Assembly: GCA_963693055.1 (NCBI GenBank) | Contig: OY843751.1 | Span: 2,976,001-3,040,000 of the forward strand | Reading direction: 5' to 3' | DNA: 64,000 nt | From: a bacterium | GTDB taxonomy: Bacteria; Zhuqueibacterota; Zhuqueibacteria; Residuimicrobiales; Krinioviventaceae | Shown here: positions 1 to 64,000 of the stretch, one piece after another | Numbering within the stretch: position 1 is the first letter of the stretch | Layout of the letters: every line of letters starts with the position of its first letter | Notes under the pieces: generated by a model | What the model saw: the letters and a program-made list of their open reading frames with translations, nothing else | What the model was told of the DNA's origin: nothing | Database searches by the model: none | Program-made: the position numbers and the translations under genes

Positions 1-21
1 TGGCTTTTAATTTTCATTCAT

Positions 22-507
22 CTACTTTCGTAACCGCGATCGCGTATATTCAATTAATCCTCCAGCATCCATCACCTTCTGACGTGTTCCGGACAATGGT
101 TGTATTGCATAAGATTTACCAGTGGTTTTGTTTACGACCTGGTCATTAGCTATCTCCAGCTCATGTCCGGTTTCAGCTTCAAAATCAGGAACTGTAAAAG
201 TTTGCAAGCCAAGGTTAACTGCATTTTGCAGAAAAATTCGGGCATAGCTTTTAGCAATAACAATCAAATCATGTCCCTTTAAACAGGAAGCAGCCTGTTC
301 CCGGGAAGAACCACAACCAAAATTTTCACCTCCCACAATTATGCTTTGTGCTGTCAGCTCTCCACTATTTAATTTTGCATTGAATTGTTTATCATCCGCA
401 AAGGCATATTCCGGGGTTTCTGAAGGTAATACAGTTGCCATAAATCGTCCGGGATATATAGTATCTGTTGATATATCATTGCCTAGTTTATAAACAACTT
501 TGGACAT
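22..507 (-). CDS. Homoaconitase/3-isopropylmalate dehydratase small subunit (HacB/LeuD family)
   Basis: Motifs DISTDTIYPG, GENFGCGSSREQA, AKSYARIFLQNAVNLG; 1 nt downstream of the large-subunit stop. Confidence 0.9.
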   Translation of the reverse strand: MSKVVYKLGNDISTDTIYPGRFMATVLPSETPEYAFADDKQFNAKLNSGELTAQSIIVGGENFGCGSSREQAASCLKGHDLIVIAKSYARIFLQNAVNLGLQTFTVPDFEAETGHELEIANDQVVNKTTGKSYAIQPLSGTRQKVMDAGGLIEYTRSRLRK

Positions 508-508
508 A

Positions 509-1801
509 TTAATTCCTTTCTTGACGTGGATCAGTTATTTTGCCGGTTATTGCTGAAGCAGCAGCAGTTGCAGGTGAACACAGGTATACCTCTGCATTGG
601 GATTCCCCATTCTGCCTTTAAAATTACGATTTGTTGTTGCTAAAGCAATTTCGCCATCAGCAAGTGCACCCTGGTGAACTCCCAGGCAGCAACCACATCC
701 GGGATTCATTATCACTGCACCACTTTGTGCAAGCGTTTCAAGATAACCTTCTTCCAACGCTTTACGATATATCTTGCCTGAAGCAGGAAAAACCAGCATT
801 CTAACATCATTGGCAACTTTTTTCCCCTTTAATATCTTTGCTGCTATTTCCAAATCTTCTAATCTGCCATTTGTACAAGAACCAATTACAATCTGGTCCA
901 GTTTCACATCATTAACATTGCTGATGGGTTCAACATTATCAACTGTATGGGGACAGGCAATCTGCGGCTCAAGATTAGAGACATCTATATCCACAATCTG
1001 CTCATAAGCAGCATCTTGATCTGGTGCAACAAAATCCAATTTATCCTCTACCCCGGCTTCCTCTCGCAAATACCGTTCTGTTTCCTGATCGGCAGGTACA
1101 ATTCCAGCACTGGCGCCGGCTTCTACAGACATGTTTGAGATAGTTAATCTACCGGACACATTCATTGCCGAAATGACATTGCCATGATATTCTAAGACTT
1201 TAAATGTAGCGCCTTTGGCAGAAATTTTGCCTATAAGATATAATATAATATCTTTAGCGGCTAAAGTTTCAGGCATAATTCCATTAATATTGACTTTAAT
1301 AGTGCCCGGAACTTCCAGGTTTAATAAAGTGCCCAGGCACCATACACTTGCCATTTCTGTAGCACCTATCCCCATTGAAAAAGCACCCAATGCACCATGG
1401 CTGGTAGTATGAGAATCCGTGCCTAAAACAACATAACCAGGGCGAACATAGCCATATTCAGGTAAAATCTGATGACATATGCCCCCCACATCACCACGGA
1501 TCTCGTGAAATTTTTCAACTCCTTGCTCTTTGAGAAAATTTCTAATTTTCTTTTGATTGTTTGCAGTTTTGGAGCTTTCCGCGGGCACACGATGGTCAAA
1601 TATGATTGCAATTTTATCAGGATCCCAAACCTTTGGAGATAAATCCGTTCCTTTATAAACTTCAAAGAATTGGTTTATAACCAAAGCAGCGTTTTCATGA
1701 GACATGGCAAGATCAACAGAAGGCTCAATGATATCACCGGGTTTTACGTTTGTAACATTTGCTGCTCTGGCAAGTATTTTTTCTGCAACAGTCATTGCCA
1801 T
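509..1801 (-). CDS. Homoaconitase/3-isopropylmalate dehydratase large subunit (HacA/LeuC family)
   Basis: FDHRVP, GICHQ, GTDSHT, IGSCTNGR, PGCGCCLG Fe-S ligands, TTNRNFKGRMG; RBS GGAG upstream. Confidence 0.92.
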   Translation of the reverse strand: MAMTVAEKILARAANVTNVKPGDIIEPSVDLAMSHENAALVINQFFEVYKGTDLSPKVWDPDKIAIIFDHRVPAESSKTANNQKKIRNFLKEQGVEKFHEIRGDVGGICHQILPEYGYVRPGYVVLGTDSHTTSHGALGAFSMGIGATEMASVWCLGTLLNLEVPGTIKVNINGIMPETLAAKDIILYLIGKISAKGATFKVLEYHGNVISAMNVSGRLTISNMSVEAGASAGIVPADQETERYLREEAGVEDKLDFVAPDQDAAYEQIVDIDVSNLEPQIACPHTVDNVEPISNVNDVKLDQIVIGSCTNGRLEDLEIAAKILKGKKVANDVRMLVFPASGKIYRKALEEGYLETLAQSGAVIMNPGCGCCLGVHQGALADGEIALATTNRNFKGRMGNPNAEVYLCSPATAAASAITGKITDPRQERN

Positions 1802-1814
1802 TGTTTTTCTCCAA

Positions 1815-3008
1815 TTAAATTATACCTTCTTTTTGGAAATTATTAATTTCCTCTTTTGTATACCCTACTTGACTGAGAAGTTCATGAGTATGTTGTGATA
1901 ATCTTGGGGGAGGATTGTCAATATTTGCCGGTGTTTTACTAAATTTTGCAGTCAGATTGAACAGCTTTAACTCACCCAACTCCTGATCTTGTACTGACGC
2001 CAATGTTTGCCGATGCTGAACTTGATCTGCAGACAATGCATCCTTTAAATCCAGAATATCTCCCGATGGTACTCCTTTAGCATTTAATAGTTCAACCCAT
2101 TCAACAGTATCTTTATCTATCAATTTAACTTCAAGCAATGGAGTAAGAATTCTTCTATTCTTTTTTCGTGTATCCCGCTCTTTAAATCTTGGATCCTCCT
2201 GTAATTCGGGAATTCCCAGCACCTCAGTTACACTGCACCATTGTTCCTGTTTATTTGCGGCAATGTTAATATATCCGTCTCTGGTTTTAAACGTACCGGA
2301 GGGTGCAGCTGTAAAATTATCATTACCTAACAAGGTAGGAGCCTGCCCTCCAATTAACAGATTTGCCGCAACCCATCCCATCAATGGCATTATAGAATCC
2401 AGCAAGGCAATGTCAATAAATTGTCCTTCGCCTGTTCTTTCCCTGTAATATAGGGCAGCCATAATAGCAAATGCCGCGTTTAAGCCTCCAACCGTATCAC
2501 ATACCGGGAAACCACACCGTAAAGGATTCAAAGTTTCATCACCATTTACAGACATCACACCACTTAGACCCTGAATGATTTGGTCATATGCGGGTTTTAA
2601 CGCATCTGGTCCGGTTTGCCCAAAACCCGAAATAGCGCAATACACAATTTTAGGATTAATGGATCGAAGTGTATCATAATCAAGCTCCAACCGTTTCATA
2701 ACACCGGGTCTGAAATTTTCAACAACAACATCTGCTGTTTTTACCAGTTTTTTGAATATCTGTTTGGCATTATCATCCTTTAAATTCAGCGTTAAAGATT
2801 TTTTATTGGCATTTTGAGCCAAAAAACTGGTACCCATTAGCTTTTGGTTCAATTCGGGCATACATCCCAATTTTCTAGCCAAATCGCCATCTTTAGGATT
2901 TTCAATCTTGATTACTTGTGCACCAAGCAATGCCAAATGTAATGTACTAAACGGACCAGATAACACATTTGTTAAATCCAGGACCCTTATACCATCCAGC
3001 AACCCCAT
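1815..3008 (-). CDS. Family III CoA-transferase (CaiB/BaiF)
   Basis: LDGIRVLDLT..LSGP, GAQVIKIE, NANKKSLTLNLK, ADVVVENFRPG, catalytic-Asp region AYDQIIQ. Confidence 0.93.
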   Translation of the reverse strand: MGLLDGIRVLDLTNVLSGPFSTLHLALLGAQVIKIENPKDGDLARKLGCMPELNQKLMGTSFLAQNANKKSLTLNLKDDNAKQIFKKLVKTADVVVENFRPGVMKRLELDYDTLRSINPKIVYCAISGFGQTGPDALKPAYDQIIQGLSGVMSVNGDETLNPLRCGFPVCDTVGGLNAAFAIMAALYYRERTGEGQFIDIALLDSIMPLMGWVAANLLIGGQAPTLLGNDNFTAAPSGTFKTRDGYINIAANKQEQWCSVTEVLGIPELQEDPRFKERDTRKKNRRILTPLLEVKLIDKDTVEWVELLNAKGVPSGDILDLKDALSADQVQHRQTLASVQDQELGELKLFNLTAKFSKTPANIDNPPPRLSQHTHELLSQVGYTKEEINNFQKEGII

Positions 3009-3928
3009 TAAAGCCCTCCTTTAAGCACTGTCGGTAAACCATTTTTATATAATCTACCAGACAACTCACGTTCAAGTATATCAGAAACATCTTTAACAAA
3101 TGCAACCAACTTTTCAAGATCGGGGAGATTGTTCATTCCCATTCTTTTGAACAGATACACCAAATCCTCGGTACACACATTTCCCGAGCTTGTCTTTGTA
3201 AAAGGACATCCACCAAGACCACCAAACGCAGTTTCAAAATGCCTGACACCTGTTTGAAAAGCAGCATAACAATTTGCTATACCAGCACCAAATGTATCAT
3301 GAAAATGACATGCACCTTTAATTTCAGAATCAAGCTCATAAATTGACGTAAAATAATCCTGTACCTGATCAGGATGAGCGTATCCGGCAGTATCAGCGAG
3401 GCTGATAAAACGAAAACCGGAATCAAGATATGATTTTACAATATTCATAACTGATTCTTTGGCAATTTCACCCTCAAAACCGCATCCAAAGGCTGATTGG
3501 ACTGAAAGTTGGACCTCTTTACCGTGATGTTTTGCCAGCTTTGCCATTAAAAGAATACGTTTTAAAGCCTCATCTGTATCCATTCCGGTATTTTTCTGAC
3601 TGTGTGTTTGACTCGCAGAAACACCCATGCAAAAGAGATCAACACCACAAGCCAAACCTCTGTCAAGACCCCGTTCATTCAAAACCAATCCACTGAAAAC
3701 AATATCCCCGGAATTGAACTCAGAATCGTGAATTAATTTAAACAATTCATCAGTATCAGCCATTTGCGGAACTTTGGCAGGATGCACAAATGAACCAAGC
3801 TGCAATGTTTTAATGCCGGCATCAATCAATTTTTCAACCCACATCATTTTTTTGTCAGTTGGTATTATTTGCTGTTCAATTTGGAGCCCGTCTCGAAGCC
3901 CAACTTCATGTATGATCACACTTTGCAT
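3008..3928 (-). CDS. HMG-CoA lyase-like DRE-TIM metallolyase (3-hydroxyacyl-CoA lyase)
   Basis: HEVGLRDGLQ, SFVHPAKVPQMAD, LADTAG, HFHDTFG metal site, GGLGGCPF, GNVCTEDL. Confidence 0.9.
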   Translation of the reverse strand: MQSVIIHEVGLRDGLQIEQQIIPTDKKMMWVEKLIDAGIKTLQLGSFVHPAKVPQMADTDELFKLIHDSEFNSGDIVFSGLVLNERGLDRGLACGVDLFCMGVSASQTHSQKNTGMDTDEALKRILLMAKLAKHHGKEVQLSVQSAFGCGFEGEIAKESVMNIVKSYLDSGFRFISLADTAGYAHPDQVQDYFTSIYELDSEIKGACHFHDTFGAGIANCYAAFQTGVRHFETAFGGLGGCPFTKTSSGNVCTEDLVYLFKRMGMNNLPDLEKLVAFVKDVSDILERELSGRLYKNGLPTVLKGGL

Positions 3929-5034
3929 GCAATTGCCTCTGCCATTTCAGATGTAGAACTATTCCCCCCCATATCATATGTTCTCACTTTGCCTTCACGA
4001 ATAACGTCTGCAACTGCTTTTTCAAGTTTATTTGCCTTATCAGTTTCACCAAGATAATCCAACATCAATTTGGCCGCTAACAGCATTGCGATTGGGTTTA
4101 CCTTGTCCATTCCTGCATATTTAGGGGCGCTTCCATGAGTAGGTTCAAAAACAGCATAATTGTCACCAATATTACCACTGGAAGCAAAACCCAAGCCACC
4201 TACAAGTTGTGCCGCAAGATCAGAAATGATATCTCCAAACATATTTTCAGCAACCAGAACACCGTAATTGTCGGGATTTTTCACAAGCCACATACACATA
4301 GCATCAATATTGGTTTCCCACAATTCAATATCCGGATATTTTTTAGCAACATCACGTGCACAACGAGTCATCAAACCACCGGTTTCGCGTAATACATTGG
4401 GTTTCTCTACCAATGTAACTGTTTTATAACCAAATTTTTGGGCATATTTAAATGCCTCATTCACAATATTGGTACATCCTGCTTTGGTTACAATGCGTGT
4501 TGATACGGCAATCTCATCTGGTGGTACATTTTCAAACTTTTTCATTTTGGGATGATTTTCCAAAAGCGCTTTAAAAACAGGATCAGGTAGCGGATGAAAT
4601 TCAACTCCGGCATAGAGACCCTGTGTGTTTTCACGGAAAACAACCAGGTCAATGCCTTCTTTATGGTTCAAAGGATTCCCAATATATGCTTTACATGGGC
4701 GTAAATTAGCTCTCAGATTAAATATTTGACGTAATTTTACTATGGGCGAAAAATATTCCAGGCCTTTACCTTGTAAATGGGGTGCCAGTTCTTTTGCAGC
4801 TTCATCTTTGGGTTTTGATGTAATAGCTCCGAAAAGAGCAGCATCTGTTTGATTTAACAAGTCTATAGTACGATCAGGCAATGGGTTTCCTTCAGTTTTC
4901 CAAAATTCCCAACCGATATCACCATAGATGTATTCTGCATCAAGTTCCAGCTTGTTCAGGACAAGTTTGGCCGCATTCATCACATCAATACCAACTCCAT
5001 CTCCTGGCAGCCATGCAATTTTATATTTAGCCAT
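3916..5034 (-). CDS. Beta-decarboxylating dehydrogenase (isocitrate/isopropylmalate family), homoisocitrate dehydrogenase-like
   Basis: LPGDGVG, FGAITS...SPIVKLRQ..LRANLRP, RENTQGLY, NMFGDIISD, FEPTHGSAP. Confidence 0.88.
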   Translation of the reverse strand: MAKYKIAWLPGDGVGIDVMNAAKLVLNKLELDAEYIYGDIGWEFWKTEGNPLPDRTIDLLNQTDAALFGAITSKPKDEAAKELAPHLQGKGLEYFSPIVKLRQIFNLRANLRPCKAYIGNPLNHKEGIDLVVFRENTQGLYAGVEFHPLPDPVFKALLENHPKMKKFENVPPDEIAVSTRIVTKAGCTNIVNEAFKYAQKFGYKTVTLVEKPNVLRETGGLMTRCARDVAKKYPDIELWETNIDAMCMWLVKNPDNYGVLVAENMFGDIISDLAAQLVGGLGFASSGNIGDNYAVFEPTHGSAPKYAGMDKVNPIAMLLAAKLMLDYLGETDKANKLEKAVADVIREGKVRTYDMGGNSSTSEMAEAIACKV

Positions 5035-5054
5035 GATTAATTCCTTAAATTCAA

Positions 5055-6380
5055 TTACATGTCATCAAAAACCTGTTTTAAAATATCCAAACAACAGTCA
5101 ATATGCTCTTTTTCTACAACCAACGCAGGTGCAAAACGTATAGAATTGGGTCCGCAGCCTAAAATGATTAGCCCCTTATAAAAGGCTTTGTCAAGAATTT
5201 CATTACGTTTCTGGGCATCAGGATCCAATGATTCATCATCCTTGATGATTTCAATGCCAACCATCAATCCTTTTCCTCTTACATCGCCAATAAATGGATA
5301 CTCGGCGGCCATTTCTTCGAGTCGTCCTATAAGATATTCACCCATCGTGGCTGCATTTTCAATTAATTCAGCTTCAAGTAATTCTATGGTTTTTAAAGCA
5401 GCAGCACAGGATACAGGATTACCGCCAAAAGTAGAAGCATGCGAGCCATATGGCCAATTCATAACATCACTTTTAGCAATAATAGCTCCAAGCGGCATTC
5501 CGGATGCAATACCTTTTGCGACACAGATAATATCAGGTTCTAAACCATAGTGTTCGCTGGCAAAAAACTTGCCTGTACGTCCCATACCTGCCTGAATTTC
5601 ATCGGCAACAATGAGAAAACCATGTTTTTCAGATAGTTTTTTCAAGCTATCAACATATTCTTTAGGTGGGACAATGTATCCACCTTCACCCTGAATAGGT
5701 TCAAAAAACACAGCGGCAACTTCTTCCGGAGGGACCGTTTTTTCAAAGATCGTATTTTCCAGATATTTTACACATTCGAAATTACAGGAGCCGTATTTTT
5801 GACCAAAAATGCATCGATAACAATATGGATAAGGAATATGGGTCACATCCGGCAGCAAGGGAGAAAATCCTGCTTTTTGCACAACTTTACTTCCTGTTAG
5901 TGACAATGCACCGTAGGTACGACCATGAAAAGCGCCAGTATAGGCCAATAAACGTGTACGCTTGGTATTATAACGGGCAAGTTTAATAGCCGCTTCAACC
6001 GCTTCCGCACCGGAATTTGTAAAAAACACGCGTTTTCCTGAATTTCCGGGAGCATTTTCAACCAGTTTTTTAGCTAATTCAGATTGTACCGTATAATAAA
6101 AATCAGTTCCTGACATATGTAACAGGTTGTCAGCCTGATCTTTAATAGCTTGAACGACTTGAGGATGACAATGTCCTGTTGAACAAACAGCAATACCACT
6201 ACAAAAGTCGAGAAACTCGTTACCATCAATGTCCTCTAAAATCACACCTCTTCCCTTTTCCGCGACACACGGAAAATCACGGGTATATGATGGAGAAACG
6301 TACTGATTGTCGGTTTCAATAACTTTTTGAGCTTTTGGGCCCGGTAAATTTGTCTTGATATTTGGATATGGATATGTCAT
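5055..6380 (-). CDS. Class III PLP aminotransferase (ornithine/lysine omega-aminotransferase-like)
   Basis: LPGPKA, LDFCSGIAV, NSGAEAVEAA, FHGRT, EPIQGEGG, DEIQAGMGRTG, AKGIASG; start moved to ATG 6380 (GAAAGG RBS; avoids overlap with the ALDH gene). Confidence 0.88.
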   Translation of the reverse strand: MTYPYPNIKTNLPGPKAQKVIETDNQYVSPSYTRDFPCVAEKGRGVILEDIDGNEFLDFCSGIAVCSTGHCHPQVVQAIKDQADNLLHMSGTDFYYTVQSELAKKLVENAPGNSGKRVFFTNSGAEAVEAAIKLARYNTKRTRLLAYTGAFHGRTYGALSLTGSKVVQKAGFSPLLPDVTHIPYPYCYRCIFGQKYGSCNFECVKYLENTIFEKTVPPEEVAAVFFEPIQGEGGYIVPPKEYVDSLKKLSEKHGFLIVADEIQAGMGRTGKFFASEHYGLEPDIICVAKGIASGMPLGAIIAKSDVMNWPYGSHASTFGGNPVSCAAALKTIELLEAELIENAATMGEYLIGRLEEMAAEYPFIGDVRGKGLMVGIEIIKDDESLDPDAQKRNEILDKAFYKGLIILGCGPNSIRFAPALVVEKEHIDCCLDILKQVFDDM

Positions 6381-6393
6381 AGCAAAGCCTTTC

Positions 6394-7938
6394 TCAATCA
6401 AATTGAATACCTTGCGCAAGAACCGTCTCTTGGCTCCAGTTAATTGTGTTTGTTTGTCTTCGCATATAGCCTTTCCAGGCATCTGATCCGCTTTCACGAC
6501 CTCCACCGGTCTCTTTTTCACCTCCAAAAGCGAGACCAATTTCGGCACCACTTGTTCCCAGGTTCACATTGGCAATACCACAATCGGAACCGGCATAACT
6601 GAGAAATGTTTCTGACTCTACCAGATCGTTCGTAAATATTGATGAACTGAGCCCCTGTGGTACATCATTTTGAATTGATATTGCATGTTCGATTGTACCA
6701 TCATATTTTAACAGATATAAAATTGGTGCAAATGTTTCTTCCTGAACAATATCCATTGAATTTTCAACCTCAGCAATTGCAGGTTTTACATAACATCCAC
6801 CCGGATATTCATTCTCATCCAAGGGCTCACCACCATATATCAGAGTACCGCCTTGTTCACGAATCTGTTGAATTGCTTTTTGCATCGTTTCAACGGCTAC
6901 TGTATCGACCAAAGGCCCCATTAGAATATTTTCATCCATAGGATTTCCTATAGTAATACGATTATAATAATCCAACAATTGTGTTTTAAATCTATCATAT
7001 ATTGATTCGGCAATAATTACCCTTCTGGTTGAAGTGCATCTTTGACCTGCTGTTCCAACTGCACCAAACAATACATTTTTTGCCGCAAGTTCTAAATCTG
7101 CCTTGGGAGTTACTATTATTGCGTTATTTCCACCCAATTCAAGTATCGTTTTACCCAGTCGTTCTCCAACTGTTTTAGATATATGTTTACCCAGGCGTGT
7201 TGAACCGGTATAACTGACAAGATTGATACGTTTATCATAATTTAATAGATCCCCAATTTCAGAACCTTTACCAGTTATCAGTGTCGCAATACCCTTAGGT
7301 GCATCGTTAGCTTCAAGTACTGCTTCAAGTATTTTTTGACATGCTATGGCAGTCAATGGAACAGGAGATGCTGGTTTCCATACACAAACATCACCACAAA
7401 CAAGTGCTATACTAAGGTTCCAACTCCAAACAGCAACCGGGAAATTAAATGCAGAAATGATCCCTACAACACCAAGTGGATGCCATTGTTCATACATACG
7501 ATGTTTAGGGCGTTCACTATGAGTCTGTACACCATATAACATTCGGGATTGACCACATGCATAATCACAAATGTCAATCATTTCCTGGACTTCTCCCCAA
7601 CCCTCTTGAATAGATTTACCCATCTCCAGAGTAACCAATTTACCAAGGGCGTCTTTTTTCTCGCGAAGCGCAACCCCCAATTGCCTTACAATTTCCCCTC
7701 TTTTAGGAGCTGGTACTTGTTTCCATTGTAAAAATGCATGCTGAGCAGATTTGATAACCATATCATAATCTTCTTTACTTGCCTGTTTTACCTGAGCAAT
7801 ACGTTCACCAGTTATTGGTGATAAAACATCCATAACAGTTCCATTTCCAAACCATTTTTCTCCATCAAAAACACCGTCATTAACATCTTTTAAATCCAGA
7901 GCTTTTAATACTGCGGTTATTTCATCCCGGATTTTCAT
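6394..7938 (-). CDS. ALDH7/antiquitin-type aldehyde dehydrogenase (2-aminoadipate semialdehyde / piperideine-6-carboxylate dehydrogenase-like)
   Basis: ISAFNFPVAVW, LELGGNNA, GTAGQRCT, and the family-typical tail GAEIG.AFGGEKETGGGRESGSDAWK.YMRRQT. Confidence 0.9.
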   Translation of the reverse strand: MKIRDEITAVLKALDLKDVNDGVFDGEKWFGNGTVMDVLSPITGERIAQVKQASKEDYDMVIKSAQHAFLQWKQVPAPKRGEIVRQLGVALREKKDALGKLVTLEMGKSIQEGWGEVQEMIDICDYACGQSRMLYGVQTHSERPKHRMYEQWHPLGVVGIISAFNFPVAVWSWNLSIALVCGDVCVWKPASPVPLTAIACQKILEAVLEANDAPKGIATLITGKGSEIGDLLNYDKRINLVSYTGSTRLGKHISKTVGERLGKTILELGGNNAIIVTPKADLELAAKNVLFGAVGTAGQRCTSTRRVIIAESIYDRFKTQLLDYYNRITIGNPMDENILMGPLVDTVAVETMQKAIQQIREQGGTLIYGGEPLDENEYPGGCYVKPAIAEVENSMDIVQEETFAPILYLLKYDGTIEHAISIQNDVPQGLSSSIFTNDLVESETFLSYAGSDCGIANVNLGTSGAEIGLAFGGEKETGGGRESGSDAWKGYMRRQTNTINWSQETVLAQGIQFD

Positions 7939-7948
7939 ACCAACTCCT

Positions 7949-8737
7949 TTATTTTTGATAAATATTTCTCAAAATATGGAAATCATTGCCAAAAATTGAT
8001 TTTGCCTGTTCTTCCAATCGATTTATTAATTTCCAGCTATAAATATCATGTTTTATAAAATCTTTTGCTACCCCTACCAGACTTTCATTTGCGGTCAATA
8101 CACCAATATTACTTTTTTGATCAGAAATAATACCTTGTAACAAATAAGAATTATCTACAACCAAAGTAAATTCTCGTCCACCCTTTTCTTTTATTTTCTC
8201 TTCTTCCAAAAGATGATGATAAACCGTTCCAAAATCCAATTCAAGGTGACCATATTGTACAATTGCTATATTTTTATTTTGCTTTTCTCGCAGCTTTTCC
8301 TGTAAAAGCAATAATTCTTCTTCCCAACAGAACAAGAGAATCTCAGTTTGGCAATTGAGAATTAATTCATTGGCTTTATTAATCAAATCTTCACGGGAGT
8401 TGATATCCCAAATATAATGAGATGATACTCCTTTGGCCTCCGGAAGATGCTTTTTTAAAAGATTGATTGATGCAGTTGTATCATCCTGGAAGCGTTTTAA
8501 CAATATTTCAATATCAATTGGAATATATTTAACAGGATCGGTTTGAATGGGAGAAATAACAGATTTCTCTAACAGCTTGTTGATAACTTCATAAACTTTT
8601 GATGGGGGAATCCCTGAACGTTTAGCTAATTCATAACCTGTAATTGGATTTTTTTTAACAAGTGCAACATAAGCTTTTGATTCATATTGAGAAAACCCAA
8701 ATCTAGCAAGATTTTCCATAATAATTGATATTGGCAA
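7949..8737 (-). CDS. TrmB-family transcriptional regulator
   Basis: N-terminal wHTH FGFSQYESKAYVAL...GYELAKRSGIPPSKVYEV plus C-terminal effector domain; TTG start with AAGGAG RBS 6 nt upstream. Confidence 0.88.
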   Translation of the reverse strand: MPISIIMENLARFGFSQYESKAYVALVKKNPITGYELAKRSGIPPSKVYEVINKLLEKSVISPIQTDPVKYIPIDIEILLKRFQDDTTASINLLKKHLPEAKGVSSHYIWDINSREDLINKANELILNCQTEILLFCWEEELLLLQEKLREKQNKNIAIVQYGHLELDFGTVYHHLLEEEKIKEKGGREFTLVVDNSYLLQGIISDQKSNIGVLTANESLVGVAKDFIKHDIYSWKLINRLEEQAKSIFGNDFHILRNIYQK

Positions 8738-8751
8738 AACGAACTCCTTAT

Positions 8752-8797
8752 TAACTACCCTTGTAGTTATTATATAAAAAGTTCATAGAATTGTCAA
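8752..8797 (-). promoter_or_regulatory. Consensus sigma70 promoter with overlapping palindromic operator
   Basis: Minus strand TTGACA (8792-8797), 17 nt, TATAAT (8769-8774); perfect inverted repeat TAACTAC-cctt-GTAGTTA at 8752-8769 spanning the predicted +1. Confidence 0.8.
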
Positions 8798-8826
8798 GAC
8801 AAATTTCTAATATTTAAAAAATAGAT

Positions 8827-8859
8827 AAAAAAAGGCCGCTATTTAATAATAACGGCCTT
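8827..8859 (-). terminator. Rho-independent terminator of the Tat oxidoreductase gene
   Basis: Minus strand AAGGCCGTTATT-loop-AATAGCGGCC followed by T7. Confidence 0.75.
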
Positions 8860-8872
8860 ATAGTGGTATGAA

Positions 8873-10186
8873 TTATACATTCATTGGAACAACAAAAGGT
8901 TCGCGATAATCGCGGGTGAGCATTTCATCAGCTTCGGGATCATTAACAAATCGTTCACTGGAAGGATCAAAATCTAACTGACGTCCCAGACGATAAGAAA
9001 TATTACCCAAATGTGCAAGTCCTGATGAAAGATGAGCGGTTTCAACTGGAGCATTTAAAATGGATTTATCGTGAGCGCGTACAGCTTTAATAAAATTAGC
9101 ATAATGGTCCCCACCTTCTTTCTTACTTGGGCCTGGTTTAACATTTCTACCTTCACCCAAATAAGTCTCATAGGTATCATAACCTTTTACAAGCATAAAA
9201 CCTTTTGATCCATAAAAGAGGTTTCCTGTTCCCACGCCATCTTCCTTGTTAGTATACCAGTGACGTACCTCAACTTCCATAAATTTATTTTCATTTGGCC
9301 AAGCATATTGAGAGCTAAGAACTTCAGGAGTTTCTTTGCAATCATCCCATAAGAATTTTCCACCCATAGAAGAGATTTTGCTAGGTAATCCAACACCTAA
9401 TCCCCACATACTCATATCAGTTTCGTGAACACCCTGGTTACCAATATCGCCATTACCAAATTCCCAATGCCAGTGCCAATTATAATGGACAATATTACGT
9501 GAAAATGGACGTTCCTGAGCTGGTCCCAACCAAAGATTATAATCCAAGCCGTCTGGTACAGGTTCAAAACCTTTATCACCAATATCCGGGCGCCAACGGT
9601 AAATTGTTGCTCTTGACATATAAACATCGCCAATTAAACCATCTCTCAAATGCTGAACGGCTTCCTGCAAAGCTACAGAACTACGCAATTGTACTCCATG
9701 TTGTACAATACGATCATATTTTGCAGCGGCTTCAACCATTTTACGGCCTTCATAAATATTATGAGAACCGGGTTTTTCTACATATACATCTTTTCCTGCC
9801 TGGCAAGCCCAAATAGTAGCAAGTGAATGCCAATGGTTACAAGTTGCTATACTAACCACGTCAATGTCTTTATCTTCATAAACTTTGCGTAAATCTTGTT
9901 CTAATTGTACTTTTTTATCATATTCCTCTTTAAAATCTTTGGCTCTTTGATCAAGAACTTTTTGGTCAGGATCACAAAGGGTAACAACCTCTACTCCATC
10001 AAGGTTCATATAACCTTTGATATGGTTTTTACCTCTTCCATTTACACCCAATACAGCAACATTAATTTTATCATTTGCACCTTTTGCCGATTTGGGTAAA
10101 ATCATGGGTGCTGAAATTGCTGCAGCAGCGGTTACACCTGCAGAACTCTTCATAAAATCACGACGGCTAACCTTTTCTTTTTCCAT
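8873..10186 (-). CDS. Tat-exported Gfo/Idh/MocA oxidoreductase
   Basis: Twin-arginine signal SRRDFMK, VAVLGVNGRG, DVYVEKP, QHGVQLRS; ATG 10186 with GAGG RBS. Confidence 0.9.
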   Translation of the reverse strand: MEKEKVSRRDFMKSSAGVTAAAAISAPMILPKSAKGANDKINVAVLGVNGRGKNHIKGYMNLDGVEVVTLCDPDQKVLDQRAKDFKEEYDKKVQLEQDLRKVYEDKDIDVVSIATCNHWHSLATIWACQAGKDVYVEKPGSHNIYEGRKMVEAAAKYDRIVQHGVQLRSSVALQEAVQHLRDGLIGDVYMSRATIYRWRPDIGDKGFEPVPDGLDYNLWLGPAQERPFSRNIVHYNWHWHWEFGNGDIGNQGVHETDMSMWGLGVGLPSKISSMGGKFLWDDCKETPEVLSSQYAWPNENKFMEVEVRHWYTNKEDGVGTGNLFYGSKGFMLVKGYDTYETYLGEGRNVKPGPSKKEGGDHYANFIKAVRAHDKSILNAPVETAHLSSGLAHLGNISYRLGRQLDFDPSSERFVNDPEADEMLTRDYREPFVVPMNV

Positions 10187-10254
10187 GGTCAAAACCTCAA
10201 TTTAGTAAATATTTATGTTTAAGTACCAATTGAACCGGTTTAAATTTAAAAATT

Positions 10255-10283
10255 ATTATAGTGTTTTAAATAGAGATTGTCAA
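10255..10283 (-). promoter_or_regulatory. Consensus sigma70 promoter for the Tat oxidoreductase
   Basis: Minus strand TTGACA (10278-10283), 17 nt, TATAAT (10255-10260). Confidence 0.72.
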
Positions 10284-10361
10284 TAGTTTTATACATATTT
10301 ACACTTTATTACAAAATGAATCTTAATTTAGTAAAAGATGAACAGTTCTTCAGGAAATGAT

Positions 10362-10390
10362 TTGCATTTTAGTACTTAAATCTTTATCAT
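10362..10390 (+). promoter_or_regulatory. Putative sigma70 promoter for the KamA-family gene
   Basis: TTGCAT, 17 nt, TATCAT about 70 nt upstream of the TTG start. Confidence 0.55.
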
Positions 10391-10457
10391 ATAAAGCTGT
10401 ACTTGTAATGTTCTCTGAATGAACTAGAATATCGAATTTGCTAACAAGGAGATACTA

Positions 10458-12251
10458 TTGTACAACAAAGACAATATTGATCGTTTACTATCCATAAATC
10501 CCACTATTCACAGTCTCCTCAAAGATGCCCAAAATCCCAGAATGGCAAGAAATTTTACCCGAATATATTTAGATGAAATGATCAGTATGCTTGACAGAAA
10601 TACACAAAAAATTCAACCCCTTGAATGGACTGTTCAAATGTCTTGTTTACAAACTTTTAAAAAAATCATCTCAGTTAGAAGTGAAAGGCTTGCAAAATTC
10701 AGTATCATTCAAGTACTTTTTTATATAGCAAAAGGGAAAATAGATAAACTTCCTGCTGATCTAAATGACGGCTTTTTTGAAGAAATGATCCACTTGTTTC
10801 AAGGTATGCTGGGCAAAAGTGGTATATATACTCAAGAAACAGTCCCTGAATTTACAAATTTGAGCGGACGAGATGCTGCCATTTCCCGATCTAATAAATT
10901 AGATAAAATGGCAAATGAAAGTAACAAATTTATAAAAAAATATCCATCAGGCCTTGATGAAATAGTAAAACAAAAACGTAAATCAAATAAGAAACGTATA
11001 TTGGATTATTTTAATGCTACAGAAGAAGATTGGAACAATCATCTCTGGCAAATGAAACATGTAATTCGAAACGTTGAACAACTTGAAGCATTAATTGATC
11101 TTTCGGAAGAAGAAATCCGTGCAGTCAATATGGCCAAAGGCGGTAATTTGCCCTTTGGAATAACCCCCTATTATGTGTCATTAATGGATAAAGAACCTGA
11201 TCGTAACCTTGATCACGCGATAAGAGCTCAGGTTATACCTCCCCTCAACTATGTAGAAAATATGCTAAAAAATCGTGATGATCGTTCCAATTGCTTTGAT
11301 TTTATGATGGAATCTGACACATCCCCTATTGAACTTATCACAAGAAGATATCCCATGATCTGCATTCTCAAGCCCTACAATACTTGTAGCCAAATTTGTG
11401 TGTATTGCCAACGAAACTGGGAAATTGATGATGTATTAGCTTCTGATGCTTTGGCAAGCAAAGAAAATATAACCAAAGCTGTTCAATGGATCAAAGAACA
11501 TCCCGCAATCAATGAAGTACTTGTTACCGGTGGCGATCCTCTGGTAATGAATAATAATAGGCTGGATTGGGTCTTAACTCAACTTGCAGAAATAGATCAT
11601 GTGGAAAGAATTCGTATAGGATCGCGTACACCTGTTGTATTGCCACAACGAATCACTAATGACCTTTTGCAAACGATCGAAAAATATCATGTCCCCGGAG
11701 TACGTGAAGTCGTTCTTGTTACACATTTCGAACATCCCTATGAAATTACTCCTGAATCCTTACAAGCTGTACAGAAATTCAAAAAGGCAGGAATTTCTGT
11801 TTACAACCAGGCTGTTTATACTCTTGAAAACAGTCGAAGATTTGAATTAGTAGCCTTGCGTAGATTACTAAGATTAATTGGAGTGGATCCATACTATACT
11901 TTTAATACAAAAGGTAAAGAAGAAACAAAGAGCTATCGTGTACCCATGGCCAGGCTTCAGCAAGAAATTAAAGAAGAAGCGAGATTGATCCCGGGTACAG
12001 TAAGAACGGATGAGCCAGTTTACAATGTACCTAAATTAGGCAAGAATTATATAAGAGCTCAACAGCATCACAGTGTATTAACTATTTTACCAAATGGTTC
12101 CCGGGTTTATGAATTTCATCCTTGGGAAAAAAATCTGGCATTAGCTGAAACATATATTGATACTGATGTTTCAATATATGATTATTTAAATATACTTGAA
12201 AAACGTGGTGAAAATATTGATGATTATAAATCTATCTGGTATTACTTTTAA
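10458..12251 (+). CDS. Long-form KamA-family radical SAM 2,3-aminomutase (glutamate-aminomutase-type residues)
   Basis: CSQICVYC radical SAM motif, RYP, TGGDPL, RIGSRTPVVLPQRIT, PYY, PKLGK putative PLP lysine; about 180-aa N-terminal extension; AGGAG RBS before TTG. Confidence 0.85.
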   Translation: MYNKDNIDRLLSINPTIHSLLKDAQNPRMARNFTRIYLDEMISMLDRNTQKIQPLEWTVQMSCLQTFKKIISVRSERLAKFSIIQVLFYIAKGKIDKLPADLNDGFFEEMIHLFQGMLGKSGIYTQETVPEFTNLSGRDAAISRSNKLDKMANESNKFIKKYPSGLDEIVKQKRKSNKKRILDYFNATEEDWNNHLWQMKHVIRNVEQLEALIDLSEEEIRAVNMAKGGNLPFGITPYYVSLMDKEPDRNLDHAIRAQVIPPLNYVENMLKNRDDRSNCFDFMMESDTSPIELITRRYPMICILKPYNTCSQICVYCQRNWEIDDVLASDALASKENITKAVQWIKEHPAINEVLVTGGDPLVMNNNRLDWVLTQLAEIDHVERIRIGSRTPVVLPQRITNDLLQTIEKYHVPGVREVVLVTHFEHPYEITPESLQAVQKFKKAGISVYNQAVYTLENSRRFELVALRRLLRLIGVDPYYTFNTKGKEETKSYRVPMARLQQEIKEEARLIPGTVRTDEPVYNVPKLGKNYIRAQQHHSVLTILPNGSRVYEFHPWEKNLALAETYIDTDVSIYDYLNILEKRGENIDDYKSIWYYF

Positions 12252-12265
12252 AATGAGGAATTCCA

Positions 12266-12451
12266 ATGAGTGAAGAACAAAATTTACAAAATGATGTTCC
12301 CGGTCCAATTGAAAGTGAATATAAGGGTAATCCTATATTAACCTTAAATCCGGAAAGCAGATATCCCTTTAGCTTTGGCTTATCGAAAGCAAAGCTGGTA
12401 ATTCAATACATTGAAGAAATTAAAGCTTTTATTCAAAAACATGATAAATAA
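12266..12451 (+). CDS. Small hypothetical protein (61 aa), probably co-transcribed with the aminomutase
   Basis: GAGG RBS, 14 nt after the KamA-family stop, followed by a terminator; protein-like EYKGNPIL..YPFSFGLSKAKL core. Confidence 0.7.
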   Translation: MSEEQNLQNDVPGPIESEYKGNPILTLNPESRYPFSFGLSKAKLVIQYIEEIKAFIQKHDK

Positions 12452-12484
12452 AAAAAAGGCCGCTTATTTAAGCGGCCTTTTTTT
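12450..12484. terminator. Bidirectional intrinsic terminator
   Basis: A-run, GGCCGCTTA-tt-TAAGCGGCC, T7 between convergent genes. Confidence 0.85.
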
Positions 12485-12500
12485 AAATTCTTAAATCCTA

Positions 12501-13793
12501 TTAACCAATCCGATTTAACCATTCACGTGCTTTACCAACATATTCACTATCCGGATAGTTATTGATCAATTCTTGTAAATAATTTTTGGCATTTTGCATA
12601 TCATTTAACTGGATATAACAACGTCCTAACATCAAAGTTGCATCATCTTTTTTGTATGAAAAGCTATGTGCAAAAACACTTTGGAATGCCTGAATTGCCT
12701 GTTCATAATTCGCAAGCCCAAAATAGGATTCACCAATCCAATAGTCACAATTACTGGTCAATTTGTGATTAGGATATTGAGCTTTTAATTGCTCGAATTG
12801 AGAAATTGCATTTGAAAAATCACGAGCATAATAAACTTGCAAAGCACTTTGATATGCATTAGAAAATGATCCATCACCGCTATATGCAGTAGCAGCTCTT
12901 CCGCCAGAGCCAGCTAAATCAGATTCAAGATCAGAAATACGCTGCTCTTTAAACTGCAACTCCTGCTGAAGATTGTTGATTTCATTCTGTTTAGTGCTAA
13001 TATTTTGAGTCAATTCATCATATCTTTGCTGCAATGCTAAATCATCAGTTTCAGTAAACATGGACAGATCATCACTGTCTTCCAATTGGGAAAGGATATC
13101 ACCTTCCACCTCATTAAATTCTACACGTTCAAGAGCCAAAAGATCTTCATCACTTGGACCTTGTTGTGAGCGGCTACCAAGATGATATGTCAAACCCAGT
13201 TTTGCATTTAAATAACCATCTTTTGAACCATTATTATCTTGATTGTTTACTCCATCAAGATCATCTGACATGGTAAATCTATAATCTGCAAAAGTAGTAA
13301 AAGCTAATTTATCTGTTAAAAAGAAATCTAGTCCACCACCAAAGATCAAACTACCATCATAATAAACTTCGCCTTGTGGTAAGGTAGCAGTTTGTTTATA
13401 CACATATGTAGGATCTTTGCTCTCTCTATAAAACTCGAAACTAAATGCACCTACACCCAAAGAAACATAGGGTAAAAATCTGCCTGAATTTAAGAGATTA
13501 AAATTAGCTGTCAAGTCAACATTATTTAAATAACTGGTAAATTCATTATCAACATCAGTCAAACGAGAATAACCAACACCTAAGGCTAGGTTGAAACGGT
13601 TATTCAAATAATATCTTCCCGCAACACCACCAGAAAGACCAATGCCAGGATCAGCATAATCTCCATAAGGCTGAGTAAAACCACCATATGCTCCAATACC
13701 AAACTTGGATTTTCCGGTTGGTCCCTGAGCATAAAGTGAAGGTACTAGTAAAAGCACCATTGCAATTATTAATAAATTCTTCAGGATCTTCAT
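12501..13793 (-). CDS. Outer-membrane beta-barrel protein fused to a coiled coil and a CpoB/YbgF-like TPR domain
   Basis: Signal peptide; amphipathic barrel strands (PYVSLGVG, GGGLDFFL, LGLTYHLG); acidic linker; heptad coil; YWIGESYF/DDATLMLG TPRs and YPDSEY. Confidence 0.75.
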   Translation of the reverse strand: MKILKNLLIIAMVLLLVPSLYAQGPTGKSKFGIGAYGGFTQPYGDYADPGIGLSGGVAGRYYLNNRFNLALGVGYSRLTDVDNEFTSYLNNVDLTANFNLLNSGRFLPYVSLGVGAFSFEFYRESKDPTYVYKQTATLPQGEVYYDGSLIFGGGLDFFLTDKLAFTTFADYRFTMSDDLDGVNNQDNNGSKDGYLNAKLGLTYHLGSRSQQGPSDEDLLALERVEFNEVEGDILSQLEDSDDLSMFTETDDLALQQRYDELTQNISTKQNEINNLQQELQFKEQRISDLESDLAGSGGRAATAYSGDGSFSNAYQSALQVYYARDFSNAISQFEQLKAQYPNHKLTSNCDYWIGESYFGLANYEQAIQAFQSVFAHSFSYKKDDATLMLGRCYIQLNDMQNAKNYLQELINNYPDSEYVGKAREWLNRIG

Positions 13794-13837
13794 GTTTATC
13801 TCCCTTCATGGAAAATTAAACTTGGCAACATAATGCA

Positions 13838-14374
13838 TTAAGAATAATTTTTTTTCTGTTCCCTAAAATATTCTAAAAGCGTTTCAGGAACAATGGTTTC
13901 AAGATTAATAGTAGTTTCTGCATTTTGATTATAAGCACTCAACAGGGTTTCAAGATTTAATGTTTCATAATAAAATATTTCACCATTTTTTTGATCAAAC
14001 AAATTTTTTATTTTAATTATTTGCTCTCCTACTTTTTCAAAATAATAGTTTGTTAATGAATGCCCTATCAAGTCCTTAACTTTTAAATCGATGTCTAATT
14101 TACTTTTTAGCACATCACGAATAATACCATGAAACAAATAACGATTCAAATTTAGTTCTAGTCCACTATCAACACCTTTATAACTAAAAATAGATGGACC
14201 CTTAAAATAGTCAGTTTTTGGAGCGATATGATTCAAAATATAAAAATCAATCGCTTCACGCTCATTGGTTTCAAGGAACTTGTGTGAAGAATAACATAGT
14301 AGATTTTTACTTTCATCAAATTCTATTTCAACGAGCACGTTAAAAGTTGAAAAATATATCGTATCATTCATCAC
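13838..14374 (-). CDS. Hypothetical protein
   Basis: 178-aa ORF filling the gap; no motif recognised. Confidence 0.55.
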   Translation of the reverse strand: MMNDTIYFSTFNVLVEIEFDESKNLLCYSSHKFLETNEREAIDFYILNHIAPKTDYFKGPSIFSYKGVDSGLELNLNRYLFHGIIRDVLKSKLDIDLKVKDLIGHSLTNYYFEKVGEQIIKIKNLFDQKNGEIFYYETLNLETLLSAYNQNAETTINLETIVPETLLEYFREQKKNYS

Positions 14375-14486
14375 ATCAAAATCTTACAATCTTAATTAAA
14401 GCAAAAATCAAGCCATTAACAACTTACTTTACATAACTTGAATAACCTACTTTAGAACAAGGAATTACACAAGTATTATTTCAAAA

Positions 14487-14508
14487 ATTTGTGACATGAA
14501 ACACATTT
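14487..14508. promoter_or_regulatory. CRP/FNR-family-like binding site
   Basis: attTGTGA-catgaa-ACACAttt versus consensus TGTGA-N6-TCACA (9/10). Confidence 0.4.
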
Positions 14509-14682
14509 ACGTAATTTAAATAAAACAATAACTTATGAACTTTTTTATTATACATACAATAAATTAATTTTGCGTTAATATTTTTTATTTTCACCTACTA
14601 AAACAAAGTTTTTCTTGAATTTATTTACAAATTATATATTCAATTTTAAAACAATATCTCAAACTGATACAGTAATAGTTAC

Positions 14683-15636
14683 CTATTTGAAATTTAATAT
14701 TACTTTTAAAGAGCTTTGCAAGGATAATTCAAACGCCTTGTCAAAGTCATTATAATGAAATTCTTTTTCAATTAAATCGTCTATAATAAATGAATTATTT
14801 TCTATGAGACGAAGAGCAGGTTCAAATCTGCCACACCTAGATCCTACGATACTAATTTCATCCACAACAAACTGAGACATATTGATTGCGATATCACTTG
14901 CATAGGTACTTTTTAAAACAATAGTGCCTCTGGGCATAATTATTTTTTTAGCAAACACCAAACCTTCCGGACTGCCAGAGGCTTCTACAACTATATCAAA
15001 CTTTTTATCGGTATCACGCTTTCCGATTTGTGCACCAAGCTTTTCAGCAATAGCAAGTTTTTTTTCATGTTTACCGAACACTGTACATTCGGCACCTGTT
15101 AATTGAATTGCCTGTAAAATTAACAATGCCAATTTACCATCTCCTACAATTGCAATTTTATCACAAGGCTGAACATGAACCTGTTCTAAAATTTCTATAG
15201 CAGCTGCAATAGGTTCGGTAAAAACTGCTTGGATATCTGATACGGAATCTGGTACTAAAAATAAATTCTTGTCAGGCAAAACCAGGTATTCAGCAAAAGC
15301 ACCCTGATGATTATAAATACCCAAGACAGATCGATTAAAACAATGTCTTTCGAGACCTGATTGGCACAACGCACAATCACCACACCCTACATTGATTTCA
15401 CCAACAACACGTTTACCAACCAAAGTTGAATCAAGTGACTGCTCAACAACTCCTACAAATTCATGCCCCATCACACCCGAGTAGTCCATATACCCTCTTG
15501 TAATTTCAATATCTGTATTGCATATACCAGCTTTTGAAATTCTTATCAGGGATTCGCCTCTCGTTGCAACAGGCTTGTCTACTTCAACAAGCATTACTGA
15601 ATTATCAAACGCAATTACTTTCATATCAATAAACAA
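14683..15636 (-). CDS. Zn-dependent medium-chain alcohol dehydrogenase
   Basis: GICNTD, GHEFVG, CGDCALC...HC structural Zn, GDGKL, EASGS. Confidence 0.9.
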   Translation of the reverse strand: MFIDMKVIAFDNSVMLVEVDKPVATRGESLIRISKAGICNTDIEITRGYMDYSGVMGHEFVGVVEQSLDSTLVGKRVVGEINVGCGDCALCQSGLERHCFNRSVLGIYNHQGAFAEYLVLPDKNLFLVPDSVSDIQAVFTEPIAAAIEILEQVHVQPCDKIAIVGDGKLALLILQAIQLTGAECTVFGKHEKKLAIAEKLGAQIGKRDTDKKFDIVVEASGSPEGLVFAKKIIMPRGTIVLKSTYASDIAINMSQFVVDEISIVGSRCGRFEPALRLIENNSFIIDDLIEKEFHYNDFDKAFELSLQSSLKVILNFK

Positions 15637-15759
15637 AAACCTCTCATCTAAACAAACGCTTTAAGCAAATGTCAGTAAACATTAATACATAACAAATTAC
15701 GGAATTTGAAATGTATTGTCAAGAGAAATAATCAAAATCAAGTAGAAAATGAAGAAAAT

Positions 15760-17499
15760 TTATCGAACGAGTGCGATTTTAGCTGGGCCGATTACCGTAG
15801 AACTTTCAATAATAACCAAATACACCCCTGAAACTACCCCTTCCCCATCGCTATTGATGCCTCTCCATTGAAAAATATTTGTACCATCGGGACATTTTTC
15901 TAATTTTGATCGCAATATTTTTTGACCTGATTCATTGTAAATTGAAACATAAACGTCATCACTTTGCTCTTCAAGATTAAAAATTATGTCTGCATACTCG
16001 TGTTTATCCGGCATAAATGGATTAGGCTTAATCTCTACAATCTCATTAACACTTTCAGAAACACTTCCCCGCTCAATCTTCATAGAAAAAGTTTTGGCCT
16101 TATTATTTACAAAAGAAACATCAGGAAAACGGCTATAAATGGGACAAACAATTATTTCTGAAAGTGAACTAATCGTGTCAAGATTCTTGGGTGAATCTCC
16201 ACCTACAACAATCGTTTCATAATTATCGTCATAATTGTTTATTATAATTGAATAGATCCAATTTTCAGGCTCGTCAAAATCGGGAACGATTGAATATTCA
16301 CCACTAGATTTTACTGAAACTTTATAATAATTTGTAGATTGTTGTTCAACTTTGTCTTCCAATTTCAATTCTGAAACAATCTGTTTTTCTTCGGCAAAAT
16401 CTATTTGCGGGTAAAATTCTCCCTCCGGGTAATACGTTGTTGAATCCGCACGATTTCCTGTAAAATAATTCCAGACTGAAAAATCTGCTATTTCCATTTT
16501 AAAGCTGCTGCCATAATCCAGCAACGCAAGATTAATTGCTTCAAAGACTTCATGATCAATAAAATATTCCCAAATAGATTTTACTATATTACGATCATAT
16601 TTTTTTTCCAACATATGATGGAATATCCCCAAACCATATTCATGCGAATATCCCGTCGAATAAAAGGGTTGGTCAAGATTTTGAAACAATGAAGGTACAT
16701 AGTAATAATAATCATTCACATCATCATAAACCACATCTTCCATCCAGGTAGCAGTTGATTCGAACAAAAATATAGCATCTATCTCTGTATTAAAATAACC
16801 ACGATATCCCAAATGGATCATGTGAAAAAATTCATGTGCAGCGGTTACATTAATCGCCCCTACTCCCTGCGTTGGAGTGTGCAAAAAGTCATTATCCATT
16901 TCAATATAACTTGTATAATCATCGCGCTTTGTGCCTGACACGGCATATTCAGGTGTAGTAGCACCATAATCACCAAAATTATAAATATATACATCATACT
17001 GAGGGTCATCAGGATCGTCTATAGGTGGCGGCATATACCCCATCTCATTAACCTCTATATCAAAAGAATGATCAAAGGCTAAAGCTGCGGCTTGAATAAA
17101 CTCGAGCGTTGCAGCATCTTCCCCAACAGTTGTATAATGCAATTTGAATAAACCACTTGGACTGATAAAAGAATCTGTCAAATTTCCATAAGAAGCACGA
17201 GACAAATAAGGTTTCAATATTTCTTTTTCTTCTAAAGAAGCAGTTTGATATTCCTGAAAAGCCTGAAATTTTAAATGAGTGGCATTTCTGGTGATTTCAT
17301 TGGAATATATTTTATATTCTTCCGGTAAATTATCAGGATTATAAATAGCATCAAGCTGTTTAACCAATAATTCTGTTTTTGATATACTTCCTTGCTGATA
17401 CGATTGTATAAGAGCCTGCTCAATTGATTTCGGATTAGAGCTTGCGCTTGCAATTGTAAACGAAAAAAGCACAAAAATAATTGAAACTGTGTATTTCAT
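15760..17499 (-). CDS. Secreted zinc metalloprotease (MXAN_6640-like) with C-terminal FlgD-Ig/T9SS-like domain
   Basis: Signal peptide, AAHEFFH (HExxH), ESTATWMED, C-terminal PNPF...SGVYLV. Confidence 0.75.
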   Translation of the reverse strand: MKYTVSIIFVLFSFTIASASSNPKSIEQALIQSYQQGSISKTELLVKQLDAIYNPDNLPEEYKIYSNEITRNATHLKFQAFQEYQTASLEEKEILKPYLSRASYGNLTDSFISPSGLFKLHYTTVGEDAATLEFIQAAALAFDHSFDIEVNEMGYMPPPIDDPDDPQYDVYIYNFGDYGATTPEYAVSGTKRDDYTSYIEMDNDFLHTPTQGVGAINVTAAHEFFHMIHLGYRGYFNTEIDAIFLFESTATWMEDVVYDDVNDYYYYVPSLFQNLDQPFYSTGYSHEYGLGIFHHMLEKKYDRNIVKSIWEYFIDHEVFEAINLALLDYGSSFKMEIADFSVWNYFTGNRADSTTYYPEGEFYPQIDFAEEKQIVSELKLEDKVEQQSTNYYKVSVKSSGEYSIVPDFDEPENWIYSIIINNYDDNYETIVVGGDSPKNLDTISSLSEIIVCPIYSRFPDVSFVNNKAKTFSMKIERGSVSESVNEIVEIKPNPFMPDKHEYADIIFNLEEQSDDVYVSIYNESGQKILRSKLEKCPDGTNIFQWRGINSDGEGVVSGVYLVIIESSTVIGPAKIALVR

Positions 17500-17502
17500 A
17501 AT

Positions 17503-18819
17503 CTAATTCTTTTTTCTAAATATCATACGAACAGGAACTCCCAAAAAGCCGTAATTGTTCCGGAGTTGATTTTCCAGATAATTTCGATAGTTTTGTTTTA
17601 TTCCTCTTGGCTCATTTGTAAAAAAGACAAATGTGGGTGGTGAATGTTTTACCTGGGTCAGATAATTAATTTTTACATATTTATCACCAAACGCAGGTGG
17701 GTGATGTTGAGCAATTGCAATTTCAAGAAATTTGTTCAACTCTGCTGTTTGTATTGTACGTTTTCTTTCTTCATATACAGACAAGGCAATATCCAACAAT
17801 TTAAATATACGCTGTTTGGTTAAACATGATACAAACAGTATGGGAATGTATGCCAGATCTCTAAATGTATCCTGCATTTCAACTTCAAAATTACGTGAAG
17901 TCATTGTATCTTTTTCAACCAGATCCCATTTGTTTACGCCAACAACAATACCTTTACCTTCATCAATTGCCTGACGAATAATTTTTTTATCCTGATCAGC
18001 AATTCCCTGCGTAGCATCAATCAAAACCATTGCAATATCACATCGGTGAATAGCGTTATTGGTCCTAACATTACTGAAATACTCTACACTTTCTTTTACT
18101 TTTGTGCGCCTTCTCAAACCAGCTGTATCAATCAATACTAGCGACTTTTTCTGATATTGAAGCTCCGTATCAATTGCATCCCGGGTTGTACCGGCAATAT
18201 CAGTTACAATATGCTTATCATGTCCCAAGATAGCATTCACAAAAGAAGACTTGCCAACATTTGGGCGGCCAATAATGGCCAGTTTTATACGATCATCGAT
18301 ATATTCGCCAGCTTTAATCTTGTGTTCAAATGAATCAAGAACCATGTCTAACAAATCACCAACATAACGCCCACCCATAGCAGAGAGTGCATAGGGCTCT
18401 CCCATTCCAAGTCTGTAAAATTCATGAATATCCATCAGGCGATCATCATTGTCAATCTTGTTTACAACAAGTAATACCGGGATACCACTTTTTTTAAGTA
18501 TATTGGCAATATCCAGATCCAATGCTGTAACGCCAGTCGTTATATCCGTTACAAAAATTATTACATTTGCTTCGCTAATAGCAAGATTAACCTGCTCCCG
18601 AATTGCTGTTTCAAAGATATCATCAGATTCCGGTACATATCCGCCGGTATCTAGCAGTTCAAATTCATAACCTGCCCAATCCGTCAGTGCATAATTACGG
18701 TCACGTGTTACACCCGGCATGTCATCCACAATTGCTTCACGCTTGCGTATAATTCTATTAAACAATGTAGACTTGCCTACATTGGGTCTTCCTAATATTG
18801 CAACAACAGCTCTTTTCAT
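17503..18819 (-). CDS. der: Ribosome biogenesis GTPase Der
   Basis: Two GRPNVGKS P-loops, [24 protein letters not shown]-terminal KH-like domain. Confidence 0.97.
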
Positions 18820-18822
18820 ATT

Positions 18823-19578
18823 TTACTTAATTGATTCATCTCGCTCTTGGTTCCATTTTACCCAATCAAGCGCAGTATCAACTTCCTCGTCAATTTTTGA
18901 TTTTGCAAATTTTCCATCGGGCCGAACTGTAACTTGAAAACCTTGTACAATCCTAACCCATTCTTCCAGAGTAACCTCAAACGGAGGTGGTATCTCATAA
19001 GGACCCGGTACCTCTACGGGTTTTAAACTGTGCGTTTGAGGTACATTAGCTACAGGATTCCAATAAGAGTTGGGACCAACATCAACCGCACCCTGGTAAA
19101 CGCTACAAGTCGTAGATTTATCAGAATCAATTCTAAATATTGTCCCGCGCACCGCACAAACTGCTGTTGGTGTTTTAACCTGAAATCCCGCTTTCTTGTT
19201 TGTTTCAGGATTAATATTTAACCAAATTTTACCTTTCAGTAATTCTGATTTTGATTTACTGGTATTTTCTTTTATTGTAATAGATGTAAAAACAAATTCA
19301 GATTGTTCACCAATTCTGACAAGACTATTATCAGTCAAAATTACTTCACAACGAGATTCTTTAGCCGTTTTTATCTTGTCTGTCTCAAATACCATTTGAC
19401 CCATTTGAGCGTCTTGCCACTCATCTGAATCATGTTGAATTTGCACATCGTTACCTTGTCCTATGATAAATGTTATTTCACCAATGCTTTCAGGTTCAGC
19501 AAGTATCAAATTACTGAAAATAATGAAGAATAAAAAAAGGACAATAACTATTCCAATTTTGGACATATATTGTTTCAT
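18823..19578 (-). CDS. FecR-domain periplasmic protein
   Basis: N-terminal TM/signal; DKIKT...SRCEVILTDNSLVRIGEQS and VKTPTAVCAVRGTIF FecR motifs. Confidence 0.82.
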   Translation of the reverse strand: MKQYMSKIGIVIVLFLFFIIFSNLILAEPESIGEITFIIGQGNDVQIQHDSDEWQDAQMGQMVFETDKIKTAKESRCEVILTDNSLVRIGEQSEFVFTSITIKENTSKSKSELLKGKIWLNINPETNKKAGFQVKTPTAVCAVRGTIFRIDSDKSTTCSVYQGAVDVGPNSYWNPVANVPQTHSLKPVEVPGPYEIPPPFEVTLEEWVRIVQGFQVTVRPDGKFAKSKIDEEVDTALDWVKWNQERDESIK

Positions 19579-19656
19579 AAAGACCTCATTTTAGGGCAAT
19601 ATGAATTAATTTTAAATTTAGGCATTTATCCGCACAAAAAAAAGCAAAATTAAAAT

Positions 19657-19697
19657 AAAAAAAGGAGAAGGTTTTAGAATAAAAAAGCCTTCTCCTT
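19657..19697 (-). terminator. Intrinsic terminator ending the LPP20-TPR/SLH-FlgT-CsgG operon
   Basis: Minus strand AAGGAGAAGG...CCTTCTCC followed by T7. Confidence 0.7.
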
Positions 19698-19720
19698 CTA
19701 TCATGAATCTTGGAAAAATT

Positions 19721-20635
19721 CTATTCCATTCTAACAATATCATTTCGATCAAAGCCGCTTCCGCTAACAACACTACAAACGGATGCTTTACCATTACCAA
19801 TACCATTATTTGTTACTTTGATAGAACCAATTTTGGTTTCAGTAGAACCTAACGAGATTCCCAAATCAGGATCAATCAATTCTTCACCAGCGCGATATAC
19901 CTGCAACACATCTCCAACCTGTAAACCGGCTTCGGCACCAGCATTGATGTAGATTTGTGCTCCACCTTTAATAACTTTGGCTTGCCAAGGCAGATTTTCA
20001 GCGGCTGCATTACACAATTCTACAATTGAATCAATTGCTTCACGCGTTGCTTTTCCAACAATTGATTCATCAAACTTGTGACGGTTGTCAAAACGAAAAT
20101 CGTCAGTGTTAACTTTTAAACCCTTTTTAGATTTTTCTTTGCGAACCGATTCTGCTGAAACAATCTCACCAGTCGTTGTATTAACAAAACGGACATCAAC
20201 GGCAACAGTTGCGCTTGTGCTTTTAACGCCTAATCCAAATCCTTTCAGGCTGCCACCTGTACTTTGTTCAGCATAACCAAATTCAGTTACTGAACCAAAA
20301 ATGGCAAGCTCAACACCAAGCACTTTGCCTACCTGAGCGGCACTTTCAGGAGTTACAACGCCACTCATACCCATGGATTGTTCTTTTAACAGTTGTTCCA
20401 TTTCCTGACGTTCCATTACAGAAAATTTACCTGTTTTAACCAATTCGGTTACGAGCATATCTGCCATACCTTCGCCAACAGGCTGACCAGTCCACCAGTG
20501 ATAACTATGCCCTGATTTATCTTCAAAACTAAAAACAGCTACTCGTTTTTTCAGTTGAGCAGAATATACTCCACTTACTGAAGACAGTAAAATAACAATT
20601 AATAAAAATAAAATGATAGTAAAACGATTTCTCAT
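19721..20635 (-). CDS. CsgG/HfaB-family protein with FlgT C-terminal-like domain
   Basis: KRVAVFSF..GMADMLVTELVKTGKFSVMER..LLKEQ..GSVTEF; C-terminal IYINAG..GLQVGD.L.V; start refined to ATG 20635 (AAAGGG RBS). Confidence 0.8.
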   Translation of the reverse strand: MRNRFTIILFLLIVILLSSVSGVYSAQLKKRVAVFSFEDKSGHSYHWWTGQPVGEGMADMLVTELVKTGKFSVMERQEMEQLLKEQSMGMSGVVTPESAAQVGKVLGVELAIFGSVTEFGYAEQSTGGSLKGFGLGVKSTSATVAVDVRFVNTTTGEIVSAESVRKEKSKKGLKVNTDDFRFDNRHKFDESIVGKATREAIDSIVELCNAAAENLPWQAKVIKGGAQIYINAGAEAGLQVGDVLQVYRAGEELIDPDLGISLGSTETKIGSIKVTNNGIGNGKASVCSVVSGSGFDRNDIVRME

Positions 20636-20654
20636 TACCATACCCTTTAATTTT

Positions 20655-21875
20655 TTATTCAATAGTTGCAGGTGTTTGCGCTTGTTCTAAAGAGTGTTTA
20701 ACCACTCGAACTGTAACTTTATTAGCAGTTGCATTTGAGACAGCTAATTTATATTCACCCATATCACGCTGGTCAAGTTCACGTGCCAATTGTTCAGCAT
20801 TGCCAGAAATTTGAATATCATATTCAGCCATCCCTTCAGCAACATTTCTTTGAAATATATTTTTGACACCTCTGGTGGTAAATTGCAAAGCATTCTTGAA
20901 ATTCGATGCTTCTGTAAAATTGTCAACACCGGTTACAATCAATTTCAAAGAATTAAGATCATAAAAACGGCTGCGCCATTTTTCCAAAATTTTTGTTATC
21001 AATTCATCAGACAAGGCTGTTGCGGCTTTTTGGATTGCCATGGTACCACCGGTAACTTCATCAATATGCGGATAAGCAGCATGTTTACTGCCGGTTGCTA
21101 TAATTGTACCCACATCTGCATCTATTACTCTTGCAGTTAGATTTGCCTGGCAGGATTTCATTCCACCCAGATTAATTCCTGTTGCAACTTTTGCAATAGC
21201 TTTGCCTGTAACAACAACTTCTGCATCAAGATTATTTGCAATAGATTTGGCAGCTTTAGCGTCACCATTTATTGCAGCTAAAATTGAATCACGTTCTCTA
21301 TTCTGCCGCACAGTCATGGGATCAACAACATCAAAGCCTTTTTCAATAAATTTATTGATCATGGCCGTTTCAGATGCTGTCATATCAACTTGAAAATAAT
21401 GATATCTGTCAGTAGATTGTCCAATATTCTGCTCATCAATTAACATCATTACTCTGGGATTCCCCATACTGGAAATTAAATTCTGAACAGCAGTTGCATC
21501 GCTGGATAGATTTGCCATATCAACAGTTGCTTGAATTACAACTTCATAAGTATCAGGTGTTTTTTTACTTTCAGATAAAACCTGATAATTTTTTACATAT
21601 CCACGGCTCCAACTGAGAATACGATCTTCAACAACCATATAATTCTCAACTTTGGTTTGCGCGTCAATACATGTACCCAAAGTCTGTTCAACTGCTTTAC
21701 GTAAAGCATCATCAATTGCTCTGTCTCTTGCAGCACCAACGTCGTTATACATAATACCACCTACGCCAATACTCTGCACAGTTTGCATAGGTGAGCCGTT
21801 ATATCCTTGTGCGAAAAGTAAAGATACAGCTAAAAAAATTGAAATAACTGTAATTTTGAAAATATCTTTTTTCAC
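20655..21875 (-). CDS. FlgT N-terminal-domain protein
   Basis: Signal peptide; ARDRAIDDALRKAVEQ..G..I FlgT_N-like pattern, then a CsgG/TolB_N-like middle domain; GTG start 21875 with GGAGA RBS. Confidence 0.72.
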   Translation of the reverse strand: MKKDIFKITVISIFLAVSLLFAQGYNGSPMQTVQSIGVGGIMYNDVGAARDRAIDDALRKAVEQTLGTCIDAQTKVENYMVVEDRILSWSRGYVKNYQVLSESKKTPDTYEVVIQATVDMANLSSDATAVQNLISSMGNPRVMMLIDEQNIGQSTDRYHYFQVDMTASETAMINKFIEKGFDVVDPMTVRQNRERDSILAAINGDAKAAKSIANNLDAEVVVTGKAIAKVATGINLGGMKSCQANLTARVIDADVGTIIATGSKHAAYPHIDEVTGGTMAIQKAATALSDELITKILEKWRSRFYDLNSLKLIVTGVDNFTEASNFKNALQFTTRGVKNIFQRNVAEGMAEYDIQISGNAEQLARELDQRDMGEYKLAVSNATANKVTVRVVKHSLEQAQTPATIE

Positions 21876-21900
21876 AGTTAAATCTCCAATAGAAAGTGAA

Positions 21901-21918
21901 GGGCGGAAAAATCCGCCC
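21901..21918 (-). terminator. Intra-operonic hairpin (weak terminator or mRNA stabiliser)
   Basis: GGGCGGA-tttt-TCCGCCC followed by TTCACTTTC on the minus strand. Confidence 0.45.
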
Positions 21919-21923
21919 ATTTA

Positions 21924-23078
21924 TTAAAAAGTCATACGGAGTGCGTTTTGAAAATCACGGATAATCAATAAAGCATCAGCACCCGAAACTTTGTCGTTCA
22001 TATTGAACGCACCAGTCATCTTGTCTGCACTCATGATACCACGATCAACAGTCAAACAAATTGCATTATAGGCAAAGTGTGAAGGGTTAACATCCGGAAA
22101 TCTGGATTGTGTACCTATATATTTTGTAGCTAGTGACTCATCCCCTGTTGCCATGATCAAAATATCCTGGATCATTCTTGCATAATTGGAACGTGTAACT
22201 TTTTCATCAGGACGGAATGTATGATCAGGATATACATCCATACCTTTAACATCAATAATATCCTGTATCCAATTTTTGGCCCAATGACTATCAATATCAG
22301 TAACTTCTGCCATTTGTGTTGTTTGAAAAGTCTGCATCTGAGTTGGGTCATCCGGAGCTTTAAAGCCGGTATCGTATTGTTTAGGACGTTTTTTGTCGAT
22401 AATTTCTAAAAGTTTCAATTCTTCCATAAATAATACTGCAAGATCTGCTCTATCAATTTCTTTGATCAGGGCAATTTTGGCGCCAACCTTTGTACCAGGT
22501 GCAGCACGAACAATCTTTTGAACAAGCTCCCACTGTTCGTTCGCTTGCTTTGCATATTCACCCTTTTTAGCTACTACATCTTGAAATGCATCTTCAGCAT
22601 CTCTGAATTGATATGCATTCTTTAATGCAATACCTTTATAATAGGTGGGTTTGTCACTTTCGGGATTTATTTCCAAAGCTTTATCAAATTCCTTGATTGC
22701 ATCTTTTAACCAATCGTCTCCTTTATGTTCTGCAACATAAACACGACCCTTAATGACCCGAGCATCCAAAGATTTTTTGTTTTTGTCAATGCCTTTATCT
22801 GCAAAATCATGGGCTTTTTTAAAGTCAGCACGATACGCCCAAACCAGTGCTAAACCTGAATAACCTTCTGCATATTCAGGATCAAGCCCAATAGCTTTAT
22901 TAAACTCTGCTTCAGCATCATTTAAATTGCCACGTTCAAGCTCACGCATTCCCTGATTGTAGTGATTATCAGGAGTATCTAGTACAGATTGAGGTGGAAC
23001 CGGTTTTGGTCCACAGCCTACAGATAAAAGAGTAAATCCAATCAAGATACTGAAAAGTATCAATCCTTTTTTTAACAT
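21924..23078 (-). CDS. TPR lipoprotein with C-terminal S-layer homology (SLH) domains
   Basis: Lipobox LSVGC; several TPRs; SLH motifs TDIDSHWA..I...GMDVYPDHTFRPDEKVTR and FPDVNPSHFAYNAI...RGIM. Confidence 0.82.
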   Translation of the reverse strand: MLKKGLILFSILIGFTLLSVGCGPKPVPPQSVLDTPDNHYNQGMRELERGNLNDAEAEFNKAIGLDPEYAEGYSGLALVWAYRADFKKAHDFADKGIDKNKKSLDARVIKGRVYVAEHKGDDWLKDAIKEFDKALEINPESDKPTYYKGIALKNAYQFRDAEDAFQDVVAKKGEYAKQANEQWELVQKIVRAAPGTKVGAKIALIKEIDRADLAVLFMEELKLLEIIDKKRPKQYDTGFKAPDDPTQMQTFQTTQMAEVTDIDSHWAKNWIQDIIDVKGMDVYPDHTFRPDEKVTRSNYARMIQDILIMATGDESLATKYIGTQSRFPDVNPSHFAYNAICLTVDRGIMSADKMTGAFNMNDKVSGADALLIIRDFQNALRMTF

Positions 23079-23122
23079 TACCAGCTCTCCAAATTTTATC
23101 TCAATAACCGAATAATTGCTAC

Positions 23123-24052
23123 TTAATCCACGATAAACATAACTTTACATTTATCTAAAAAGTTTTGGTTCGCAGCTGCATTTCTTATATTTGCCGCATC
23201 ATTGTTTGATACAACAATATCAGCTTTATTTGCACCCGAAGCACGCAAACCTTTAACAACCATGGGATTATTGGTTACACGATCATTAGTTTTAGCCTGG
23301 TTGACATTTTTATCATAACCAACCATACCAATTTGTACGGCCCAGTCTCGGCTAACATACTTTGAGCCATATACTTCTTCACCAGTTTCATCAACAATTT
23401 TGGGTGCCATTGCAGGACGAACGCCCAAACCTTTTGCATCAATTACCAGACCAGTAAAAACACCACCAGCTGCTTGTCCACTTGTAGAAGCAGGACCTTG
23501 TCCAGGGTTCACAGGAGTAATTAATTTGTAGCCTGCTGGTACAGGTTTGTCAATTGGCCACAATTGTCCGTAACCTCCTTGACCGGCTGCACCAGCGGAA
23601 ACAGGTGTACCGCCCATTTGCTGAGGCAAAACAGCATCCAATAAAGCACCTGTAATAGGCATTTCTACGGTTACTTCAATATCACCTGTAGACATGTACT
23701 TTGTGTCGACTATGGTAAAATTACTTACAACACCCTGTACACGTGTATTGATGACATCATTTTCAACCATAGCATTGCGAATTGTTGTTTCCGAGGAAAG
23801 TGTCATGCCGCGTACAGTTTCGAGAAGATTTCTCAAAGCTACTCGTTTAGCAGCTTCAATAGCTCCTGCTCGCTGTGCAGCTTGTGGCATATTGGGATTA
23901 GGAGCACCAATACCAGTAGATCTAACAACCTGTGATGACCAGTCAACATTTCCCGCATCCCCAATGGGTTGATTAACATATTGAGAAAATGCAGGTCCGG
24001 AAATTAAGAATAACACTGACACAATCAGCATTATTGAATATTTAACTTTCAT
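23123..24052 (-). CDS. LPP20/FlgP-like periplasmic protein
   Basis: Signal peptide; STGIG..AIEAAKRVALRNLLETVRGM.LSSETT..V.GVV; C-terminal TGLVIDAKG..PAMAPKI domain; AAGGAGG RBS. Confidence 0.75.
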   Translation of the reverse strand: MKVKYSIMLIVSVLFLISGPAFSQYVNQPIGDAGNVDWSSQVVRSTGIGAPNPNMPQAAQRAGAIEAAKRVALRNLLETVRGMTLSSETTIRNAMVENDVINTRVQGVVSNFTIVDTKYMSTGDIEVTVEMPITGALLDAVLPQQMGGTPVSAGAAGQGGYGQLWPIDKPVPAGYKLITPVNPGQGPASTSGQAAGGVFTGLVIDAKGLGVRPAMAPKIVDETGEEVYGSKYVSRDWAVQIGMVGYDKNVNQAKTNDRVTNNPMVVKGLRASGANKADIVVSNNDAANIRNAAANQNFLDKCKVMFIVD

Positions 24053-24125
24053 TAGTACCCTCCTTGATCAAACATAACTTAATTGCTGAGGTCGGTAAAT
24101 ATTACGCATTTAATTAATTGGTGCA

Positions 24126-24141
24126 GGTGATAATCGTCACA
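24126..24141. promoter_or_regulatory. CRP/FNR-family-like binding site
   Basis: GGTGA-taatcg-TCACA (9/10 to TGTGA-N6-TCACA), about 75-90 nt upstream of the LPP20-like gene. Confidence 0.4.
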
Positions 24142-24338
24142 AAAACTTTTTATTTTGAAAATAGTTTGTAGCTGCATAATTAACAATATAATAATCCCAA
24201 GTATTTCATTTCGGAGCAAATTAGTCAAGATAGCCTTAATTGTCAAGTTATATTTGCATTTATCTTATTTTTTTGTAATTTAGGTTCAGTAATTGGGTTA
24301 TTAATCGATCAATATTCAATATAATTTTGGAGGATTTT

Positions 24339-25601
24339 ATGGCAGATCGTTTGGGTGTTGGTTTTGTAGGCGCAGGATTCAATACCAACTTTCATATTAG
24401 ATCATGGATTGGTGTCCGGGAAGCTGACATATTAGGAATTGCTGATCCCAATCTTGAGCGTGCAAAGTTTTCAGCTGATGAATGTAGACGTTTACGGGTG
24501 GGTGATCCTCAAGTATATTCAGATGTTTCTGAAATGGTACTTGACCCTAAAATTGACGCAATTTTTATTTGTTCTCCTAATTTTACCCGCTTGGATGTAA
24601 TGGAAAAAATAACAGAGGCAGTAAAAAGTGGTAAAGCCACGTTAAAGGGCATTGCTTGTGAAAAGCCGTTGGCCCGTACTGTTGCCGATGCACAAAAAAT
24701 GCTAGATATGGTAAATGAAATTGGTGTATTGCATGGATATCTGGAAAACCAGGTCTTTTCCCCCTCTGTTGTTAGAGGCCGTGATATTATTTGGGCACGT
24801 GGAGCCAAAGTTGCAGGTCGTCCTTATCTTGCCAGATGTGCAGAAGAACATGCAGGACCTCATGAACCCTGGTTTTGGAGTGGTGAAAGACAAGGCGGCG
24901 GTGTGTTAAATGATATGATGTGTCATAGCATTGAAGCTGCCAGATTCCTGCTGACAGATCCGACCAAACCTAAAGATTTTATCAGACCTGTATCAGTAAA
25001 CGCGGAAATTGCTACACTAAAGTGGTCAAGACCAGAATATATTAAAATTTTAAAAGAAATGTCAAATGGCTCTGTAGATTACGCCAAAACACCGGCTGAA
25101 GATTTTGCCCGTGCAAATATCAACTTTGAAGATCAGGATGGCAATATATCTGTTGCAGAGGTTACAACATCCTGGAGTTTTATGGGTCCGGGACTTCGAC
25201 TTTCATTTGAATTAATTGGACCTGAATATTACATGCAGGCTAACTCATTGGAACCCGATCTACATGTCTTCTTTAGTAGAAATGTAAAAGGTGATGAAGG
25301 CGAAGACCTGGTTGAAAAACAATCTGCCGAACAAGGACTCATGCCTGTTGTTTCTTCTGAAGGAATTGTTTACGGTTATACCGATGAAGATCGTTATATG
25401 GCTCAATGTTTTATTGATGGAAAAATGCCGGAAGAAAACTGGAACGATGGATTGTTGGTTACACAGCTGCTTATGACGGCATATAAATCCAGTGAATTGA
25501 GTAAAAAGATTGCATTTGAACCTGAAAAAGTTGTAGATTTTGTTCCCAAGGTTGCGCAGGGAACTTATAAAACAAGTGATGTTTTAAATACAGCCAGTTA
25601 A
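24339..25601 (+). CDS. Cytoplasmic Gfo/Idh/MocA oxidoreductase
   Basis: GVGFVGAG, ACEKPLA, GGGVLNDMMCH; ATG 24339 with GGAGGA RBS. Confidence 0.88.
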   Translation: MADRLGVGFVGAGFNTNFHIRSWIGVREADILGIADPNLERAKFSADECRRLRVGDPQVYSDVSEMVLDPKIDAIFICSPNFTRLDVMEKITEAVKSGKATLKGIACEKPLARTVADAQKMLDMVNEIGVLHGYLENQVFSPSVVRGRDIIWARGAKVAGRPYLARCAEEHAGPHEPWFWSGERQGGGVLNDMMCHSIEAARFLLTDPTKPKDFIRPVSVNAEIATLKWSRPEYIKILKEMSNGSVDYAKTPAEDFARANINFEDQDGNISVAEVTTSWSFMGPGLRLSFELIGPEYYMQANSLEPDLHVFFSRNVKGDEGEDLVEKQSAEQGLMPVVSSEGIVYGYTDEDRYMAQCFIDGKMPEENWNDGLLVTQLLMTAYKSSELSKKIAFEPEKVVDFVPKVAQGTYKTSDVLNTAS

Positions 25602-25605
25602 TTAA

Positions 25606-25640
25606 TTTTCAGGAACGGGAAAACCTCCCGTTCCTGAAAA
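25606..25640. terminator. Strong 15-bp stem-loop downstream of the oxidoreductase
   Basis: TTTTCAGGAACGGGA-aaacc-TCCCGTTCCTGAAAA; no 3' U-tract in either orientation, so non-canonical. Confidence 0.5.
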
Positions 25641-25655
25641 AAAACTAAAGTTATA

Positions 25656-25679
25656 GAACTTTTACATAACTTGTCCGTT
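25656..25679 (+). promoter_or_regulatory. ECF-type autoregulatory promoter
   Basis: GAAC-N16-CGTT directly upstream of the ECF sigma gene. Confidence 0.6.
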
Positions 25680-25705
25680 GTTTTAATTGAAGAGCAAAAG
25701 CGCGA

Positions 25706-26266
25706 ATGAATCAGGAACAACTTGAATCAGTAATAAAATTAGCTCAACAGGGTGATCAAAAAGCCTTGGGTGAATTGATTGATACATTCGCAGAATCCGT
25801 ACATGGTTTCATCTACCACATTATTGGTAGACGTAACGATGTTGAGGATCTCGCTCAGGATACATTTATTAAAATGATATCCGGTATAAATTATTATCAA
25901 CCCAAAGCCCCATTCAGGGCTTGGCTCTTTCGCATTACTCTGAATGTATGCAGAGATTACATGCGTAAGAAAAAAGTTAGAAACATTGTTTCATTTATCA
26001 CTCAGGATTATAATGATGAAAAAGATATTGTTATTAGCGATTCTTCTCCCAATCCTGAAAAAGAAATGATAATTAAAGATTCGATGGAACAATTAGAAAA
26101 AGCGGTACAACAATTGCCATATCCATTGAAAACAGTTTTTTTGTTACGTGACGTTCAGGAATTATCTTATGAAGAAATTGCTGAAACGTTAAACTGGCAA
26201 TTAGGTACCGTTAAATCAAGGTTATTCAGGGCAAGAAATGAAATTGCTCAATTATTAAATACTTGA
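25706..26266 (+). CDS. ECF RNA polymerase sigma factor
   Basis: EDLAQDTFIK, FRAWLFRI..N.CRD (region 2); LSYEEIAE...GTVKSRLFRAR (region 4). Confidence 0.95.
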   Translation: MNQEQLESVIKLAQQGDQKALGELIDTFAESVHGFIYHIIGRRNDVEDLAQDTFIKMISGINYYQPKAPFRAWLFRITLNVCRDYMRKKKVRNIVSFITQDYNDEKDIVISDSSPNPEKEMIIKDSMEQLEKAVQQLPYPLKTVFLLRDVQELSYEEIAETLNWQLGTVKSRLFRARNEIAQLLNT

Positions 26267-26278
26267 AGGAAATATAGT

Positions 26279-26677
26279 ATGAAACGTTTTATAAAAAAAA
26301 TGTTTGCAAACTATGACCGAATGAACGACGAAAATTTCTCAAATCCGAATGAGCAAACAAAAGAAATTATAGAACAAGCAAAAGCTTTGCGTAACTATAC
26401 CGTCTCACCCTATTTCACTCAAAAAGTTTTAGCAAACGCAAAAACAAGGAATCAAGAGGTTTGGGATTATTTGAACTTTTTACCCCAATCTAAAATGCGA
26501 TTGGCGATGGCTGCCTTGATTCTTTTAATTTTCACTGTTGTTAACATTCCTGTTCAAGATCAGGAATCTGGTATAGCTCAAGCTAGTACAGATTTACAAT
26601 TTATTGTCAGCGGTGTGACTACTACTATTAACCTTGATACCAATGACCAGGTATTACAATTCGCACTCTCGGAATAG
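26279..26677 (+). CDS. Putative membrane anti-sigma factor
   Basis: Directly follows the ECF gene; single TM helix LAMAALILLIFTVV. Confidence 0.6.
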   Translation: MKRFIKKMFANYDRMNDENFSNPNEQTKEIIEQAKALRNYTVSPYFTQKVLANAKTRNQEVWDYLNFLPQSKMRLAMAALILLIFTVVNIPVQDQESGIAQASTDLQFIVSGVTTTINLDTNDQVLQFALSE

Positions 26678-26696
26678 TAAGCAGGAGCAATTAAAA

Positions 26697-27119
26697 ATGC
26701 TAAGATCTCAAAAAACGGCAATAACCAGTTTGGTTCTTGTTTTTTTGTTCGGTATTTTTTGCGGTATCGCATCGGAAAGGTTTGTTTTTAATAAAATCGA
26801 CAGACAGCACAAAAAGCGCCGTGAATCTTTGGAACAAAAATTCACAAGAGAGTTGGAACTGAATGAAGACCAGGTTGTACAACTTAAAACATTGTTTAAA
26901 GAAACAAAAAAGAAACACCATGATATTCGTAAATTGACTGATTCAATGTATGACAGTGTTCGTGTAGACTTTGATATGCAATTAAACGGATTTTTGGATC
27001 AAGATCAGCAATTAAAATTCGCTCAGCTTCAGGAAGAATGGAGACAACGGAAAGAAAAAGAACGACTTGAAAAAGAAGCCAGAGATAAAAAAAGAAAAGA
27101 AAAAGCTGAGAGAAATTAA
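26697..27119 (+). CDS. Spy/CpxP-like periplasmic helical protein
   Basis: N-terminal TM (LVFLFGIFCG), ELELNEDQ and LDQDQQ LTxxQ-like motifs; ATG 26697 with AGGAG RBS. Confidence 0.65.
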   Translation: MLRSQKTAITSLVLVFLFGIFCGIASERFVFNKIDRQHKKRRESLEQKFTRELELNEDQVVQLKTLFKETKKKHHDIRKLTDSMYDSVRVDFDMQLNGFLDQDQQLKFAQLQEEWRQRKEKERLEKEARDKKRKEKAERN

Positions 27120-27132
27120 ATCGTTATTGAAA

Positions 27133-28828
27133 CTAGTGTAAAAGAAGCATCTTTTTCCATTCTACAGTATTACTAGTTTTCACGCAACATAAATACACTC
27201 CACTTGCTAATTTATTAGCATCCCAATTTATAAAAATAGTTCCCCCTAGCTTGAATTCCATTCACTAAAGTTTCTACTAATTCTCCATTTATAGAATATA
27301 TTGAAATATCAATATGTGTAGTCATTGAAACATCGTATTGGATGTTTGTAGCAGGATTAAAAGGATTAGGATAATTTTGATACAAACAAAATGTATTCAG
27401 GAATTTTGGTTCCTCGGCAATTTCTGTTGGAAAACTTGTTTTGATGTAATTCTCCCGTGTTAATGAACCGCTTCCCCCTGGTCCTGAAATAATCAAAGTT
27501 ACTGAAATTGAATCCACTTTATTAAATACAATTTGAGGATTTTGTTCAGTGCTGGTACCAAAATCACCAAAACTCCAATTGTAATTATCTATCAAGCCGG
27601 ATGATAAATCAGTAAATTGTACGGTTAATGGAATAGTACCGGAAACAGGAGTTGCTTCAAAATTTGCGTTGCATGAAATATCTTCTTTTATCATGGTTAT
27701 CATGGATTTTGTACCATTGTCAATGTCGTATTCATCTGCATCTGCACCACAAAAACAATAACTATTCTCATTACAATTGATTATATATCTTCCATTTGAA
27801 CTGTTACCATCTCCTTTAAAATATTCTCGCCACAGCTCCTTTCCATTGGCATCAGTACGCAAAACCATAGCACTTTGATTAGGATACAAAGCTAAAGAAC
27901 GATATCCTGTTAATATATATCCGCCATCAGGTGTTTTGACCATATGATTAACAGTCAACCAATTTAAATCTGATTCAAAAAATGTTTGTCGTTTTGTTAC
28001 AAAACCATCAATATCTGTAACGCACAAAGTTACAAACCCTTTTTGAGTAGCAGGATCAATATCATTATAGCAAAAGCCAAAAGTGCCATCAGCGTTTTGC
28101 ACTACAGCTTTGGCAGTTAAATTATAAGTATAATCCTGTGACTTTATTTCTTCAAAACGCTGCCACTCTAGCAAACCATCGTATGATATTTTGAGTATAA
28201 CAGGTTTATTATCAATCTGCCCGGATAGAATATAACCACCATCCAGAGTTGTTGTTGCATTTTCTATTATATCTTTGGTCTGTGTTTCATGCACCACTGA
28301 CCATACCATATTACCATGATCGGTAATATGGCACCACCATACATTATTATCAATTGTTGAGCCATATAATAAATAATCGTGGTCAGTGCAGGTGATTTGA
28401 TTTTGATTTTCAAACAAAAATGCGGCGGGTTGAGCGCGAATCAAGCTGGTAACACTATTGGCGGAAATGCTTTCGGATAGATTAATAGTCCAGAAAACAT
28501 CAAAATTTGCATTTAATTTTGCGGCATAAACGTTTCCAGAGTCACGAAAAGTGATAAAATAACCACTGTCAAAAGATGCCAGGGCAAGAGATTGATATTT
28601 TTTCTCCTCATATTTTACATTCCCGGTTGAATCCATCAGGATCAAATACGATCCACTGAGAAGGAAATCACCATTATTATTTATATCAACCATCTGGGCA
28701 TAGCGATCAGGTGCGTCATATGAGAATTCGCCAAATGAATAGCTCCATAATGTGGTAATGGATTGGGAAAAAGAAGCCCCTGCAAATATAAATAATAGTA
28801 TTACAAATACTCTAAAGTTCTGTGACAT
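27133..28828 (-). pseudogene. Secreted PKD-domain protein with T9SS-type C-terminal domain; frameshifted and separated from its RBS by an IS
   Basis: Signal peptide, DGGYIL repeats, PKD (PLTVQFTDLS..WSFGD), QNYPNPFNP; ORF stops at 27215 but the shifted frame reads INWDANKLASGVYLCCVK...KKMLLLH* to 27133. Confidence 0.7.
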
Positions 28829-28838
28829 TATAATTTAC

Positions 28839-30269
28839 CAGGACACCCCCGAAAAATCACAAATCATATTACTGTAAGTAATAAAAAATAATGGAGATAG
28901 AAGCAAAAAAAGCTTGTAAAAATAAAAAAAGGTTGCCTCATTATAGTTGACAGACCATAATATAGGAGGCAACCCATGGACATCACAAAACGAGTCCAAG
29001 TAAAACTTAATCAAGTGACAGCGAAATATCAAGCAGAATTCAACCGACCGGACTATAAATTTATCAGAGACATGCATTATGGGATACTTTGCTCCGGGCA
29101 TGTACATTTAAATAAAATCGCATCAACCCTAAAGGAAGAGACGAGCCTAAAAAAGACAACAGAACGAATGTCAAACCATCTGGGCCGACCAGGATTTGAC
29201 AGAGAATTAACCATTAGTCATCTGAAAATAAACAAAAGAAGGTTTTCGGATTCGAAATACTTGATAGCAGATATGAGTGATATAATCAAGCCTTATGCGG
29301 AAAAGATGGAAGGGCTTGATCGTGTTTATGATGGTAGTACCAAAGAACTAGGGAATGGATACTGGCAACTGAATATCATTGGAGTTGATAAAACCGGTAC
29401 ATCCATCATGCCGCTGGTGAGTACGCTTTGGGCGACGGATCAGGAAGAAGGCAAAGGTATTTCAGAGAACAAGAAAATCCTCGAATCCGTGGACACGATT
29501 CGAGAACATATTCATGGAGAACAGATAGTTGTTTATGATCGCGGAGGTGATCGTAGCAAACTGATGAACAAATGGATTAAGCAAAAACAACACTTTATAA
29601 TACGGCAAACCGGGTACCGGGATATATTTGTTCAAGGAGTAAAGAAGAATTTAAAGAAATATGCCGAAAAAATCCGTCCCAGTACTGAAATTACCGTGCA
29701 GAAAAAACGCCGGAACAGGCTGATAAAGCGATGTTTTCAATGCGGTGCCCGTAAGGTATATCTGCCAAAGCAGTATGGGGATGGCCCAATGAACACCGGA
29801 TTATGGTTGATTTCAGTCACTGAACCCGGCAAAGGCAAAAGCTGGTTTTTAAGCTTTATACCGGCAGAGACTGAACGTGAGGCCATAGAGATTACGATGG
29901 AAGGCTATGGTTACCGGTGGAAAATTGAAGAGGTACATCGTCAAATAAAAAATGATTATCATCTTGAAGACATTTGCCTTAAAAGGTATGTTGCGCTAAA
30001 AAATTTTAATGCCCTGTTTTGGAATGTCATGAGTTTTATCTATTGTCATTTGGATAATATTTGTTTACATATTTTAGATCAATCTCAAGCTCCGTTGGTG
30101 TATAGAAGGAAATTAAACGAGTTTATTGGGTTTGTTTATTATAAACTGGCAAAGGCATTAAGGATCATTTTACCCAATATAAAGCTCAGAAAATTAAAGT
30201 GTAATAATCATGCCGGTGACAAAAATCAATTATTTTTGGCCCTCGAATAAAAAAATCGGGGGTACCCTG
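28839..30269 (+). mobile_element. IS4-family insertion sequence, 1431 bp
   Basis: Terminal IRs CAGGACACCCCCGA / CAGGGTACCCCCGA (12/14); perfect 10-bp target duplication TATAATTTAC at 28829-28838 and 30270-30279. Confidence 0.92.
28976..30250 (+). CDS. IS4-family DDE transposase
   Basis: ADMSD, VYDRGGD, YGYRWKIEEVHRQIK (YREK signature); GGAGG RBS. Confidence 0.92.
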   Translation: MDITKRVQVKLNQVTAKYQAEFNRPDYKFIRDMHYGILCSGHVHLNKIASTLKEETSLKKTTERMSNHLGRPGFDRELTISHLKINKRRFSDSKYLIADMSDIIKPYAEKMEGLDRVYDGSTKELGNGYWQLNIIGVDKTGTSIMPLVSTLWATDQEEGKGISENKKILESVDTIREHIHGEQIVVYDRGGDRSKLMNKWIKQKQHFIIRQTGYRDIFVQGVKKNLKKYAEKIRPSTEITVQKKRRNRLIKRCFQCGARKVYLPKQYGDGPMNTGLWLISVTEPGKGKSWFLSFIPAETEREAIEITMEGYGYRWKIEEVHRQIKNDYHLEDICLKRYVALKNFNALFWNVMSFIYCHLDNICLHILDQSQAPLVYRRKLNEFIGFVYYKLAKALRIILPNIKLRKLKCNNHAGDKNQLFLALE

Positions 30270-30405
30270 TATAATTTACCCCTTGTAATTAATTCAGTCA
30301 CACAATCGCGAGTCATTTCCGTAAAAGCTAATAATAGTAAAGGTATGTGTAATATAAAACATAAATAATTGTATAATTATTCAAAACAATAAATTGGATT
30401 TATTG

Positions 30406-31494
30406 TTATCTCTTTTTTATGGATTTCCCCTCTTGTTTATATAATTTTTGCCATTTTTCTTTATCAGCTTTATTAGCACCCAACTTTTGACGGTCATTTA
30501 AATATTGTGCTTCTCTCATCATTTTATGAAAACTTTCAAGTCTTTCCTGAGCCAGATCCCCATCTATAACAGCCTGCTTGACGGCACAATTGGGTTCTTT
30601 TAAATGCTTACAGTCATTAAATTTACAATATTGCGCAAACTCTTCAATTTCCTGAAATGTATCTTCAACATCATCTTCACCAGCTAAAAGTACAATTTCA
30701 CGCATCCCGGGATTATCCATTATTAATCCACCATCAGGCAACAGTATCAACTCTCTATTTGTTGTGGTATGCTGGCCCTTGTTAACACTTTCACTGATTT
30801 CACCGATTTTTTGGCGATCATTTCCCAATAATTTATTGATAATCGTTGATTTACCAACACCAGAGGAGCCAAGTAAAGCAACAGTATTTCCTGTTTCAAA
30901 AAAAGATTTAAACAAATCAAGATTATCATCAGTTATAGCGCTTATTGCATGAATGGGAACTCCAAACGCTATTTCTTCGATATCAGATATAATTGAATCA
31001 ATATCATCACATAGATCTGCCTTGTTTAAAACAATTACAGGATCCGCTCCGCTGTTATATACAAGGGTAAGATAGCGTTCAATACGGCGTAAATTGTAAT
31101 CCCGATCAAGGCCGGTAACTAAAAATATTGTGTCAACATTTGCCCCTATGAGTTGTTTTTCTGAGGTGCTAAGATTTTGTTTTTTGCGATTTCCAGCAGC
31201 AATTCTTGATATCTGGGTCTTGCGCGTAAGAATAGTTTCAATAACTCCGGTACCGTCACCAAGCAACCTTAGCACAACCCAGTCACCAACGGTAGGTAAA
31301 TCCAGTTTAGATTCTGCTTTGTGTCTTATTTTTCCGGCAAGTTTTGCGGTTACTTCTTTATCTGCAGTGAGTACAAGATATTCGGATTTTTGTTCCAGAA
31401 ATATTCTACCCGGTACAATGTCCTGAGCACTAAAATTAGCAAACTCTGATTCAAAGTTTGAATTCCAACCGAGCTGCATTAATCTATCATTCAT
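30406..31494 (-). CDS. rsgA: Ribosome small subunit-dependent GTPase A
   Basis: VGDWV, LNKADL, GSSGVGKS, GQHTTT, DNPGMRE, CKFNDCKHLKEPNC Zn finger. Confidence 0.95.
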   Translation of the reverse strand: MNDRLMQLGWNSNFESEFANFSAQDIVPGRIFLEQKSEYLVLTADKEVTAKLAGKIRHKAESKLDLPTVGDWVVLRLLGDGTGVIETILTRKTQISRIAAGNRKKQNLSTSEKQLIGANVDTIFLVTGLDRDYNLRRIERYLTLVYNSGADPVIVLNKADLCDDIDSIISDIEEIAFGVPIHAISAITDDNLDLFKSFFETGNTVALLGSSGVGKSTIINKLLGNDRQKIGEISESVNKGQHTTTNRELILLPDGGLIMDNPGMREIVLLAGEDDVEDTFQEIEEFAQYCKFNDCKHLKEPNCAVKQAVIDGDLAQERLESFHKMMREAQYLNDRQKLGANKADKEKWQKLYKQEGKSIKKR

Positions 31495-31499
31495 TATTA

Positions 31500-32708
31500 T
31501 TATATATCCTTTTTGCGATTGCCATAGGCATGCGCTAAGCCACCGAATGAAGTTTCACGATATAAAGAAGGCAGATCATGACCTGTTTTCTTCATTACAT
31601 CAACAACTTCATCAAAATCTATATGATGTGTTCCATCAGAAAAAATTGCATAATCGGCACACCCTAGTGCACGTGTTGCAGCATGCGCATTTCGTTCAAT
31701 ACATGGAATTTGTACCAACCCCTGAACAGGATCACATGTCAATCCCAAATGATGTTCCAGTCCCATTTCAGCTGCATATTCAATTTGACGAATGGTTCCA
31801 CCCAGTAGTTGCGTAGCAGCAGCAGATGCCATGGCACAGGCTGTTCCCACTTCACCCTGGCAACCGACCTCAGCTCCGGAAATGGATGCATTATATTTTA
31901 CAAGATTTCCTACCAAACCCGCTGTGGCTAATGCACGAAGTATATGTTTTTCATTACATTTAACCGTTTCAAAAAGGTATCTCATAACTGCTGGCAATAC
32001 GCCGCAAGAACCACAGGTTGGTGCGGTAACTATAATTTGTCCATTTGCATTTTCTTCATTTACTGCAAGCGCATAAGATGTTAACAATGCATTTTGTTTG
32101 AAATGCGGACCTGATAATTGAGCTTTGCGATAATAAGAACAGGCTTTACGCGGTAAACCCAAGCCACCGGGAAGAACACCTTCTTCTACAATTCCACGTT
32201 CAATGGATTCGTTCATGACAGTCCAAACCTGTGTCAGGAAATCCCATATTTCAGGGCCTTCCACAGATTCTACATATTCCCAAAAAGACTGGCCGGTTTT
32301 TAGCAAATGTTCAAGTATTGACTTCATTGTACGTAAAGGGTAGATGGATTTATCCTCATGCTCAACCCCTTCACTAATTGCACCACCACCAATACTAAAT
32401 ACTTCCCATGTATCTGTTACTTGAGTATTAACATCAAGTGCTTCAAAACGCATTCCATTAGGATGAAAAGGTAATGATTCATCCGGTTTCCATACAAGCT
32501 CTAATTTATCATCCCCCAGTACTTGATGCAGAACAATGTCCGTAAGGTGCCCCTTGCCTGTTGCAGCAAGACTTGCATACAGGGTCACCCGGAAAGATTC
32601 TGCATTAGGATTCCTCCCAAGAAATATCTCTGCGGAATGTCTGGGTGCCATAGTATGACTGCTTGATGGTCCGGCACCTATTCTGAATAATTCTTTAATA
32701 GATTCCAT
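31500..32708 (-). CDS. sdaA: Fe-S L-serine ammonia-lyase, single chain
   Basis: IGAGPSSSHT, TGKGHLTD, TAPTCGSCG, ISGAEVGCQGEVG, GLTCDPV, QIPCIERN. Confidence 0.93.
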   Translation of the reverse strand: MESIKELFRIGAGPSSSHTMAPRHSAEIFLGRNPNAESFRVTLYASLAATGKGHLTDIVLHQVLGDDKLELVWKPDESLPFHPNGMRFEALDVNTQVTDTWEVFSIGGGAISEGVEHEDKSIYPLRTMKSILEHLLKTGQSFWEYVESVEGPEIWDFLTQVWTVMNESIERGIVEEGVLPGGLGLPRKACSYYRKAQLSGPHFKQNALLTSYALAVNEENANGQIIVTAPTCGSCGVLPAVMRYLFETVKCNEKHILRALATAGLVGNLVKYNASISGAEVGCQGEVGTACAMASAAATQLLGGTIRQIEYAAEMGLEHHLGLTCDPVQGLVQIPCIERNAHAATRALGCADYAIFSDGTHHIDFDEVVDVMKKTGHDLPSLYRETSFGGLAHAYGNRKKDI

Positions 32709-32773
32709 TAAACATCCGGATTCAATATAAAACTTTTAATTTTAATATAATTAATCATGAAATCAAAGGCAAG

Positions 32774-33700
32774 TTATCGTGTAAATAGAGGTCCTTCAGG
32801 TTTATCAGGCCAGGTAAGATTATTTTTATCAAGATAATTTTTCAGTTTAAAACCAAGCATTTTATAAATCAATTTTGCAACTGCAAAAACAGAATTTATA
32901 TCATCATTTTGGAGACTCAGTTCTACAATATCAAATCCTACAACTTTTTTATATTTGAAAATACTATACAAGATTTCCATGATTTCATGCCACAAGAAAC
33001 CACCAGGTTCAGGTGTTCCGGTACTGCGTATTACACTCCAGTCAAAAACATCAACATCTAGCGTAATAAAAACAGGATCAGGTAGTTCTGCCAATGCTTT
33101 TTCAAGGTCGAATCCCTCGTAACGGATTTTATGCATGCTTATACATTGAATGTTATTTTCTTTGACAATTTTAGCTTCAACGGCTTCCATGCTGCGAATA
33201 CCGAGTTGCAATGTATGAGGCGACATTTCTCGAATTCTTGACATAACAGAAGCATGGCTAAATTTACTACCCATATATTGATCGCGCAAATCTGAATGTG
33301 CGTCGAGTTGTATACAACTCATTTTTCCATAATGCTCAGACAGTGCTTTAAAATATCCCGAACTGATTGAATGATCACCACCAATAACGACTGTGAATTT
33401 ACCTTTTTCTATTAATGATTTGGTTTCATTGTAAAGCACATCAAGCATTGCTGAGGGGTCAGCAGGTATTACAGGAGTGTCAATAGTGGTAATACCCATA
33501 CGGTAAGGTTCAGCATCAATAACTTCATCGTATAATTCCAGTTGAGAAGATGCATCCAAAACGGCATCGGGAGCTTTTGCTGTTCCAATCCCATACGACA
33601 CACCTCCTTCGTATGGGAAAGGCAATAAAGCAACAGCAGAAGTTTCAAAATCAGTAAATTGAGAATCAATATCAAGGTATTGAATAGGGTTTAACTTCAT
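32774..33700 (-). CDS. speB: Agmatinase
   Basis: GGDHSIS, DAHSDLR, LDVDVFD, TGTPEPGG; last gene of the polyamine operon. Confidence 0.9.
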   Translation of the reverse strand: MKLNPIQYLDIDSQFTDFETSAVALLPFPYEGGVSYGIGTAKAPDAVLDASSQLELYDEVIDAEPYRMGITTIDTPVIPADPSAMLDVLYNETKSLIEKGKFTVVIGGDHSISSGYFKALSEHYGKMSCIQLDAHSDLRDQYMGSKFSHASVMSRIREMSPHTLQLGIRSMEAVEAKIVKENNIQCISMHKIRYEGFDLEKALAELPDPVFITLDVDVFDWSVIRSTGTPEPGGFLWHEIMEILYSIFKYKKVVGFDIVELSLQNDDINSVFAVAKLIYKMLGFKLKNYLDKNNLTWPDKPEGPLFTR

Positions 33701-34767
33701 CGTGAGGTATCCAGCGTTTCTATAAATTGGGGTAATTGTTTAATAATATTTTTAGGCTCTTTTTTATCACACAAATCATAAACATAAAAAGCCAATAATG
33801 GGAAAATGATACTGTAATCCCCCCAAATCTGTACAAGCTTATCCTGATTAGCAGAATGATATTTACCCCACGTTACAGCTTCACCAAAAGTACAACCAGA
33901 AAGACTGCCTTCTCTTTCCAGTGCTGTACCAATCTGTAATCCTCTATCAGCACCTTCAAAATCAATAGAAAGAATCTGACTAATGGTTGGACCGGTTTGC
34001 TGTATAAAATTTTTAGGTCCTCCACCTCCCAATTCTACAAAACCAGTAGCAGGAGATGAATAAGCAATTGCAGCAGAATCAAAAACATCTTTTTGCCCGG
34101 ACAAACGGACAGGGTAACCTTCTCGATCTGTTCTGGCAAGGTTCATTGCTATAGAATGATTTGATAAAGAATCCCAAAATATCGGGACTCCTAAACGTGC
34201 CGAAGTGGCAGTAAAACTCAACTCGGGATGCGGGGCATTTTCAAGAACCCACATACCTAAATGATAATTAAACTCCCAGCTTGACATTGCTTTGTCTTTA
34301 AGCTCATTGTGCTTTTCTATAATAAATTTTCTTATAATTTCATCCTGAGCTTCAAGTGTTTCTTTTTCACGGATACCAATATCGTAAATACGGGTATCTC
34401 CATATTGACGTAGTATATCATCGTCCCAATCCGGATTAATGGATTTAACAGGTAAACTGAATGCAAAATGCAGATCATGGTAAACCTGTGCTCCGGTTGA
34501 ACAAATAACATCTATATATCCGGATTCGAGCAAAGATATGACCATTCCCCCCATACCGCCGGCAATTCCTGCTCCAGCGATACCAAGCCAAATCACATCA
34601 TTATCATTGATCATCCGTTTATAAAGGTCTGCACCTCGATATACATTGCGAGCTTCAAAACTGGTTTCCCCCATAAATTTGACCAATTGTGGTATACTGG
34701 ATTTTTGTTTAATTTTATTTGGAACAAGATTCGGGAAATCGTGAAACATGGATTTATAATGAGTCAT
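33697..34767 (-). CDS. Deoxyhypusine synthase-like protein (probable homospermidine synthase)
   Basis: STGAQVYHDLH, GGGGPKNF, GSLSGCT..EAVTWGK with catalytic Lys; lies between arginine decarboxylase and agmatinase. Confidence 0.85.
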   Translation of the reverse strand: MTHYKSMFHDFPNLVPNKIKQKSSIPQLVKFMGETSFEARNVYRGADLYKRMINDNDVIWLGIAGAGIAGGMGGMVISLLESGYIDVICSTGAQVYHDLHFAFSLPVKSINPDWDDDILRQYGDTRIYDIGIREKETLEAQDEIIRKFIIEKHNELKDKAMSSWEFNYHLGMWVLENAPHPELSFTATSARLGVPIFWDSLSNHSIAMNLARTDREGYPVRLSGQKDVFDSAAIAYSSPATGFVELGGGGPKNFIQQTGPTISQILSIDFEGADRGLQIGTALEREGSLSGCTFGEAVTWGKYHSANQDKLVQIWGDYSIIFPLLAFYVYDLCDKKEPKNIIKQLPQFIETLDTSR

Positions 34768-34779
34768 ATCTCTTCTTTC

Positions 34780-35334
34780 TCAGTCAAGTAACATTACAGC
34801 ACATGATACAACAGTTGTATACAGACCATCTTTATGGCCCTTTGCAGATTTGGCAATACTACGGCTAACAAATTGTTTCTGTCCTACAATGTACAATTCT
34901 CTTCTCTCATCCCAGGCAGCGTCCGGATCAAGTTCGATTCCCAAAGTAGATGCAAGCATTGTTGCAGCAAGGTCTTCGGCAAAATCACCAGATATCTTGG
35001 CTGATTCCCCAAAAGCATGGTGTTCGCTAATATAACCATATTGTTTTTTATCTTTGGGTTGAGCAAGGCCTATGGCTGCAGAAAGCAGACGGTTTGGCTC
35101 GTTTGTACATTCACGCGCCATCACAACAAAGGTTACTTGGCCTGCCCTTAAACTGTCCATCCCCTCTTTTTTCGTAATAATTTTACAGGCAGGAGGAAAA
35201 ATACTGGATACCTGTACAAGGTTACATTTTTCTACACCTGCATCACGCAATGCAAGTTCAAAGCTTTGCAGTTTGTTTTTATGATAACCTACACCTTTGG
35301 TGAAAAACATACGCTTGGGAATAAAATTGTTCAA
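34780..35334 (-). CDS. pdaD: Pyruvoyl-dependent arginine decarboxylase
   Basis: FFTKGVG, SFELALRDAG, NLVQVSSIFPP self-cleavage site, YGYISEHH; AAGGAG RBS before TTG. Confidence 0.9.
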   Translation of the reverse strand: MNNFIPKRMFFTKGVGYHKNKLQSFELALRDAGVEKCNLVQVSSIFPPACKIITKKEGMDSLRAGQVTFVVMARECTNEPNRLLSAAIGLAQPKDKKQYGYISEHHAFGESAKISGDFAEDLAATMLASTLGIELDPDAAWDERRELYIVGQKQFVSRSIAKSAKGHKDGLYTTVVSCAVMLLD

Positions 35335-35446
35335 CTTGTTTCTCCTTAAAAAATATTGTTTTAATAAAAAGGAAAAAAATTAATGATATAATTTTTCTTT
35401 TGCAACAATTATTTTTCAATTAAATATACAAGACAAATTTGCCTCA

Positions 35447-36862
35447 TCAATTCTGTATACGTATAAACTCAATTCGTCGATTTAGTGATCTTCCTTCTTC
35501 TGTTGCATTTGTAGCTATTGGTTTGTCGGGACCAAAGCCTACAGTTTCTATACGTTCAGCACCAATACCTTTAGAAACAAGATAACGTTTGACAGATTCC
35601 GCACGCATTCCCGATAAACGTATATTCAAATCTCTTGAACCGGTATTATCTGTATGTCCACGCACCTGGACAGCCATTTCAGGGTAATCAACCAGAGTTC
35701 TGTATACGGCGTCAAGAACCATTTGAGCATTATCAGATAATTCAGAACTACCCGACTTGAATGTAACACCTTTTAAAACGATAGGTGCTTTTGTTTCTAT
35801 CATAACTTCGGGTTTTTTATCGGGACAACCATCATTGTCTTCAAATCCATTAACGGTTTCAGCTTCATTCGGACATTTATCAAGATTATCCGGAATTCCA
35901 TCTTTATCATTATCAGGATCCGGGCATCCATCTTCATCCTGAAATCCATCTTTATCTTCAGCTTTTAATGGACATTTGTCATTTTTATCGAGAATACCAT
36001 CATTATCATTATCCGGGTCAGGGATTCCATCGCTATCTTGAAAGCCGTCCAAATCTTCAGGATCATTGGGAGCTTTATCCAAATCATCATTAATTCCATC
36101 ACCATCATTATCATAATCAGGGCATCCGTCAGTATCCTGAAATCCATCAAAATCTTCAGGTACTCCCGGACATTCATCCAGCTTGTCTTCTATGCCGTCA
36201 TTATCCGTATCTTTCCAGCCACCAAAATAAAAGTTGAGGCCAAACCGGGCTTCAATATTTCCGGTTTGAACATCACCAAAACCAGACATATCTTTATCTT
36301 GTGCAAAAAGTTGCTGGTAACGTAAGGAAAAATCGAATGCAAAATTTTCACCTACAAAAAACTCTGATCCTGCACCTATATTCAACAATGCATTTTTTTT
36401 GATTCCGGAGACCTTATCACCTTTGGGTGTCAAAGGAATGACTGAATCATTATTACTGATATTGCGCAAATCCCAAAAAAGAATTCCTACTCCACCAATG
36501 AAATAGGGATTAATAGATTTTTGGGGTAATAAATTATATTTCATATTAACTGTAATTGGGTATAAATATGTTCTAAAGGGGCTGTTAGGTTTTACCAGCA
36601 CATATTTACCCAATCCGGATTTTGAATCATCAAATGCTCTATCCCAACCTGATGCAATATCTAAATTGATTCCATATTTAGGATTAATTGTATAACCAGC
36701 ATCTAACCCAAACCATGGACTAGCCATACTATCATCCTGATCACCACCTACAAGCTTTGTTACACTGCCAAAAACACCAAATTTTAATTTACCCGTACTT
36801 TGTTCACCAAAAACCAATCCTGCCATACATAATAAAACAATTACAACATTGTAGCGTTTCAT
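35447..36862 (-). CDS. OmpA-family outer-membrane protein with thrombospondin type-3-like Ca-binding repeats
   Basis: Signal peptide, beta-barrel, DxDxDG repeats, OmpA_C (GHTDNTG, N..LS..RA.SV, NRRIEF); start refined to 36862. Confidence 0.9.
   Translation of the reverse strand: MKRYNVVIVLLCMAGLVFGEQSTGKLKFGVFGSVTKLVGGDQDDSMASPWFGLDAGYTINPKYGINLDIASGWDRAFDDSKSGLGKYVLVKPNSPFRTYLYPITVNMKYNLLPQKSINPYFIGGVGILFWDLRNISNNDSVIPLTPKGDKVSGIKKNALLNIGAGSEFFVGENFAFDFSLRYQQLFAQDKDMSGFGDVQTGNIEARFGLNFYFGGWKDTDNDGIEDKLDECPGVPEDFDGFQDTDGCPDYDNDGDGINDDLDKAPNDPEDLDGFQDSDGIPDPDNDNDGILDKNDKCPLKAEDKDGFQDEDGCPDPDNDKDGIPDNLDKCPNEAETVNGFEDNDGCPDKKPEVMIETKAPIVLKGVTFKSGSSELSDNAQMVLDAVYRTLVDYPEMAVQVRGHTDNTGSRDLNIRLSGMRAESVKRYLVSKGIGAERIETVGFGPDKPIATNATEEGRSLNRRIEFIRIQN
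35819..36211 (-). repeat. Four tandem 33-aa (99-bp) TSP3-like repeats
   Basis: DxDxDGIxDxxDxCPxxxExxxGFxDxDGCPD repeated four times. Confidence 0.85.
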
Positions 36863-37002
36863 CTCACCCTCCCCGGTTTTCCGCCGGCACAAATTTGCAG
36901 TTTTAATTAGACATCATATTTTGAAATAATTAACCCTTGAATAATTATATCAAGTTTAAAGACCAATATCAAGAGAAAAATTACAATAATGAAATTGAAA
37001 AA

Positions 37003-37836
37003 TTATGTACTTTCATCAGGCATACCTTCAGGAGTAATAGCTTTGTTTCGTAAGCAAGTAATGATCTCTGAAGCAATTTCTTCAATGGGTTTGTTTGTCA
37101 CATTTATGATTTGCCAATTGGGGTGATTATTGAATAAACGGTTGGCATATCTTAGTTCATTTTGTACATGTTGAAGTTGGGCATAACTGCCTGTTTTACC
37201 ACCAAGATAGTCATCGCGTGCCTTTCGTAATACAGATAAACGTGTTGCATCAGTAGTCAAGCCAAATACCCGATCATTAGGAATATCAAATATTTCTTGT
37301 GGTAAAGGTATATCAAGAACTATGGGTATATTAGAAACCATCCAGCCCTTGAATGCTAAATATATACTCAATGGTGTTTTAAATGTTCTTGAAACACCCA
37401 ATAGTACAATTTCTGCTCGCTCAACTTGATTAATCCGAAGACCATCATCATGCCTAAAAGCAAATTCCATAGCTTCAATACGCTTAAAATAAGATTTATT
37501 CAACTCCCTGAACAAACCCGGCTTACCGACAGGGTTAATATCCAACAGTACAGTGAGTTGAGCCAAAAGCGGTCCCATTAAATCAATGGTTTCAATGTTG
37601 AACAACTTTTTATTTTCTTCAATAATACTTCGTAACTCGTCAGAAACTACTGTATGAGCTATAAAAGCATTAGTATTGGTAGCTTCTTTAAAAACAGCCA
37701 AAACTTCATCTTTGCAAGTTACACCGGGTCTGGTATGAATCGTAACTTTGTCTTCAGAAAACTGTGTCAAGGCTGCTTTTAACATTTGCTCTGCCGTTTT
37801 ACCTGTTCCATCCGAAATAATGTAAATTGAATTCAT
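37003..37836 (-). CDS. PEP synthase/PPDK regulatory kinase-pyrophosphorylase (DUF299)
   Basis: IISDGTGKTA, YFKRIEAMEFA..HDDG, LLGVSRTFKTPLSIYLA, IEEIA. Confidence 0.92.
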   Translation of the reverse strand: MNSIYIISDGTGKTAEQMLKAALTQFSEDKVTIHTRPGVTCKDEVLAVFKEATNTNAFIAHTVVSDELRSIIEENKKLFNIETIDLMGPLLAQLTVLLDINPVGKPGLFRELNKSYFKRIEAMEFAFRHDDGLRINQVERAEIVLLGVSRTFKTPLSIYLAFKGWMVSNIPIVLDIPLPQEIFDIPNDRVFGLTTDATRLSVLRKARDDYLGGKTGSYAQLQHVQNELRYANRLFNNHPNWQIINVTNKPIEEIASEIITCLRNKAITPEGMPDEST

Positions 37837-37960
37837 AATTCTTTTCCTCTTTTACCCCGTTTTGTTTATAGAACAAGGTATTTGTCATTGCATATTTCTA
37901 TATTTTTTGTTAATTTTTAAATAAATAACGCTAAACATAACGACAAGATAAGCAGAAATC

Positions 37961-38917
37961 ATGAGAATAGTAGTTCTGGATGGATTTACAACAAATCCCG
38001 GTGATTTAAGCTGGGATGCATTATACAAAATTGGCGAATGCCAGATATATGAACGAACACCACGAGAACTGGTTCTGGACAGAGTCAAAAGTGCCGATAT
38101 TGTTCTAACAAATAAAACCATATTAGATCGTGATATGTTGTACGCTATGGATAAATGCAAATATATTGGTGTTATGGCAACAGGTTACAATGTTGTCAAT
38201 CTGGAAGCTGCATCAGAAAAAGAAATTATTGTTACAAATGTTCCAGCGTATTCTACTAAATCTGTTGCTCAAATGGTATTTGCACATATATTAAACCTTA
38301 CACAGCATGTTGCTGCACATTCCGAATCCGTTACGTTTGGCAAATGGTCATCAAATAAAGACTTTTGCTATTGGGATTATCCGTTAATCGAGCTTGCGGA
38401 TAGAACAATTGGTATAGTTGGCTTGGGTAGAATTGGTAAACAGGTAGCTAAAATTGCCAATGCCATGGATATGCATATATTGGCATATACAAAACCGACT
38501 GAAAAAGATGTGCCAGATTATATTACAATTACTAACAAATTGGATGACGTTTTTATAAAAAGCGATTTTGTAACATTGCACTGTCCACTAACAAAAGATA
38601 CTGAAAATATAGTTAATGCAGACAGGTTGAGAATGATGCGGTCAACATCATTTCTAATTAATACCAGTCGTGGTCCACTAATTGACGAAATAGCGCTTAC
38701 TGTAGCATTAAACAAGGGTTGGCTTGCGGGAGCAGGATTAGATGTTCTTTCCGAAGAACCTCCCCGCCCCGAGAATCCATTGTTCAGTGCACCCAATTGC
38801 TATATAACACCTCACATCTCATGGGCTACCCGCTCAGCAAGGAAAAGACTATTAGACACTGTAATTAATAATATACAATCATATATTAAAGGTAACGTAC
38901 AAAACCAGGTTAATTAA
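37961..38917 (+). CDS. D-2-hydroxyacid dehydrogenase (glycerate dehydrogenase-like)
   Basis: IVVLDG..NPGDLSW, ATGYN, GLGRIG, LHCPLT, INTSRG, AGLDV, TPHISW. Confidence 0.92.
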   Translation: MRIVVLDGFTTNPGDLSWDALYKIGECQIYERTPRELVLDRVKSADIVLTNKTILDRDMLYAMDKCKYIGVMATGYNVVNLEAASEKEIIVTNVPAYSTKSVAQMVFAHILNLTQHVAAHSESVTFGKWSSNKDFCYWDYPLIELADRTIGIVGLGRIGKQVAKIANAMDMHILAYTKPTEKDVPDYITITNKLDDVFIKSDFVTLHCPLTKDTENIVNADRLRMMRSTSFLINTSRGPLIDEIALTVALNKGWLAGAGLDVLSEEPPRPENPLFSAPNCYITPHISWATRSARKRLLDTVINNIQSYIKGNVQNQVN

Positions 38918-38918
38918 A

Positions 38919-39446
38919 ATGCCCAAAACGAATACGATACTGGTGCATACATGCTGTGCACCTTGCGCTGCCCCCTCGGGAGAGAAATTGATGCTGGAAG
39001 GATATCAGGTCACATTATTTTATAGCAACTCTAACATTTATCCTCTTGAAGAATATGAAAAACGTCTTGCTGAAGTCCGCAAACTTGCTTCTATATGGGA
39101 TATTTTGGTAGAAGAAGACATCTATGACCACAAAAAATGGCTACAACATGTAAAAGGGCTGGAAAATGAACCGGAAAAAGGCAGCCGATGTGCAAAGTGC
39201 TTTGACTTTAGCTTAAAAAGAACTGCTGAATTGGCTGACAGGCTTGACTTTACAGCTTTTACAACAACCCTCACCCTCAGTCCTCACAAAGTCTCAAAGA
39301 TGATATTTGAAATTGGCAAACAATACCCCAAGTACGTACCGTTTGATTTTAAAAAAGAAAACGGATTTTTGAAAAGTTTGCAATTATCAGAAAAATATGA
39401 TCTATACAGACAAAATTATTGCGGATGTGAATTTAGCCTTCGTTAA
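38919..39446 (+). CDS. queH: Epoxyqueuosine reductase QueH
   Basis: HTCCAPC, EPEKGSRCAKC, TTTL..SPHK, YRQNYCGC. Confidence 0.9.
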   Translation: MPKTNTILVHTCCAPCAAPSGEKLMLEGYQVTLFYSNSNIYPLEEYEKRLAEVRKLASIWDILVEEDIYDHKKWLQHVKGLENEPEKGSRCAKCFDFSLKRTAELADRLDFTAFTTTLTLSPHKVSKMIFEIGKQYPKYVPFDFKKENGFLKSLQLSEKYDLYRQNYCGCEFSLR

Positions 39447-39582
39447 TTCAATCTCAACATTACTGTCGTAAGAATCAATTATTGTATTATTATACTAGAG
39501 TTTATCTAGTACAATTTAATAGAAATAATTATATTGCTGCTTACGTTGTATAGTTTGAGAAGCAGTTAACATTTATAGTAAT

Positions 39583-40077
39583 ATGAAAAAAATAATATCT
39601 ACAATTTTATTAATTTTCTACTTTACCAGCAGCTTTGGTTTTGCTCAAATCAACCATATCTGCAGCATGGCGCTATCAAATGGAACAGATCATTCTGATG
39701 CTAAATGTACTTGTCATGTGGTAAAATCTAATGTGTCAGAACCCAAATCTGATCAAAGTAGCTGTTCAACAGAATTAAATCAGAATGAACAGGAAGCATC
39801 AAGCTGCTGTACTGTTGATACATCAGAAAAACCTGACAATGAACTTGACCAGACAAAGTATGGTGAAATACAAATTACTTTAAACTGCTGTAGTTTTGAA
39901 ATTAATGTAAAAAATAATGACAGTTTTACATTTCCTACAATTGAAAAAACTGTAGCTGCAAATCATTCAATCAATATTGCAATATCAGAAATTCAGGTAT
40001 TTAATCAACAATTACCCGTATTAAATATTAACACCTCTCCTACTATTTTTTCAATCAATCTTCCACTCTTGATTTAA
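39583..40077 (+). CDS. Cys-rich exported protein (HYC_CC_PP-like) upstream of the metal efflux operon
   Basis: Signal-like N-terminus, HIC, CTCH, two CC pairs, hydrophobic C-terminal tail. Confidence 0.6.
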   Translation: MKKIISTILLIFYFTSSFGFAQINHICSMALSNGTDHSDAKCTCHVVKSNVSEPKSDQSSCSTELNQNEQEASSCCTVDTSEKPDNELDQTKYGEIQITLNCCSFEINVKNNDSFTFPTIEKTVAANHSINIAISEIQVFNQQLPVLNINTSPTIFSINLPLLI

Positions 40078-40088
40078 AATCAAGGCAC

Positions 40089-40113
40089 CAGTCCGTCCGG
40101 ACTGTATTTTTTC
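40089..40113 (+). terminator. Short hairpin plus T-run between the Cys-rich ORF and tolC
   Basis: CAGTCC-gtcc-GGACTG followed by TATTTTTT. Confidence 0.5.
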
Positions 40114-40155
40114 AATTTTAAATATAACAATCCCATAACTGTAATGGAGAGTCCC

Positions 40156-41397
40156 ATGAAGACACTTTTAGTTATATGGGTAGTTTTTATCTATTCGTAT
40201 GCATACGCGGAAACAAATACATTACAACAGTGGATTCAAACTGCTCTTGAAAACAATAGAGATGTATCAGTACAAAAGTTAAAAGAACAAATGTCTGAAT
40301 TTGATGCTGATATAACCAGCGCACTTCCGGATCCTGTCTTTATGACAGAATTCAGAGGTATGCCTATAGATCCTATTGATCTCGGACAAACCAGTGAATG
40401 GATGTTTATGTTGCAGCAAACGTTTCCATTTCCCGGAAAACTGGGTAAAAACAAAGAAATTGCAAATATAAACTTAAAAATACAAAATCAGCAATATTTA
40501 GCAACAGAGAACCGGGTTGTTGCCATAGTAAAATCACTTTACTATCAAAAATTGTATTTGAAACAAAATATCAACACCTATAATGAAATAGATGAAATAT
40601 TAACCTCACTATTGCAAGTGGCTGATATTAAATACAAGAGTGGTATGATATCTCTTGTGGATATTAATAGATTCTACATTCAACAGGAAAAAAATCGCAA
40701 TAAAATAGTAGCATTTGAACAATTAAATCGCTCATTGGATTTAAAAATCAACAACGTTTTGGGTAATCCTTTAAACACACAATTACCCCCTTTAGATGAG
40801 CCAATAGATTTGATGCATCCCCTTCCATCAAACACACAAATAGACTCGCTCTTGAAAAGTAATAATCCTGATCTTGAATCTACCGTTTTAAAAGTTCAAA
40901 CGGCTGAATTGGATTACAAATTATCAAAACTTGATAATTACCCGGATATTACAATCATGGGTGGGTATATGGCAATGTACAATATGCCGGACAGGCTCAT
41001 GGGAAGAATATCCATATCACTCCCCTTCATGCCGTGGTCATCAAAAAACACCAAAGCAAGAACACAAAAAACAAAATTATTGATTGATCACAACATTACT
41101 CAAAAAACAGATTTACTGGAAAAGTTGAAAAATGAATCTGGTGACATTTTATTAAATTTAAAATCTATTAAAAGTCAATACACAACATTTATTGACAAAA
41201 TATTGCCGACAAGTAAACAAAATATCGATTTGTTGATTACAGCGTTCCAAACCAGTTCTGTTGATTATGCAGATTTACTAAAAAGCATCAATGACTATTT
41301 ATCACTAAAAGTTGAAAAAGAAAAACTTTTATTTGATTACAGAGTAAAGTTGGCAGAACTTGAAGTTATTACAAGTTCTCAAATAATAGAAAGGTAA
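40156..41397 (+). CDS. TolC-family outer-membrane efflux protein
   Basis: ALENN, LPDP, QTFPFPGKL, NNPDL, YPDIT; first gene of a tripartite RND unit; ATG 40156 with GGAG RBS. Confidence 0.85.
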   Translation: MKTLLVIWVVFIYSYAYAETNTLQQWIQTALENNRDVSVQKLKEQMSEFDADITSALPDPVFMTEFRGMPIDPIDLGQTSEWMFMLQQTFPFPGKLGKNKEIANINLKIQNQQYLATENRVVAIVKSLYYQKLYLKQNINTYNEIDEILTSLLQVADIKYKSGMISLVDINRFYIQQEKNRNKIVAFEQLNRSLDLKINNVLGNPLNTQLPPLDEPIDLMHPLPSNTQIDSLLKSNNPDLESTVLKVQTAELDYKLSKLDNYPDITIMGGYMAMYNMPDRLMGRISISLPFMPWSSKNTKARTQKTKLLIDHNITQKTDLLEKLKNESGDILLNLKSIKSQYTTFIDKILPTSKQNIDLLITAFQTSSVDYADLLKSINDYLSLKVEKEKLLFDYRVKLAELEVITSSQIIER

Positions 41398-41402
41398 TAA
41401 TC

Positions 41403-43580
41403 ATGAAAAACACAAAAATTTCAAGCAAAATATTTATTATCACTGTAATATTTGCAGTAGGTATGTTTATCGGTTCATTGTTCAACAATTCAGATACACC
41501 AAACCAATCAGAGCAAACAGTATCAGCAACTGTTTGGACATGTTCAATGCATCCACAAATCAGACAACCCGAACCGGGACAATGCCCGATTTGCGCAATG
41601 GATCTAATTCCTGCAACAAGTAATAACACAAATTCAAATAATGCAATACCAGAATTAAAACTTGGTAAAGCAGCAATCGCACTGGCAGATATAGAAACAT
41701 ACAAAGTTAAGGGTGGTTTACCGGAAAAAAATATGCGTCTATTCGGATCAATAGTGATAGACGAAACACAAAAAGGAAATATTACCGCATGGTTCCCGGG
41801 TAGAATTGAAAAACAGTTCATAAATTATAATGGAGCAAGGATTCAAAAAGGTGATCCGCTTGTCAAGATTTACAGTCCTGAATTATATACAGCGCAAAAA
41901 GAATACCTGGCAATACTAAACAGTCCCAATTCCATGGTTTCAGCAGAATCTGCTGCAAAGAAACTCGAGTTATTGGGATTAACAACTGATCAGATAAATG
42001 GAATCAAAGAAAATGGCCAGGCAATGGAATATATTACAATCAAGTCACCGGTTAACGGCATTGTACTCTCTATTAATAGTCGAGAAGGTAATTATGTTAA
42101 AACCGGGAGCTCAATATATGAGATTGCAGGTCTGGATCAGCTTTGGATAGAGTTGGAAGCCTTTGAATCAGAAATATCCTGGATAAATAAAGGCTCACAG
42201 TTAACATATAGTTTGGATGCAAAACCAGGTCAAGAATATCATGCATCAATTGATTTTATTGAACCTGTTATGAAAAACGGAACACGTACATCTGTTATCA
42301 GAGCTACCATTAATAATAAAAATGGTGAAATAAAACCGGGTATGTATGTGACAGGTGAAATTAAAACAGTATCATCAGTAACAAACAATAATGAATTGTT
42401 AATTCCGGCCTCTGCCCCACTTTTAACCGGGAAAAGAGCAATTGTATATATTCAAGACAAGCATGACAAAGGTACATTTTATGGCAGAGAAGTTAAACTG
42501 GGCAGCCTGGCAAATAATATGTATGTTGTAAAATCTGGTTTGAATGCAGGGGACAATGTGGTAACAAGAGGTAATTTCAAGATTGACAGTGCACTTCAAT
42601 TAATGGGTAAAACAAGTATGATGTCTGCTTCAATGATCGGCAATATGAATATGGAAAATGAACACAAGGAAACAGAACACCCGGCAGAACACTCTATGCA
42701 ATCACATGCCATGGATGAAAAATTACCATCAATGAGTTCTGATCAAATTGATGAATTATATAATCGATATTTTGAATTGCAAAAAAATCTAAGCCTTGAT
42801 GATTTGGAAAAAAGTAGAAAAAGTGCCAAACATATTTTAAATGGTTTGAAAACAATTGACAGCAAAAACAATACATTAGAAAAAATTGAGAATGCTTCAC
42901 AGGAAATAGTAAAATCAGAGTCAATTCAACAAGCAAGAAAATCTTTTCATGAAATTTCAAATATTATGATTGAATTGGGAAACCAAAAAATAATGCCGGC
43001 AAACAGCAATATTTACAAAATTCATTGCCCCATGGCTTTTGATAATACTGGTGCAAACTGGCTGCAAACCCATAAAGAGGTTGAGAATCCATATTTTGGG
43101 TCACAGATGTATCATTGTGGCAGTGTTGAAGCAACCCTTCAGGAATCTGCAAAAAGTGATATTGATGTAGAAAATATTTATTTATCATATTTTGATTTGC
43201 AAAAAGCGTTAAGCAAAGATGATCTTGAAAATGCCCAAAAAGCATCAGCAAAATTGGTAAAGATGTTACCGAAAAAAATGAGCAGCTCTTTAGAATCTAT
43301 AAAAGCATCAGCGGTTTCAATTAGCAATTCCGGATCAATTGATGATGCAAGAACTAAATTTCAACCGCTTTCAAATGCAATGATAGATCTGGCAAAAACG
43401 AATAAAATACCAGCAAATACAAATCTGTATATTGTTCATTGCCCTATGGCATTCAATAATACCGGTGGGGATTGGTTACAGACACACAAAAATGTTGAAA
43501 ATCCATATTTTGGTTCACAGATGTATCGTTGTGGAAGTGTTACTGGAACAATAAAAGAAAATGACAAGGGAGAGCAATAA
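41403..43580 (+). CDS. CusB-type RND membrane-fusion protein with heavy-metal-binding domain and two DUF3347-like domains
   Basis: WTCSMHPQI...CPICAMDL, GRIEK, YSPEL..AQ.EYL, His/Met-rich linker, two HCPMAF...WLQ...NPYFG..M..CG domains. Confidence 0.9.
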   Translation: MKNTKISSKIFIITVIFAVGMFIGSLFNNSDTPNQSEQTVSATVWTCSMHPQIRQPEPGQCPICAMDLIPATSNNTNSNNAIPELKLGKAAIALADIETYKVKGGLPEKNMRLFGSIVIDETQKGNITAWFPGRIEKQFINYNGARIQKGDPLVKIYSPELYTAQKEYLAILNSPNSMVSAESAAKKLELLGLTTDQINGIKENGQAMEYITIKSPVNGIVLSINSREGNYVKTGSSIYEIAGLDQLWIELEAFESEISWINKGSQLTYSLDAKPGQEYHASIDFIEPVMKNGTRTSVIRATINNKNGEIKPGMYVTGEIKTVSSVTNNNELLIPASAPLLTGKRAIVYIQDKHDKGTFYGREVKLGSLANNMYVVKSGLNAGDNVVTRGNFKIDSALQLMGKTSMMSASMIGNMNMENEHKETEHPAEHSMQSHAMDEKLPSMSSDQIDELYNRYFELQKNLSLDDLEKSRKSAKHILNGLKTIDSKNNTLEKIENASQEIVKSESIQQARKSFHEISNIMIELGNQKIMPANSNIYKIHCPMAFDNTGANWLQTHKEVENPYFGSQMYHCGSVEATLQESAKSDIDVENIYLSYFDLQKALSKDDLENAQKASAKLVKMLPKKMSSSLESIKASAVSISNSGSIDDARTKFQPLSNAMIDLAKTNKIPANTNLYIVHCPMAFNNTGGDWLQTHKNVENPYFGSQMYRCGSVTGTIKENDKGEQ
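43021..43541 (+). repeat. Internal duplication (414-bp period) of the DUF3347-like metal-binding domain
   Basis: 43021-43127 and 43435-43541 encode near-identical HCPMAFxNTGxxWLQTHKxVENPYFGSQMYxCGSV. Confidence 0.85.
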
Positions 43581-46500
43581 TGCAAGAAACCAGAGATAAA
43601 AAGAATCTAACAGATTCCATTATTTATTTCCTCTTAAATAACAAGATTGTTGTTGTAATGGTATTGATACTGGTTCTTGTTTGGGGTATTCTGGTTGCTC
43701 CTTTTGACTGGCCATTTTTCCGTGAATTACGCACCCCTGTTCCGGTTGACGCAATACCGGATATTGGAGAAAATCAACAAATCGTATTTACAAAATGGCC
43801 GGGGCGTTCCCCGCAAGACATTGAAGACCAGGTTTCTTATCCATTAACAGTATCATTGTTAGGAATTGCGGGAGTAAAAAGCGTTCGCAGCTTTTCAATG
43901 CTAGGCTTTTCTTCAATCTATATTATCTTTAATGAGGATATTGAATTTTACTGGTCGCGTTCCCGGATATTGGAAAAATTAAACAGTCTTTCACCGGGTA
44001 CACTTCCAGATGATGCGAATCCTGTTCTGGGCCCCGATGCTACAGCATTGGGGCAGGTTTTCTGGTATACACTTGAAGGTCGTGATGAAAACGGCAATCC
44101 TACAGGAGGCTGGGACCTGCAGGAACTACGTTCCATTCAGGATTTTCAGGTTAAATATGCTTTGATGGGAGTCAGTGGCGTAAGTGAAGTCGCATCAATT
44201 GGTGGTTTTGTTCAGGAATACCAGGTGGATGTTGATCCCAATGCTTTACGGGCATACAATATAACACTCGAACAAGTCATTAACGCTGTGAGAAACACAA
44301 ACCGTGATGTCAGTGCAAAAACCATTGAAGTGAATAGAGTTGAATATGTCATTCGTGGCATTGGGTTTGTAAAAAACACGAATGACATTAAAAAAACAGT
44401 TATCAAATCAAATGGTGATACACCTGTTTTTATTGAAAATGTTGCACATGTCACCCTGGGTCCCGCTTTGCGTCGAGGAGCTTTGGATAAACAAGGAGCC
44501 GAAGCTGTTGGTGGTGTAATAGTCGTCCGATATGGCGATAATCCTATGCAAGTAATTCAACATGTCAAAGAAAAGATTTCGGAAATTGCACCAGGATTAC
44601 CTCAAAAGATATTATCTGACGGTACACAAAGCAAGGTTACAATCGTACCATTTTATGATCGGACCGGTTTAATCAAGGAAACACTGGGGACGTTGGAATC
44701 TGCACTCATACAACAAATATTAATTACCATCATTGTTGTAATATTGATGATCATGCATTTCAAGAGTTCGGTGTTAATCTCTGGCCTTCTCCCTATTGCC
44801 GTTATCATGACCTTTATCTTTATGAAGTTATTTCATGTGGATGCAAACATTGTCGCTCTATCAGGTATTGCAATAGCAATTGGTACTATGGTAGATATGG
44901 GAATAGTCGTTACGGAAAACATCGTAAAACATCTGGATGAAAAAAACAATCTCTCATCCTTGATGAAAATATATAATGCAACAAAAGAAGTTAGTGGTGC
45001 GGTTTTTACGGCTGTAATGACAACAATAATCAGTTTCTTGCCCATCTTTACATTAGAAGCTGCCGAAGGTAAATTATTCAAACCTTTGGCTTTTACTAAA
45101 ACATTTGCGCTAGCTGCATCATTGGTTGTTGCATTATTTGTAATTCCTCCTTTTGCACATTTATTTTTCAAGAACAAGAGTAAAAAGAGTGTAATGGGCA
45201 CACTTTTTTATGGCCTGTTCGTACTGGTAGGAATTGTTGTAACCGTTAAGACAAGTATCATGGGTGGTCTGGCAATCCTGATTCTTGCTCTGGCCGGTGG
45301 CATAAAACCCTACCTGAAAATAGACAATATGATAATCGATAAATATACCAACTATGGTGTAATATTTATTGTTTTAATATTTTTAACTTCAAGCTGGCTT
45401 CCCCTTGGTAACGATAAAGGCATCTTGCTAAACCTGGTTTTTGTAGGGTTAATAGTTGCAATGTTTATATTCTTTTTCACATATTTCATAAAAATTTATC
45501 CAGGAATACTAAAATGGGCATTGGATAACAAGATGAAATTTTTAACCATACCCATCATTGTATTATTTTGGGGATTACTGGTCTGGCAGGGATTTTTTAC
45601 AATTTTCGGTTGGCTGCCTCAACCGGTTCTAACATTCAAGCCTGTATCCGTTTTTGCGCATGCTTTTCCGGGATTAGGCAAAGAGTTTATGCCGCCTCTC
45701 GATGAAGGTGCATATCTGTTCATGCCAACCACTATGCCGCATGCGTCCATTGGTGAGGTAATGGACATTATGCGTAAACAGGATATGTCAATAACCAGCT
45801 TACCAGAAGTCAAATCCGCTGTGGGTAAACTCGGTCGTGTGGAATCTCCTCTTGATCCGGCACCGGTATCCATGATTGAAACTATTATTGATTATCATAA
45901 TAAATTTATTACAGATGATAATGGTAAAATTTTGAAATTCAAATATGATGCAGATTCAGTGGGTTTTGCGGTTGATAAAGACAACATCCAGGTTCATGCC
46001 AATGATGGATTGCCTTACATGGTCAAAGGAATTCATTTACGAGATGAGAACGGTCAACTCGTTCCTGACAGATTTGGCAAGCCGTTTCGTATATGGCGTC
46101 GTCCACTTGATACCGAATTAAATCCTGGGCAAAAGGCCTGGGAAGGTATTCAAACTCCGGATGATATTTGGGATGCTATTGTTAAAGCAGCGGAAATACC
46201 TGGTGTTACATCTGCACCCAAATTACAACCTATTAGCGCCAGAATCGTCATGTTACAAAGCGGAATGCGTGCACCTATGGGTATCAAAGTAAAAGGCCCG
46301 ACCCTTGAAACAATAGAGCAGTTTTCACTTGAACTGGAAAAACTACTCAAAACAATACCAGTCATACGTAAAGAAACAGTCCAGGCTGACAGGATGGTAG
46401 GTAAACCCTATCTTGAAATAGAAATTAACAGAGAAAAAATTGCACGTTACGGTATACATATAGAAACCGTGCAAAACATAATCGAAACTGCAATTGGCGG

Positions 46501-47437
46501 CAAAACCATTAGCATGACTGTAGAAGGACGAGAACGCTATCCCATTAGAGTACGATACATGCGTGAACTGCGGGACAATATTGAGGCCATTGAAAATGTG
46601 CTGGTATCATCTCCATCAGGTGAACAAATTCCGTTAAAACAATTGGCAAATATTCAATACAGACGCGGTCCCCAGATGATTAAAAGTGAAGATACATTTT
46701 TGACCGGATACGTTATTTTTGACAAGATCAAAGACGCAGCCGAAGTTGATGTTGTCGAACAGGCCAAATCATTCATAGAAACAAAAATTAAAAATGGTGA
46801 ATTGGTTGTACCTCACGGTGTCAGTTATATGTTTGCGGGTCAATATCAAAACCAGATCAGGGCACAAAAACGACTCGCGCTTATATTACCCTTGTCATTA
46901 TTTGTTATATTTATGATTCTGTATTTAAAATTCAGGTCTATACCCGTATCGCTATCAATATTCAGCAGTATTGCCGTAGCCTGGGCCGGCGGATTTATAT
47001 TCATATGGTTGCATGGACAAAGCTGGTTTTTAAATATTCCACTGATTGGAAATAGTTTGCGTGATATATTTAACATTCATCCGATAAATATGAGTGTAGC
47101 CATTTGGGTTGGTTTTCTGGCATTGTTTGGCATTGCTTCTGATGATGGAGTTATCATTGCCAGTTATTTACAACAGCAGAATGAAAAGAATAAACCGGGA
47201 ACGGTTAAAGGAATTCGTGAATCAGCAATGCAGGCAGGATTAAAAAGAGTGCGTCCCTGCATGATGACAACAGCCACAACTGTATTGGCATTATTGCCTG
47301 TATTGTCTTCGAGCGGACGAGGTTCAGACATTATGGTGCCTATGGCAATACCGGTATTTGGAGGTATGCTGGTTGTTATGATATCTATGTTTATTGTTCC
47401 GGTACTTTATGCCTGGCTGGAAGAAAGAAATCTTTAA
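43580..47437 (+). CDS. cusA: CusA/CzcA-family heavy-metal RND permease (long form)
   Basis: VDAIPDIGENQ, GPDATALG, GIAIAIGTMVD, EGKLFKPLA, GKEFMPPLDEG..FMPT, RVRPCMMT. Confidence 0.9.
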   Translation: MQETRDKKNLTDSIIYFLLNNKIVVVMVLILVLVWGILVAPFDWPFFRELRTPVPVDAIPDIGENQQIVFTKWPGRSPQDIEDQVSYPLTVSLLGIAGVKSVRSFSMLGFSSIYIIFNEDIEFYWSRSRILEKLNSLSPGTLPDDANPVLGPDATALGQVFWYTLEGRDENGNPTGGWDLQELRSIQDFQVKYALMGVSGVSEVASIGGFVQEYQVDVDPNALRAYNITLEQVINAVRNTNRDVSAKTIEVNRVEYVIRGIGFVKNTNDIKKTVIKSNGDTPVFIENVAHVTLGPALRRGALDKQGAEAVGGVIVVRYGDNPMQVIQHVKEKISEIAPGLPQKILSDGTQSKVTIVPFYDRTGLIKETLGTLESALIQQILITIIVVILMIMHFKSSVLISGLLPIAVIMTFIFMKLFHVDANIVALSGIAIAIGTMVDMGIVVTENIVKHLDEKNNLSSLMKIYNATKEVSGAVFTAVMTTIISFLPIFTLEAAEGKLFKPLAFTKTFALAASLVVALFVIPPFAHLFFKNKSKKSVMGTLFYGLFVLVGIVVTVKTSIMGGLAILILALAGGIKPYLKIDNMIIDKYTNYGVIFIVLIFLTSSWLPLGNDKGILLNLVFVGLIVAMFIFFFTYFIKIYPGILKWALDNKMKFLTIPIIVLFWGLLVWQGFFTIFGWLPQPVLTFKPVSVFAHAFPGLGKEFMPPLDEGAYLFMPTTMPHASIGEVMDIMRKQDMSITSLPEVKSAVGKLGRVESPLDPAPVSMIETIIDYHNKFITDDNGKILKFKYDADSVGFAVDKDNIQVHANDGLPYMVKGIHLRDENGQLVPDRFGKPFRIWRRPLDTELNPGQKAWEGIQTPDDIWDAIVKAAEIPGVTSAPKLQPISARIVMLQSGMRAPMGIKVKGPTLETIEQFSLELEKLLKTIPVIRKETVQADRMVGKPYLEIEINREKIARYGIHIETVQNIIETAIGGKTISMTVEGRERYPIRVRYMRELRDNIEAIENVLVSSPSGEQIPLKQLANIQYRRGPQMIKSEDTFLTGYVIFDKIKDAAEVDVVEQAKSFIETKIKNGELVVPHGVSYMFAGQYQNQIRAQKRLALILPLSLFVIFMILYLKFRSIPVSLSIFSSIAVAWAGGFIFIWLHGQSWFLNIPLIGNSLRDIFNIHPINMSVAIWVGFLALFGIASDDGVIIASYLQQQNEKNKPGTVKGIRESAMQAGLKRVRPCMMTTATTVLALLPVLSSSGRGSDIMVPMAIPVFGGMLVVMISMFIVPVLYAWLEERNL

Positions 47438-47439
47438 AT

Positions 47440-47476
47440 AACAAGCGCCAATATAAATTTATTGGCGCTTGTTTTA
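47440..47476. terminator. Bidirectional intrinsic terminator
   Basis: AACAAGCGCCAATA-taaatt-TATTGGCGCTTGTT between convergent genes. Confidence 0.85.
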
Positions 47477-48034
47477 TTTAGAATAATTATAATAATATTC
47501 ACCCATATATACAGTAGCAGTTTCCCCTTCTTTGGCAATAACATCACTTTCATATATGGTTTGAATTTCACCGTGGCCTATAATTCCCAAAAATATATAA
47601 TTTAAACCAATAACTCCTGCAACAACTCCCTTTGCCTGAGTTTCTTCTAAAGATAAATTGCTGTTAGCAACAACACGAAAATGATCTTTGAACAATTTTT
47701 CATATTCACCCCATTGATCAAATTCCGATGTCCAGTTTTGTTGTGCTTTTTTATAATCCTGATAGTCTTGAGAATCAAAATATTGTTGTGACGAATCGTA
47801 AATTGAAAAATCAAGAATCATAACTTTGACTTCTTCAACAGATTCTGCTTTTAAAATATGTTGAATATTTTCATTAATACCCGAATCCGGGGATAAAATC
47901 AAACGGGGCAGCTTGCTGCTTTCCGAACTGGTAAATTTAAATAAAAGTTGAGTAGTATCATCAGGAGAATTGGGCTGCTCGTTACATGACAATAGCATTC
48001 CCAGAGCAAAAATCATGAATAAAAATTTCTTCAT
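47474..48034 (-). CDS. Hypothetical lipoprotein
   Basis: MKK..GMLLSC lipobox; GGAGGA RBS at 48038-48043. Confidence 0.7.
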   Translation of the reverse strand: MKKFLFMIFALGMLLSCNEQPNSPDDTTQLLFKFTSSESSKLPRLILSPDSGINENIQHILKAESVEEVKVMILDFSIYDSSQQYFDSQDYQDYKKAQQNWTSEFDQWGEYEKLFKDHFRVVANSNLSLEETQAKGVVAGVIGLNYIFLGIIGHGEIQTIYESDVIAKEGETATVYMGEYYYNYSK

Positions 48035-48050
48035 ATATCCTCCAATATCA

Positions 48051-49163
48051 TTATTGGAAATAATAGCGAACACCGCCATTAAGCTTAATACCGGTTAATC
48101 CTGTGCTTTCATCAGTATTTTTTATATTACCAAAATAAAACCGGGCTCCCCCATCAAAAACAAGATTCTTTCCTAATGGATGTTGATAACCGCCTCCAAA
48201 TCCAAACAAGGTTGCTCCACCAGTGTCCCATTCGTTATTGCCATACAATTTCACATCAAACAAGGCAGAATATCGAACATTGTTCTTGGGTGGAAACAAC
48301 AATTGGCCCATTATTTCAAATTCATTTCCATTGCTGTTTTTCCGTTCTTCTTTAAAAACATCTCCAACACCGGTTTTATTTTTCCCTTTAATTTTTTCTC
48401 TCACAAAAAGTATCATGTCAAAAGAATTCATTGGGGCCCTCAATGTTCCCTGCAACATGAATCGATTACCACTTTTAAAAATATCTTGATCATTTCCCTG
48501 ATCACTGCCATAAAGGGTATAGACTAGATCAGCAGTAATACGCATATCCCGATTCATTAATGTAACATTTCGTTCTAGCCCACCTGTTATGGTAAACTCG
48601 TTACCTGGTTGATAATCATATTCAAAGTCGTCAAAGGGCTCAAAATTATCTTTCATTAAATAACTGACACCCGCACCCAAAACATATTCTCCATATTCGT
48701 AAGCGGTTGCAATTCCAAGATTAATGTCTCGTCCCTGGCCAAGATATGGAACACGAAAATTCATTGCCCTCACAGACAATGCGTTAGCCACATTATATTC
48801 CTCAACAGTTAACGCATTTTTACCCGATGGAAGAACCATTCCAAATGTAAACAAGTAGCGTTCGTCTTTAGTTAGATAATGTCCGCGTAACCTAATGTCA
48901 GACATACCATTCAAAGAATGGCTATCCCCGGAATTGAAAGAGGAAAATGCGGGAGATGTAATAACATCAATCCTTGATCTTGGATTTATGGGATAAACAA
49001 ACGTAATGGGTAAAGCAAATTGAGTAATACGATCTGATTTGGCATTCCAGGTTTCAAAAGACAATCCTGCAATTGTATTCATTTGTCCCTGCAAGCGTGG
49101 AGTATATGATTGTCCAAAAGCCATATTGAAAACAACAATTAAAAGAATTATAACCTTTTTCAT
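48051..49163 (-). CDS. Outer-membrane beta-barrel protein of unknown function
   Basis: Signal peptide; alternating amphipathic strands; C-terminal beta-signal-like GGVRYYFQ. Confidence 0.7.
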   Translation of the reverse strand: MKKVIILLIVVFNMAFGQSYTPRLQGQMNTIAGLSFETWNAKSDRITQFALPITFVYPINPRSRIDVITSPAFSSFNSGDSHSLNGMSDIRLRGHYLTKDERYLFTFGMVLPSGKNALTVEEYNVANALSVRAMNFRVPYLGQGRDINLGIATAYEYGEYVLGAGVSYLMKDNFEPFDDFEYDYQPGNEFTITGGLERNVTLMNRDMRITADLVYTLYGSDQGNDQDIFKSGNRFMLQGTLRAPMNSFDMILFVREKIKGKNKTGVGDVFKEERKNSNGNEFEIMGQLLFPPKNNVRYSALFDVKLYGNNEWDTGGATLFGFGGGYQHPLGKNLVFDGGARFYFGNIKNTDESTGLTGIKLNGGVRYYFQ

Positions 49164-49182
49164 TCAAGTCTCCACATACAGG

Positions 49183-50670
49183 TTAATGGATTGGTACAAT
49201 AATTTCTATATTTGCAGTGTTGCCAAAAGTTGGCTGGTTTTGTTCCTGCACAGGCTCACGTGATTCAACGCCGGGAATAAAACCAATATCAATAATAATC
49301 TGTGTATTCTGCATTCGATCCAGCAAAGTAGGTTCTTCAATACCACCTGAATATTCAGCAGTACTTTCGCCCACAACTGTTGCATCCATAGATCTCTCAC
49401 TTGCTGTTGATGGTGAACTGTCTGCCACAGATACGGTCTCATCAGTTTCAGATGCTTCCTCGGTTGTTTCTGCCGATTCAGTTGTAGCAAATGCACTGGA
49501 CTCTGCAGGTTTAGAGGATACATCCTGAAACTGGGTTTCTGCGACCTGTATAAGATTTTCAATTGGACTAATGGGCACATTTAAATCCTGCATTATGGAT
49601 AGTTGTTCCTGAGCCATATCAAATTCAGGATCTTGTTGCAGTGCTGTTTCAAATTCCTGTTCTGCCTGTTCATACATTCCCTGATCACTGTAATCTATGG
49701 CCTTACAATACGCCATAAAAGCAAGCATACTTTCGGTAGGAACTTTACGTATGTTATCAATTTCTTCCTGATTGAGTTGAATGCCCATTTTATTAATCAC
49801 ACTGAAAACAAGGTTTTTTTCCAGTTTAAAAAAACTTTCCAGATTACCAATCACATCCTGGGTATTAAAATCCCCGGTTCGGGTTTGGGTAATGCCGGCA
49901 TCAATACGAAATTGTTCATCCGCAAGATCAATAAAAGCACCGTTTACTATTTCAGATGCGCCTAACAATTTCCCTACACGTGGAGCAGATTGTGCGTCAA
50001 CCAGCCCTGTTGTACCGAGTCCAATTTCCTCAAGTAATTGCTGCATTCTCAAACGTTCAACAACCGTTAAAGCATTTGCCTTTGACAGGTCTGTGATCAT
50101 CATTTCAGCAATACCTTTTTGCAAAGGAGTTAATGCTGAATCTGAACCCATGTATTTAAAATAAACAACAGCAATAGTTTTATCTTTAATGTGTATAGTA
50201 TCCAGATTTGCTTCGTTTTGAATAGTATAAGCAACATCTTGACTAATTTGTTTTCGGGTAAGCTTTTCGAGACGCTTTTTCAAGTCGTCTCTGAGAGAAG
50301 AGTTTGGATCAACAATATTGAACTTGCGATAAGCGTCAATTGCATTATCAAGATTATTATTGATCTCATAAGCAGCGCCAAGATAGAACAAGGATTTGCC
50401 ATCATCAGGTTCCTTTTTTAATACCTGATTAAATGCTTCTATAGATTTTTCAAATTCAAGGTTTTGAAAATAAGCAAGTCCCAGATCCCTCAAAATAGCC
50501 GTATTTTCAGGATCCTCTTCAAGCGCAGAGTTTAAATAAGAAATTGCTTCAGTAAAATTATCGCTGCTTAGTTCTTTTTGCCCGAGTTGGTGATTAGATG
50601 ATGTGGTAGCACAATTTGCAAAAAAAAGAAAAATAACGATGATTCCTATACCCCAAAAACGGAACTTCAT
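49183..50670 (-). CDS. TPR lipoprotein with CsgG/FlgO/TolB_N-like domain
   Basis: Lipobox FFANC; TPRs; TIAVVYF..GIAEMMITDLS...VVERLRMQQLLEE...APRVGKLLGA; Ser/Thr/Glu-rich linker. Confidence 0.8.
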   Translation of the reverse strand: MKFRFWGIGIIVIFLFFANCATTSSNHQLGQKELSSDNFTEAISYLNSALEEDPENTAILRDLGLAYFQNLEFEKSIEAFNQVLKKEPDDGKSLFYLGAAYEINNNLDNAIDAYRKFNIVDPNSSLRDDLKKRLEKLTRKQISQDVAYTIQNEANLDTIHIKDKTIAVVYFKYMGSDSALTPLQKGIAEMMITDLSKANALTVVERLRMQQLLEEIGLGTTGLVDAQSAPRVGKLLGASEIVNGAFIDLADEQFRIDAGITQTRTGDFNTQDVIGNLESFFKLEKNLVFSVINKMGIQLNQEEIDNIRKVPTESMLAFMAYCKAIDYSDQGMYEQAEQEFETALQQDPEFDMAQEQLSIMQDLNVPISPIENLIQVAETQFQDVSSKPAESSAFATTESAETTEEASETDETVSVADSSPSTASERSMDATVVGESTAEYSGGIEEPTLLDRMQNTQIIIDIGFIPGVESREPVQEQNQPTFGNTANIEIIVPIH

Positions 50671-50803
50671 ATACCCTCCTTACAATATATGAATAACATT
50701 CAAAATTCGTAACAGAATTTTGTACAACTTTGTTCCGTTTTGACCAAAGAAATTTTTTAATAATTTAAAATATGGAAAAAGGATTTTAAAATTGTGACAA
50801 CAA

Positions 50804-50983
50804 TTATTTTCTAACAACAATAACCTGTTTTCTAGCGCCGTTATTAATAATCAAAGCTGCAATTGTACCGGGTACCCATCCACAGATGGTAAGTATAGTT
50901 GTAATTAAAATACTGCCGCATCCCCTGTCAAGAACAGCCAGTGGAGGAAAAACAATACATAATAAAACTCTGAAAAATCCCAT
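50804..50983 (-). CDS. YqaE/Pmp3-family small membrane protein (59 aa, absent from the ORF track)
   Basis: Translated by hand: MGFFRVLLCIVFPPLAVLDRGCGSILITTILTICGWVPGTIAALIINNGARKQVIVVRK; PPLAV and GWVPG motifs; GGAGA RBS. Confidence 0.88.
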   Translation of the reverse strand: MGFFRVLLCIVFPPLAVLDRGCGSILITTILTICGWVPGTIAALIINNGARKQVIVVRK

Positions 50984-51035
50984 AAAAAATTCTCCATCTA
51001 AATTTATTTATTATACACATTTTTTATAAATTTAT

Positions 51036-53354
51036 TCACGATGTTTTTTGAAAAACCTGAAATGTTATAGTTTCCTTAAAGCCATCCTGGTCCTGTACAG
51101 TTAATTGATGAATACCGGGATCAAGAGAAACCGGGAAATTGTGTATATCCTGTGTTTCACGCAGATACTTTCCATCAAGATACCAAAAGATACGAGAAGA
51201 AGGATTATGATGTTTCGCAGAAAAAACTATTTTTTCAAGCTTGCCATCAAAATCTCTGGGCACAAGAATCTTTATTCCACTTAAAGGGTAAATCAATTCC
51301 AAATTAGTGATATTTTGCTGAACAGGACAATTCCGTGCATGGTTGGGTATTTCATCACAATGCACCCCCTGTTTTTCCAACACTTCTTTAACAAGTGGCG
51401 GTACAACATACAAATTAACAGATGTTGTTTGTTTATTGTGCCAGCATAAAGAACAAACAGCATCACCGTTTTTTTCATCAACAATATATTGTTGATGAAA
51501 TGGACAATAACCTGGGATATAGCTGTTTTTAGGACGTTCAATCAATACCGTTTCAGAACAATCAGGTCCTGCAGGGTAACCACTCTGTTTACAGCATTCT
51601 ATTAGAACCAAATCATCCTTGGGTTTATCAAACCAGATCTCTTTTTGAGGATCAGTCAAAGCATTGAACAAATCAAACATCATGGGTGCAGCACACGAAG
51701 CGCCGCTGATTGAAGCGTTCCCTTCGCCGGTAAAATTACCAACCCACACTCCAATGGTCCATTGTTTATTTACACCAATGGCCCAACCATCTTTTTGACC
51801 ATAGCTTGTACCAGTCTTCCAGGCAACAGGCACCTGGTCATTAAAACGCTGCCAGTAATATTCAGAACCGGGACGCTGAAGATATTTAAGCGTTTCCAGG
51901 ATCTGCCACGAGCTCCCTTTGCTATAAAGTTGCAGATCACCTTCAGTTGCCTGATTATTTTTATACGTGACAGGTACATGCTTACCCATATTACCCAACT
52001 CGACATATAATTGTAGCAACTCCCACAAGCTTGCTTCTGCTCCTCCCAAAATGAGTGACAAACCATATCCATCAGGAGATCTGAACAAATGTTTGAATCC
52101 TGCTTGCTGTAAAAAGAAATAAAAGTCATTAATGCCATATTGGTTCAACAATCGCACAGCCGGCACATTCAATGATTTTACAAGCATTTCTTCGATTGTA
52201 ACCAATCCGTGAAAAGTTTTAGTTGCATTTTGTGGCGCAAATGTACCATAAAATGTGGGTACATCTTTTAAAACAGATTGGATAGTAAATGGCCCCCTAT
52301 CCAGCACATTTGCCGCAAGAAAGGGTTTTAGCAAACTACCAGTTGATCGGGAAGAAATTACACCATCAACCTGGCCTTGATTATCATTATCAAAAAAATC
52401 GTGGGAGCCCACATACGCACTAACGTTACCTGAACCGGTTTCGGCAATTAAAAGTGCAGCATTTTTTATCCCCATTGAAGATAACCAATTATAGTTAGCA
52501 TCCATCATCTGTTCAGCAATAGCTTGCACATCCAGATCGAGGGTTGTATGGATTAAATCCTGGGTTGATTCATTTTGTTTTACAAATTCGGTAAAATGAG
52601 GTGCTAGAAATGGCAGCTTTTTGGTACCAGTAGGTAGCGGTTCATCACAAGCAATCAAATAATCCGTTTTATCAATAATATTAGTATTGAATAATTTCAA
52701 GAGTAAGGTATTACGCTTATTAAAAAGTTGCTCCCTACCCTTTTCCAGATTCAATAAACCGGGTGAATTGGGCAAGACTACAAAAAGCGCAGCTTCAGCC
52801 CAGGTTAATTCAGAAAGGGGTTTATTATAGTAACAATAAGATGCTGCGGAAATACCAACAATGTTGCTTCCCATGGGCACATGCGCGGCATAATATTTTA
52901 AAATATCATTTTTAGACACATGTACAGAATAACGGAATGCCTGCGCGCATTCCAATAGTTTATTTAGCACAGTTCTTGGCTTGGGTTTGGCTAGTCGAGC
53001 AACCTGCATGGTTATTGTACTGCCACCACGTTTCACACTACCCGATTTTATATTAATAAAAGCTGCATTAACAATTGCTTTAACATCAAAACCAGGATGT
53101 CTGTAAAAACGTTTATCCTCAAAGAGTATTAATGATTTGACATATTTATCAGGAAGGACCATCTCTTCCATGGGGAAACGGTACTGCTCATCACTGCTCA
53201 AAAAAGCACGTATTAACCGATTTTCCTGATCAAAAACAAGAGTAGAGTAATCACATTGAAAGATATGTACAGGCCTGTATATCCAAATCAGGTAAATTAA
53301 AACCAGAATAAATACAGGCCCATATAAATTTAAATACTTTTTAGAGAGACTCAT
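51036..53354 (-). CDS. pbpC: Penicillin-binding protein 1C
   Basis: FEDKRF..HPG, GGSTITMQVARL transglycosylase; STGSLLKP, SLN, WKTGTSYG transpeptidase; follows the A2M gene. Confidence 0.93.
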   Translation of the reverse strand: MSLSKKYLNLYGPVFILVLIYLIWIYRPVHIFQCDYSTLVFDQENRLIRAFLSSDEQYRFPMEEMVLPDKYVKSLILFEDKRFYRHPGFDVKAIVNAAFINIKSGSVKRGGSTITMQVARLAKPKPRTVLNKLLECAQAFRYSVHVSKNDILKYYAAHVPMGSNIVGISAASYCYYNKPLSELTWAEAALFVVLPNSPGLLNLEKGREQLFNKRNTLLLKLFNTNIIDKTDYLIACDEPLPTGTKKLPFLAPHFTEFVKQNESTQDLIHTTLDLDVQAIAEQMMDANYNWLSSMGIKNAALLIAETGSGNVSAYVGSHDFFDNDNQGQVDGVISSRSTGSLLKPFLAANVLDRGPFTIQSVLKDVPTFYGTFAPQNATKTFHGLVTIEEMLVKSLNVPAVRLLNQYGINDFYFFLQQAGFKHLFRSPDGYGLSLILGGAEASLWELLQLYVELGNMGKHVPVTYKNNQATEGDLQLYSKGSSWQILETLKYLQRPGSEYYWQRFNDQVPVAWKTGTSYGQKDGWAIGVNKQWTIGVWVGNFTGEGNASISGASCAAPMMFDLFNALTDPQKEIWFDKPKDDLVLIECCKQSGYPAGPDCSETVLIERPKNSYIPGYCPFHQQYIVDEKNGDAVCSLCWHNKQTTSVNLYVVPPLVKEVLEKQGVHCDEIPNHARNCPVQQNITNLELIYPLSGIKILVPRDFDGKLEKIVFSAKHHNPSSRIFWYLDGKYLRETQDIHNFPVSLDPGIHQLTVQDQDGFKETITFQVFQKTS

Positions 53355-56300
53355 TTATTTTACAACAGTCTCATCACCGGCCAAACGAGCGTAATATTCG
53401 GGAGAATACATGGCCTCAACTACCACCGGAGGTATGCGATAGGTGCCTTTGAATGTGGGATTCAAATGGGCGGCAAAAACAACCTCTCGGTATTTGGGTA
53501 AATCAAAGAACCAATTGATACGATCATCACGTATATCCATATAATCGCCGCTGGCAGGATTATTCTTTTTTACCCACTGCGGTAATTCTTCACCATTTAC
53601 ACGATGGTTGATAATCTCCCAGCCAGCAGGAAAAATACTGCTCAATGCCAGCTCTTCAAGCGTACCAACATATTCACTTTTGACTTTATAGATTACCCAA
53701 AAAGATTTGCCCTGTTCCAGATCCTTAACAGAAATGGGATATCCCTCTTCATTGTAAAATTTACGGTCAACCAGAATCCCCTGAGTTTCTGTTCTTATGC
53801 GATCTGTTACAGGAATACCTTCAACCTGCAATGACACATAAACAGGATCACTGCTCTTTGTTGTAACGGTAATTTGTTTATTCAAAGCATTAGAAATATC
53901 TAATACCTGCTGTGCTTGCTGTAATTCTACATCTTTAAACTTTTTACCATCAACACTGACTGTAAATTTAACATCGCCACCATTTCCAGGTGTTTTTGCA
54001 TACAATTCACTTGCTGCCAGCAATACTATTGCTGTTTCCTGAGTAGAATGCCAGCTTTTTGCTGAAAAACCATCAAATACCTTTTTAAGGATGAATGAAG
54101 CTGTTTTTGTATCATCCATTTGTAAGCATAGGTATGCAATCATTGCCCGGTCACGCAAGTCAGATCCATAGGTACCACCCATCTCGCGATAGGGTTTAAT
54201 TTGCCATTGTGACTGGTCGACTTGCTTTGCCGCTTCCTTTTGACCGGCTAAATAATAGGCGGTTGCCAGGAACTTACGTGACAAAGGATCAAGATCATCA
54301 AGGTTATTCTCCCTTAACAAGTTCATGGCACCCATATCCGGTTTTTCAGCAAGAGATAACAAATACAAACGATAAGATTGGTACCGATGATTTAATATAT
54401 TTGTAGTCCTTGCCATTTGTTTAGAACTGCTAATCCAGTGATTGTAGAGATTATCCGGCACATAATATCCTTTTCGTTTTGCTAGAATCAAAAAATGTCC
54501 GGCATAACTGGTTGCCCAGTCATTATAATCATATCGATAATAGGATGAAAGTGGCCAGTAAGAGAAACCGCGTGACAACTTAAATGAAGCAAGTCGCTCT
54601 ATGGCGTTATTTACATTTTGAGTAATCATGGATTTTTGGTGATCTCTAACATTAATCAGATCATCAAGAAACAATTGTGGAAATGCGGATGATACGGTCT
54701 GTTCTAAACATCCATAGGGATATCGAATTAAATATTGCAGGCGCTCATCAACATTCAGATTCGGGATTTTTGAAAAAACAAGTTTTGCTGCATTGGTTCC
54801 TTCATAACCAAAAGGTTTGGGAGCCAAAACCAGGTCAGCACCTTTTACAAGCAAAGTATCCAGAACGTCTGTGTAATATGGATTTGGACTTGAAACAGGT
54901 AATTCTACAGTATAATCCGCGGAAAACTCTCCGGAAATTGCTTTGATTATTAACGTGTCTGCTCCTATACGATTTCCAACTTTGACCTTAAAATTAACAG
55001 CATCATCACCAATATTGGTAAAAGTTAATTTCTTTGATGCTCCATCTAATACAGTCATATTTGATGTAGTTGATAATTGAACAGTAACATCCCTTACACG
55101 TTCATCCATTGCAAAAACAGTAACAGGCAAATCAAATGTATCACCCGGGCGGCCTACACGGGGTACGGTGGGCAATACCATTAACGGTTGCTTGACAGGA
55201 ATGGTCTCTTCTAGAGATACATAGCTATTTCCACTTGTCCCTACAACCATTACTTTAACCGAACCCACATAGTTGGGCATTGTAAAAGAGGATTCAAGAG
55301 TTTCACCGGGTTTAATTTCAATGGGTTCCTGGAACAATACAACAGGTTTAAAGCGCTTCACCTGGGCTTTGTCCATTCGTTTTAAACGGGCTTCTTCCAG
55401 CATGCCTCCGCCAATAGTAAAGTACTGGTCCATATCAGGGAACAGCATACCAAAAATCTCATCAAAGTTATCCAATGTTTGAACAGCCAGCATTATTTTC
55501 TGATAAAAATAATCCCAGGGAGATGGTGTATCAAATGCAGTTATATCCAGTAATCCTTCATCAACAATAGCTATTGTTACCGATGATGTTTTTGAAGCAT
55601 TGGAATGGATCTTGACTGAAAAATCCTGTTTGGGTTCTAATGATTCAGGTACCGATAACGACAATGGCAAACGAGAATCTGCATTTTCAACGTAAATAGG
55701 TTTTACGCCATACATTCTCAAGGGCAGATCATTATCATCCTGAGTTTGCGGTTGAACTATAAATATAGAAGCATACACATTGGGTACCATTTCATCATTC
55801 AGTTCTATTTTGAATTGGGTCTGATTACCTGAAATCTCTTTCCACTCGTGATGCAAAACCTGGTTACCTTGCTCAATTGTCAGGACTGCAATACCTTTAG
55901 AAGGTGTATCAAAAGACAGTTCAGCCGTATCACCAGCTTTATAGACATTTTGATCAGAACTAATTTGCAGAAAATTCCGCTCATCTGTCTCTTGCGCTAC
56001 AACTCCCCTGCTCCATTTGCTAACATAGAAAAAGAAGCCGGTTTGATGTCCCGACTCTTCATCTGTCACTTCAATATAATGTCTTCCATAATCCTCAATT
56101 TTAATTGAATGATTAAATGGCTGATTGGTAGATGTATAAAGTTCAGTAGAAATTTTAAATGTTGAACTCGCTTTTTTGAAATTTCTTCTGTCTTCATCAT
56201 CATAGTGCCACCACCAGTGGCCCTGTCCAACAAAAGTTTCAACTTTTAATTTACGACCGGAAACAGCATTTCCTTCCTGATCTACGGCGACTATTGGGAT

Positions 56301-58856
56301 TTGATAAGATTCACCAAAACTGGCGTTGCCATATTCAAATACATTTTTAATTCCGCAATAACTTTCAAAAGGTGAAAGTGTAACAATTTTAAAATTATCG
56401 GTAAAGCCACCACCTTTTTCATAGACTGTTGAATGCAAAGAACAGCGTACAAGTGCATTAGCCCGATCCAGAGAATCAAAAGTATAGTTGATGATGGTTT
56501 GCCCCTGATCATCAAGATTCTTTTCAATTATATTTTTAAACTGCTGATTGAACGATTTAAGAGGAGATTCAAATATAAAACCAGGAAAAGAGCTGGAAGT
56601 TAAAGACTTGTGTGTTAACACGGCTTCAATTCTGGTTTTCAAATTAGCCGCAGGTGCACCAAAAAGATATTTAGATGTTAAAGTGCCTTTCAAAGCAATT
56701 GGGCGTCCGGAAAGAAAGTCAGGTACATCTGTATATACTTTTAAACGGTTGGGTTTTATAGTCTCTATTTTAAGATTTTTGGAAAAATGTTGATCAGCAA
56801 TATCCAGCATTGCCGTCCAATCCCCTGTGGGATCAGTTAATTCAGTAGGTATAGGAAAATACACATGCCCATTAGGACCGCATTGTGTTTTACGCTCAAG
56901 TACCTGCTGACCTCTTGAATTTTTCACTTTGAGAATAACCGGCTGATTCTCTGGCGGGTTTTTTTTATCAAAACGAATGATTGCAGAAAAATGAACGGTA
57001 TCACCGGGACGATGAACACCTCTATCCGTATACATAAAAGCATCAATTCCGCTTTTTGATCCTGCATGACCGGCAATATCAAAAGAATTCATTTCCCAGC
57101 CAGGATGGTCCAATTTGACCAATGCTATACCGGAATTGTCAATACCATAAAGATATGATCCCTTTTCTTTAAAAAAGACATAACCACTTGAATTGGTAGT
57201 ACCTGTTTCCAAAGGTTTGTTTTGATAACTGTACATAGTCAACTTTAATCCTGATGCCGGCTTGGCAGTCAAAACATCAATTGCCTGCACATGCACTCCA
57301 TCACCGGCTTTTTTAACAGCCAAACCAATGTTGGAGGAAATCAACAACTTGTTGGAATTTCCACGGGAATAATAATAGCCATATTGGGTAGGATTGTTGT
57401 AATAATCATCACCGGAGAAATACAATGTATTATCGGCAATTTCATTTTTACGATTGACCGGTCTTCCGGTAAGGTCATCTTTATTGAAATTTAGTTGTAC
57501 AACAAATGCCGAGTTTTTTTTGTTTTTTAAGATTAGACCAAGATCGAATTCTGTCTTAATCCATTGGTTCTTTTGTGTTGTTATGTCAAGTTTCTTTTCA
57601 TAAATGGTTTCACCAACCCGATTTATATCTCTAAATTCATTATCCCATCCATAGGGATCAGAATTCAGGCTTTTATCTTTGATCAAATTTTCCTGAATAA
57701 AAAAGCCAATATTTTGTGGAAATATCTCGTAGACTTTAACATCCATCCTGGCAATATTAACAGATTTAAATTGTAATTTAAAATCATTGGATGCGGGTAA
57801 ATATACTCCCTTTGAAAGCCATTCGATTTCGGGTTTAATATTATCCAAAGAAAATTTTTGCGTAAAGTCATCTTTTAACAAAGTACCATATATGGATGGG
57901 AATCCTTTAGTAATGGTAATCTGGTATTCTATACCCGGAACAAAAGCACCATTGACTTGCAAATATTTAGACTGGATCTTTAATTTATGTTCAACCTGTG
58001 GAGATATTCTGACAAACCCGGAAAGATCAGTATTCGATTTTATAGGTTCATTAAAGCGAAAACCATAGGTATATAGCTTTGAATCGGGATCGCTCATATC
58101 CATATCACCAACAACCCGAAACTCGTCAATTCCGGCAAGTATAAAAGAGTAAGACCAATCATTATTATCTGCCGTATATGATTTTGGCAATGAGAAAACA
58201 AGACTTTTGCCCTGACGTGTGCGGTTCATTTTTTCGGTTACTACAGCTACCTGATTATTTGCACCGGAAATCTTTAAATCAAAATCAATTTTTCCAGAGG
58301 GTCCCTTAATCGTTAGATCTTTTTTTAGCCGATCAAGTTCTATATCCTGCGAAAATGTAATAACTCCCGCAAATTGAACGACATTCTGCATTTCCGGAAC
58401 CGGTGCAAAATCACCCGTTACATTTACAATTTCCTGCTCCGCAACTTTGAATGTGAATTCAAAATCATCTACCTGTGCTTGTTCGCCAAATGCAATTTTA
58501 CCATTAAACACACCTTTAACTGTTTTACCGGGAGGTAATTGAGTTTCAGCATTAAAAACAATCAGACGCGTATTAAGCCATGTAGCGGTTCCCTTAATTC
58601 GTGGATCAAAAGAAAAAGGATTATGATCCAATTCATTTCCCACAAAATGTTCCGAAACTATAGGATCTCTGAACTGAATTTCTATCCGGGTTTTAGATGA
58701 TACCAAAGAAGGAGGATATTTTACAATTTCGTTCTTTAATTCGATTGTATCCTTTTGCAGGGCAACACCCGGACTTGATTGTTCTTTATGTTGAGGTTTC
58801 TCCTGACATGACAAAAGCAACAAAGCAATAAACAGAAACGCTAACAGTTTTTTCAT
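53355..58856 (-). CDS. Bacterial alpha-2-macroglobulin lipoprotein (YfhM-like)
   Basis: Lipobox LLLSC; TDRGVHRPGD, AIVDEGLL, YPYGCLEQ thioester motif, DIRDDR, EAMYSP. Confidence 0.93.
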   Translation of the reverse strand: MKKLLAFLFIALLLLSCQEKPQHKEQSSPGVALQKDTIELKNEIVKYPPSLVSSKTRIEIQFRDPIVSEHFVGNELDHNPFSFDPRIKGTATWLNTRLIVFNAETQLPPGKTVKGVFNGKIAFGEQAQVDDFEFTFKVAEQEIVNVTGDFAPVPEMQNVVQFAGVITFSQDIELDRLKKDLTIKGPSGKIDFDLKISGANNQVAVVTEKMNRTRQGKSLVFSLPKSYTADNNDWSYSFILAGIDEFRVVGDMDMSDPDSKLYTYGFRFNEPIKSNTDLSGFVRISPQVEHKLKIQSKYLQVNGAFVPGIEYQITITKGFPSIYGTLLKDDFTQKFSLDNIKPEIEWLSKGVYLPASNDFKLQFKSVNIARMDVKVYEIFPQNIGFFIQENLIKDKSLNSDPYGWDNEFRDINRVGETIYEKKLDITTQKNQWIKTEFDLGLILKNKKNSAFVVQLNFNKDDLTGRPVNRKNEIADNTLYFSGDDYYNNPTQYGYYYSRGNSNKLLISSNIGLAVKKAGDGVHVQAIDVLTAKPASGLKLTMYSYQNKPLETGTTNSSGYVFFKEKGSYLYGIDNSGIALVKLDHPGWEMNSFDIAGHAGSKSGIDAFMYTDRGVHRPGDTVHFSAIIRFDKKNPPENQPVILKVKNSRGQQVLERKTQCGPNGHVYFPIPTELTDPTGDWTAMLDIADQHFSKNLKIETIKPNRLKVYTDVPDFLSGRPIALKGTLTSKYLFGAPAANLKTRIEAVLTHKSLTSSSFPGFIFESPLKSFNQQFKNIIEKNLDDQGQTIINYTFDSLDRANALVRCSLHSTVYEKGGGFTDNFKIVTLSPFESYCGIKNVFEYGNASFGESYQIPIVAVDQEGNAVSGRKLKVETFVGQGHWWWHYDDEDRRNFKKASSTFKISTELYTSTNQPFNHSIKIEDYGRHYIEVTDEESGHQTGFFFYVSKWSRGVVAQETDERNFLQISSDQNVYKAGDTAELSFDTPSKGIAVLTIEQGNQVLHHEWKEISGNQTQFKIELNDEMVPNVYASIFIVQPQTQDDNDLPLRMYGVKPIYVENADSRLPLSLSVPESLEPKQDFSVKIHSNASKTSSVTIAIVDEGLLDITAFDTPSPWDYFYQKIMLAVQTLDNFDEIFGMLFPDMDQYFTIGGGMLEEARLKRMDKAQVKRFKPVVLFQEPIEIKPGETLESSFTMPNYVGSVKVMVVGTSGNSYVSLEETIPVKQPLMVLPTVPRVGRPGDTFDLPVTVFAMDERVRDVTVQLSTTSNMTVLDGASKKLTFTNIGDDAVNFKVKVGNRIGADTLIIKAISGEFSADYTVELPVSSPNPYYTDVLDTLLVKGADLVLAPKPFGYEGTNAAKLVFSKIPNLNVDERLQYLIRYPYGCLEQTVSSAFPQLFLDDLINVRDHQKSMITQNVNNAIERLASFKLSRGFSYWPLSSYYRYDYNDWATSYAGHFLILAKRKGYYVPDNLYNHWISSSKQMARTTNILNHRYQSYRLYLLSLAEKPDMGAMNLLRENNLDDLDPLSRKFLATAYYLAGQKEAAKQVDQSQWQIKPYREMGGTYGSDLRDRAMIAYLCLQMDDTKTASFILKKVFDGFSAKSWHSTQETAIVLLAASELYAKTPGNGGDVKFTVSVDGKKFKDVELQQAQQVLDISNALNKQITVTTKSSDPVYVSLQVEGIPVTDRIRTETQGILVDRKFYNEEGYPISVKDLEQGKSFWVIYKVKSEYVGTLEELALSSIFPAGWEIINHRVNGEELPQWVKKNNPASGDYMDIRDDRINWFFDLPKYREVVFAAHLNPTFKGTYRIPPVVVEAMYSPEYYARLAGDETVVK

Positions 58857-58879
58857 GATAATTCCAATGTTAGAATAAA

Positions 58880-59584
58880 TTATTGTTCGGATTTATTATT
58901 CTCAATATCCTGAATAAGATCCAGATTTTCAATGGTTACATGCTCCGGTGCAACAGCACCCCCGGAAACGATAAAAGTCATGGCTTCATCAACAGACCAG
59001 GTTGTAGAGATCACCTTATCCATTGGTACTATTTCAAGATACCCCGAAGTTGGATTTGGAGTTGTAGGGATATATACTGCAGCTAATTTTTGTCCCGTAT
59101 GTTCATCGGTAAAAGTACGAGTTACAAATCCTACAACCTTCATCTCTTTATGAGGAAAGTCAACCAACACAACCCGCTGAACACCGTCGGGTTTTTGTTC
59201 AAGAGCGGAAACAAGTTTTTTTGATGAACCATAAATATTCTTAACAAAAGGTATCTGGTTAACTATGGCATCAAACCAGGACAAAATTCGTTTACCAAAT
59301 ACCTGTGTTGCTACAAATCCTAGAATATTAATTGAAACAATGACAAGTATAATTGCAACAAGTGTTGTAAACCATGGATGTAACAACCAATTTGCTATTT
59401 GAGGAGAATACGGCTGTATTATTGAAACTACCCCTTGAACAGCAGGTTCTCCAACCTTAATTATAAGATCCAGCAAAAACTTGACAATAACAAAGGTAAT
59501 TGCTATGGGTATTATTGTAAGCATACCAGCAATAAAATGCCTTCGAATTTTGGCAAATAACCGGGCTTTATGTTTTTGTATCAT
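58880..59584 (-). CDS. DUF502 membrane protein
   Basis: IPFVKNIY, VYIPTTPNPTSG, AMTFIVSGG; start refined to ATG 59584 (GGAGA RBS). Confidence 0.88.
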   Translation of the reverse strand: MIQKHKARLFAKIRRHFIAGMLTIIPIAITFVIVKFLLDLIIKVGEPAVQGVVSIIQPYSPQIANWLLHPWFTTLVAIILVIVSINILGFVATQVFGKRILSWFDAIVNQIPFVKNIYGSSKKLVSALEQKPDGVQRVVLVDFPHKEMKVVGFVTRTFTDEHTGQKLAAVYIPTTPNPTSGYLEIVPMDKVISTTWSVDEAMTFIVSGGAVAPEHVTIENLDLIQDIENNKSEQ

Positions 59585-59639
59585 TATTTCTCCATTATCG
59601 ACAATATCTGCGCCGGCAAACAACGACTATCCCGGATGT

Positions 59640-60350
59640 TTAATTCTCGGCCTGAGCTCTTAGGTCAGGAAGCAATACAATCTCAATTCTACGATTCTGG
59701 CTGCGACCCTCTGCTGTTTCATTACTGGCAACAGGATGAAATTCAGCAAGACCAACAGACTCGAGACGAGTGGGTTCAATTTCTACAGTTTCTTGCAAGA
59801 AACGAACCACATTTGAGGCTCTCGCATTTGATAGTTCCCAGTTTGTGGGATATTTTAATTTTAATTTTGAACTAATTGGAACATCATCCGTATGGCCTTC
59901 AACCCGTATTATTTTATTTTCAGTATTTTTTAAAACATTCCCCACACGTTCCAAAACTTTAACGCCTTCTAAAGTTATATCAGCTTCACCTGAAGGAAAC
60001 AAAATTTTATCAACCATGCTTACAGATAACCGGTCAGCCATTCGGGTTATTTTAATTTTCCCATCCTCAATCTCTGTTTTCATATCTTCAACCAGCTCAT
60101 CAAAAGTTCCCTTGAGTCTGGAAATTTCATCTTCTTTTTCCCTCGATATCTCAGAGATCTGGGTTTCAAGCTCTTTAACTACTGTTTCCTTTTCAGATTT
60201 CAATTTTTGAATTTCAAAATCTTTTTCCTGAATTTGATCTTTTAAATGATTAATATCATGAGCAATTTTACCATTTTCATTATAGAAATAAAAACCTGCC
60301 AAAGCCAGTAATAGTGCAATAATTGCAACTATTATCAGTGCAATTCTCAT
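59640..60350 (-). CDS. Membrane-anchored OmpA/MotB C-terminal-domain protein
   Basis: N-terminal TM, coiled coil, ILFPSGEA, VEGHTDD, NWELSNARA, NRRIEI. Confidence 0.88.
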   Translation of the reverse strand: MRIALIIVAIIALLLALAGFYFYNENGKIAHDINHLKDQIQEKDFEIQKLKSEKETVVKELETQISEISREKEDEISRLKGTFDELVEDMKTEIEDGKIKITRMADRLSVSMVDKILFPSGEADITLEGVKVLERVGNVLKNTENKIIRVEGHTDDVPISSKLKLKYPTNWELSNARASNVVRFLQETVEIEPTRLESVGLAEFHPVASNETAEGRSQNRRIEIVLLPDLRAQAEN

Positions 60351-60468
60351 AAAGCTCTCCTTTCAAACATGGAAAACAATTAAAGCAAAGTTAAAAGATT
60401 ATCAGGTTAGTATTCTTGACATAAAACACAAGATTGGTAAAAAATATTCAGATTTAACAAAAAAAAGA

Positions 60469-60711
60469 TTATTCAAACAAATCCCCCTGAATATCAGACG
60501 ACTTGTTTGATGATTGAGATTTCAAAGTTTCAATTCGTTCTTCAAGCGCTTCAATTATAAGATAATGATCTCCGGACATGAGCTTGCAATCAAATTTATT
60601 TTCAAGATCGGCAAGCGTTTCATCCAAATTCAAATAGCATATTTGCAGCGCTTTTAAATCATGAAATTTAGACCAGTATTGGTCCCAGTTGGGTAAACGT
60701 GTTTTGGCCAT
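60469..60711 (-). CDS. Small hypothetical protein with C-terminal QGDLF motif
   Basis: AGGAG RBS, ATG start, 22 nt after the M23 gene; 80 aa. Confidence 0.65.
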   Translation of the reverse strand: MAKTRLPNWDQYWSKFHDLKALQICYLNLDETLADLENKFDCKLMSGDHYLIIEALEERIETLKSQSSNKSSDIQGDLFE

Positions 60712-60733
60712 GTTTAGCTCCTAACAGAATGCA

Positions 60734-62803
60734 TCAATCTATCCAAAAGGTGTGTTTACGGGTAGCGATGTTTCCGCAACGATCTTTAACAAACAATTCC
60801 AGGGTATGCATTCCTTTTTTTAAATTGTGTTTCGGTTTATAAGTCAAAGTCAGATGTTCAGGATCGTAAACAGCAATCACCTTCCTTCCATCCAACTTTA
60901 TTATCCGGTCTTTTTCATCATCAATTCCAGATAATGTATCTTTAATTACAGCTTTGAATACAGGTCTGAGGTTGGTTAAACGGCTGTTATTACCGGGATA
61001 AAAATACATAATATCCGGTTTTTCATCGTCAATGATCAGTGCATGTGTACCAAACGTTCCCACATGTCCACCAACTGAATGGTTAGAGCGATCATATTCA
61101 CTACCAAAATATCGCCACGATTTACTACCGCTCTTGTAATAAATACCAACCTTTTCAGCAGGTACGTCAAGCTGATTCATCTTGATCATGACATGAGCAC
61201 CTTTAAACAAGGGTACATCTTTGGGATCAATACTGTAAATATTACTGGCAAATTTGTATTTACTTGTATCAACTGCTTTAGTCTTTTCAGCCCGGACAAA
61301 TACAGGTTTATATAAAGAGTTATACGAGAAAGATATTGTACAGGAATCATCCGGAATAGTGATGGTTTTATTGGTTCTGAAAGGAATGGTTACAAAATCT
61401 ATGCTCTCACGTTGTCGTAAAAATTCATACAAATCTCCACCCAAAACACTCAAAGTTATAGGTCCCTCATCATGTGACGATAACGGAATAGCACCAATAA
61501 ACTTGTTTTGTATTTTGGATAAAGATAAAGGATGTGATACATTGTTTGCAAAACGATATGTAACGGCAATAGAATCAGGCAGTTTGATAACAGGTGTCAA
61601 TTCCAAACGTAGGTGACTATCATAAAACTGGTGTTCAATATTGAAAAATTGAGTATCAGGACAGGTGAGATGATTTGCCAACAATAAATCGGTATTGTGT
61701 ATACTGTTTTGTACCACAGAATTATCTTTAACAAGTAATTTGCCAATAACCTGACTGGTATTTCCCCAAAAATCTTTAGCAACAATTCTAAAAGAATGCT
61801 CACTTCCACTTATTATTCGAGTTCCTGCAAAAGATTGATAATCAACATTTTCATCTTTTGTAAAATAAACAACTCCATAATAAGAATCATTATCCGCATA
61901 AAACGGTAATGTATTTCCAATATCACGGTAAAGCTTGTAGAAAAATCCCATTCCCCACTGGTTTAACCTAAATTCACGGTCAAGAATTGCCAAATGATTT
62001 TCATTATATGAAAATTTGCTATAAACCGAAGAAAAGATCAACTTGTCATCAATGTACAGTTGGTTTTTAAAGGTACCAAATTTATTAGTAATTTGGTCCA
62101 TTTGATCAAACGCATCAACACCAAAAGCTACCAAACCATTTACAATAATTGGTGAACTCAGGGTATAATATTGAGATTCCAAACGCTGGGTTCTGTATAC
62201 GCGGGGTTTATAATCATAATTAACTGTTGAAAAAGCATCCATAGGTACAAGAGCAACTTTGGTTATCTCAGGGGCAGTAAAATCTACAACCTTGTAACCT
62301 TTTTGCAAAGGATTTATAGGCCTGCCAGAAGCATCTCGCATTTCAAAATGCAGGTGCGGGTAACCAATACCGGTTTGACCGGAATATCCTATTACATCAC
62401 CCTTTTTAAAAGGAAACTGATCCGGCTTACAAAATGTCTGAACTTCGTAATTATCCCGATCTAATTGAACTTGCCAGATATAATCCTCAAGTTCATCATT
62501 AAAACGTTCAAGGTGGCCATAAACAACTGTTTCTCCTGTATCCAATGTCAGGTATAAAGCCTTACCATATCCAAAGGGTGAAACGCGAATACGAGAAATA
62601 TATCCATCGCGAATGGCAAAGATTTCATAACCTGTTTTTCCCCAGGTTTTTATATCTATACCCGCATGAAATCTTCCGGGTCTGTATTCAGCAAAACTTG
62701 AAGTCAACGCACGACTGGCATCAGTTGGCCATCGGTATTCATCTTCCTGAGCATTTAAAAAAGTAACGAGAAGGATAATTAAAAGTGGTAGTATTTTTTT
62801 CAT
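60734..62803 (-). CDS. M23-family metallopeptidase
   Basis: Signal peptide; FHAGIDI, YGHL, SGQTG..PHLHFE Zn motifs; C-terminal Ig-like domains. Confidence 0.88.
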   Translation of the reverse strand: MKKILPLLIILLVTFLNAQEDEYRWPTDASRALTSSFAEYRPGRFHAGIDIKTWGKTGYEIFAIRDGYISRIRVSPFGYGKALYLTLDTGETVVYGHLERFNDELEDYIWQVQLDRDNYEVQTFCKPDQFPFKKGDVIGYSGQTGIGYPHLHFEMRDASGRPINPLQKGYKVVDFTAPEITKVALVPMDAFSTVNYDYKPRVYRTQRLESQYYTLSSPIIVNGLVAFGVDAFDQMDQITNKFGTFKNQLYIDDKLIFSSVYSKFSYNENHLAILDREFRLNQWGMGFFYKLYRDIGNTLPFYADNDSYYGVVYFTKDENVDYQSFAGTRIISGSEHSFRIVAKDFWGNTSQVIGKLLVKDNSVVQNSIHNTDLLLANHLTCPDTQFFNIEHQFYDSHLRLELTPVIKLPDSIAVTYRFANNVSHPLSLSKIQNKFIGAIPLSSHDEGPITLSVLGGDLYEFLRQRESIDFVTIPFRTNKTITIPDDSCTISFSYNSLYKPVFVRAEKTKAVDTSKYKFASNIYSIDPKDVPLFKGAHVMIKMNQLDVPAEKVGIYYKSGSKSWRYFGSEYDRSNHSVGGHVGTFGTHALIIDDEKPDIMYFYPGNNSRLTNLRPVFKAVIKDTLSGIDDEKDRIIKLDGRKVIAVYDPEHLTLTYKPKHNLKKGMHTLELFVKDRCGNIATRKHTFWID

Positions 62804-64000
62804 AATTCGTCGAGTATTTGTGCCAGATAACGGGTTTGTGATTTTCGATCAAATTGTTTAACAAACATTTGATCAGTGGTTTTCATTTCCAAATTTTGGG
62901 TTAAAAGTAAAACAAGATTATTTTTAATTTGTGTAATATCATTCGGATTTGATAATAAAGCCAGTGAATAATCTTTTAATAATACAAAAGTATCAGTAAC
63001 ATTGCTGATACATATAATGGGTTTAAATGAACCCAAATATTCAAAAGTCTTGCCGGGTATAAATGTATCTTGGGCTGTGCCTGTTGCAATCAATAACAAA
63101 GCATTCGAAGCTTTAACATAAGCGATAGCATCATTGTGCTGTTGAAATCCAACAATTTCTATACAGTCTGCAATGTTATACTTGTTTGCCAGGTTACTCA
63201 GGTTACCTGTTACATCTTTGCCAACAAACCGAATTAATAATCTTTGATACAGTTCGGGAGTTTCTCTTTTCAACAAATCCAGCGCTTTGAAAAAAGGTTC
63301 AGGATCGCTGAATTTTGAAATCACACCACTGTAGGTTATTATGTACTTTTCTGCAGGATTTCCATCATCACCTTTAAAATCATCAGGATCATAGCCATTT
63401 GTTATAAGGTAATGTTTTTGGTTAGGATTAATGTCAGCAAAAACTTTTTGAATTCCTTCAGAAACACTAATGACTGCATCAGCAGAATGAATAACAGAAC
63501 GCTGATATTTTTGATGTAAATAACGCTGTATGAATGTAGGCTCGTATACTACATGCCCACCAGCCCAATCGTCCCTGAAATCAGCAATCCAGGAGATATT
63601 GAACTTTTTCTTGATTTTCATTGCTAGCAGATGTGTAGAATGCGGTGGTCCGGTAGAAATTACAGCATCAAAAGATTCATCAGAAAACAATTTGCAAATT
63701 TTTCGAAAAGCCAACCAATTCCAAAGAATTTTAGTATCCGGAATACAAAAAAAAGCAAATACCTTTTGATTCAGAAATTGCATCAATGATGATGGTTTCA
63801 TTTCAGCACCAACAGTAGATGTATTTTGGGCAGGTTTCATTTTGTACAACAATCTCTGCGGATCCCATGAACCGGTACGAATAACCCTGATGTTTTTCAA
63901 ATCATCCAATAGAGAAGCATCTTTGGCCCAATAAAGAATATCTTTCACAGTAATGACAGTTGGCTCCCAATTATTATGAGGAAGGTATTTCACAAATTTG
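62800..64000 (-). CDS. Glycosyltransferase family 4 (N-terminus beyond the window edge)
   Basis: Reading frame open to the edge (KFVKYLP); STGPPHS, ADFRDDW, ITNGYD, PGKTFEYL. Confidence 0.85.
   Translation of the reverse strand, partial: KFVKYLPHNNWEPTVITVKDILYWAKDASLLDDLKNIRVIRTGSWDPQRLLYKMKPAQNTSTVGAEMKPSSLMQFLNQKVFAFFCIPDTKILWNWLAFRKICKLFSDESFDAVISTGPPHSTHLLAMKIKKKFNISWIADFRDDWAGGHVVYEPTFIQRYLHQKYQRSVIHSADAVISVSEGIQKVFADINPNQKHYLITNGYDPDDFKGDDGNPAEKYIITYSGVISKFSDPEPFFKALDLLKRETPELYQRLLIRFVGKDVTGNLSNLANKYNIADCIEIVGFQQHNDAIAYVKASNALLLIATGTAQDTFIPGKTFEYLGSFKPIICISNVTDTFVLLKDYSLALLSNPNDITQIKNNLVLLLTQNLEMKTTDQMFVKQFDRKSQTRYLAQILDEL

Follow-up and report, generated by a model that had tools for sequence, protein, structure and literature searches.

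The upper α-aminoadipate pathway of fungi, Thermus, and methanogens comprises homocitrate synthase, a hydro-lyase (HacAB or Lys4), and a β-decarboxylating dehydrogenase (HICDH, Lys12, or AksF); the HacAB enzyme of M. jannaschii catalyzes both half-reactions. Lysine degradation through Lat and Pcd (AmaB) leads to 2-aminoadipate and continues by glutaryl-CoA or HglS routes. In Chloroflexus, a succinyl-CoA:(R)-citramalate CoA-transferase acts together with an (R)-citramalyl-CoA lyase. 2-Alkylmalates are cleaved by ICL-family lyases. Here we describe an operon, found in a 64,000-nucleotide stretch of bacterial DNA (the window), that joins enzymes of these families. We propose that it encodes a lysine catabolic route in which 2-oxoadipate would be carboxylated and homocitrate cleaved; such a route was not found in the literature searched.

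Results

Operon organization

The first-pass annotation described a tightly packed minus-strand operon at 22..8737, and all eight ORFs indeed lie there as a single unit (Table 1), with distances of 10, 13, 20, -13, -1, 13, and 1 nt from TrmB to hacB when the aminotransferase is started at the ATG at 6380 (441 aa) and not at the overlapping GTG at 6551. The four motifs it had singled out (SPIVKLR, IYPG, SSREQA, and EVGLRDGLQ) are present in the translations, and the seven enzymes that it treated as one set stand together, in the same order, in four genomes (G001, G005, G014, and G017).

Table 1. Features of the operon, in order of transcription
Feature	Position	Strand	Size or details	Family or model
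Sigma-70-type promoter	8769..8797	-	12/12 consensus, 17-nt spacer	
Palindrome, candidate TrmB operator	8753..8768	.	6-bp arms, 4-bp spacer; between -10 box and RBS	
TrmB-family regulator	7949..8737	-	262 aa	PF01978
ALDH7/Pcd/AmaB, piperideine-6-carboxylate (aminoadipate semialdehyde) dehydrogenase	6394..7938	-	514 aa	NF050084
Class III omega-aminotransferase, Orn/Lys type	5055..6380	-	441 aa	PRK05769
β-Decarboxylating dehydrogenase, predicted NADP(H)-type homoisocitrate dehydrogenase	3916..5034	-	372 aa	PF00180
HMG-CoA-lyase-type DRE-TIM lyase, predicted (R)-homocitryl-CoA lyase	3008..3928	-	306 aa	PRK05692
Family III CoA-transferase, predicted acyl-CoA:(R)-homocitrate CoA-transferase	1815..3008	-	397 aa	PF02515
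HacA-family hydro-lyase large subunit ('SHEN' clade)	509..1801	-	430 aa	TIGR01343, TIGR02086
HacB/LeuD-family small subunit	22..507	-	161 aa	TIGR02087 (LEUD_arch); PDB 3vba, 2pkp
Intrinsic terminator hairpin, start	1..8	-	runs ~23 nt past left window end	

TrmB also leads the operon in L022, L023, L025, L058, and L059. Upstream of TrmB, the first three of these loci share the promoter layout and have the palindrome at the same position, with conserved arms and a varying spacer; the 16-mer pattern has its sole site in the 6.5 Mb genome here. The palindrome is a candidate TrmB operator, from which the regulator would repress the operon. A terminator with a 14-pair stem and T-run (L001 16008-15977) lies directly 3' of hacB. 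The eight genes are probably co-transcribed, with their own promoter, candidate operator, and terminator.

Enzyme families and active-site motifs

The ALDH scores 782 bits against the L-piperideine-6-carboxylate dehydrogenase model NF050084 (cut-off 730), and the aminotransferase scores 646 against PRK05769 (cut-off 552). The best PDB match of the latter, at 435 bits, is 7vno, which we take to be PH1423. For PH1423 and TK2101, ornithine and lysine are tabulated as donors and 2-oxoglutarate and 2-oxoadipate as acceptors (PMC9986279). A dedicated 2-aminoadipate transaminase is absent from the operon (302 against a cut-off of 650 for NF049976).

The dehydrogenase belongs to the Iso_dh family, falls under every equivalog cut-off (AksF2 341/540, LeuB 211/353), and forms one widespread clade with its relatives. 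Across 150 clade sequences, T72-S73, S96-P97-I98-V99, and K305-Y306 are conserved, and the motifs are identical in all types of cleavage module described below. As the first-pass annotation had claimed, the IDH Asn motif is missing: 148 of the 150 sequences carry Ile at the position of the isocitrate-binding Asn. The Thr-Ser pair is shared with T. thermophilus HICDH, while the genome's LeuB has Gly-Ala there. Where that HICDH has Asp-Ile, the dehydrogenase has the Lys-Tyr pair that serves as an NADP determinant (PMC3521221), and because the site is of the NADP type the reductive direction fits. NADP specificity would fit an IDH too. The S. pombe entry 3ty3, relevant to comparison with fungal Lys12, is not among the PDB matches listed for the dehydrogenase.

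HacA lies above the cut-offs of both TIGR01343 and TIGR02086, and 'SHEN' HacA forms one clade in a FastTree tree. The HacB loop is unlike those of both solved M. jannaschii small subunits (3vba and 2pkp) and is missing the Arg of the homoaconitase 2pkp, which we take to have a role in that enzyme.

The lyase scores 263 against the HMG-CoA lyase model PRK05692 (cut-off 246) and falls far under the cut-off for homocitrate synthase (77/414). Its structure model (pLDDT 91.9) gives TM-scores of 0.87–0.90 to HMG-CoA lyases versus 0.70–0.78 to homocitrate synthases, the best fold match being 6nds, solved with 3-methylmalate. Human HMG-CoA lyase has aromatic residues at two positions where this lyase has invariant Gly102 and Ser142, which suggests space for a larger polar arm in the pocket. 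The CoA-transferase has human succinate-hydroxymethylglutarate CoA-transferase (9br7) as its best PDB match; no other family III enzyme turned up in the genome.

Genome context

The first-pass reading presupposed that these are not the genome's only leu genes, and separate leuA, leuB, and leuC lie above their cut-offs, with leuD adjoining leuC. On its further question of lysine biosynthesis, the genome holds a complete DAP cluster elsewhere, and a search of it for LysW found none. AcnA (above cut-off), an IDH-like gene, a Re-citrate-synthase-like DRE-TIM gene, and a RocD-like gene also lie apart from the operon. Given the separate LeuA/LeuB/LeuC, AcnA, IDH-like, Re-citrate-synthase-like, and DAP genes, and LysW not being found, the operon has no evident biosynthetic need to serve; leucine, glutamate, or lysine biosynthesis as its role is contradicted by the separate leuABCD, AcnA/IDH-like, and DAP genes. 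The one acyl-CoA dehydrogenase of the genome falls under the glutaryl-CoA dehydrogenase cut-off (329/470), HglS was looked for in the genome and not found, and no further known outlet for 2-oxoadipate or lysine came to light there.

Gene-neighborhood comparison

The clade dehydrogenase occurs in 55 of 61 genomes searched, and 53 of these 55 have exactly one C-C cleavage module (CitF 42, CCL 4, HMGL 7); five of the six genomes without the clade have none. CitF or CCL is likewise present in 39 of a second set of 44 clade genomes from many phyla. In G003 and G010, TrmB, ALDH7, aminotransferase, and dehydrogenase are followed by two HacA paralogues with CitD/E and CitF replacing the lyase and transferase, and other loci have a CCS-like protein with citryl-CoA lyase (above cut-off) or an ICL/PrpB-family lyase. 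Cleavage modules are interchangeable beside the clade dehydrogenase, and related loci contain no synthase-like DRE-TIM gene.

An extra hydratase accompanies one class of module. Among loci, of which those from metagenomes were picked using the window's own HacA, PrpD or a second 'ARD'-type HacA is present in 20/20 with CitDEF or CCL ((S)-type lyases), and an extra hydratase in 0/67 with HMGL or ICL ((R)-type lyases). Among clade genomes of the 61, kin among which are not independent, a hydratase is present in 42 of 46 with an (S)-type lyase and in 0 of 7 with HMGL; PrpD and ARD occur together in 0 of 61. The second set has an extra hydratase in 34 of its 39 CitF/CCL genomes. Both hydratases are missing from four CitF clade genomes in the first set and from 5/39 in the second, which also includes three genomes with both hydratases and seven with CitF and CCL together. 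PrpD catalyzes syn-elimination and aconitases anti-elimination (PMC3556520), and on HMG-CoA the stereopreference of CitE-fold lyases is opposite to that of HMGL-fold lyases (PMC6689899). Because the extra hydratase tracks lyase type and prochiral citrate would need no such adaptor, the substrate is probably chiral, for example homocitrate, and not citrate. The same reasoning applies to every chiral 2-substituted malate and does not single out homocitrate.

Fused hydratases beside the clade dehydrogenase (L102, L130, and L138) are fungal-type homoaconitases above the TIGR00139 cut-off in 3/3 tested. Lysine-entry genes are found in 14 of 198 loci, as ALDH7 with aminotransferase (8), LKR with SDH (3), Lat, above its cut-off, with LysDH-like (1), or SDH-like (2); among HMGL-type loci, many on short contigs, 4 of 38 have them nearby. 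ALDH7 at ≥58% identity is present in 41/55 clade genomes and also in 4/6 genomes without the clade. Across genomes it does not track the module, which counts against the lysine reading.

Discussion

We propose, with a probability of roughly two-thirds, that the operon converts lysine through 2-aminoadipate to 2-oxoadipate, which with CO2 would yield (R)-homocitrate and then acetyl-CoA and 2-oxoglutarate, substrate and direction both being read from sequence. This reversed α-aminoadipate reading, advanced by the first-pass annotation, draws support from the interchangeable lyases, the link between lyase type and extra hydratases, the presence of Lys4-type homoaconitases and of several enzymes for lysine entry, and the NADP-type motif. 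The omega-aminotransferase, judged by its family, would take the ε-amino group off lysine, and the ALDH7, placed by its equivalog score, would oxidize the resulting aminoadipate semialdehyde to 2-aminoadipate with NAD(P)H formed, an effectively one-way step. Transamination to 2-oxoadipate may fall to the aminotransferase again; its archaeal relative TK2101 takes 2-oxoadipate as acceptor. The dehydrogenase would then carboxylate 2-oxoadipate reductively to homoisocitrate, HacAB would convert this through cis-homoaconitate to (R)-homocitrate, and the CoA-transferase would activate its acetyl arm for cleavage by the lyase. In sum, lysine and CO2 would be converted to one C2 and one C5 unit. The ALDH7 and dehydrogenase steps would balance each other in reducing equivalents, and the route would be oxygen-independent, with no need for glutaryl-CoA dehydrogenase. 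If true, the upper half of the α-aminoadipate pathway is run backwards for lysine catabolism, with CO2 added.

The known (R)-citramalate pair combines a family III transferase and an HMGL-type lyase, and together with the ICL-family lyases that cleave 2-alkylmalates it raises a different prospect, which we consider unlikely: 2-oxobutyrate (or another short 2-oxoacid) would be carboxylated to 3-methylmalate, isomerized to (R)-citramalate, and, in the form of the CoA ester, split into pyruvate and acetyl-CoA, the lysine genes being a second catabolic unit that shares the regulator. The (R)/(S) adaptor pattern fits equally well, 6nds holds 3-methylmalate, and the HacB loop is not of the homoaconitase type. 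However, Lys4-type homoaconitases and four kinds of lysine entry stand beside the same clade, whose motifs do not differ between module types, the dehydrogenase has the HICDH-like Thr-Ser where the genome's LeuB has Gly-Ala, and the lyase pocket may have room for a larger polar arm; threonine- or methionine-degrading genes were not noticed among recurrent neighbors.

Operation in the forward direction is improbable in our view. In related loci the place of the lyase and transferase is taken by enzymes known for cleavage (CitDEF-like, CCS/CCL-like, and ICL-family), and the NADP-type motif is unlike that of the biosynthetic T. thermophilus HICDH. Lyase and transferase would here form a split, thioester-saving homocitrate synthase making 2-oxoadipate as amino acceptor for lysine, so that both arms yield 2-aminoadipate as an osmolyte or secondary metabolite. 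The central steps are all reversible, the dehydrogenase family usually runs oxidative decarboxylation, and 2-oxoadipate is an acceptor for TK2101 (PMC9986279), but neither LysW in the genome nor a downstream aminoadipate user in the operon or among recurrent neighbors was found.

The overall score of the dehydrogenase is equally close to NAD-IDHs (6ltf and 6lky) and HICDH, and in G046 and G056 the clade enzyme is the sole Iso_dh-family gene. With the NADP-type site, the ornithine accepted by the aminotransferase family, and partner lyases annotated as citrate or citryl-CoA lyases, this accords with a C5 analogue, from ornithine or glutamate through 2-oxoglutarate, its reductive carboxylation to isocitrate and citrate, and cleavage to acetyl-CoA and oxaloacetate (a reverse-TCA segment). 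We regard it as distinctly unlikely given the Ile in place of the IDH Asn, the P6C-type ALDH, and the separate AcnA, IDH-like, and RocD-like genes; moreover, the CitE and CitF that were tested miss the cut-offs for true citrate lyase (256/443 and 486/501), and prochiral citrate would leave the extra-hydratase rule unexplained. An ordinary leucine/HMG-CoA or lysine-biosynthesis cluster, as automatic labels imply (HMG-CoA lyase, LeuC/LeuD-like, isopropylmalate/homoisocitrate dehydrogenase), is scarcely credible, being already contradicted by genome content (separate leu and DAP genes, one acyl-CoA dehydrogenase, LysW not found) and by an operon without a synthase.

Under the reverse-homocitrate reading, the operon shares its hydro-lyase and dehydrogenase families and its predicted intermediates with the upper α-aminoadipate pathway, but has a CoA-transferase and lyase in place of homocitrate synthase, an NADP-type motif, lysine-degrading partners, and a predicted reverse direction. 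Its omega-aminotransferase and ALDH7 correspond to the entry of the Lat/Pcd route, whereas 2-oxoadipate is predicted to be carboxylated here, not decarboxylated. As in the Chloroflexus pair and in HMG-CoA lyase with succinate-HMG CoA-transferase (6nds, 2cw6, and 9br7), a DRE-TIM lyase would carry out the retro-Claisen cleavage of a 3-hydroxy acid activated by a family III transferase; the operon's lyase is ~29–35% identical to solved HMG-CoA lyases, has its own invariant pocket residues, and is coupled to HacAB and the dehydrogenase. With the citrate-cleaving arm of the reverse TCA cycle (IDH, aconitase, and ACL or CCS/CCL) and citrate lyase CitDEF, the operon would have in common the logic of reductive carboxylation, isomerization, and C-C cleavage, and its relatives use CCS/CCL-like or CitDEF-like lyases as those systems do. 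The predicted substrate, in contrast, is chiral and has one more carbon, (S)-type lyases are accompanied by PrpD or a second hydratase, and the predicted role is heterotrophic catabolism, not carbon fixation.

Results

An operon closed at both ends

We propose, at a probability of roughly two in three, that the eight-gene operon at 22-8737 encodes a predicted reverse-homocitrate pathway of lysine catabolism, in which lysine would be converted to 2-aminoadipate and 2-oxoadipate, carboxylated and isomerised to (R)-homocitrate, and cleaved to acetyl-CoA and 2-oxoglutarate. The operon is real and conserved. All eight open reading frames described in the first-pass annotation were confirmed in position (TrmB regulator, ALDH7-type dehydrogenase, class III aminotransferase, beta-decarboxylating dehydrogenase, lyase, family III CoA-transferase, HacA and HacB), as was their tight packing, with intergenic gaps of -13 to 20 nt when the aminotransferase starts at the ATG at 6380. 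The terminator of the previous gene lies upstream of the operon promoter and a hairpin follows the last gene, so that the transcription unit is closed at both ends. The palindrome after the promoter recurs at the equivalent position in three loci (L022, L023, L025). Here the whole unit is present, from the regulator and the candidate operator through the lysine-entry genes and the CoA-dependent lyase to the terminator.

Survey of related neighbourhoods recovered all seven enzymes in the same order in four genomes (G001, G005, where the contig stops within the ALDH gene, G014 and G017), with TrmB heading the set in three of them. The five-gene core is present in a further three (G047, G142, G143) and in many metagenome contigs, and a lyase or transferase gene occurs in 38 of 198 loci, a set from which two duplicates were removed, in which many loci are short, and whose metagenome part was selected by the window's HacA.

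Features of the window, its genome and related loci (plain coordinates are window positions; G, genome, with G000 the window's own; C, contig; L, locus)
Feature	Coordinates	Strand	Remark
Terminator hairpin downstream of operon	starts at 8		from sequence
Palindrome, candidate operator	8753-8768		after promoter; unique in genome as 16-mer form
Promoter, sigma-70	8797-8769	-	12/12 consensus; from sequence
KamA-family radical SAM protein, 597 aa	10458-12251	+	below lysine, glutamate and arginine aminomutase cut-offs
DDE transposase	28976-30250	+	
Deoxyhypusine-synthase-family gene adjoining arginase/agmatinase-family gene	32774-34767	-	
CusCBA-like heavy-metal efflux set	40144-47437	+	
Bacterial alpha-2-macroglobulin with PBP1C-type gene	51036-58856	-	ordinary
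PP2C-type phosphatase, anti-sigma, anti-anti-sigma-like cluster	L001:167-8558		just beyond window's left end; read from translations
acnA, IDH-like and Re-citrate-synthase-like genes, plus 630-aa GGACT-domain protein	G000:C1:1770104-1780988		L222
lysA-dapL-dapF-dapA-dapB-lysC-like cluster	G000:C1:3402180-3408712		names except dapF and lysA read from translations
Second KamA homologue	G000:C1:3894730		
ICL/PrpB-family lyase	L212:1159-2091		and homologues
ARD-type HacA	L058:6798-8615; L126:4917-6155		and homologues
Small HD-domain protein	L058:8612-9157		and homologues
CitF, citryl-CoA-lyase-like gene and ARD-type HacA, adjacent	G187:C3:37130-40543; G189:C25:3312-6683		Thermoplasmatales-labelled

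Enzymes of the operon

Neither the dehydrogenase nor either hydro-lyase subunit scores above any substrate-specific equivalog cut-off. The dehydrogenase scores below the LeuB equivalog (TIGR00169, 211 against 353), and it also falls below the homoisocitrate dehydrogenase (HICDH) equivalogs, AksF and iso_homocit_dh among them (341/540, 281/500 and 191/680); no general HICDH model is among its family matches. By overall sequence score, HICDH and NAD-IDH neighbours cannot be told apart, and the dehydrogenase forms a clade of its own. PMC3521221 identifies Ser113/Asn115 as the isocitrate-binding pair of isocitrate dehydrogenase (IDH) and a Lys-Tyr in the coenzyme-discriminating loop as setting NADP specificity. 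The serine is kept, and the asparagine is replaced by Ile in 148 of 150 clade sequences, leaving the IDH pair incomplete. The substrate loop has Thr-Ser and Ile as in Thermus thermophilus HICDH, with Val where that enzyme has Arg. The NADP-type residues, which align with 2iv0 and 2d1c, are K305 (147 of 150) and Y306 (145 of 150), and both sets of motifs are identical across all types of cleavage module described below. The clade is present at 55% identity or more in 54 of 61 related genomes, and a partial gene at the edge of a G011 contig makes 55; G052, at 42% identity, is left out of this count. It also occurs in 80 named records from many phyla, archaea included (labels comprise Zixibacteria, Krumholzibacteria, Ignavibacteria, Planctomycetota, Atribacterota, Thermoplasmatales and Heimdallarchaeota). 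That it is the sole Iso_dh gene in two genomes counts against the proposed pathway, as does the lack of separation in overall score.

HacA scores below the LeuC equivalog (TIGR00170, 259/560) and belongs to the hacA_fam subfamily, with a score below the cut-off of HacA_Meth (505/550); HacB likewise scores below the HacB models (about 102-110/230).

The DRE-TIM enzyme is of the lyase type, as originally read from its motif: it exceeds the cut-off of PRK05692 (HMG-CoA lyase), and reaches 77/414 for homocitrate synthase (TIGR02146) and 59/463 for nifV. Its predicted structure folds as HMG-CoA lyase (TM 0.90), and R12 and D13 of the Arg-Asp motif, the two histidines H208 and H210, and the GGCP cysteine C241 are invariant in 45 sequences. 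Its best 120 homologues are labelled HMG-CoA lyase or are unnamed; one homologue, at 66% identity, carries the source label KSB1. Counting against the proposed pathway, the top fold match carries 3-methylmalate.

At the lysine end, assignment of the ALDH7-type enzyme to piperideine-6-carboxylate dehydrogenase (Pcd/AmaB) was upheld (NF050084, 782 against a cut-off of 730). The aminotransferase has PRK05769 as best family, above cut-off, and 7vno as closest solved structure; the Lat model TIGR03251 is not among its best 25 families. PMC9986279 tabulates L-Orn and L-Lys as amino donors of PH1423 and TK2101; for TK2101 it gives 2-oxoglutarate and 2-oxoadipate as acceptors. Given this table of donors and acceptors, the same aminotransferase might also act on aminoadipate.

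Interchangeable cleavage modules

Related loci fill the cleavage slot in several ways. In G003 and G010 the series TrmB-ALDH7-aminotransferase-dehydrogenase is kept, and after it come genes for an HD protein, a pair of HacA paralogues, HacB, fused CitD-CitE and CitF; other loci combine SucC/SucD-like citryl-CoA synthetase-like (CCS) subunits, a citryl-CoA lyase above cut-off, HD, HacA and PrpD. The window's HacA clade is partnered either by lyase and transferase or by an ICL/PrpB-family lyase. On the HacA tree (FastTree, 116 sequences, midpoint-rooted), sequences from the two settings are intermixed. The ICL/PrpB-family lyase, paired with this HacA clade in 29 loci, has a KRCGH loop, falls below the prpB cut-off and is a candidate CoA-independent (R)-homocitrate lyase. 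Some of its loci hold gltS and an aldehyde:ferredoxin oxidoreductase gene and no dehydrogenase. BLAST with the LeuA, CimA-like and Re-citrate-synthase-like proteins of the window's genome found no synthase-like gene in related loci. All genes occupying the slot come from families of known cleaving enzymes, and from this we infer that the catabolic direction is favoured.

At genome level we counted CitF, the citryl-CoA lyase-like gene (CCL) and the HMG-CoA-lyase-type (HMGL) set. Exactly one of these is found in 53 of the 55 clade genomes in the set of 61 (CitF 42, CCL 4, HMGL set 7, the HMGL call in G031 resting on a contig-edge fragment), and none of the three was found in G013 and G016. Five of the six genomes outside the clade count have no module, and G052 has CitF. 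This is a near one-lyase-per-genome rule. A second set of 44 further clade genomes, picked from the 80 named records to span phyla, gave CitF in 25, CCL in 21, both in 7 and neither in 5. The adjacent genes in G187 and G189 look like a fifth module combination, in which CitF may serve CCL as CoA-transferase.

Extra hydratases as proposed stereochemical adaptors

PMC3556520 describes anti addition and removal of water by aconitase-family enzymes, syn action of PrpD on (2S,3S)-methylcitrate, and catalysis of both homocitrate half-reactions by Methanocaldococcus jannaschii HacAB. According to PMC6689899, CitE-fold lyases act on (3S)-citryl-CoA, (S)-citramalyl-CoA and (R)-HMG-CoA, and the Pseudomonas aeruginosa HMG-CoA lyase PA2011 acts on (S)-HMG-CoA. 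From these papers and the stereochemistry of DRE-TIM enzymes we predicted, before counting, that HacAB would yield (R)-homocitrate, which an HMGL-type lyase would cleave with a single hydratase, and that CitE- or citrate-synthase-fold lyases would need (S)-homocitrate, hence an extra hydratase.

PrpD or a second, ARD-type HacA occurs in 20 of 20 CitDEF/CCL loci versus 0 of 67 HMGL/ICL loci. In the set of 61, one or the other, never both, is present in 42 of 46 CitF/CCL clade genomes and neither in any of the 7 HMGL genomes; the second set has an adaptor in 34 of 39 CitF/CCL genomes, both in 3 and none in 5 (including G172, a chromosome record), related genomes not being independent tests of the pattern. 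The ARD-type protein, a divergent HacA clade with the motif ARD[FY]xG, replaces PrpD and is a candidate aconitase-family (S)-homocitrate dehydratase. A small HD-domain protein follows the same division (18 of 20 (S)-type lyase loci, 0 of 67 HMGL/ICL loci). The adaptor pattern favours a chiral 2-substituted malate as substrate and disfavours prochiral citrate; by itself it does not choose between homocitrate and citramalate.

Links to lysine

Lysine-entry genes accompany 14 of the 198 loci in four forms: ALDH7 with aminotransferase (8), lysine-ketoglutarate reductase-like protein with saccharopine dehydrogenase (3), a saccharopine-dehydrogenase-like protein (2), and Lat, above cut-off and found in L098, with a LysDH-like protein (1). 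In L197 and L206 the reductase-like and saccharopine dehydrogenase genes stand directly upstream of dehydrogenase-ICL-hacA-hacB; in L126, L109 and L127 the entry genes are on the opposite strand. All three fused hydratases tested near a clade dehydrogenase exceed the fungal homoaconitase equivalog cut-off. Two counts weigh against the proposed pathway: entry genes are nearby in only 4 of 38 HMGL loci, and ALDH7 is present in 41 of 55 clade genomes, yet also in 4 of the 6 others.

Rest of the genome

The window's genome is a single contig, 100% complete. It encodes LeuA, LeuB and LeuC above cut-offs away from the operon, and a separate DAP route, both of which the first-pass annotation had marked for checking; LysW, of which that annotation saw no gene, was not found in the genome (PF21344, 0 matches, with the control matched in 5 of 14). 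AcnA is above cut-off, and the IDH-like gene near it has NADP-IDH as best match, below cut-off; a Re-citrate-synthase-like DRE-TIM protein is encoded with them. This IDH-like protein has Arg-Met at the coenzyme site. Besides the lyase, DRE-TIM matches in the genome are LeuA, the CimA-like and the Re-citrate-synthase-like proteins. A RocD-like ornithine aminotransferase, named from its translation, is separate from the operon. The only acyl-CoA dehydrogenase falls below the glutaryl-CoA dehydrogenase cut-off, HglS was not found in the genome, and queries with PrpD, CitF, CitE and citryl-CoA lyase gave no match there. Four 2-oxoacid:ferredoxin oxidoreductases and a SucCD-like pair could consume the 2-oxoglutarate product. 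The KamA-like gene was rejected as part of the operon; it stands beside it in 1 of 120 loci (L022, same genus).

Discussion

Most likely the operon is a new version of the 2-oxoacid elongation module, turned to catabolic use so as to shorten the chain. By analogy with the corresponding reverse-TCA segment, such a route may be thermodynamically feasible. We lean slightly towards a wider joint reading, in which CO2-consuming lysine degradation of a previously undescribed kind is widespread in sediment bacteria and archaea, with an NADPH-type HICDH, no fewer than four homocitrate lyases recruited independently of one another (HMGL with family III transferase, ICL-family, CitDEF-like and CCS/CCL-like) and a PrpD/second-HacA switch. 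PrpD or the second HacA would act as the stereochemical switch that supplies (S)-homocitrate to the CitDEF-like and CCS/CCL-like lyases. No description of homocitrate cleavage or of this route was found in the literature surveyed, whose coverage is incomplete.

If true, the operon would provide an oxygen-independent, redox-balanced lysine route that takes up CO2 and bypasses glutaryl-CoA dehydrogenase. It would add three new activities, a homocitrate CoA-transferase, a homocitryl-CoA lyase and a physiological 2-oxoadipate carboxylase, to which its relatives would add (S)-homocitrate dehydratases. Metabolic reconstructions of clade-bearing lineages would change, and citrate-lyase-like genes would be unsafe as markers of carbon fixation: under the wider reading, lysine catabolism would account for many of the genes in these genomes that are called 'citrate lyase' or 'citryl-CoA lyase' and taken as markers of the reverse TCA cycle. 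With five soluble central enzymes, one hydratase, and entry enzymes on the same transcript, the operon is the simplest test object.

The HacB loop fits neither 2pkp nor 3vba and differs from that of the M. jannaschii homoaconitase small subunit, which counts against the proposed pathway. T. thermophilus HICDH has Asp-Ile at the coenzyme site, where the clade dehydrogenase has Lys-Tyr. In the lyase, Gly102, Gln140, Ser142 and Gln144 are invariant, and human HMG-CoA lyase has aromatic residues at the columns where the operon enzyme has Gly and Ser, substitutions that suggest a wider and polar pocket.

Follow-up and report, generated by a model that had tools for sequence, protein, structure and literature searches.

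Eight consecutive genes in the window (the whole stretch of 64,000 nucleotides analysed here) are probably an operon for lysine catabolism. A CoA-transferase and a lyase among their products would perform the final step, cleavage of (R)-homocitryl-CoA, of an alpha-aminoadipate route running in reverse. What the genomes show directly is the content and order of the genes, their conservation and fusions, the substitution of one kit by another and the genomic context. In the proposed route, the aminotransferase and the L-piperideine-6-carboxylate (P6C) dehydrogenase would convert lysine to 2-aminoadipate, which would be transaminated to 2-oxoadipate in a step that this aminotransferase may catalyse as well. 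The homoisocitrate-dehydrogenase-like enzyme would then turn 2-oxoadipate, CO2 and NADH into homoisocitrate, and LeuCD would convert this to (R)-homocitrate. Finally, the transferase would make homocitryl-CoA, taking CoA from succinyl- or acetyl-CoA, and the lyase would release 2-oxoglutarate and acetyl-CoA. We infer the substrate, direction, CoA donor and stereochemistry of this route.

Organization of the probable operon

All eight genes lie on the minus strand. The run opens with a TrmB-family regulator (7949..8737; PF01978), a P6C (aminoadipate-semialdehyde) dehydrogenase (6394..7938) and a class III omega-aminotransferase (5055..6380), and continues with a homoisocitrate-dehydrogenase-like beta-decarboxylating dehydrogenase (3916..5034), an HMG-CoA-lyase-fold (DRE-TIM) lyase of 306 aa (3008..3928), a family III (CaiB/Frc) CoA-transferase of 397 aa (1815..3008) and the large (LeuC/HacA-type [4Fe-4S] hydratase, 509..1801) and small (LeuD/HacB-type, 22..507) hydratase subunits. 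The open reading frames confirm a sequence-only reading that had placed lyase and transferase between the dehydrogenase (5034-3916) and LeuC/LeuD (1801-509 and 507-22). Its statement that the pair overlaps its neighbours holds for the TAATG stop/start at 3008 and the 13-nt overlap at 3916-3928; transferase and LeuC are instead separated by a 13-nt gap (1802-1814). That reading had missed the aminotransferase, P6C dehydrogenase and TrmB genes upstream, which belong to the same run.

A sigma-70-type promoter-like site (TTGACA-17-TATAAT, 8769..8797, minus strand) lies upstream of trmB, its 12/12 match being one to the consensus only; a second 12/12 consensus site falls inside the transferase gene. 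The gene upstream of trmB is closed by a terminator-like hairpin (8859-8832). The aldehyde dehydrogenase belongs to the L-piperideine-6-carboxylate dehydrogenase family NF050084 (782 bits, cut-off 730). The aminotransferase, whose ATG start at 6380 was taken from the sequence, scored 646 against the PRK05769 cut-off of 552, and its closest solved relative is 7vno (E 3e-129). It lies outside the LAT family, and TIGR03251 (L-lysine 6-transaminase) had no match in the own genome. We predict that it is a lysine 6-aminotransferase, and it may also convert 2-aminoadipate to 2-oxoadipate. LeuC exceeded the TIGR01343 hacA_fam cut-off (529 vs 386) and has C309, C369 and C372, and LeuD passed TIGR02087 (111.5 vs 109).

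Conservation of the five-gene core

Among the 80 loci that hold the transferase's nearest relatives, the lyase was found in 72, the dehydrogenase in 57, LeuC in 59, LeuD in 56 and all five genes in 49; with room on both sides, the five stood together in 44 of 57 loci. Because the core genes recur in this way, the gene arrangement around transferase and lyase is not due to chance. The core is spread over Bacteroidota, Ignavibacteria, Acidobacteriota, Chloroflexota, Gemmatimonadales, Calditrichota and other groups, and lyase and transferase are fused in 6/80 loci; L009 holds such a fusion. Relatives of Geothrix and Ignavibacterium are represented among the loci by MAGs. These neighbourhoods bear out the earlier proposal that the pair occupies the synthase slot of a dehydrogenase and LeuCD module. 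That proposal was to fall if homologous pairs usually occurred without LeuCD/LeuB-family genes, and they do not: 47 of the 54 pairs with room adjoined the dehydrogenase or LeuC. Lone transferase-lyase pairs had both dehydrogenase and LeuC elsewhere in the genome in 5/5 cases checked.

No further conserved partner was found among the 81 annotated of 145 flanking ORFs. A sample of the class Anaerolineae contained the transferase in 1/251 genomes, the query genome itself, and added no new loci. In a FastTree tree of 112 rows, which excluded loci without labels, a 52-member CaiB group was weakly supported (0.76).

Probably interchangeable cleavage kits

The dehydrogenase clade was also accompanied by an SCS-like CoA-ligase with a citryl-CoA lyase (CCL; PRK06224 above cut-off) or by the citrate lyase CitDEF (CitF: TIGR01584 above cut-off). 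A LeuA-like gene was labelled in 0/110 loci of the dehydrogenase clade, many of them short. Among 151 sampled genomes from the own phylum, the dehydrogenase clade was present in 118; 8 carried the CaiB/HMGL kit, 25 the ligase/CCL kit and 61 the CitDEF kit. None had more than one kit, against an overlap of 14.7 expected if the kits were independent, a figure to be read with the kinship of these genomes in mind. The dehydrogenase was found in 89/94 kit carriers. Conversely, 29/118 dehydrogenase genomes had none of the three kits, which counts against the route. In two relatives (L220 and L222), a head of TrmB, P6C dehydrogenase, aminotransferase and dehydrogenase is followed by CitDE-CitF, and in L219 the P6C dehydrogenase directly precedes the ligase/CCL kit. 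AtuA/DUF4387, a candidate fourth kit, is present in L175 and L190 and was found in 0/151 phylum genomes by a search without a positive control.

Given that the kits never co-occur and that two relatives have CitDEF behind this lysine operon head, transferase and lyase most likely constitute a citrate-lyase-equivalent cleavage kit. The sequence-only reading had regarded the genes as a keto-acid chain-shortening module; the cleavage part gains support from the citryl-CoA-lyase and citrate-lyase kits that replace the pair, and homocitrate is the best-supported substrate, through the lysine neighbours. We lean slightly towards a wider picture of widespread oxygen-independent, CO2-fixing lysine degradation in uncultured bacteria, in which homocitrate would be split by at least three unrelated kits, CaiB and HMGL being the ATP-free, (R)-specific version.

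PrpD occurred in 0/80 CaiB loci, was absent from the own genome and was found in 22/110 dehydrogenase loci. A PrpD-like protein is encoded in L143 and is predicted to give (S)-homocitrate from cis-homoaconitate. HMGL enzymes are of the re-type and CCL and CitE of the si-type. The PrpD distribution fits such a difference in the cleavage of a chiral substrate, the stereochemistry of these enzymes being treated in part in PMC3556520.

Lyase and transferase

As the earlier reading had seen, the lyase keeps the R/D pair, the HxH site and the GGCP cysteine: R12, D13, H208, H210 and C241 are invariant in 50/50 aligned relatives. The protein has the TIM barrel, Arg-Asp, HxH metal site, GGCP Cys and family score of the HMG-CoA lyase fold. 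It passed PRK05692 (262.6, cut-off 246), its predicted model (pLDDT 93.7) matched 6nds best (TM 0.91), and its identity to the HMG-CoA lyases 2cw6, 1ydo and 6nds is about 32-35%. The enzyme signature of human and B. subtilis HMG-CoA lyases, Glu72 and an R-x-Y-x-S strand, is replaced by Q43 and Q-x-S-x-Q. These clade-specific pocket residues, Q43, Q140, S142 and Q144, were present in 50, 50, 47 and 50 of 50 relatives, with Ala at position 142 in the other 3; we take E72, R165, Y167 and S169 of the human enzyme to be their counterparts. The Tyr at the Ser142 position is typical of methyl-bearing HMG-CoA lyases. The strand also deviates in 6nds, which has Thr at the Tyr position and whose structure holds 3-methylmalate. 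A basic residue for the extra carboxylate had been anticipated in the pocket. Sequence mapping found none, the positions being Gln or Ser, and no clade-specific basic residue, which counts against the route.

The best solved relative of the transferase is human succinate-hydroxymethylglutarate CoA-transferase (SUGCT; 9br7, E 1e-78). Its similarity and D171, invariant in 26/26 sequences, place it in family III (CaiB/Frc), for which PMC9813914 describes a catalytic Asp mechanism. It lies under every NCBIfam cut-off.

An ordinary glutarate/3-hydroxy-3-methylglutarate transferase with an HMG-CoA lyase, merely located among lysine genes, is a highly improbable reading of the two proteins. Such a pair would fit the best matches, which are SUGCT and HMG-CoA lyases, and the label hydroxymethylglutaryl-CoA lyase that public databases give to the lyase relatives. 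However, the transferase scored 297.5 against a cut-off of 750 for succinate-glutarate CoA-transferases (NF052585, SucGlutTfs), four HMGL pocket positions are altered, the pair is tightly linked to dehydrogenase and LeuCD and mutually exclusive with citrate-type kits, and no glutaryl-CoA dehydrogenase was identified in the own genome, whose one acyl-CoA dehydrogenase is of the butyryl type.

Dehydrogenase and hydratase signatures

The dehydrogenase missed all curated homoisocitrate dehydrogenase (HICDH) cut-offs, which counts against the route; AksF2 was the best NCBIfam match (341 vs 540), and AksF and iso_homocit_dh gave 281 vs 500 and 191 vs 680. Within its clade of 180 sequences, GAITS was found in 175 and SPIV, in place of the S-x-N-V motif of isocitrate dehydrogenases, in 176, the remaining 4 having no motif match. 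The enzyme has GAxTS and an Ile in common with Thermus HICDH and is missing the Asn of isocitrate dehydrogenases; we read the GAxTS Ser and the Ile replacing that Asn as homoisocitrate-dehydrogenase marks. The GGPKW...GLL pattern of isopropylmalate dehydrogenases is also missing.

The hydratase departs from the methanogen homoaconitase HacAB (HacB 110 vs 230, HacA 505 vs 550). Its LeuD loop, PGRFMAT, is nearer PGRYNLT of 1v7l than the methanogen PGPYLRT, and PGR(F/Y/H)MAT was found in 60/60 LeuD matches at >=55% identity. No counterpart of the Arg in the methanogen YLRT loop is present, which counts against the route; the Arg that the LeuD loop does carry is known from isopropylmalate isomerases.

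This Arg would suit a module that handles a dicarboxylic alkylmalate, either from 2-oxobutyrate via (R)-citramalate to pyruvate and acetyl-CoA or as a leucine-chain analogue via 2-isopropylmalyl-CoA. The 3-methylmalate in 6nds, the best fold match, and the lyase pocket devoid of the basic residue point the same way, as do VorABC-type oxidoreductase genes near the cassette in 8/80 loci; these fit branched or short 2-oxoacids and count against the lysine route. The design also recalls the succinyl-CoA:(R)-citramalate CoA-transferase (Sct) and (R)-citramalyl-CoA lyase of Chloroflexus aurantiacus, which we take to be a family III and HMGL-type pair that cleaves a free tertiary hydroxy acid. We nevertheless consider an alkylmalate substrate quite unlikely, given the missing GGPKW...GLL pattern, Ser142 (Thr in 6nds) instead of the Tyr of methyl-bearing lyases, an operon head for lysine/P6C catabolism and the separate LeuAB, LeuCD and CimA genes in the own genome.

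It is also unlikely that the module handles citrate, leading from 2-oxoglutarate (derived from ornithine, proline or glutamate) through isocitrate to citrate, with the pair as a new citryl-CoA transferase/lyase. The replacing kits do belong to known citrate-cleaving families, isocitrate dehydrogenases are among the top solved matches of the dehydrogenase, and the dehydrogenase is single-copy in 117/118 carriers. In addition, an ornithine-aminotransferase-like gene precedes L068. TK2101, presumably a relative, takes ornithine as well as lysine, according to a table in PMC9986279. The family of the aminotransferase (5055..6380) accepts ornithine too, which counts against the lysine route. Against citrate stand the SxNV Asn, missing in 176/180 sequences, the aldehyde dehydrogenase that passes the P6C model, and PrpD as a second hydratase, unneeded for citrate yet carried by si-type kits. 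The own genome moreover has a separate isocitrate dehydrogenase (IDH) and AcnA, and its four 2-oxoacid:ferredoxin oxidoreductases could use 2-oxoglutarate directly.

Lysine context and host genome

Lysine genes also adjoin the module elsewhere. Genes for PH1688-like saccharopine/lysine dehydrogenases immediately precede it in L038 and immediately follow it in L013, and L190 has two; in L049 and L067, a LAT gene above cut-off is located some 4-5 kb upstream. The TrmB gene likewise heads lysine operons in L220, L221, L222 and L223. A P6C dehydrogenase head was present in only 3/80 CaiB loci, which counts against the route, as does the lack of genome-wide lysine-gene enrichment. A LAT or P6C dehydrogenase orthologue was found in 33/50 cassette genomes, hand-picked from full-cassette loci, vs 107/151 in the phylum sample, so we dropped this co-occurrence as support. 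Lysine-entry genes were present in 85/118 genomes with the dehydrogenase vs 22/33 without it. A search for lysine 5,6-aminomutase gave no matches, and its positive controls were equally silent.

The own genome is 100% complete and makes lysine through the DAP pathway (DapA, DapF, DapL and DapB above cut-off). It has no LysX, no SucA-type E1 (2-oxoadipate dehydrogenase) and no HglS. Alongside the module it carries separate LeuA, CimA-like, LeuB and LeuCD genes; its synthases are only of LeuA/CimA length, so that with LysX absent it does not qualify for alpha-aminoadipate lysine biosynthesis. Among the 50 cassette genomes, SucA-type E1 was found in 22, and in one HglS adjoins the P6C dehydrogenase; both count against the route.

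We regard it as very unlikely that the module runs forward to 2-oxoadipate and 2-aminoadipate, with lyase and transferase in place of homocitrate synthase. In favour of this direction, the family of the dehydrogenase usually works by oxidative decarboxylation, and a test of 5 Anaerolineae genomes yielded no homocitrate synthase that exceeded its cut-off. On the other hand, LysX was found in only 2/50 cassette genomes, beside argH in both and argG too in one, the own genome relies on DAP, the aldehyde dehydrogenase in the operon head oxidises the semialdehyde, and cleavage is the favoured direction of acyl-CoA lyases at cellular concentrations. Catabolic (R)-homocitryl-CoA cleavage is favoured by the dehydrogenase motifs, the lysine neighbours, the complete DAP pathway and the absence of 2-oxoadipate dehydrogenase, HglS and LysX.

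Relation to known pathways

A full-text literature search, with most subscription journals outside its coverage, returned no description of the route or of homocitryl-CoA. The upper alpha-aminoadipate pathway of fungi, Thermus and methanogens (homocitrate synthase, HacAB/LysTU/Lys4, HICDH) is alike in its LeuCD/HacAB-type hydratase and HICDH-like dehydrogenase, and would share the predicted C7 tricarboxylate intermediates. Here, in contrast, a CoA-transferase and lyase stand in for the synthase, and lysine-degrading neighbours for LysW genes, in a host with DAP lysine synthesis. The reductive TCA citrate arm (citryl-CoA synthetase and citryl-CoA lyase, ATP-citrate lyase, CitDEF) resembles the module in carboxylation, isomerisation, CoA activation and retro-Claisen release of acetyl-CoA, and its citryl-CoA lyase and citrate lyase families fill the same slot in relatives. 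However, the predicted substrate here is one carbon longer, the folds (family III transferase, DRE-TIM lyase) are unrelated, and no ATP would be used. The Chloroflexus pair, likened here from its general description, acts on a C5 dicarboxylate, whereas our pair is linked to dehydrogenase, LeuCD and lysine genes; HMG-CoA lyases (2cw6, 1ydo, 6nds) and SUGCT (9br7) share fold and catalytic residues and differ in genomic context. Known exits from 2-oxoadipate (2-oxoadipate dehydrogenase to glutaryl-CoA; HglS to D-2-hydroxyglutarate) would start from the same predicted metabolite after P6C dehydrogenase. Neither was found in the own genome, and the predicted route differs from them in consuming CO2 and NADH and in being oxygen-independent.

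If correct, the route would dispose of lysine-derived 2-oxoadipate without oxygen or glutaryl-CoA dehydrogenase, use NADH and CO2, and give back 2-oxoglutarate for transamination. It would comprise two undescribed activities, a homocitrate CoA-transferase and a homocitryl-CoA lyase, and three unrelated cleavage kits would have taken the place of one synthase step. In such genomes, CCL/ACL-like and CitDEF genes need then not indicate reductive TCA or citrate fermentation, and many 'citrate lyase' and 'citryl-CoA lyase' annotations in them would be misread. Both the transferase and the lyase are small, soluble-looking proteins.

The pair lies within a longer run of genes

Re-reading the open reading frames confirmed that the HMGL-fold lyase (3928-3008, minus strand) and the family III (CaiB) CoA-transferase (3008-1815, minus) lie, as the sequence-only reading had placed them, between a beta-decarboxylating dehydrogenase (5034-3916, minus), which precedes the lyase, and LeuC (1801-509, minus) followed by LeuD (507-22, minus). 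The sequence contains the TAATG junction as well as the overlap of 13 nt. The claim that the pair overlaps its neighbours held on the lyase side, where this overlap lies, and not on the LeuC side, where 13 nt separate transferase and LeuC. The unit extends beyond the pair: a class III aminotransferase (PRK05769, 646 against a cut-off of 552), an L-piperideine-6-carboxylate dehydrogenase (P6CDH; NF050084, 782 against 730) and a gene assigned to the TrmB regulator family lie upstream, separated by short gaps and read in the same direction. Ahead of trmB stands a perfect sigma-70 consensus, a consensus match only, total site counts being at chance level, and a terminator-like hairpin ends the gene preceding trmB.

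Two further genes were noted nearby. A Tat-signal Gfo/Idh/MocA oxidoreductase (8873-10192, minus) belongs to a set of over 30 paralogues in this genome; a terminator-like hairpin lies between it and the operon. A KamA-family radical SAM protein of 597 aa with a long N-terminal extension (10458-12251, plus) scores above the TIGR00238 cut-off and below those for lysine and glutamate aminomutases; such a gene lies near the operon in 1/80 loci, that of the closest relative only.

Conservation of the module

The pair is real, conserved and undescribed. A species-genome scan that covered 37 of 64 parts gave at least 498 transferase relatives, of which the best 80 (71-95% identity) span many phyla. 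Their loci contain the lyase in 72 cases (six as lyase-transferase fusions), the dehydrogenase in 57, LeuC in 59, LeuD in 56 and all five core genes in 49. Where there was room on both sides (57 loci), all five were found in 44, the pair alone in seven and no lyase in three; in each of the five lone-pair genomes tested, of seven, both the dehydrogenase (59-69%) and LeuC (66-71%) are encoded elsewhere. The transferase clade is patchy (8/151 genomes of its own phylum; 1/251 in an Anaerolineae-centred sample), and the dehydrogenase clade is far wider (118/151 own-phylum genomes). A full-text literature search, with subscription journals mostly outside its coverage, returned no description of the module.

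Cleavage kits in place of the pair

We collected 110 dehydrogenase-centred loci, 80 from metagenomes and 30 from genomes. No LeuA-like gene was labelled in them, the 30 being only about 4 kb each. Recurrent neighbours were PrpD-family proteins (22), an HD protein (14), SCS-alpha/citryl-CoA-lyase (CCL)-like proteins (12) and CitF (5). Stand-alone CCL-like proteins from L178, L143, L170 and L189 pass a PRK06224 cut-off, and both CitF proteins tested exceed that of TIGR01584. PrpD, CCL, CitF and HD were found in 0/80 CaiB loci and not in the window's own genome either.

Among the 151 own-phylum genomes, eight carry the transferase, 25 CCL and 61 CitF; co-occurrence was 0 versus 14.7 expected under independence, which, kin not being independent, is a pattern without a P value. 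The dehydrogenase is present in 89/94 kit carriers. Leaving out G137 and G194, two genomes marked as unpublished and counted in the 118 and 61, gives 116 and 59 and changes nothing. None of the three kits was found in 29 of the 118 dehydrogenase genomes, most of them in families f16, f18, f20 and f23.

Substitution is visible inside one operon type. In the window and L223, TrmB, P6CDH, aminotransferase and dehydrogenase are followed by lyase, transferase and LeuCD; in L220 and L222 the same head is followed by HD, two hydratases, CitDE and CitF; L219 reads P6CDH, ligase, CCL, HD, hydratase, dehydrogenase. A FastTree phylogeny of 112 rows places the window dehydrogenase with CCL/CitF-type relatives and not with the 52 other CaiB-type ones, with mixed support; this would fit an exchange of kits. 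The families that take the pair's place are cleavage enzymes, so its own role is most likely to activate and cleave a substrate. It is built like the Chloroflexus citramalate transferase/lyase pair.

The conserved HD-domain protein (about 180 aa; L143:8822-9367, L219, L220, L226-L233) accompanies the CCL and CitDEF kits (14/110 loci), not the CaiB kit. At L179:5435-8891, an SCS-beta-like gene precedes a fused SCS-alpha/citryl-CoA-lyase protein of ATP-citrate-lyase architecture, adjoining the dehydrogenase and two hydratases; the fusion scores just below cut-off on three of four models. AtuA (PF07287) and DUF4387 genes, a possible fourth activation/cleavage kit, stand immediately before HD-LeuCD-dehydrogenase at L175:3652-5373 and L190:2-733.

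Lyase pocket and stereochemistry

Catalytic residues, among them those reported by the sequence-only reading, are kept (R12, D13, D179, T180, H208, H210, C241 and N250 in 50/50 lyases), as is transferase D171 (26/26). The confident lyase model (pLDDT 93.7) matches HMG-CoA lyases at TM about 0.9, against 0.72-0.79 for synthases. Despite this fold, we consider an ordinary HMG/glutarate transferase and lyase very improbable: the pocket departs from HMG-CoA lyases at Q43, Q140, S142 and Q144 (human E72, R165, Y167, S169). With the acid and the bulky Tyr gone, the pocket would be suited to a longer acidic arm. The new basic residue predicted earlier was not found among the positions compared with HMG-CoA lyases.

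The re face is used by DRE-TIM enzymes, the si face by CitE lyases and those of the citrate-synthase fold. On that basis, LeuCD and (R)-homocitrate would be all that the HMGL kit needs, and the si kits would require an extra dehydratase. The pattern fits a chiral substrate. PMC3556520 describes PrpD as a syn-eliminating enzyme, and both homocitrate steps as performed by one M. jannaschii enzyme, with two needed in fungi and Thermus.

Homocitryl-CoA as the predicted substrate

We propose that the pair probably cleaves homocitryl-CoA in lysine catabolism. In its predicted reactions the module resembles citrate cleavage in the reductive TCA cycle, with a substrate one carbon longer. Citrate itself, for which the replacing kits are named, is an unlikely substrate: the dehydrogenase clade reads GAITS (175/180) and SPIV (176/180), positions that set specificity in this family, solved isocitrate dehydrogenases read SxNV at the latter, and the genome has AcnA and IDH. 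An alkylmalate, as in the Chloroflexus pair, seems slightly less likely still; solved isopropylmalate dehydrogenases read GGPKW...GLL, and leucine/isoleucine genes are separate. Thermus homoisocitrate dehydrogenase (HICDH) reads GAATS...GAIR; the window dehydrogenase passed none of the HICDH cut-offs. The LeuD loop, PGRFMAT, differs from the methanogen YLRT type.

Three kinds of lysine-entry genes adjoin the module in separate lineages, supporting homocitryl-CoA cleavage: omega-aminotransferase plus P6CDH in the window's family; dehydrogenases like PH1688, presumably lysine dehydrogenase (directly upstream in L038, directly downstream in L013, also L190); and, in two Thermoanaerobaculia loci, L-lysine 6-transaminase (LAT) at a distance of 4-5 kb. 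Only adjacency counts, since genome-wide there was no enrichment (85/118 with the dehydrogenase versus 22/33 without). Among solved structures, 7vno, taken here to be Pyrococcus PH1423 and thus related to TK2101, is closest to the aminotransferase. For TK2101, a table in PMC9986279 gives L-ornithine and L-lysine as donors, with 2-oxoglutarate and 2-oxoadipate accepting the amino group; by analogy, the window enzyme could serve both transaminations.

A GucD-like aldehyde dehydrogenase, at 36-40% to P6CDH, accompanies LAT in Ignavibacteria/Bacteroidota (L081-L083, L085, L087, L088, L093, L094) and is a candidate aminoadipate-semialdehyde dehydrogenase outside ALDH7. The window's genome (G000) has a stand-alone saccharopine/lysine-dehydrogenase-like gene (G000:C1:1683279-1684409; 50% identical to that of L190), a possible second lysine entry.

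Direction of the pathway

The genome is a single contig, 100% complete. One cluster in it holds lysC, dapB, dapA, dapF, dapL and a lysA-like gene (below cut-off), and no LysX was found. Neither SucA-type E1 nor HglS was found in the genome, and the only acyl-CoA dehydrogenase it encodes is of the butyryl type; it therefore has a 2-aminoadipate source and no known 2-oxoadipate exit. One of its four ferredoxin oxidoreductases could still decarboxylate 2-oxoadipate. Among 50 cassette genomes, 22 have SucA-type E1, one has HglS and two have LysX, adjoining arginine genes. This gene content and distribution make the catabolic direction likelier, and a biosynthetic role improbable. Membership of the biosynthetic aminoadipate pathway was ruled out, there being no synthase and no LysX. 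By analogy with the reductive TCA cycle, the uphill carboxylation would be pulled by isomerisation and cleavage and would be favoured by high CO2 and NADH.

In both LysX loci (L249, L250; Anaerolineae), lysW-lysX directly follows argH, with lysYZJK also in L250, suggesting LysW-dependent arginine synthesis. Near IDH and AcnA, a DRE-TIM-like frame (G000:C1:1779621-1780988; no NCBIfam match at 1e-40) is, by its motif, a putative Re-citrate synthase. VorABC-type 2-oxoacid:ferredoxin oxidoreductase genes lie near the cassette in L047 (363-5016), L004, L008, L017, L020, L027, L042 and L071, accompanied in four of these loci by an acetate CoA-transferase-like gene.
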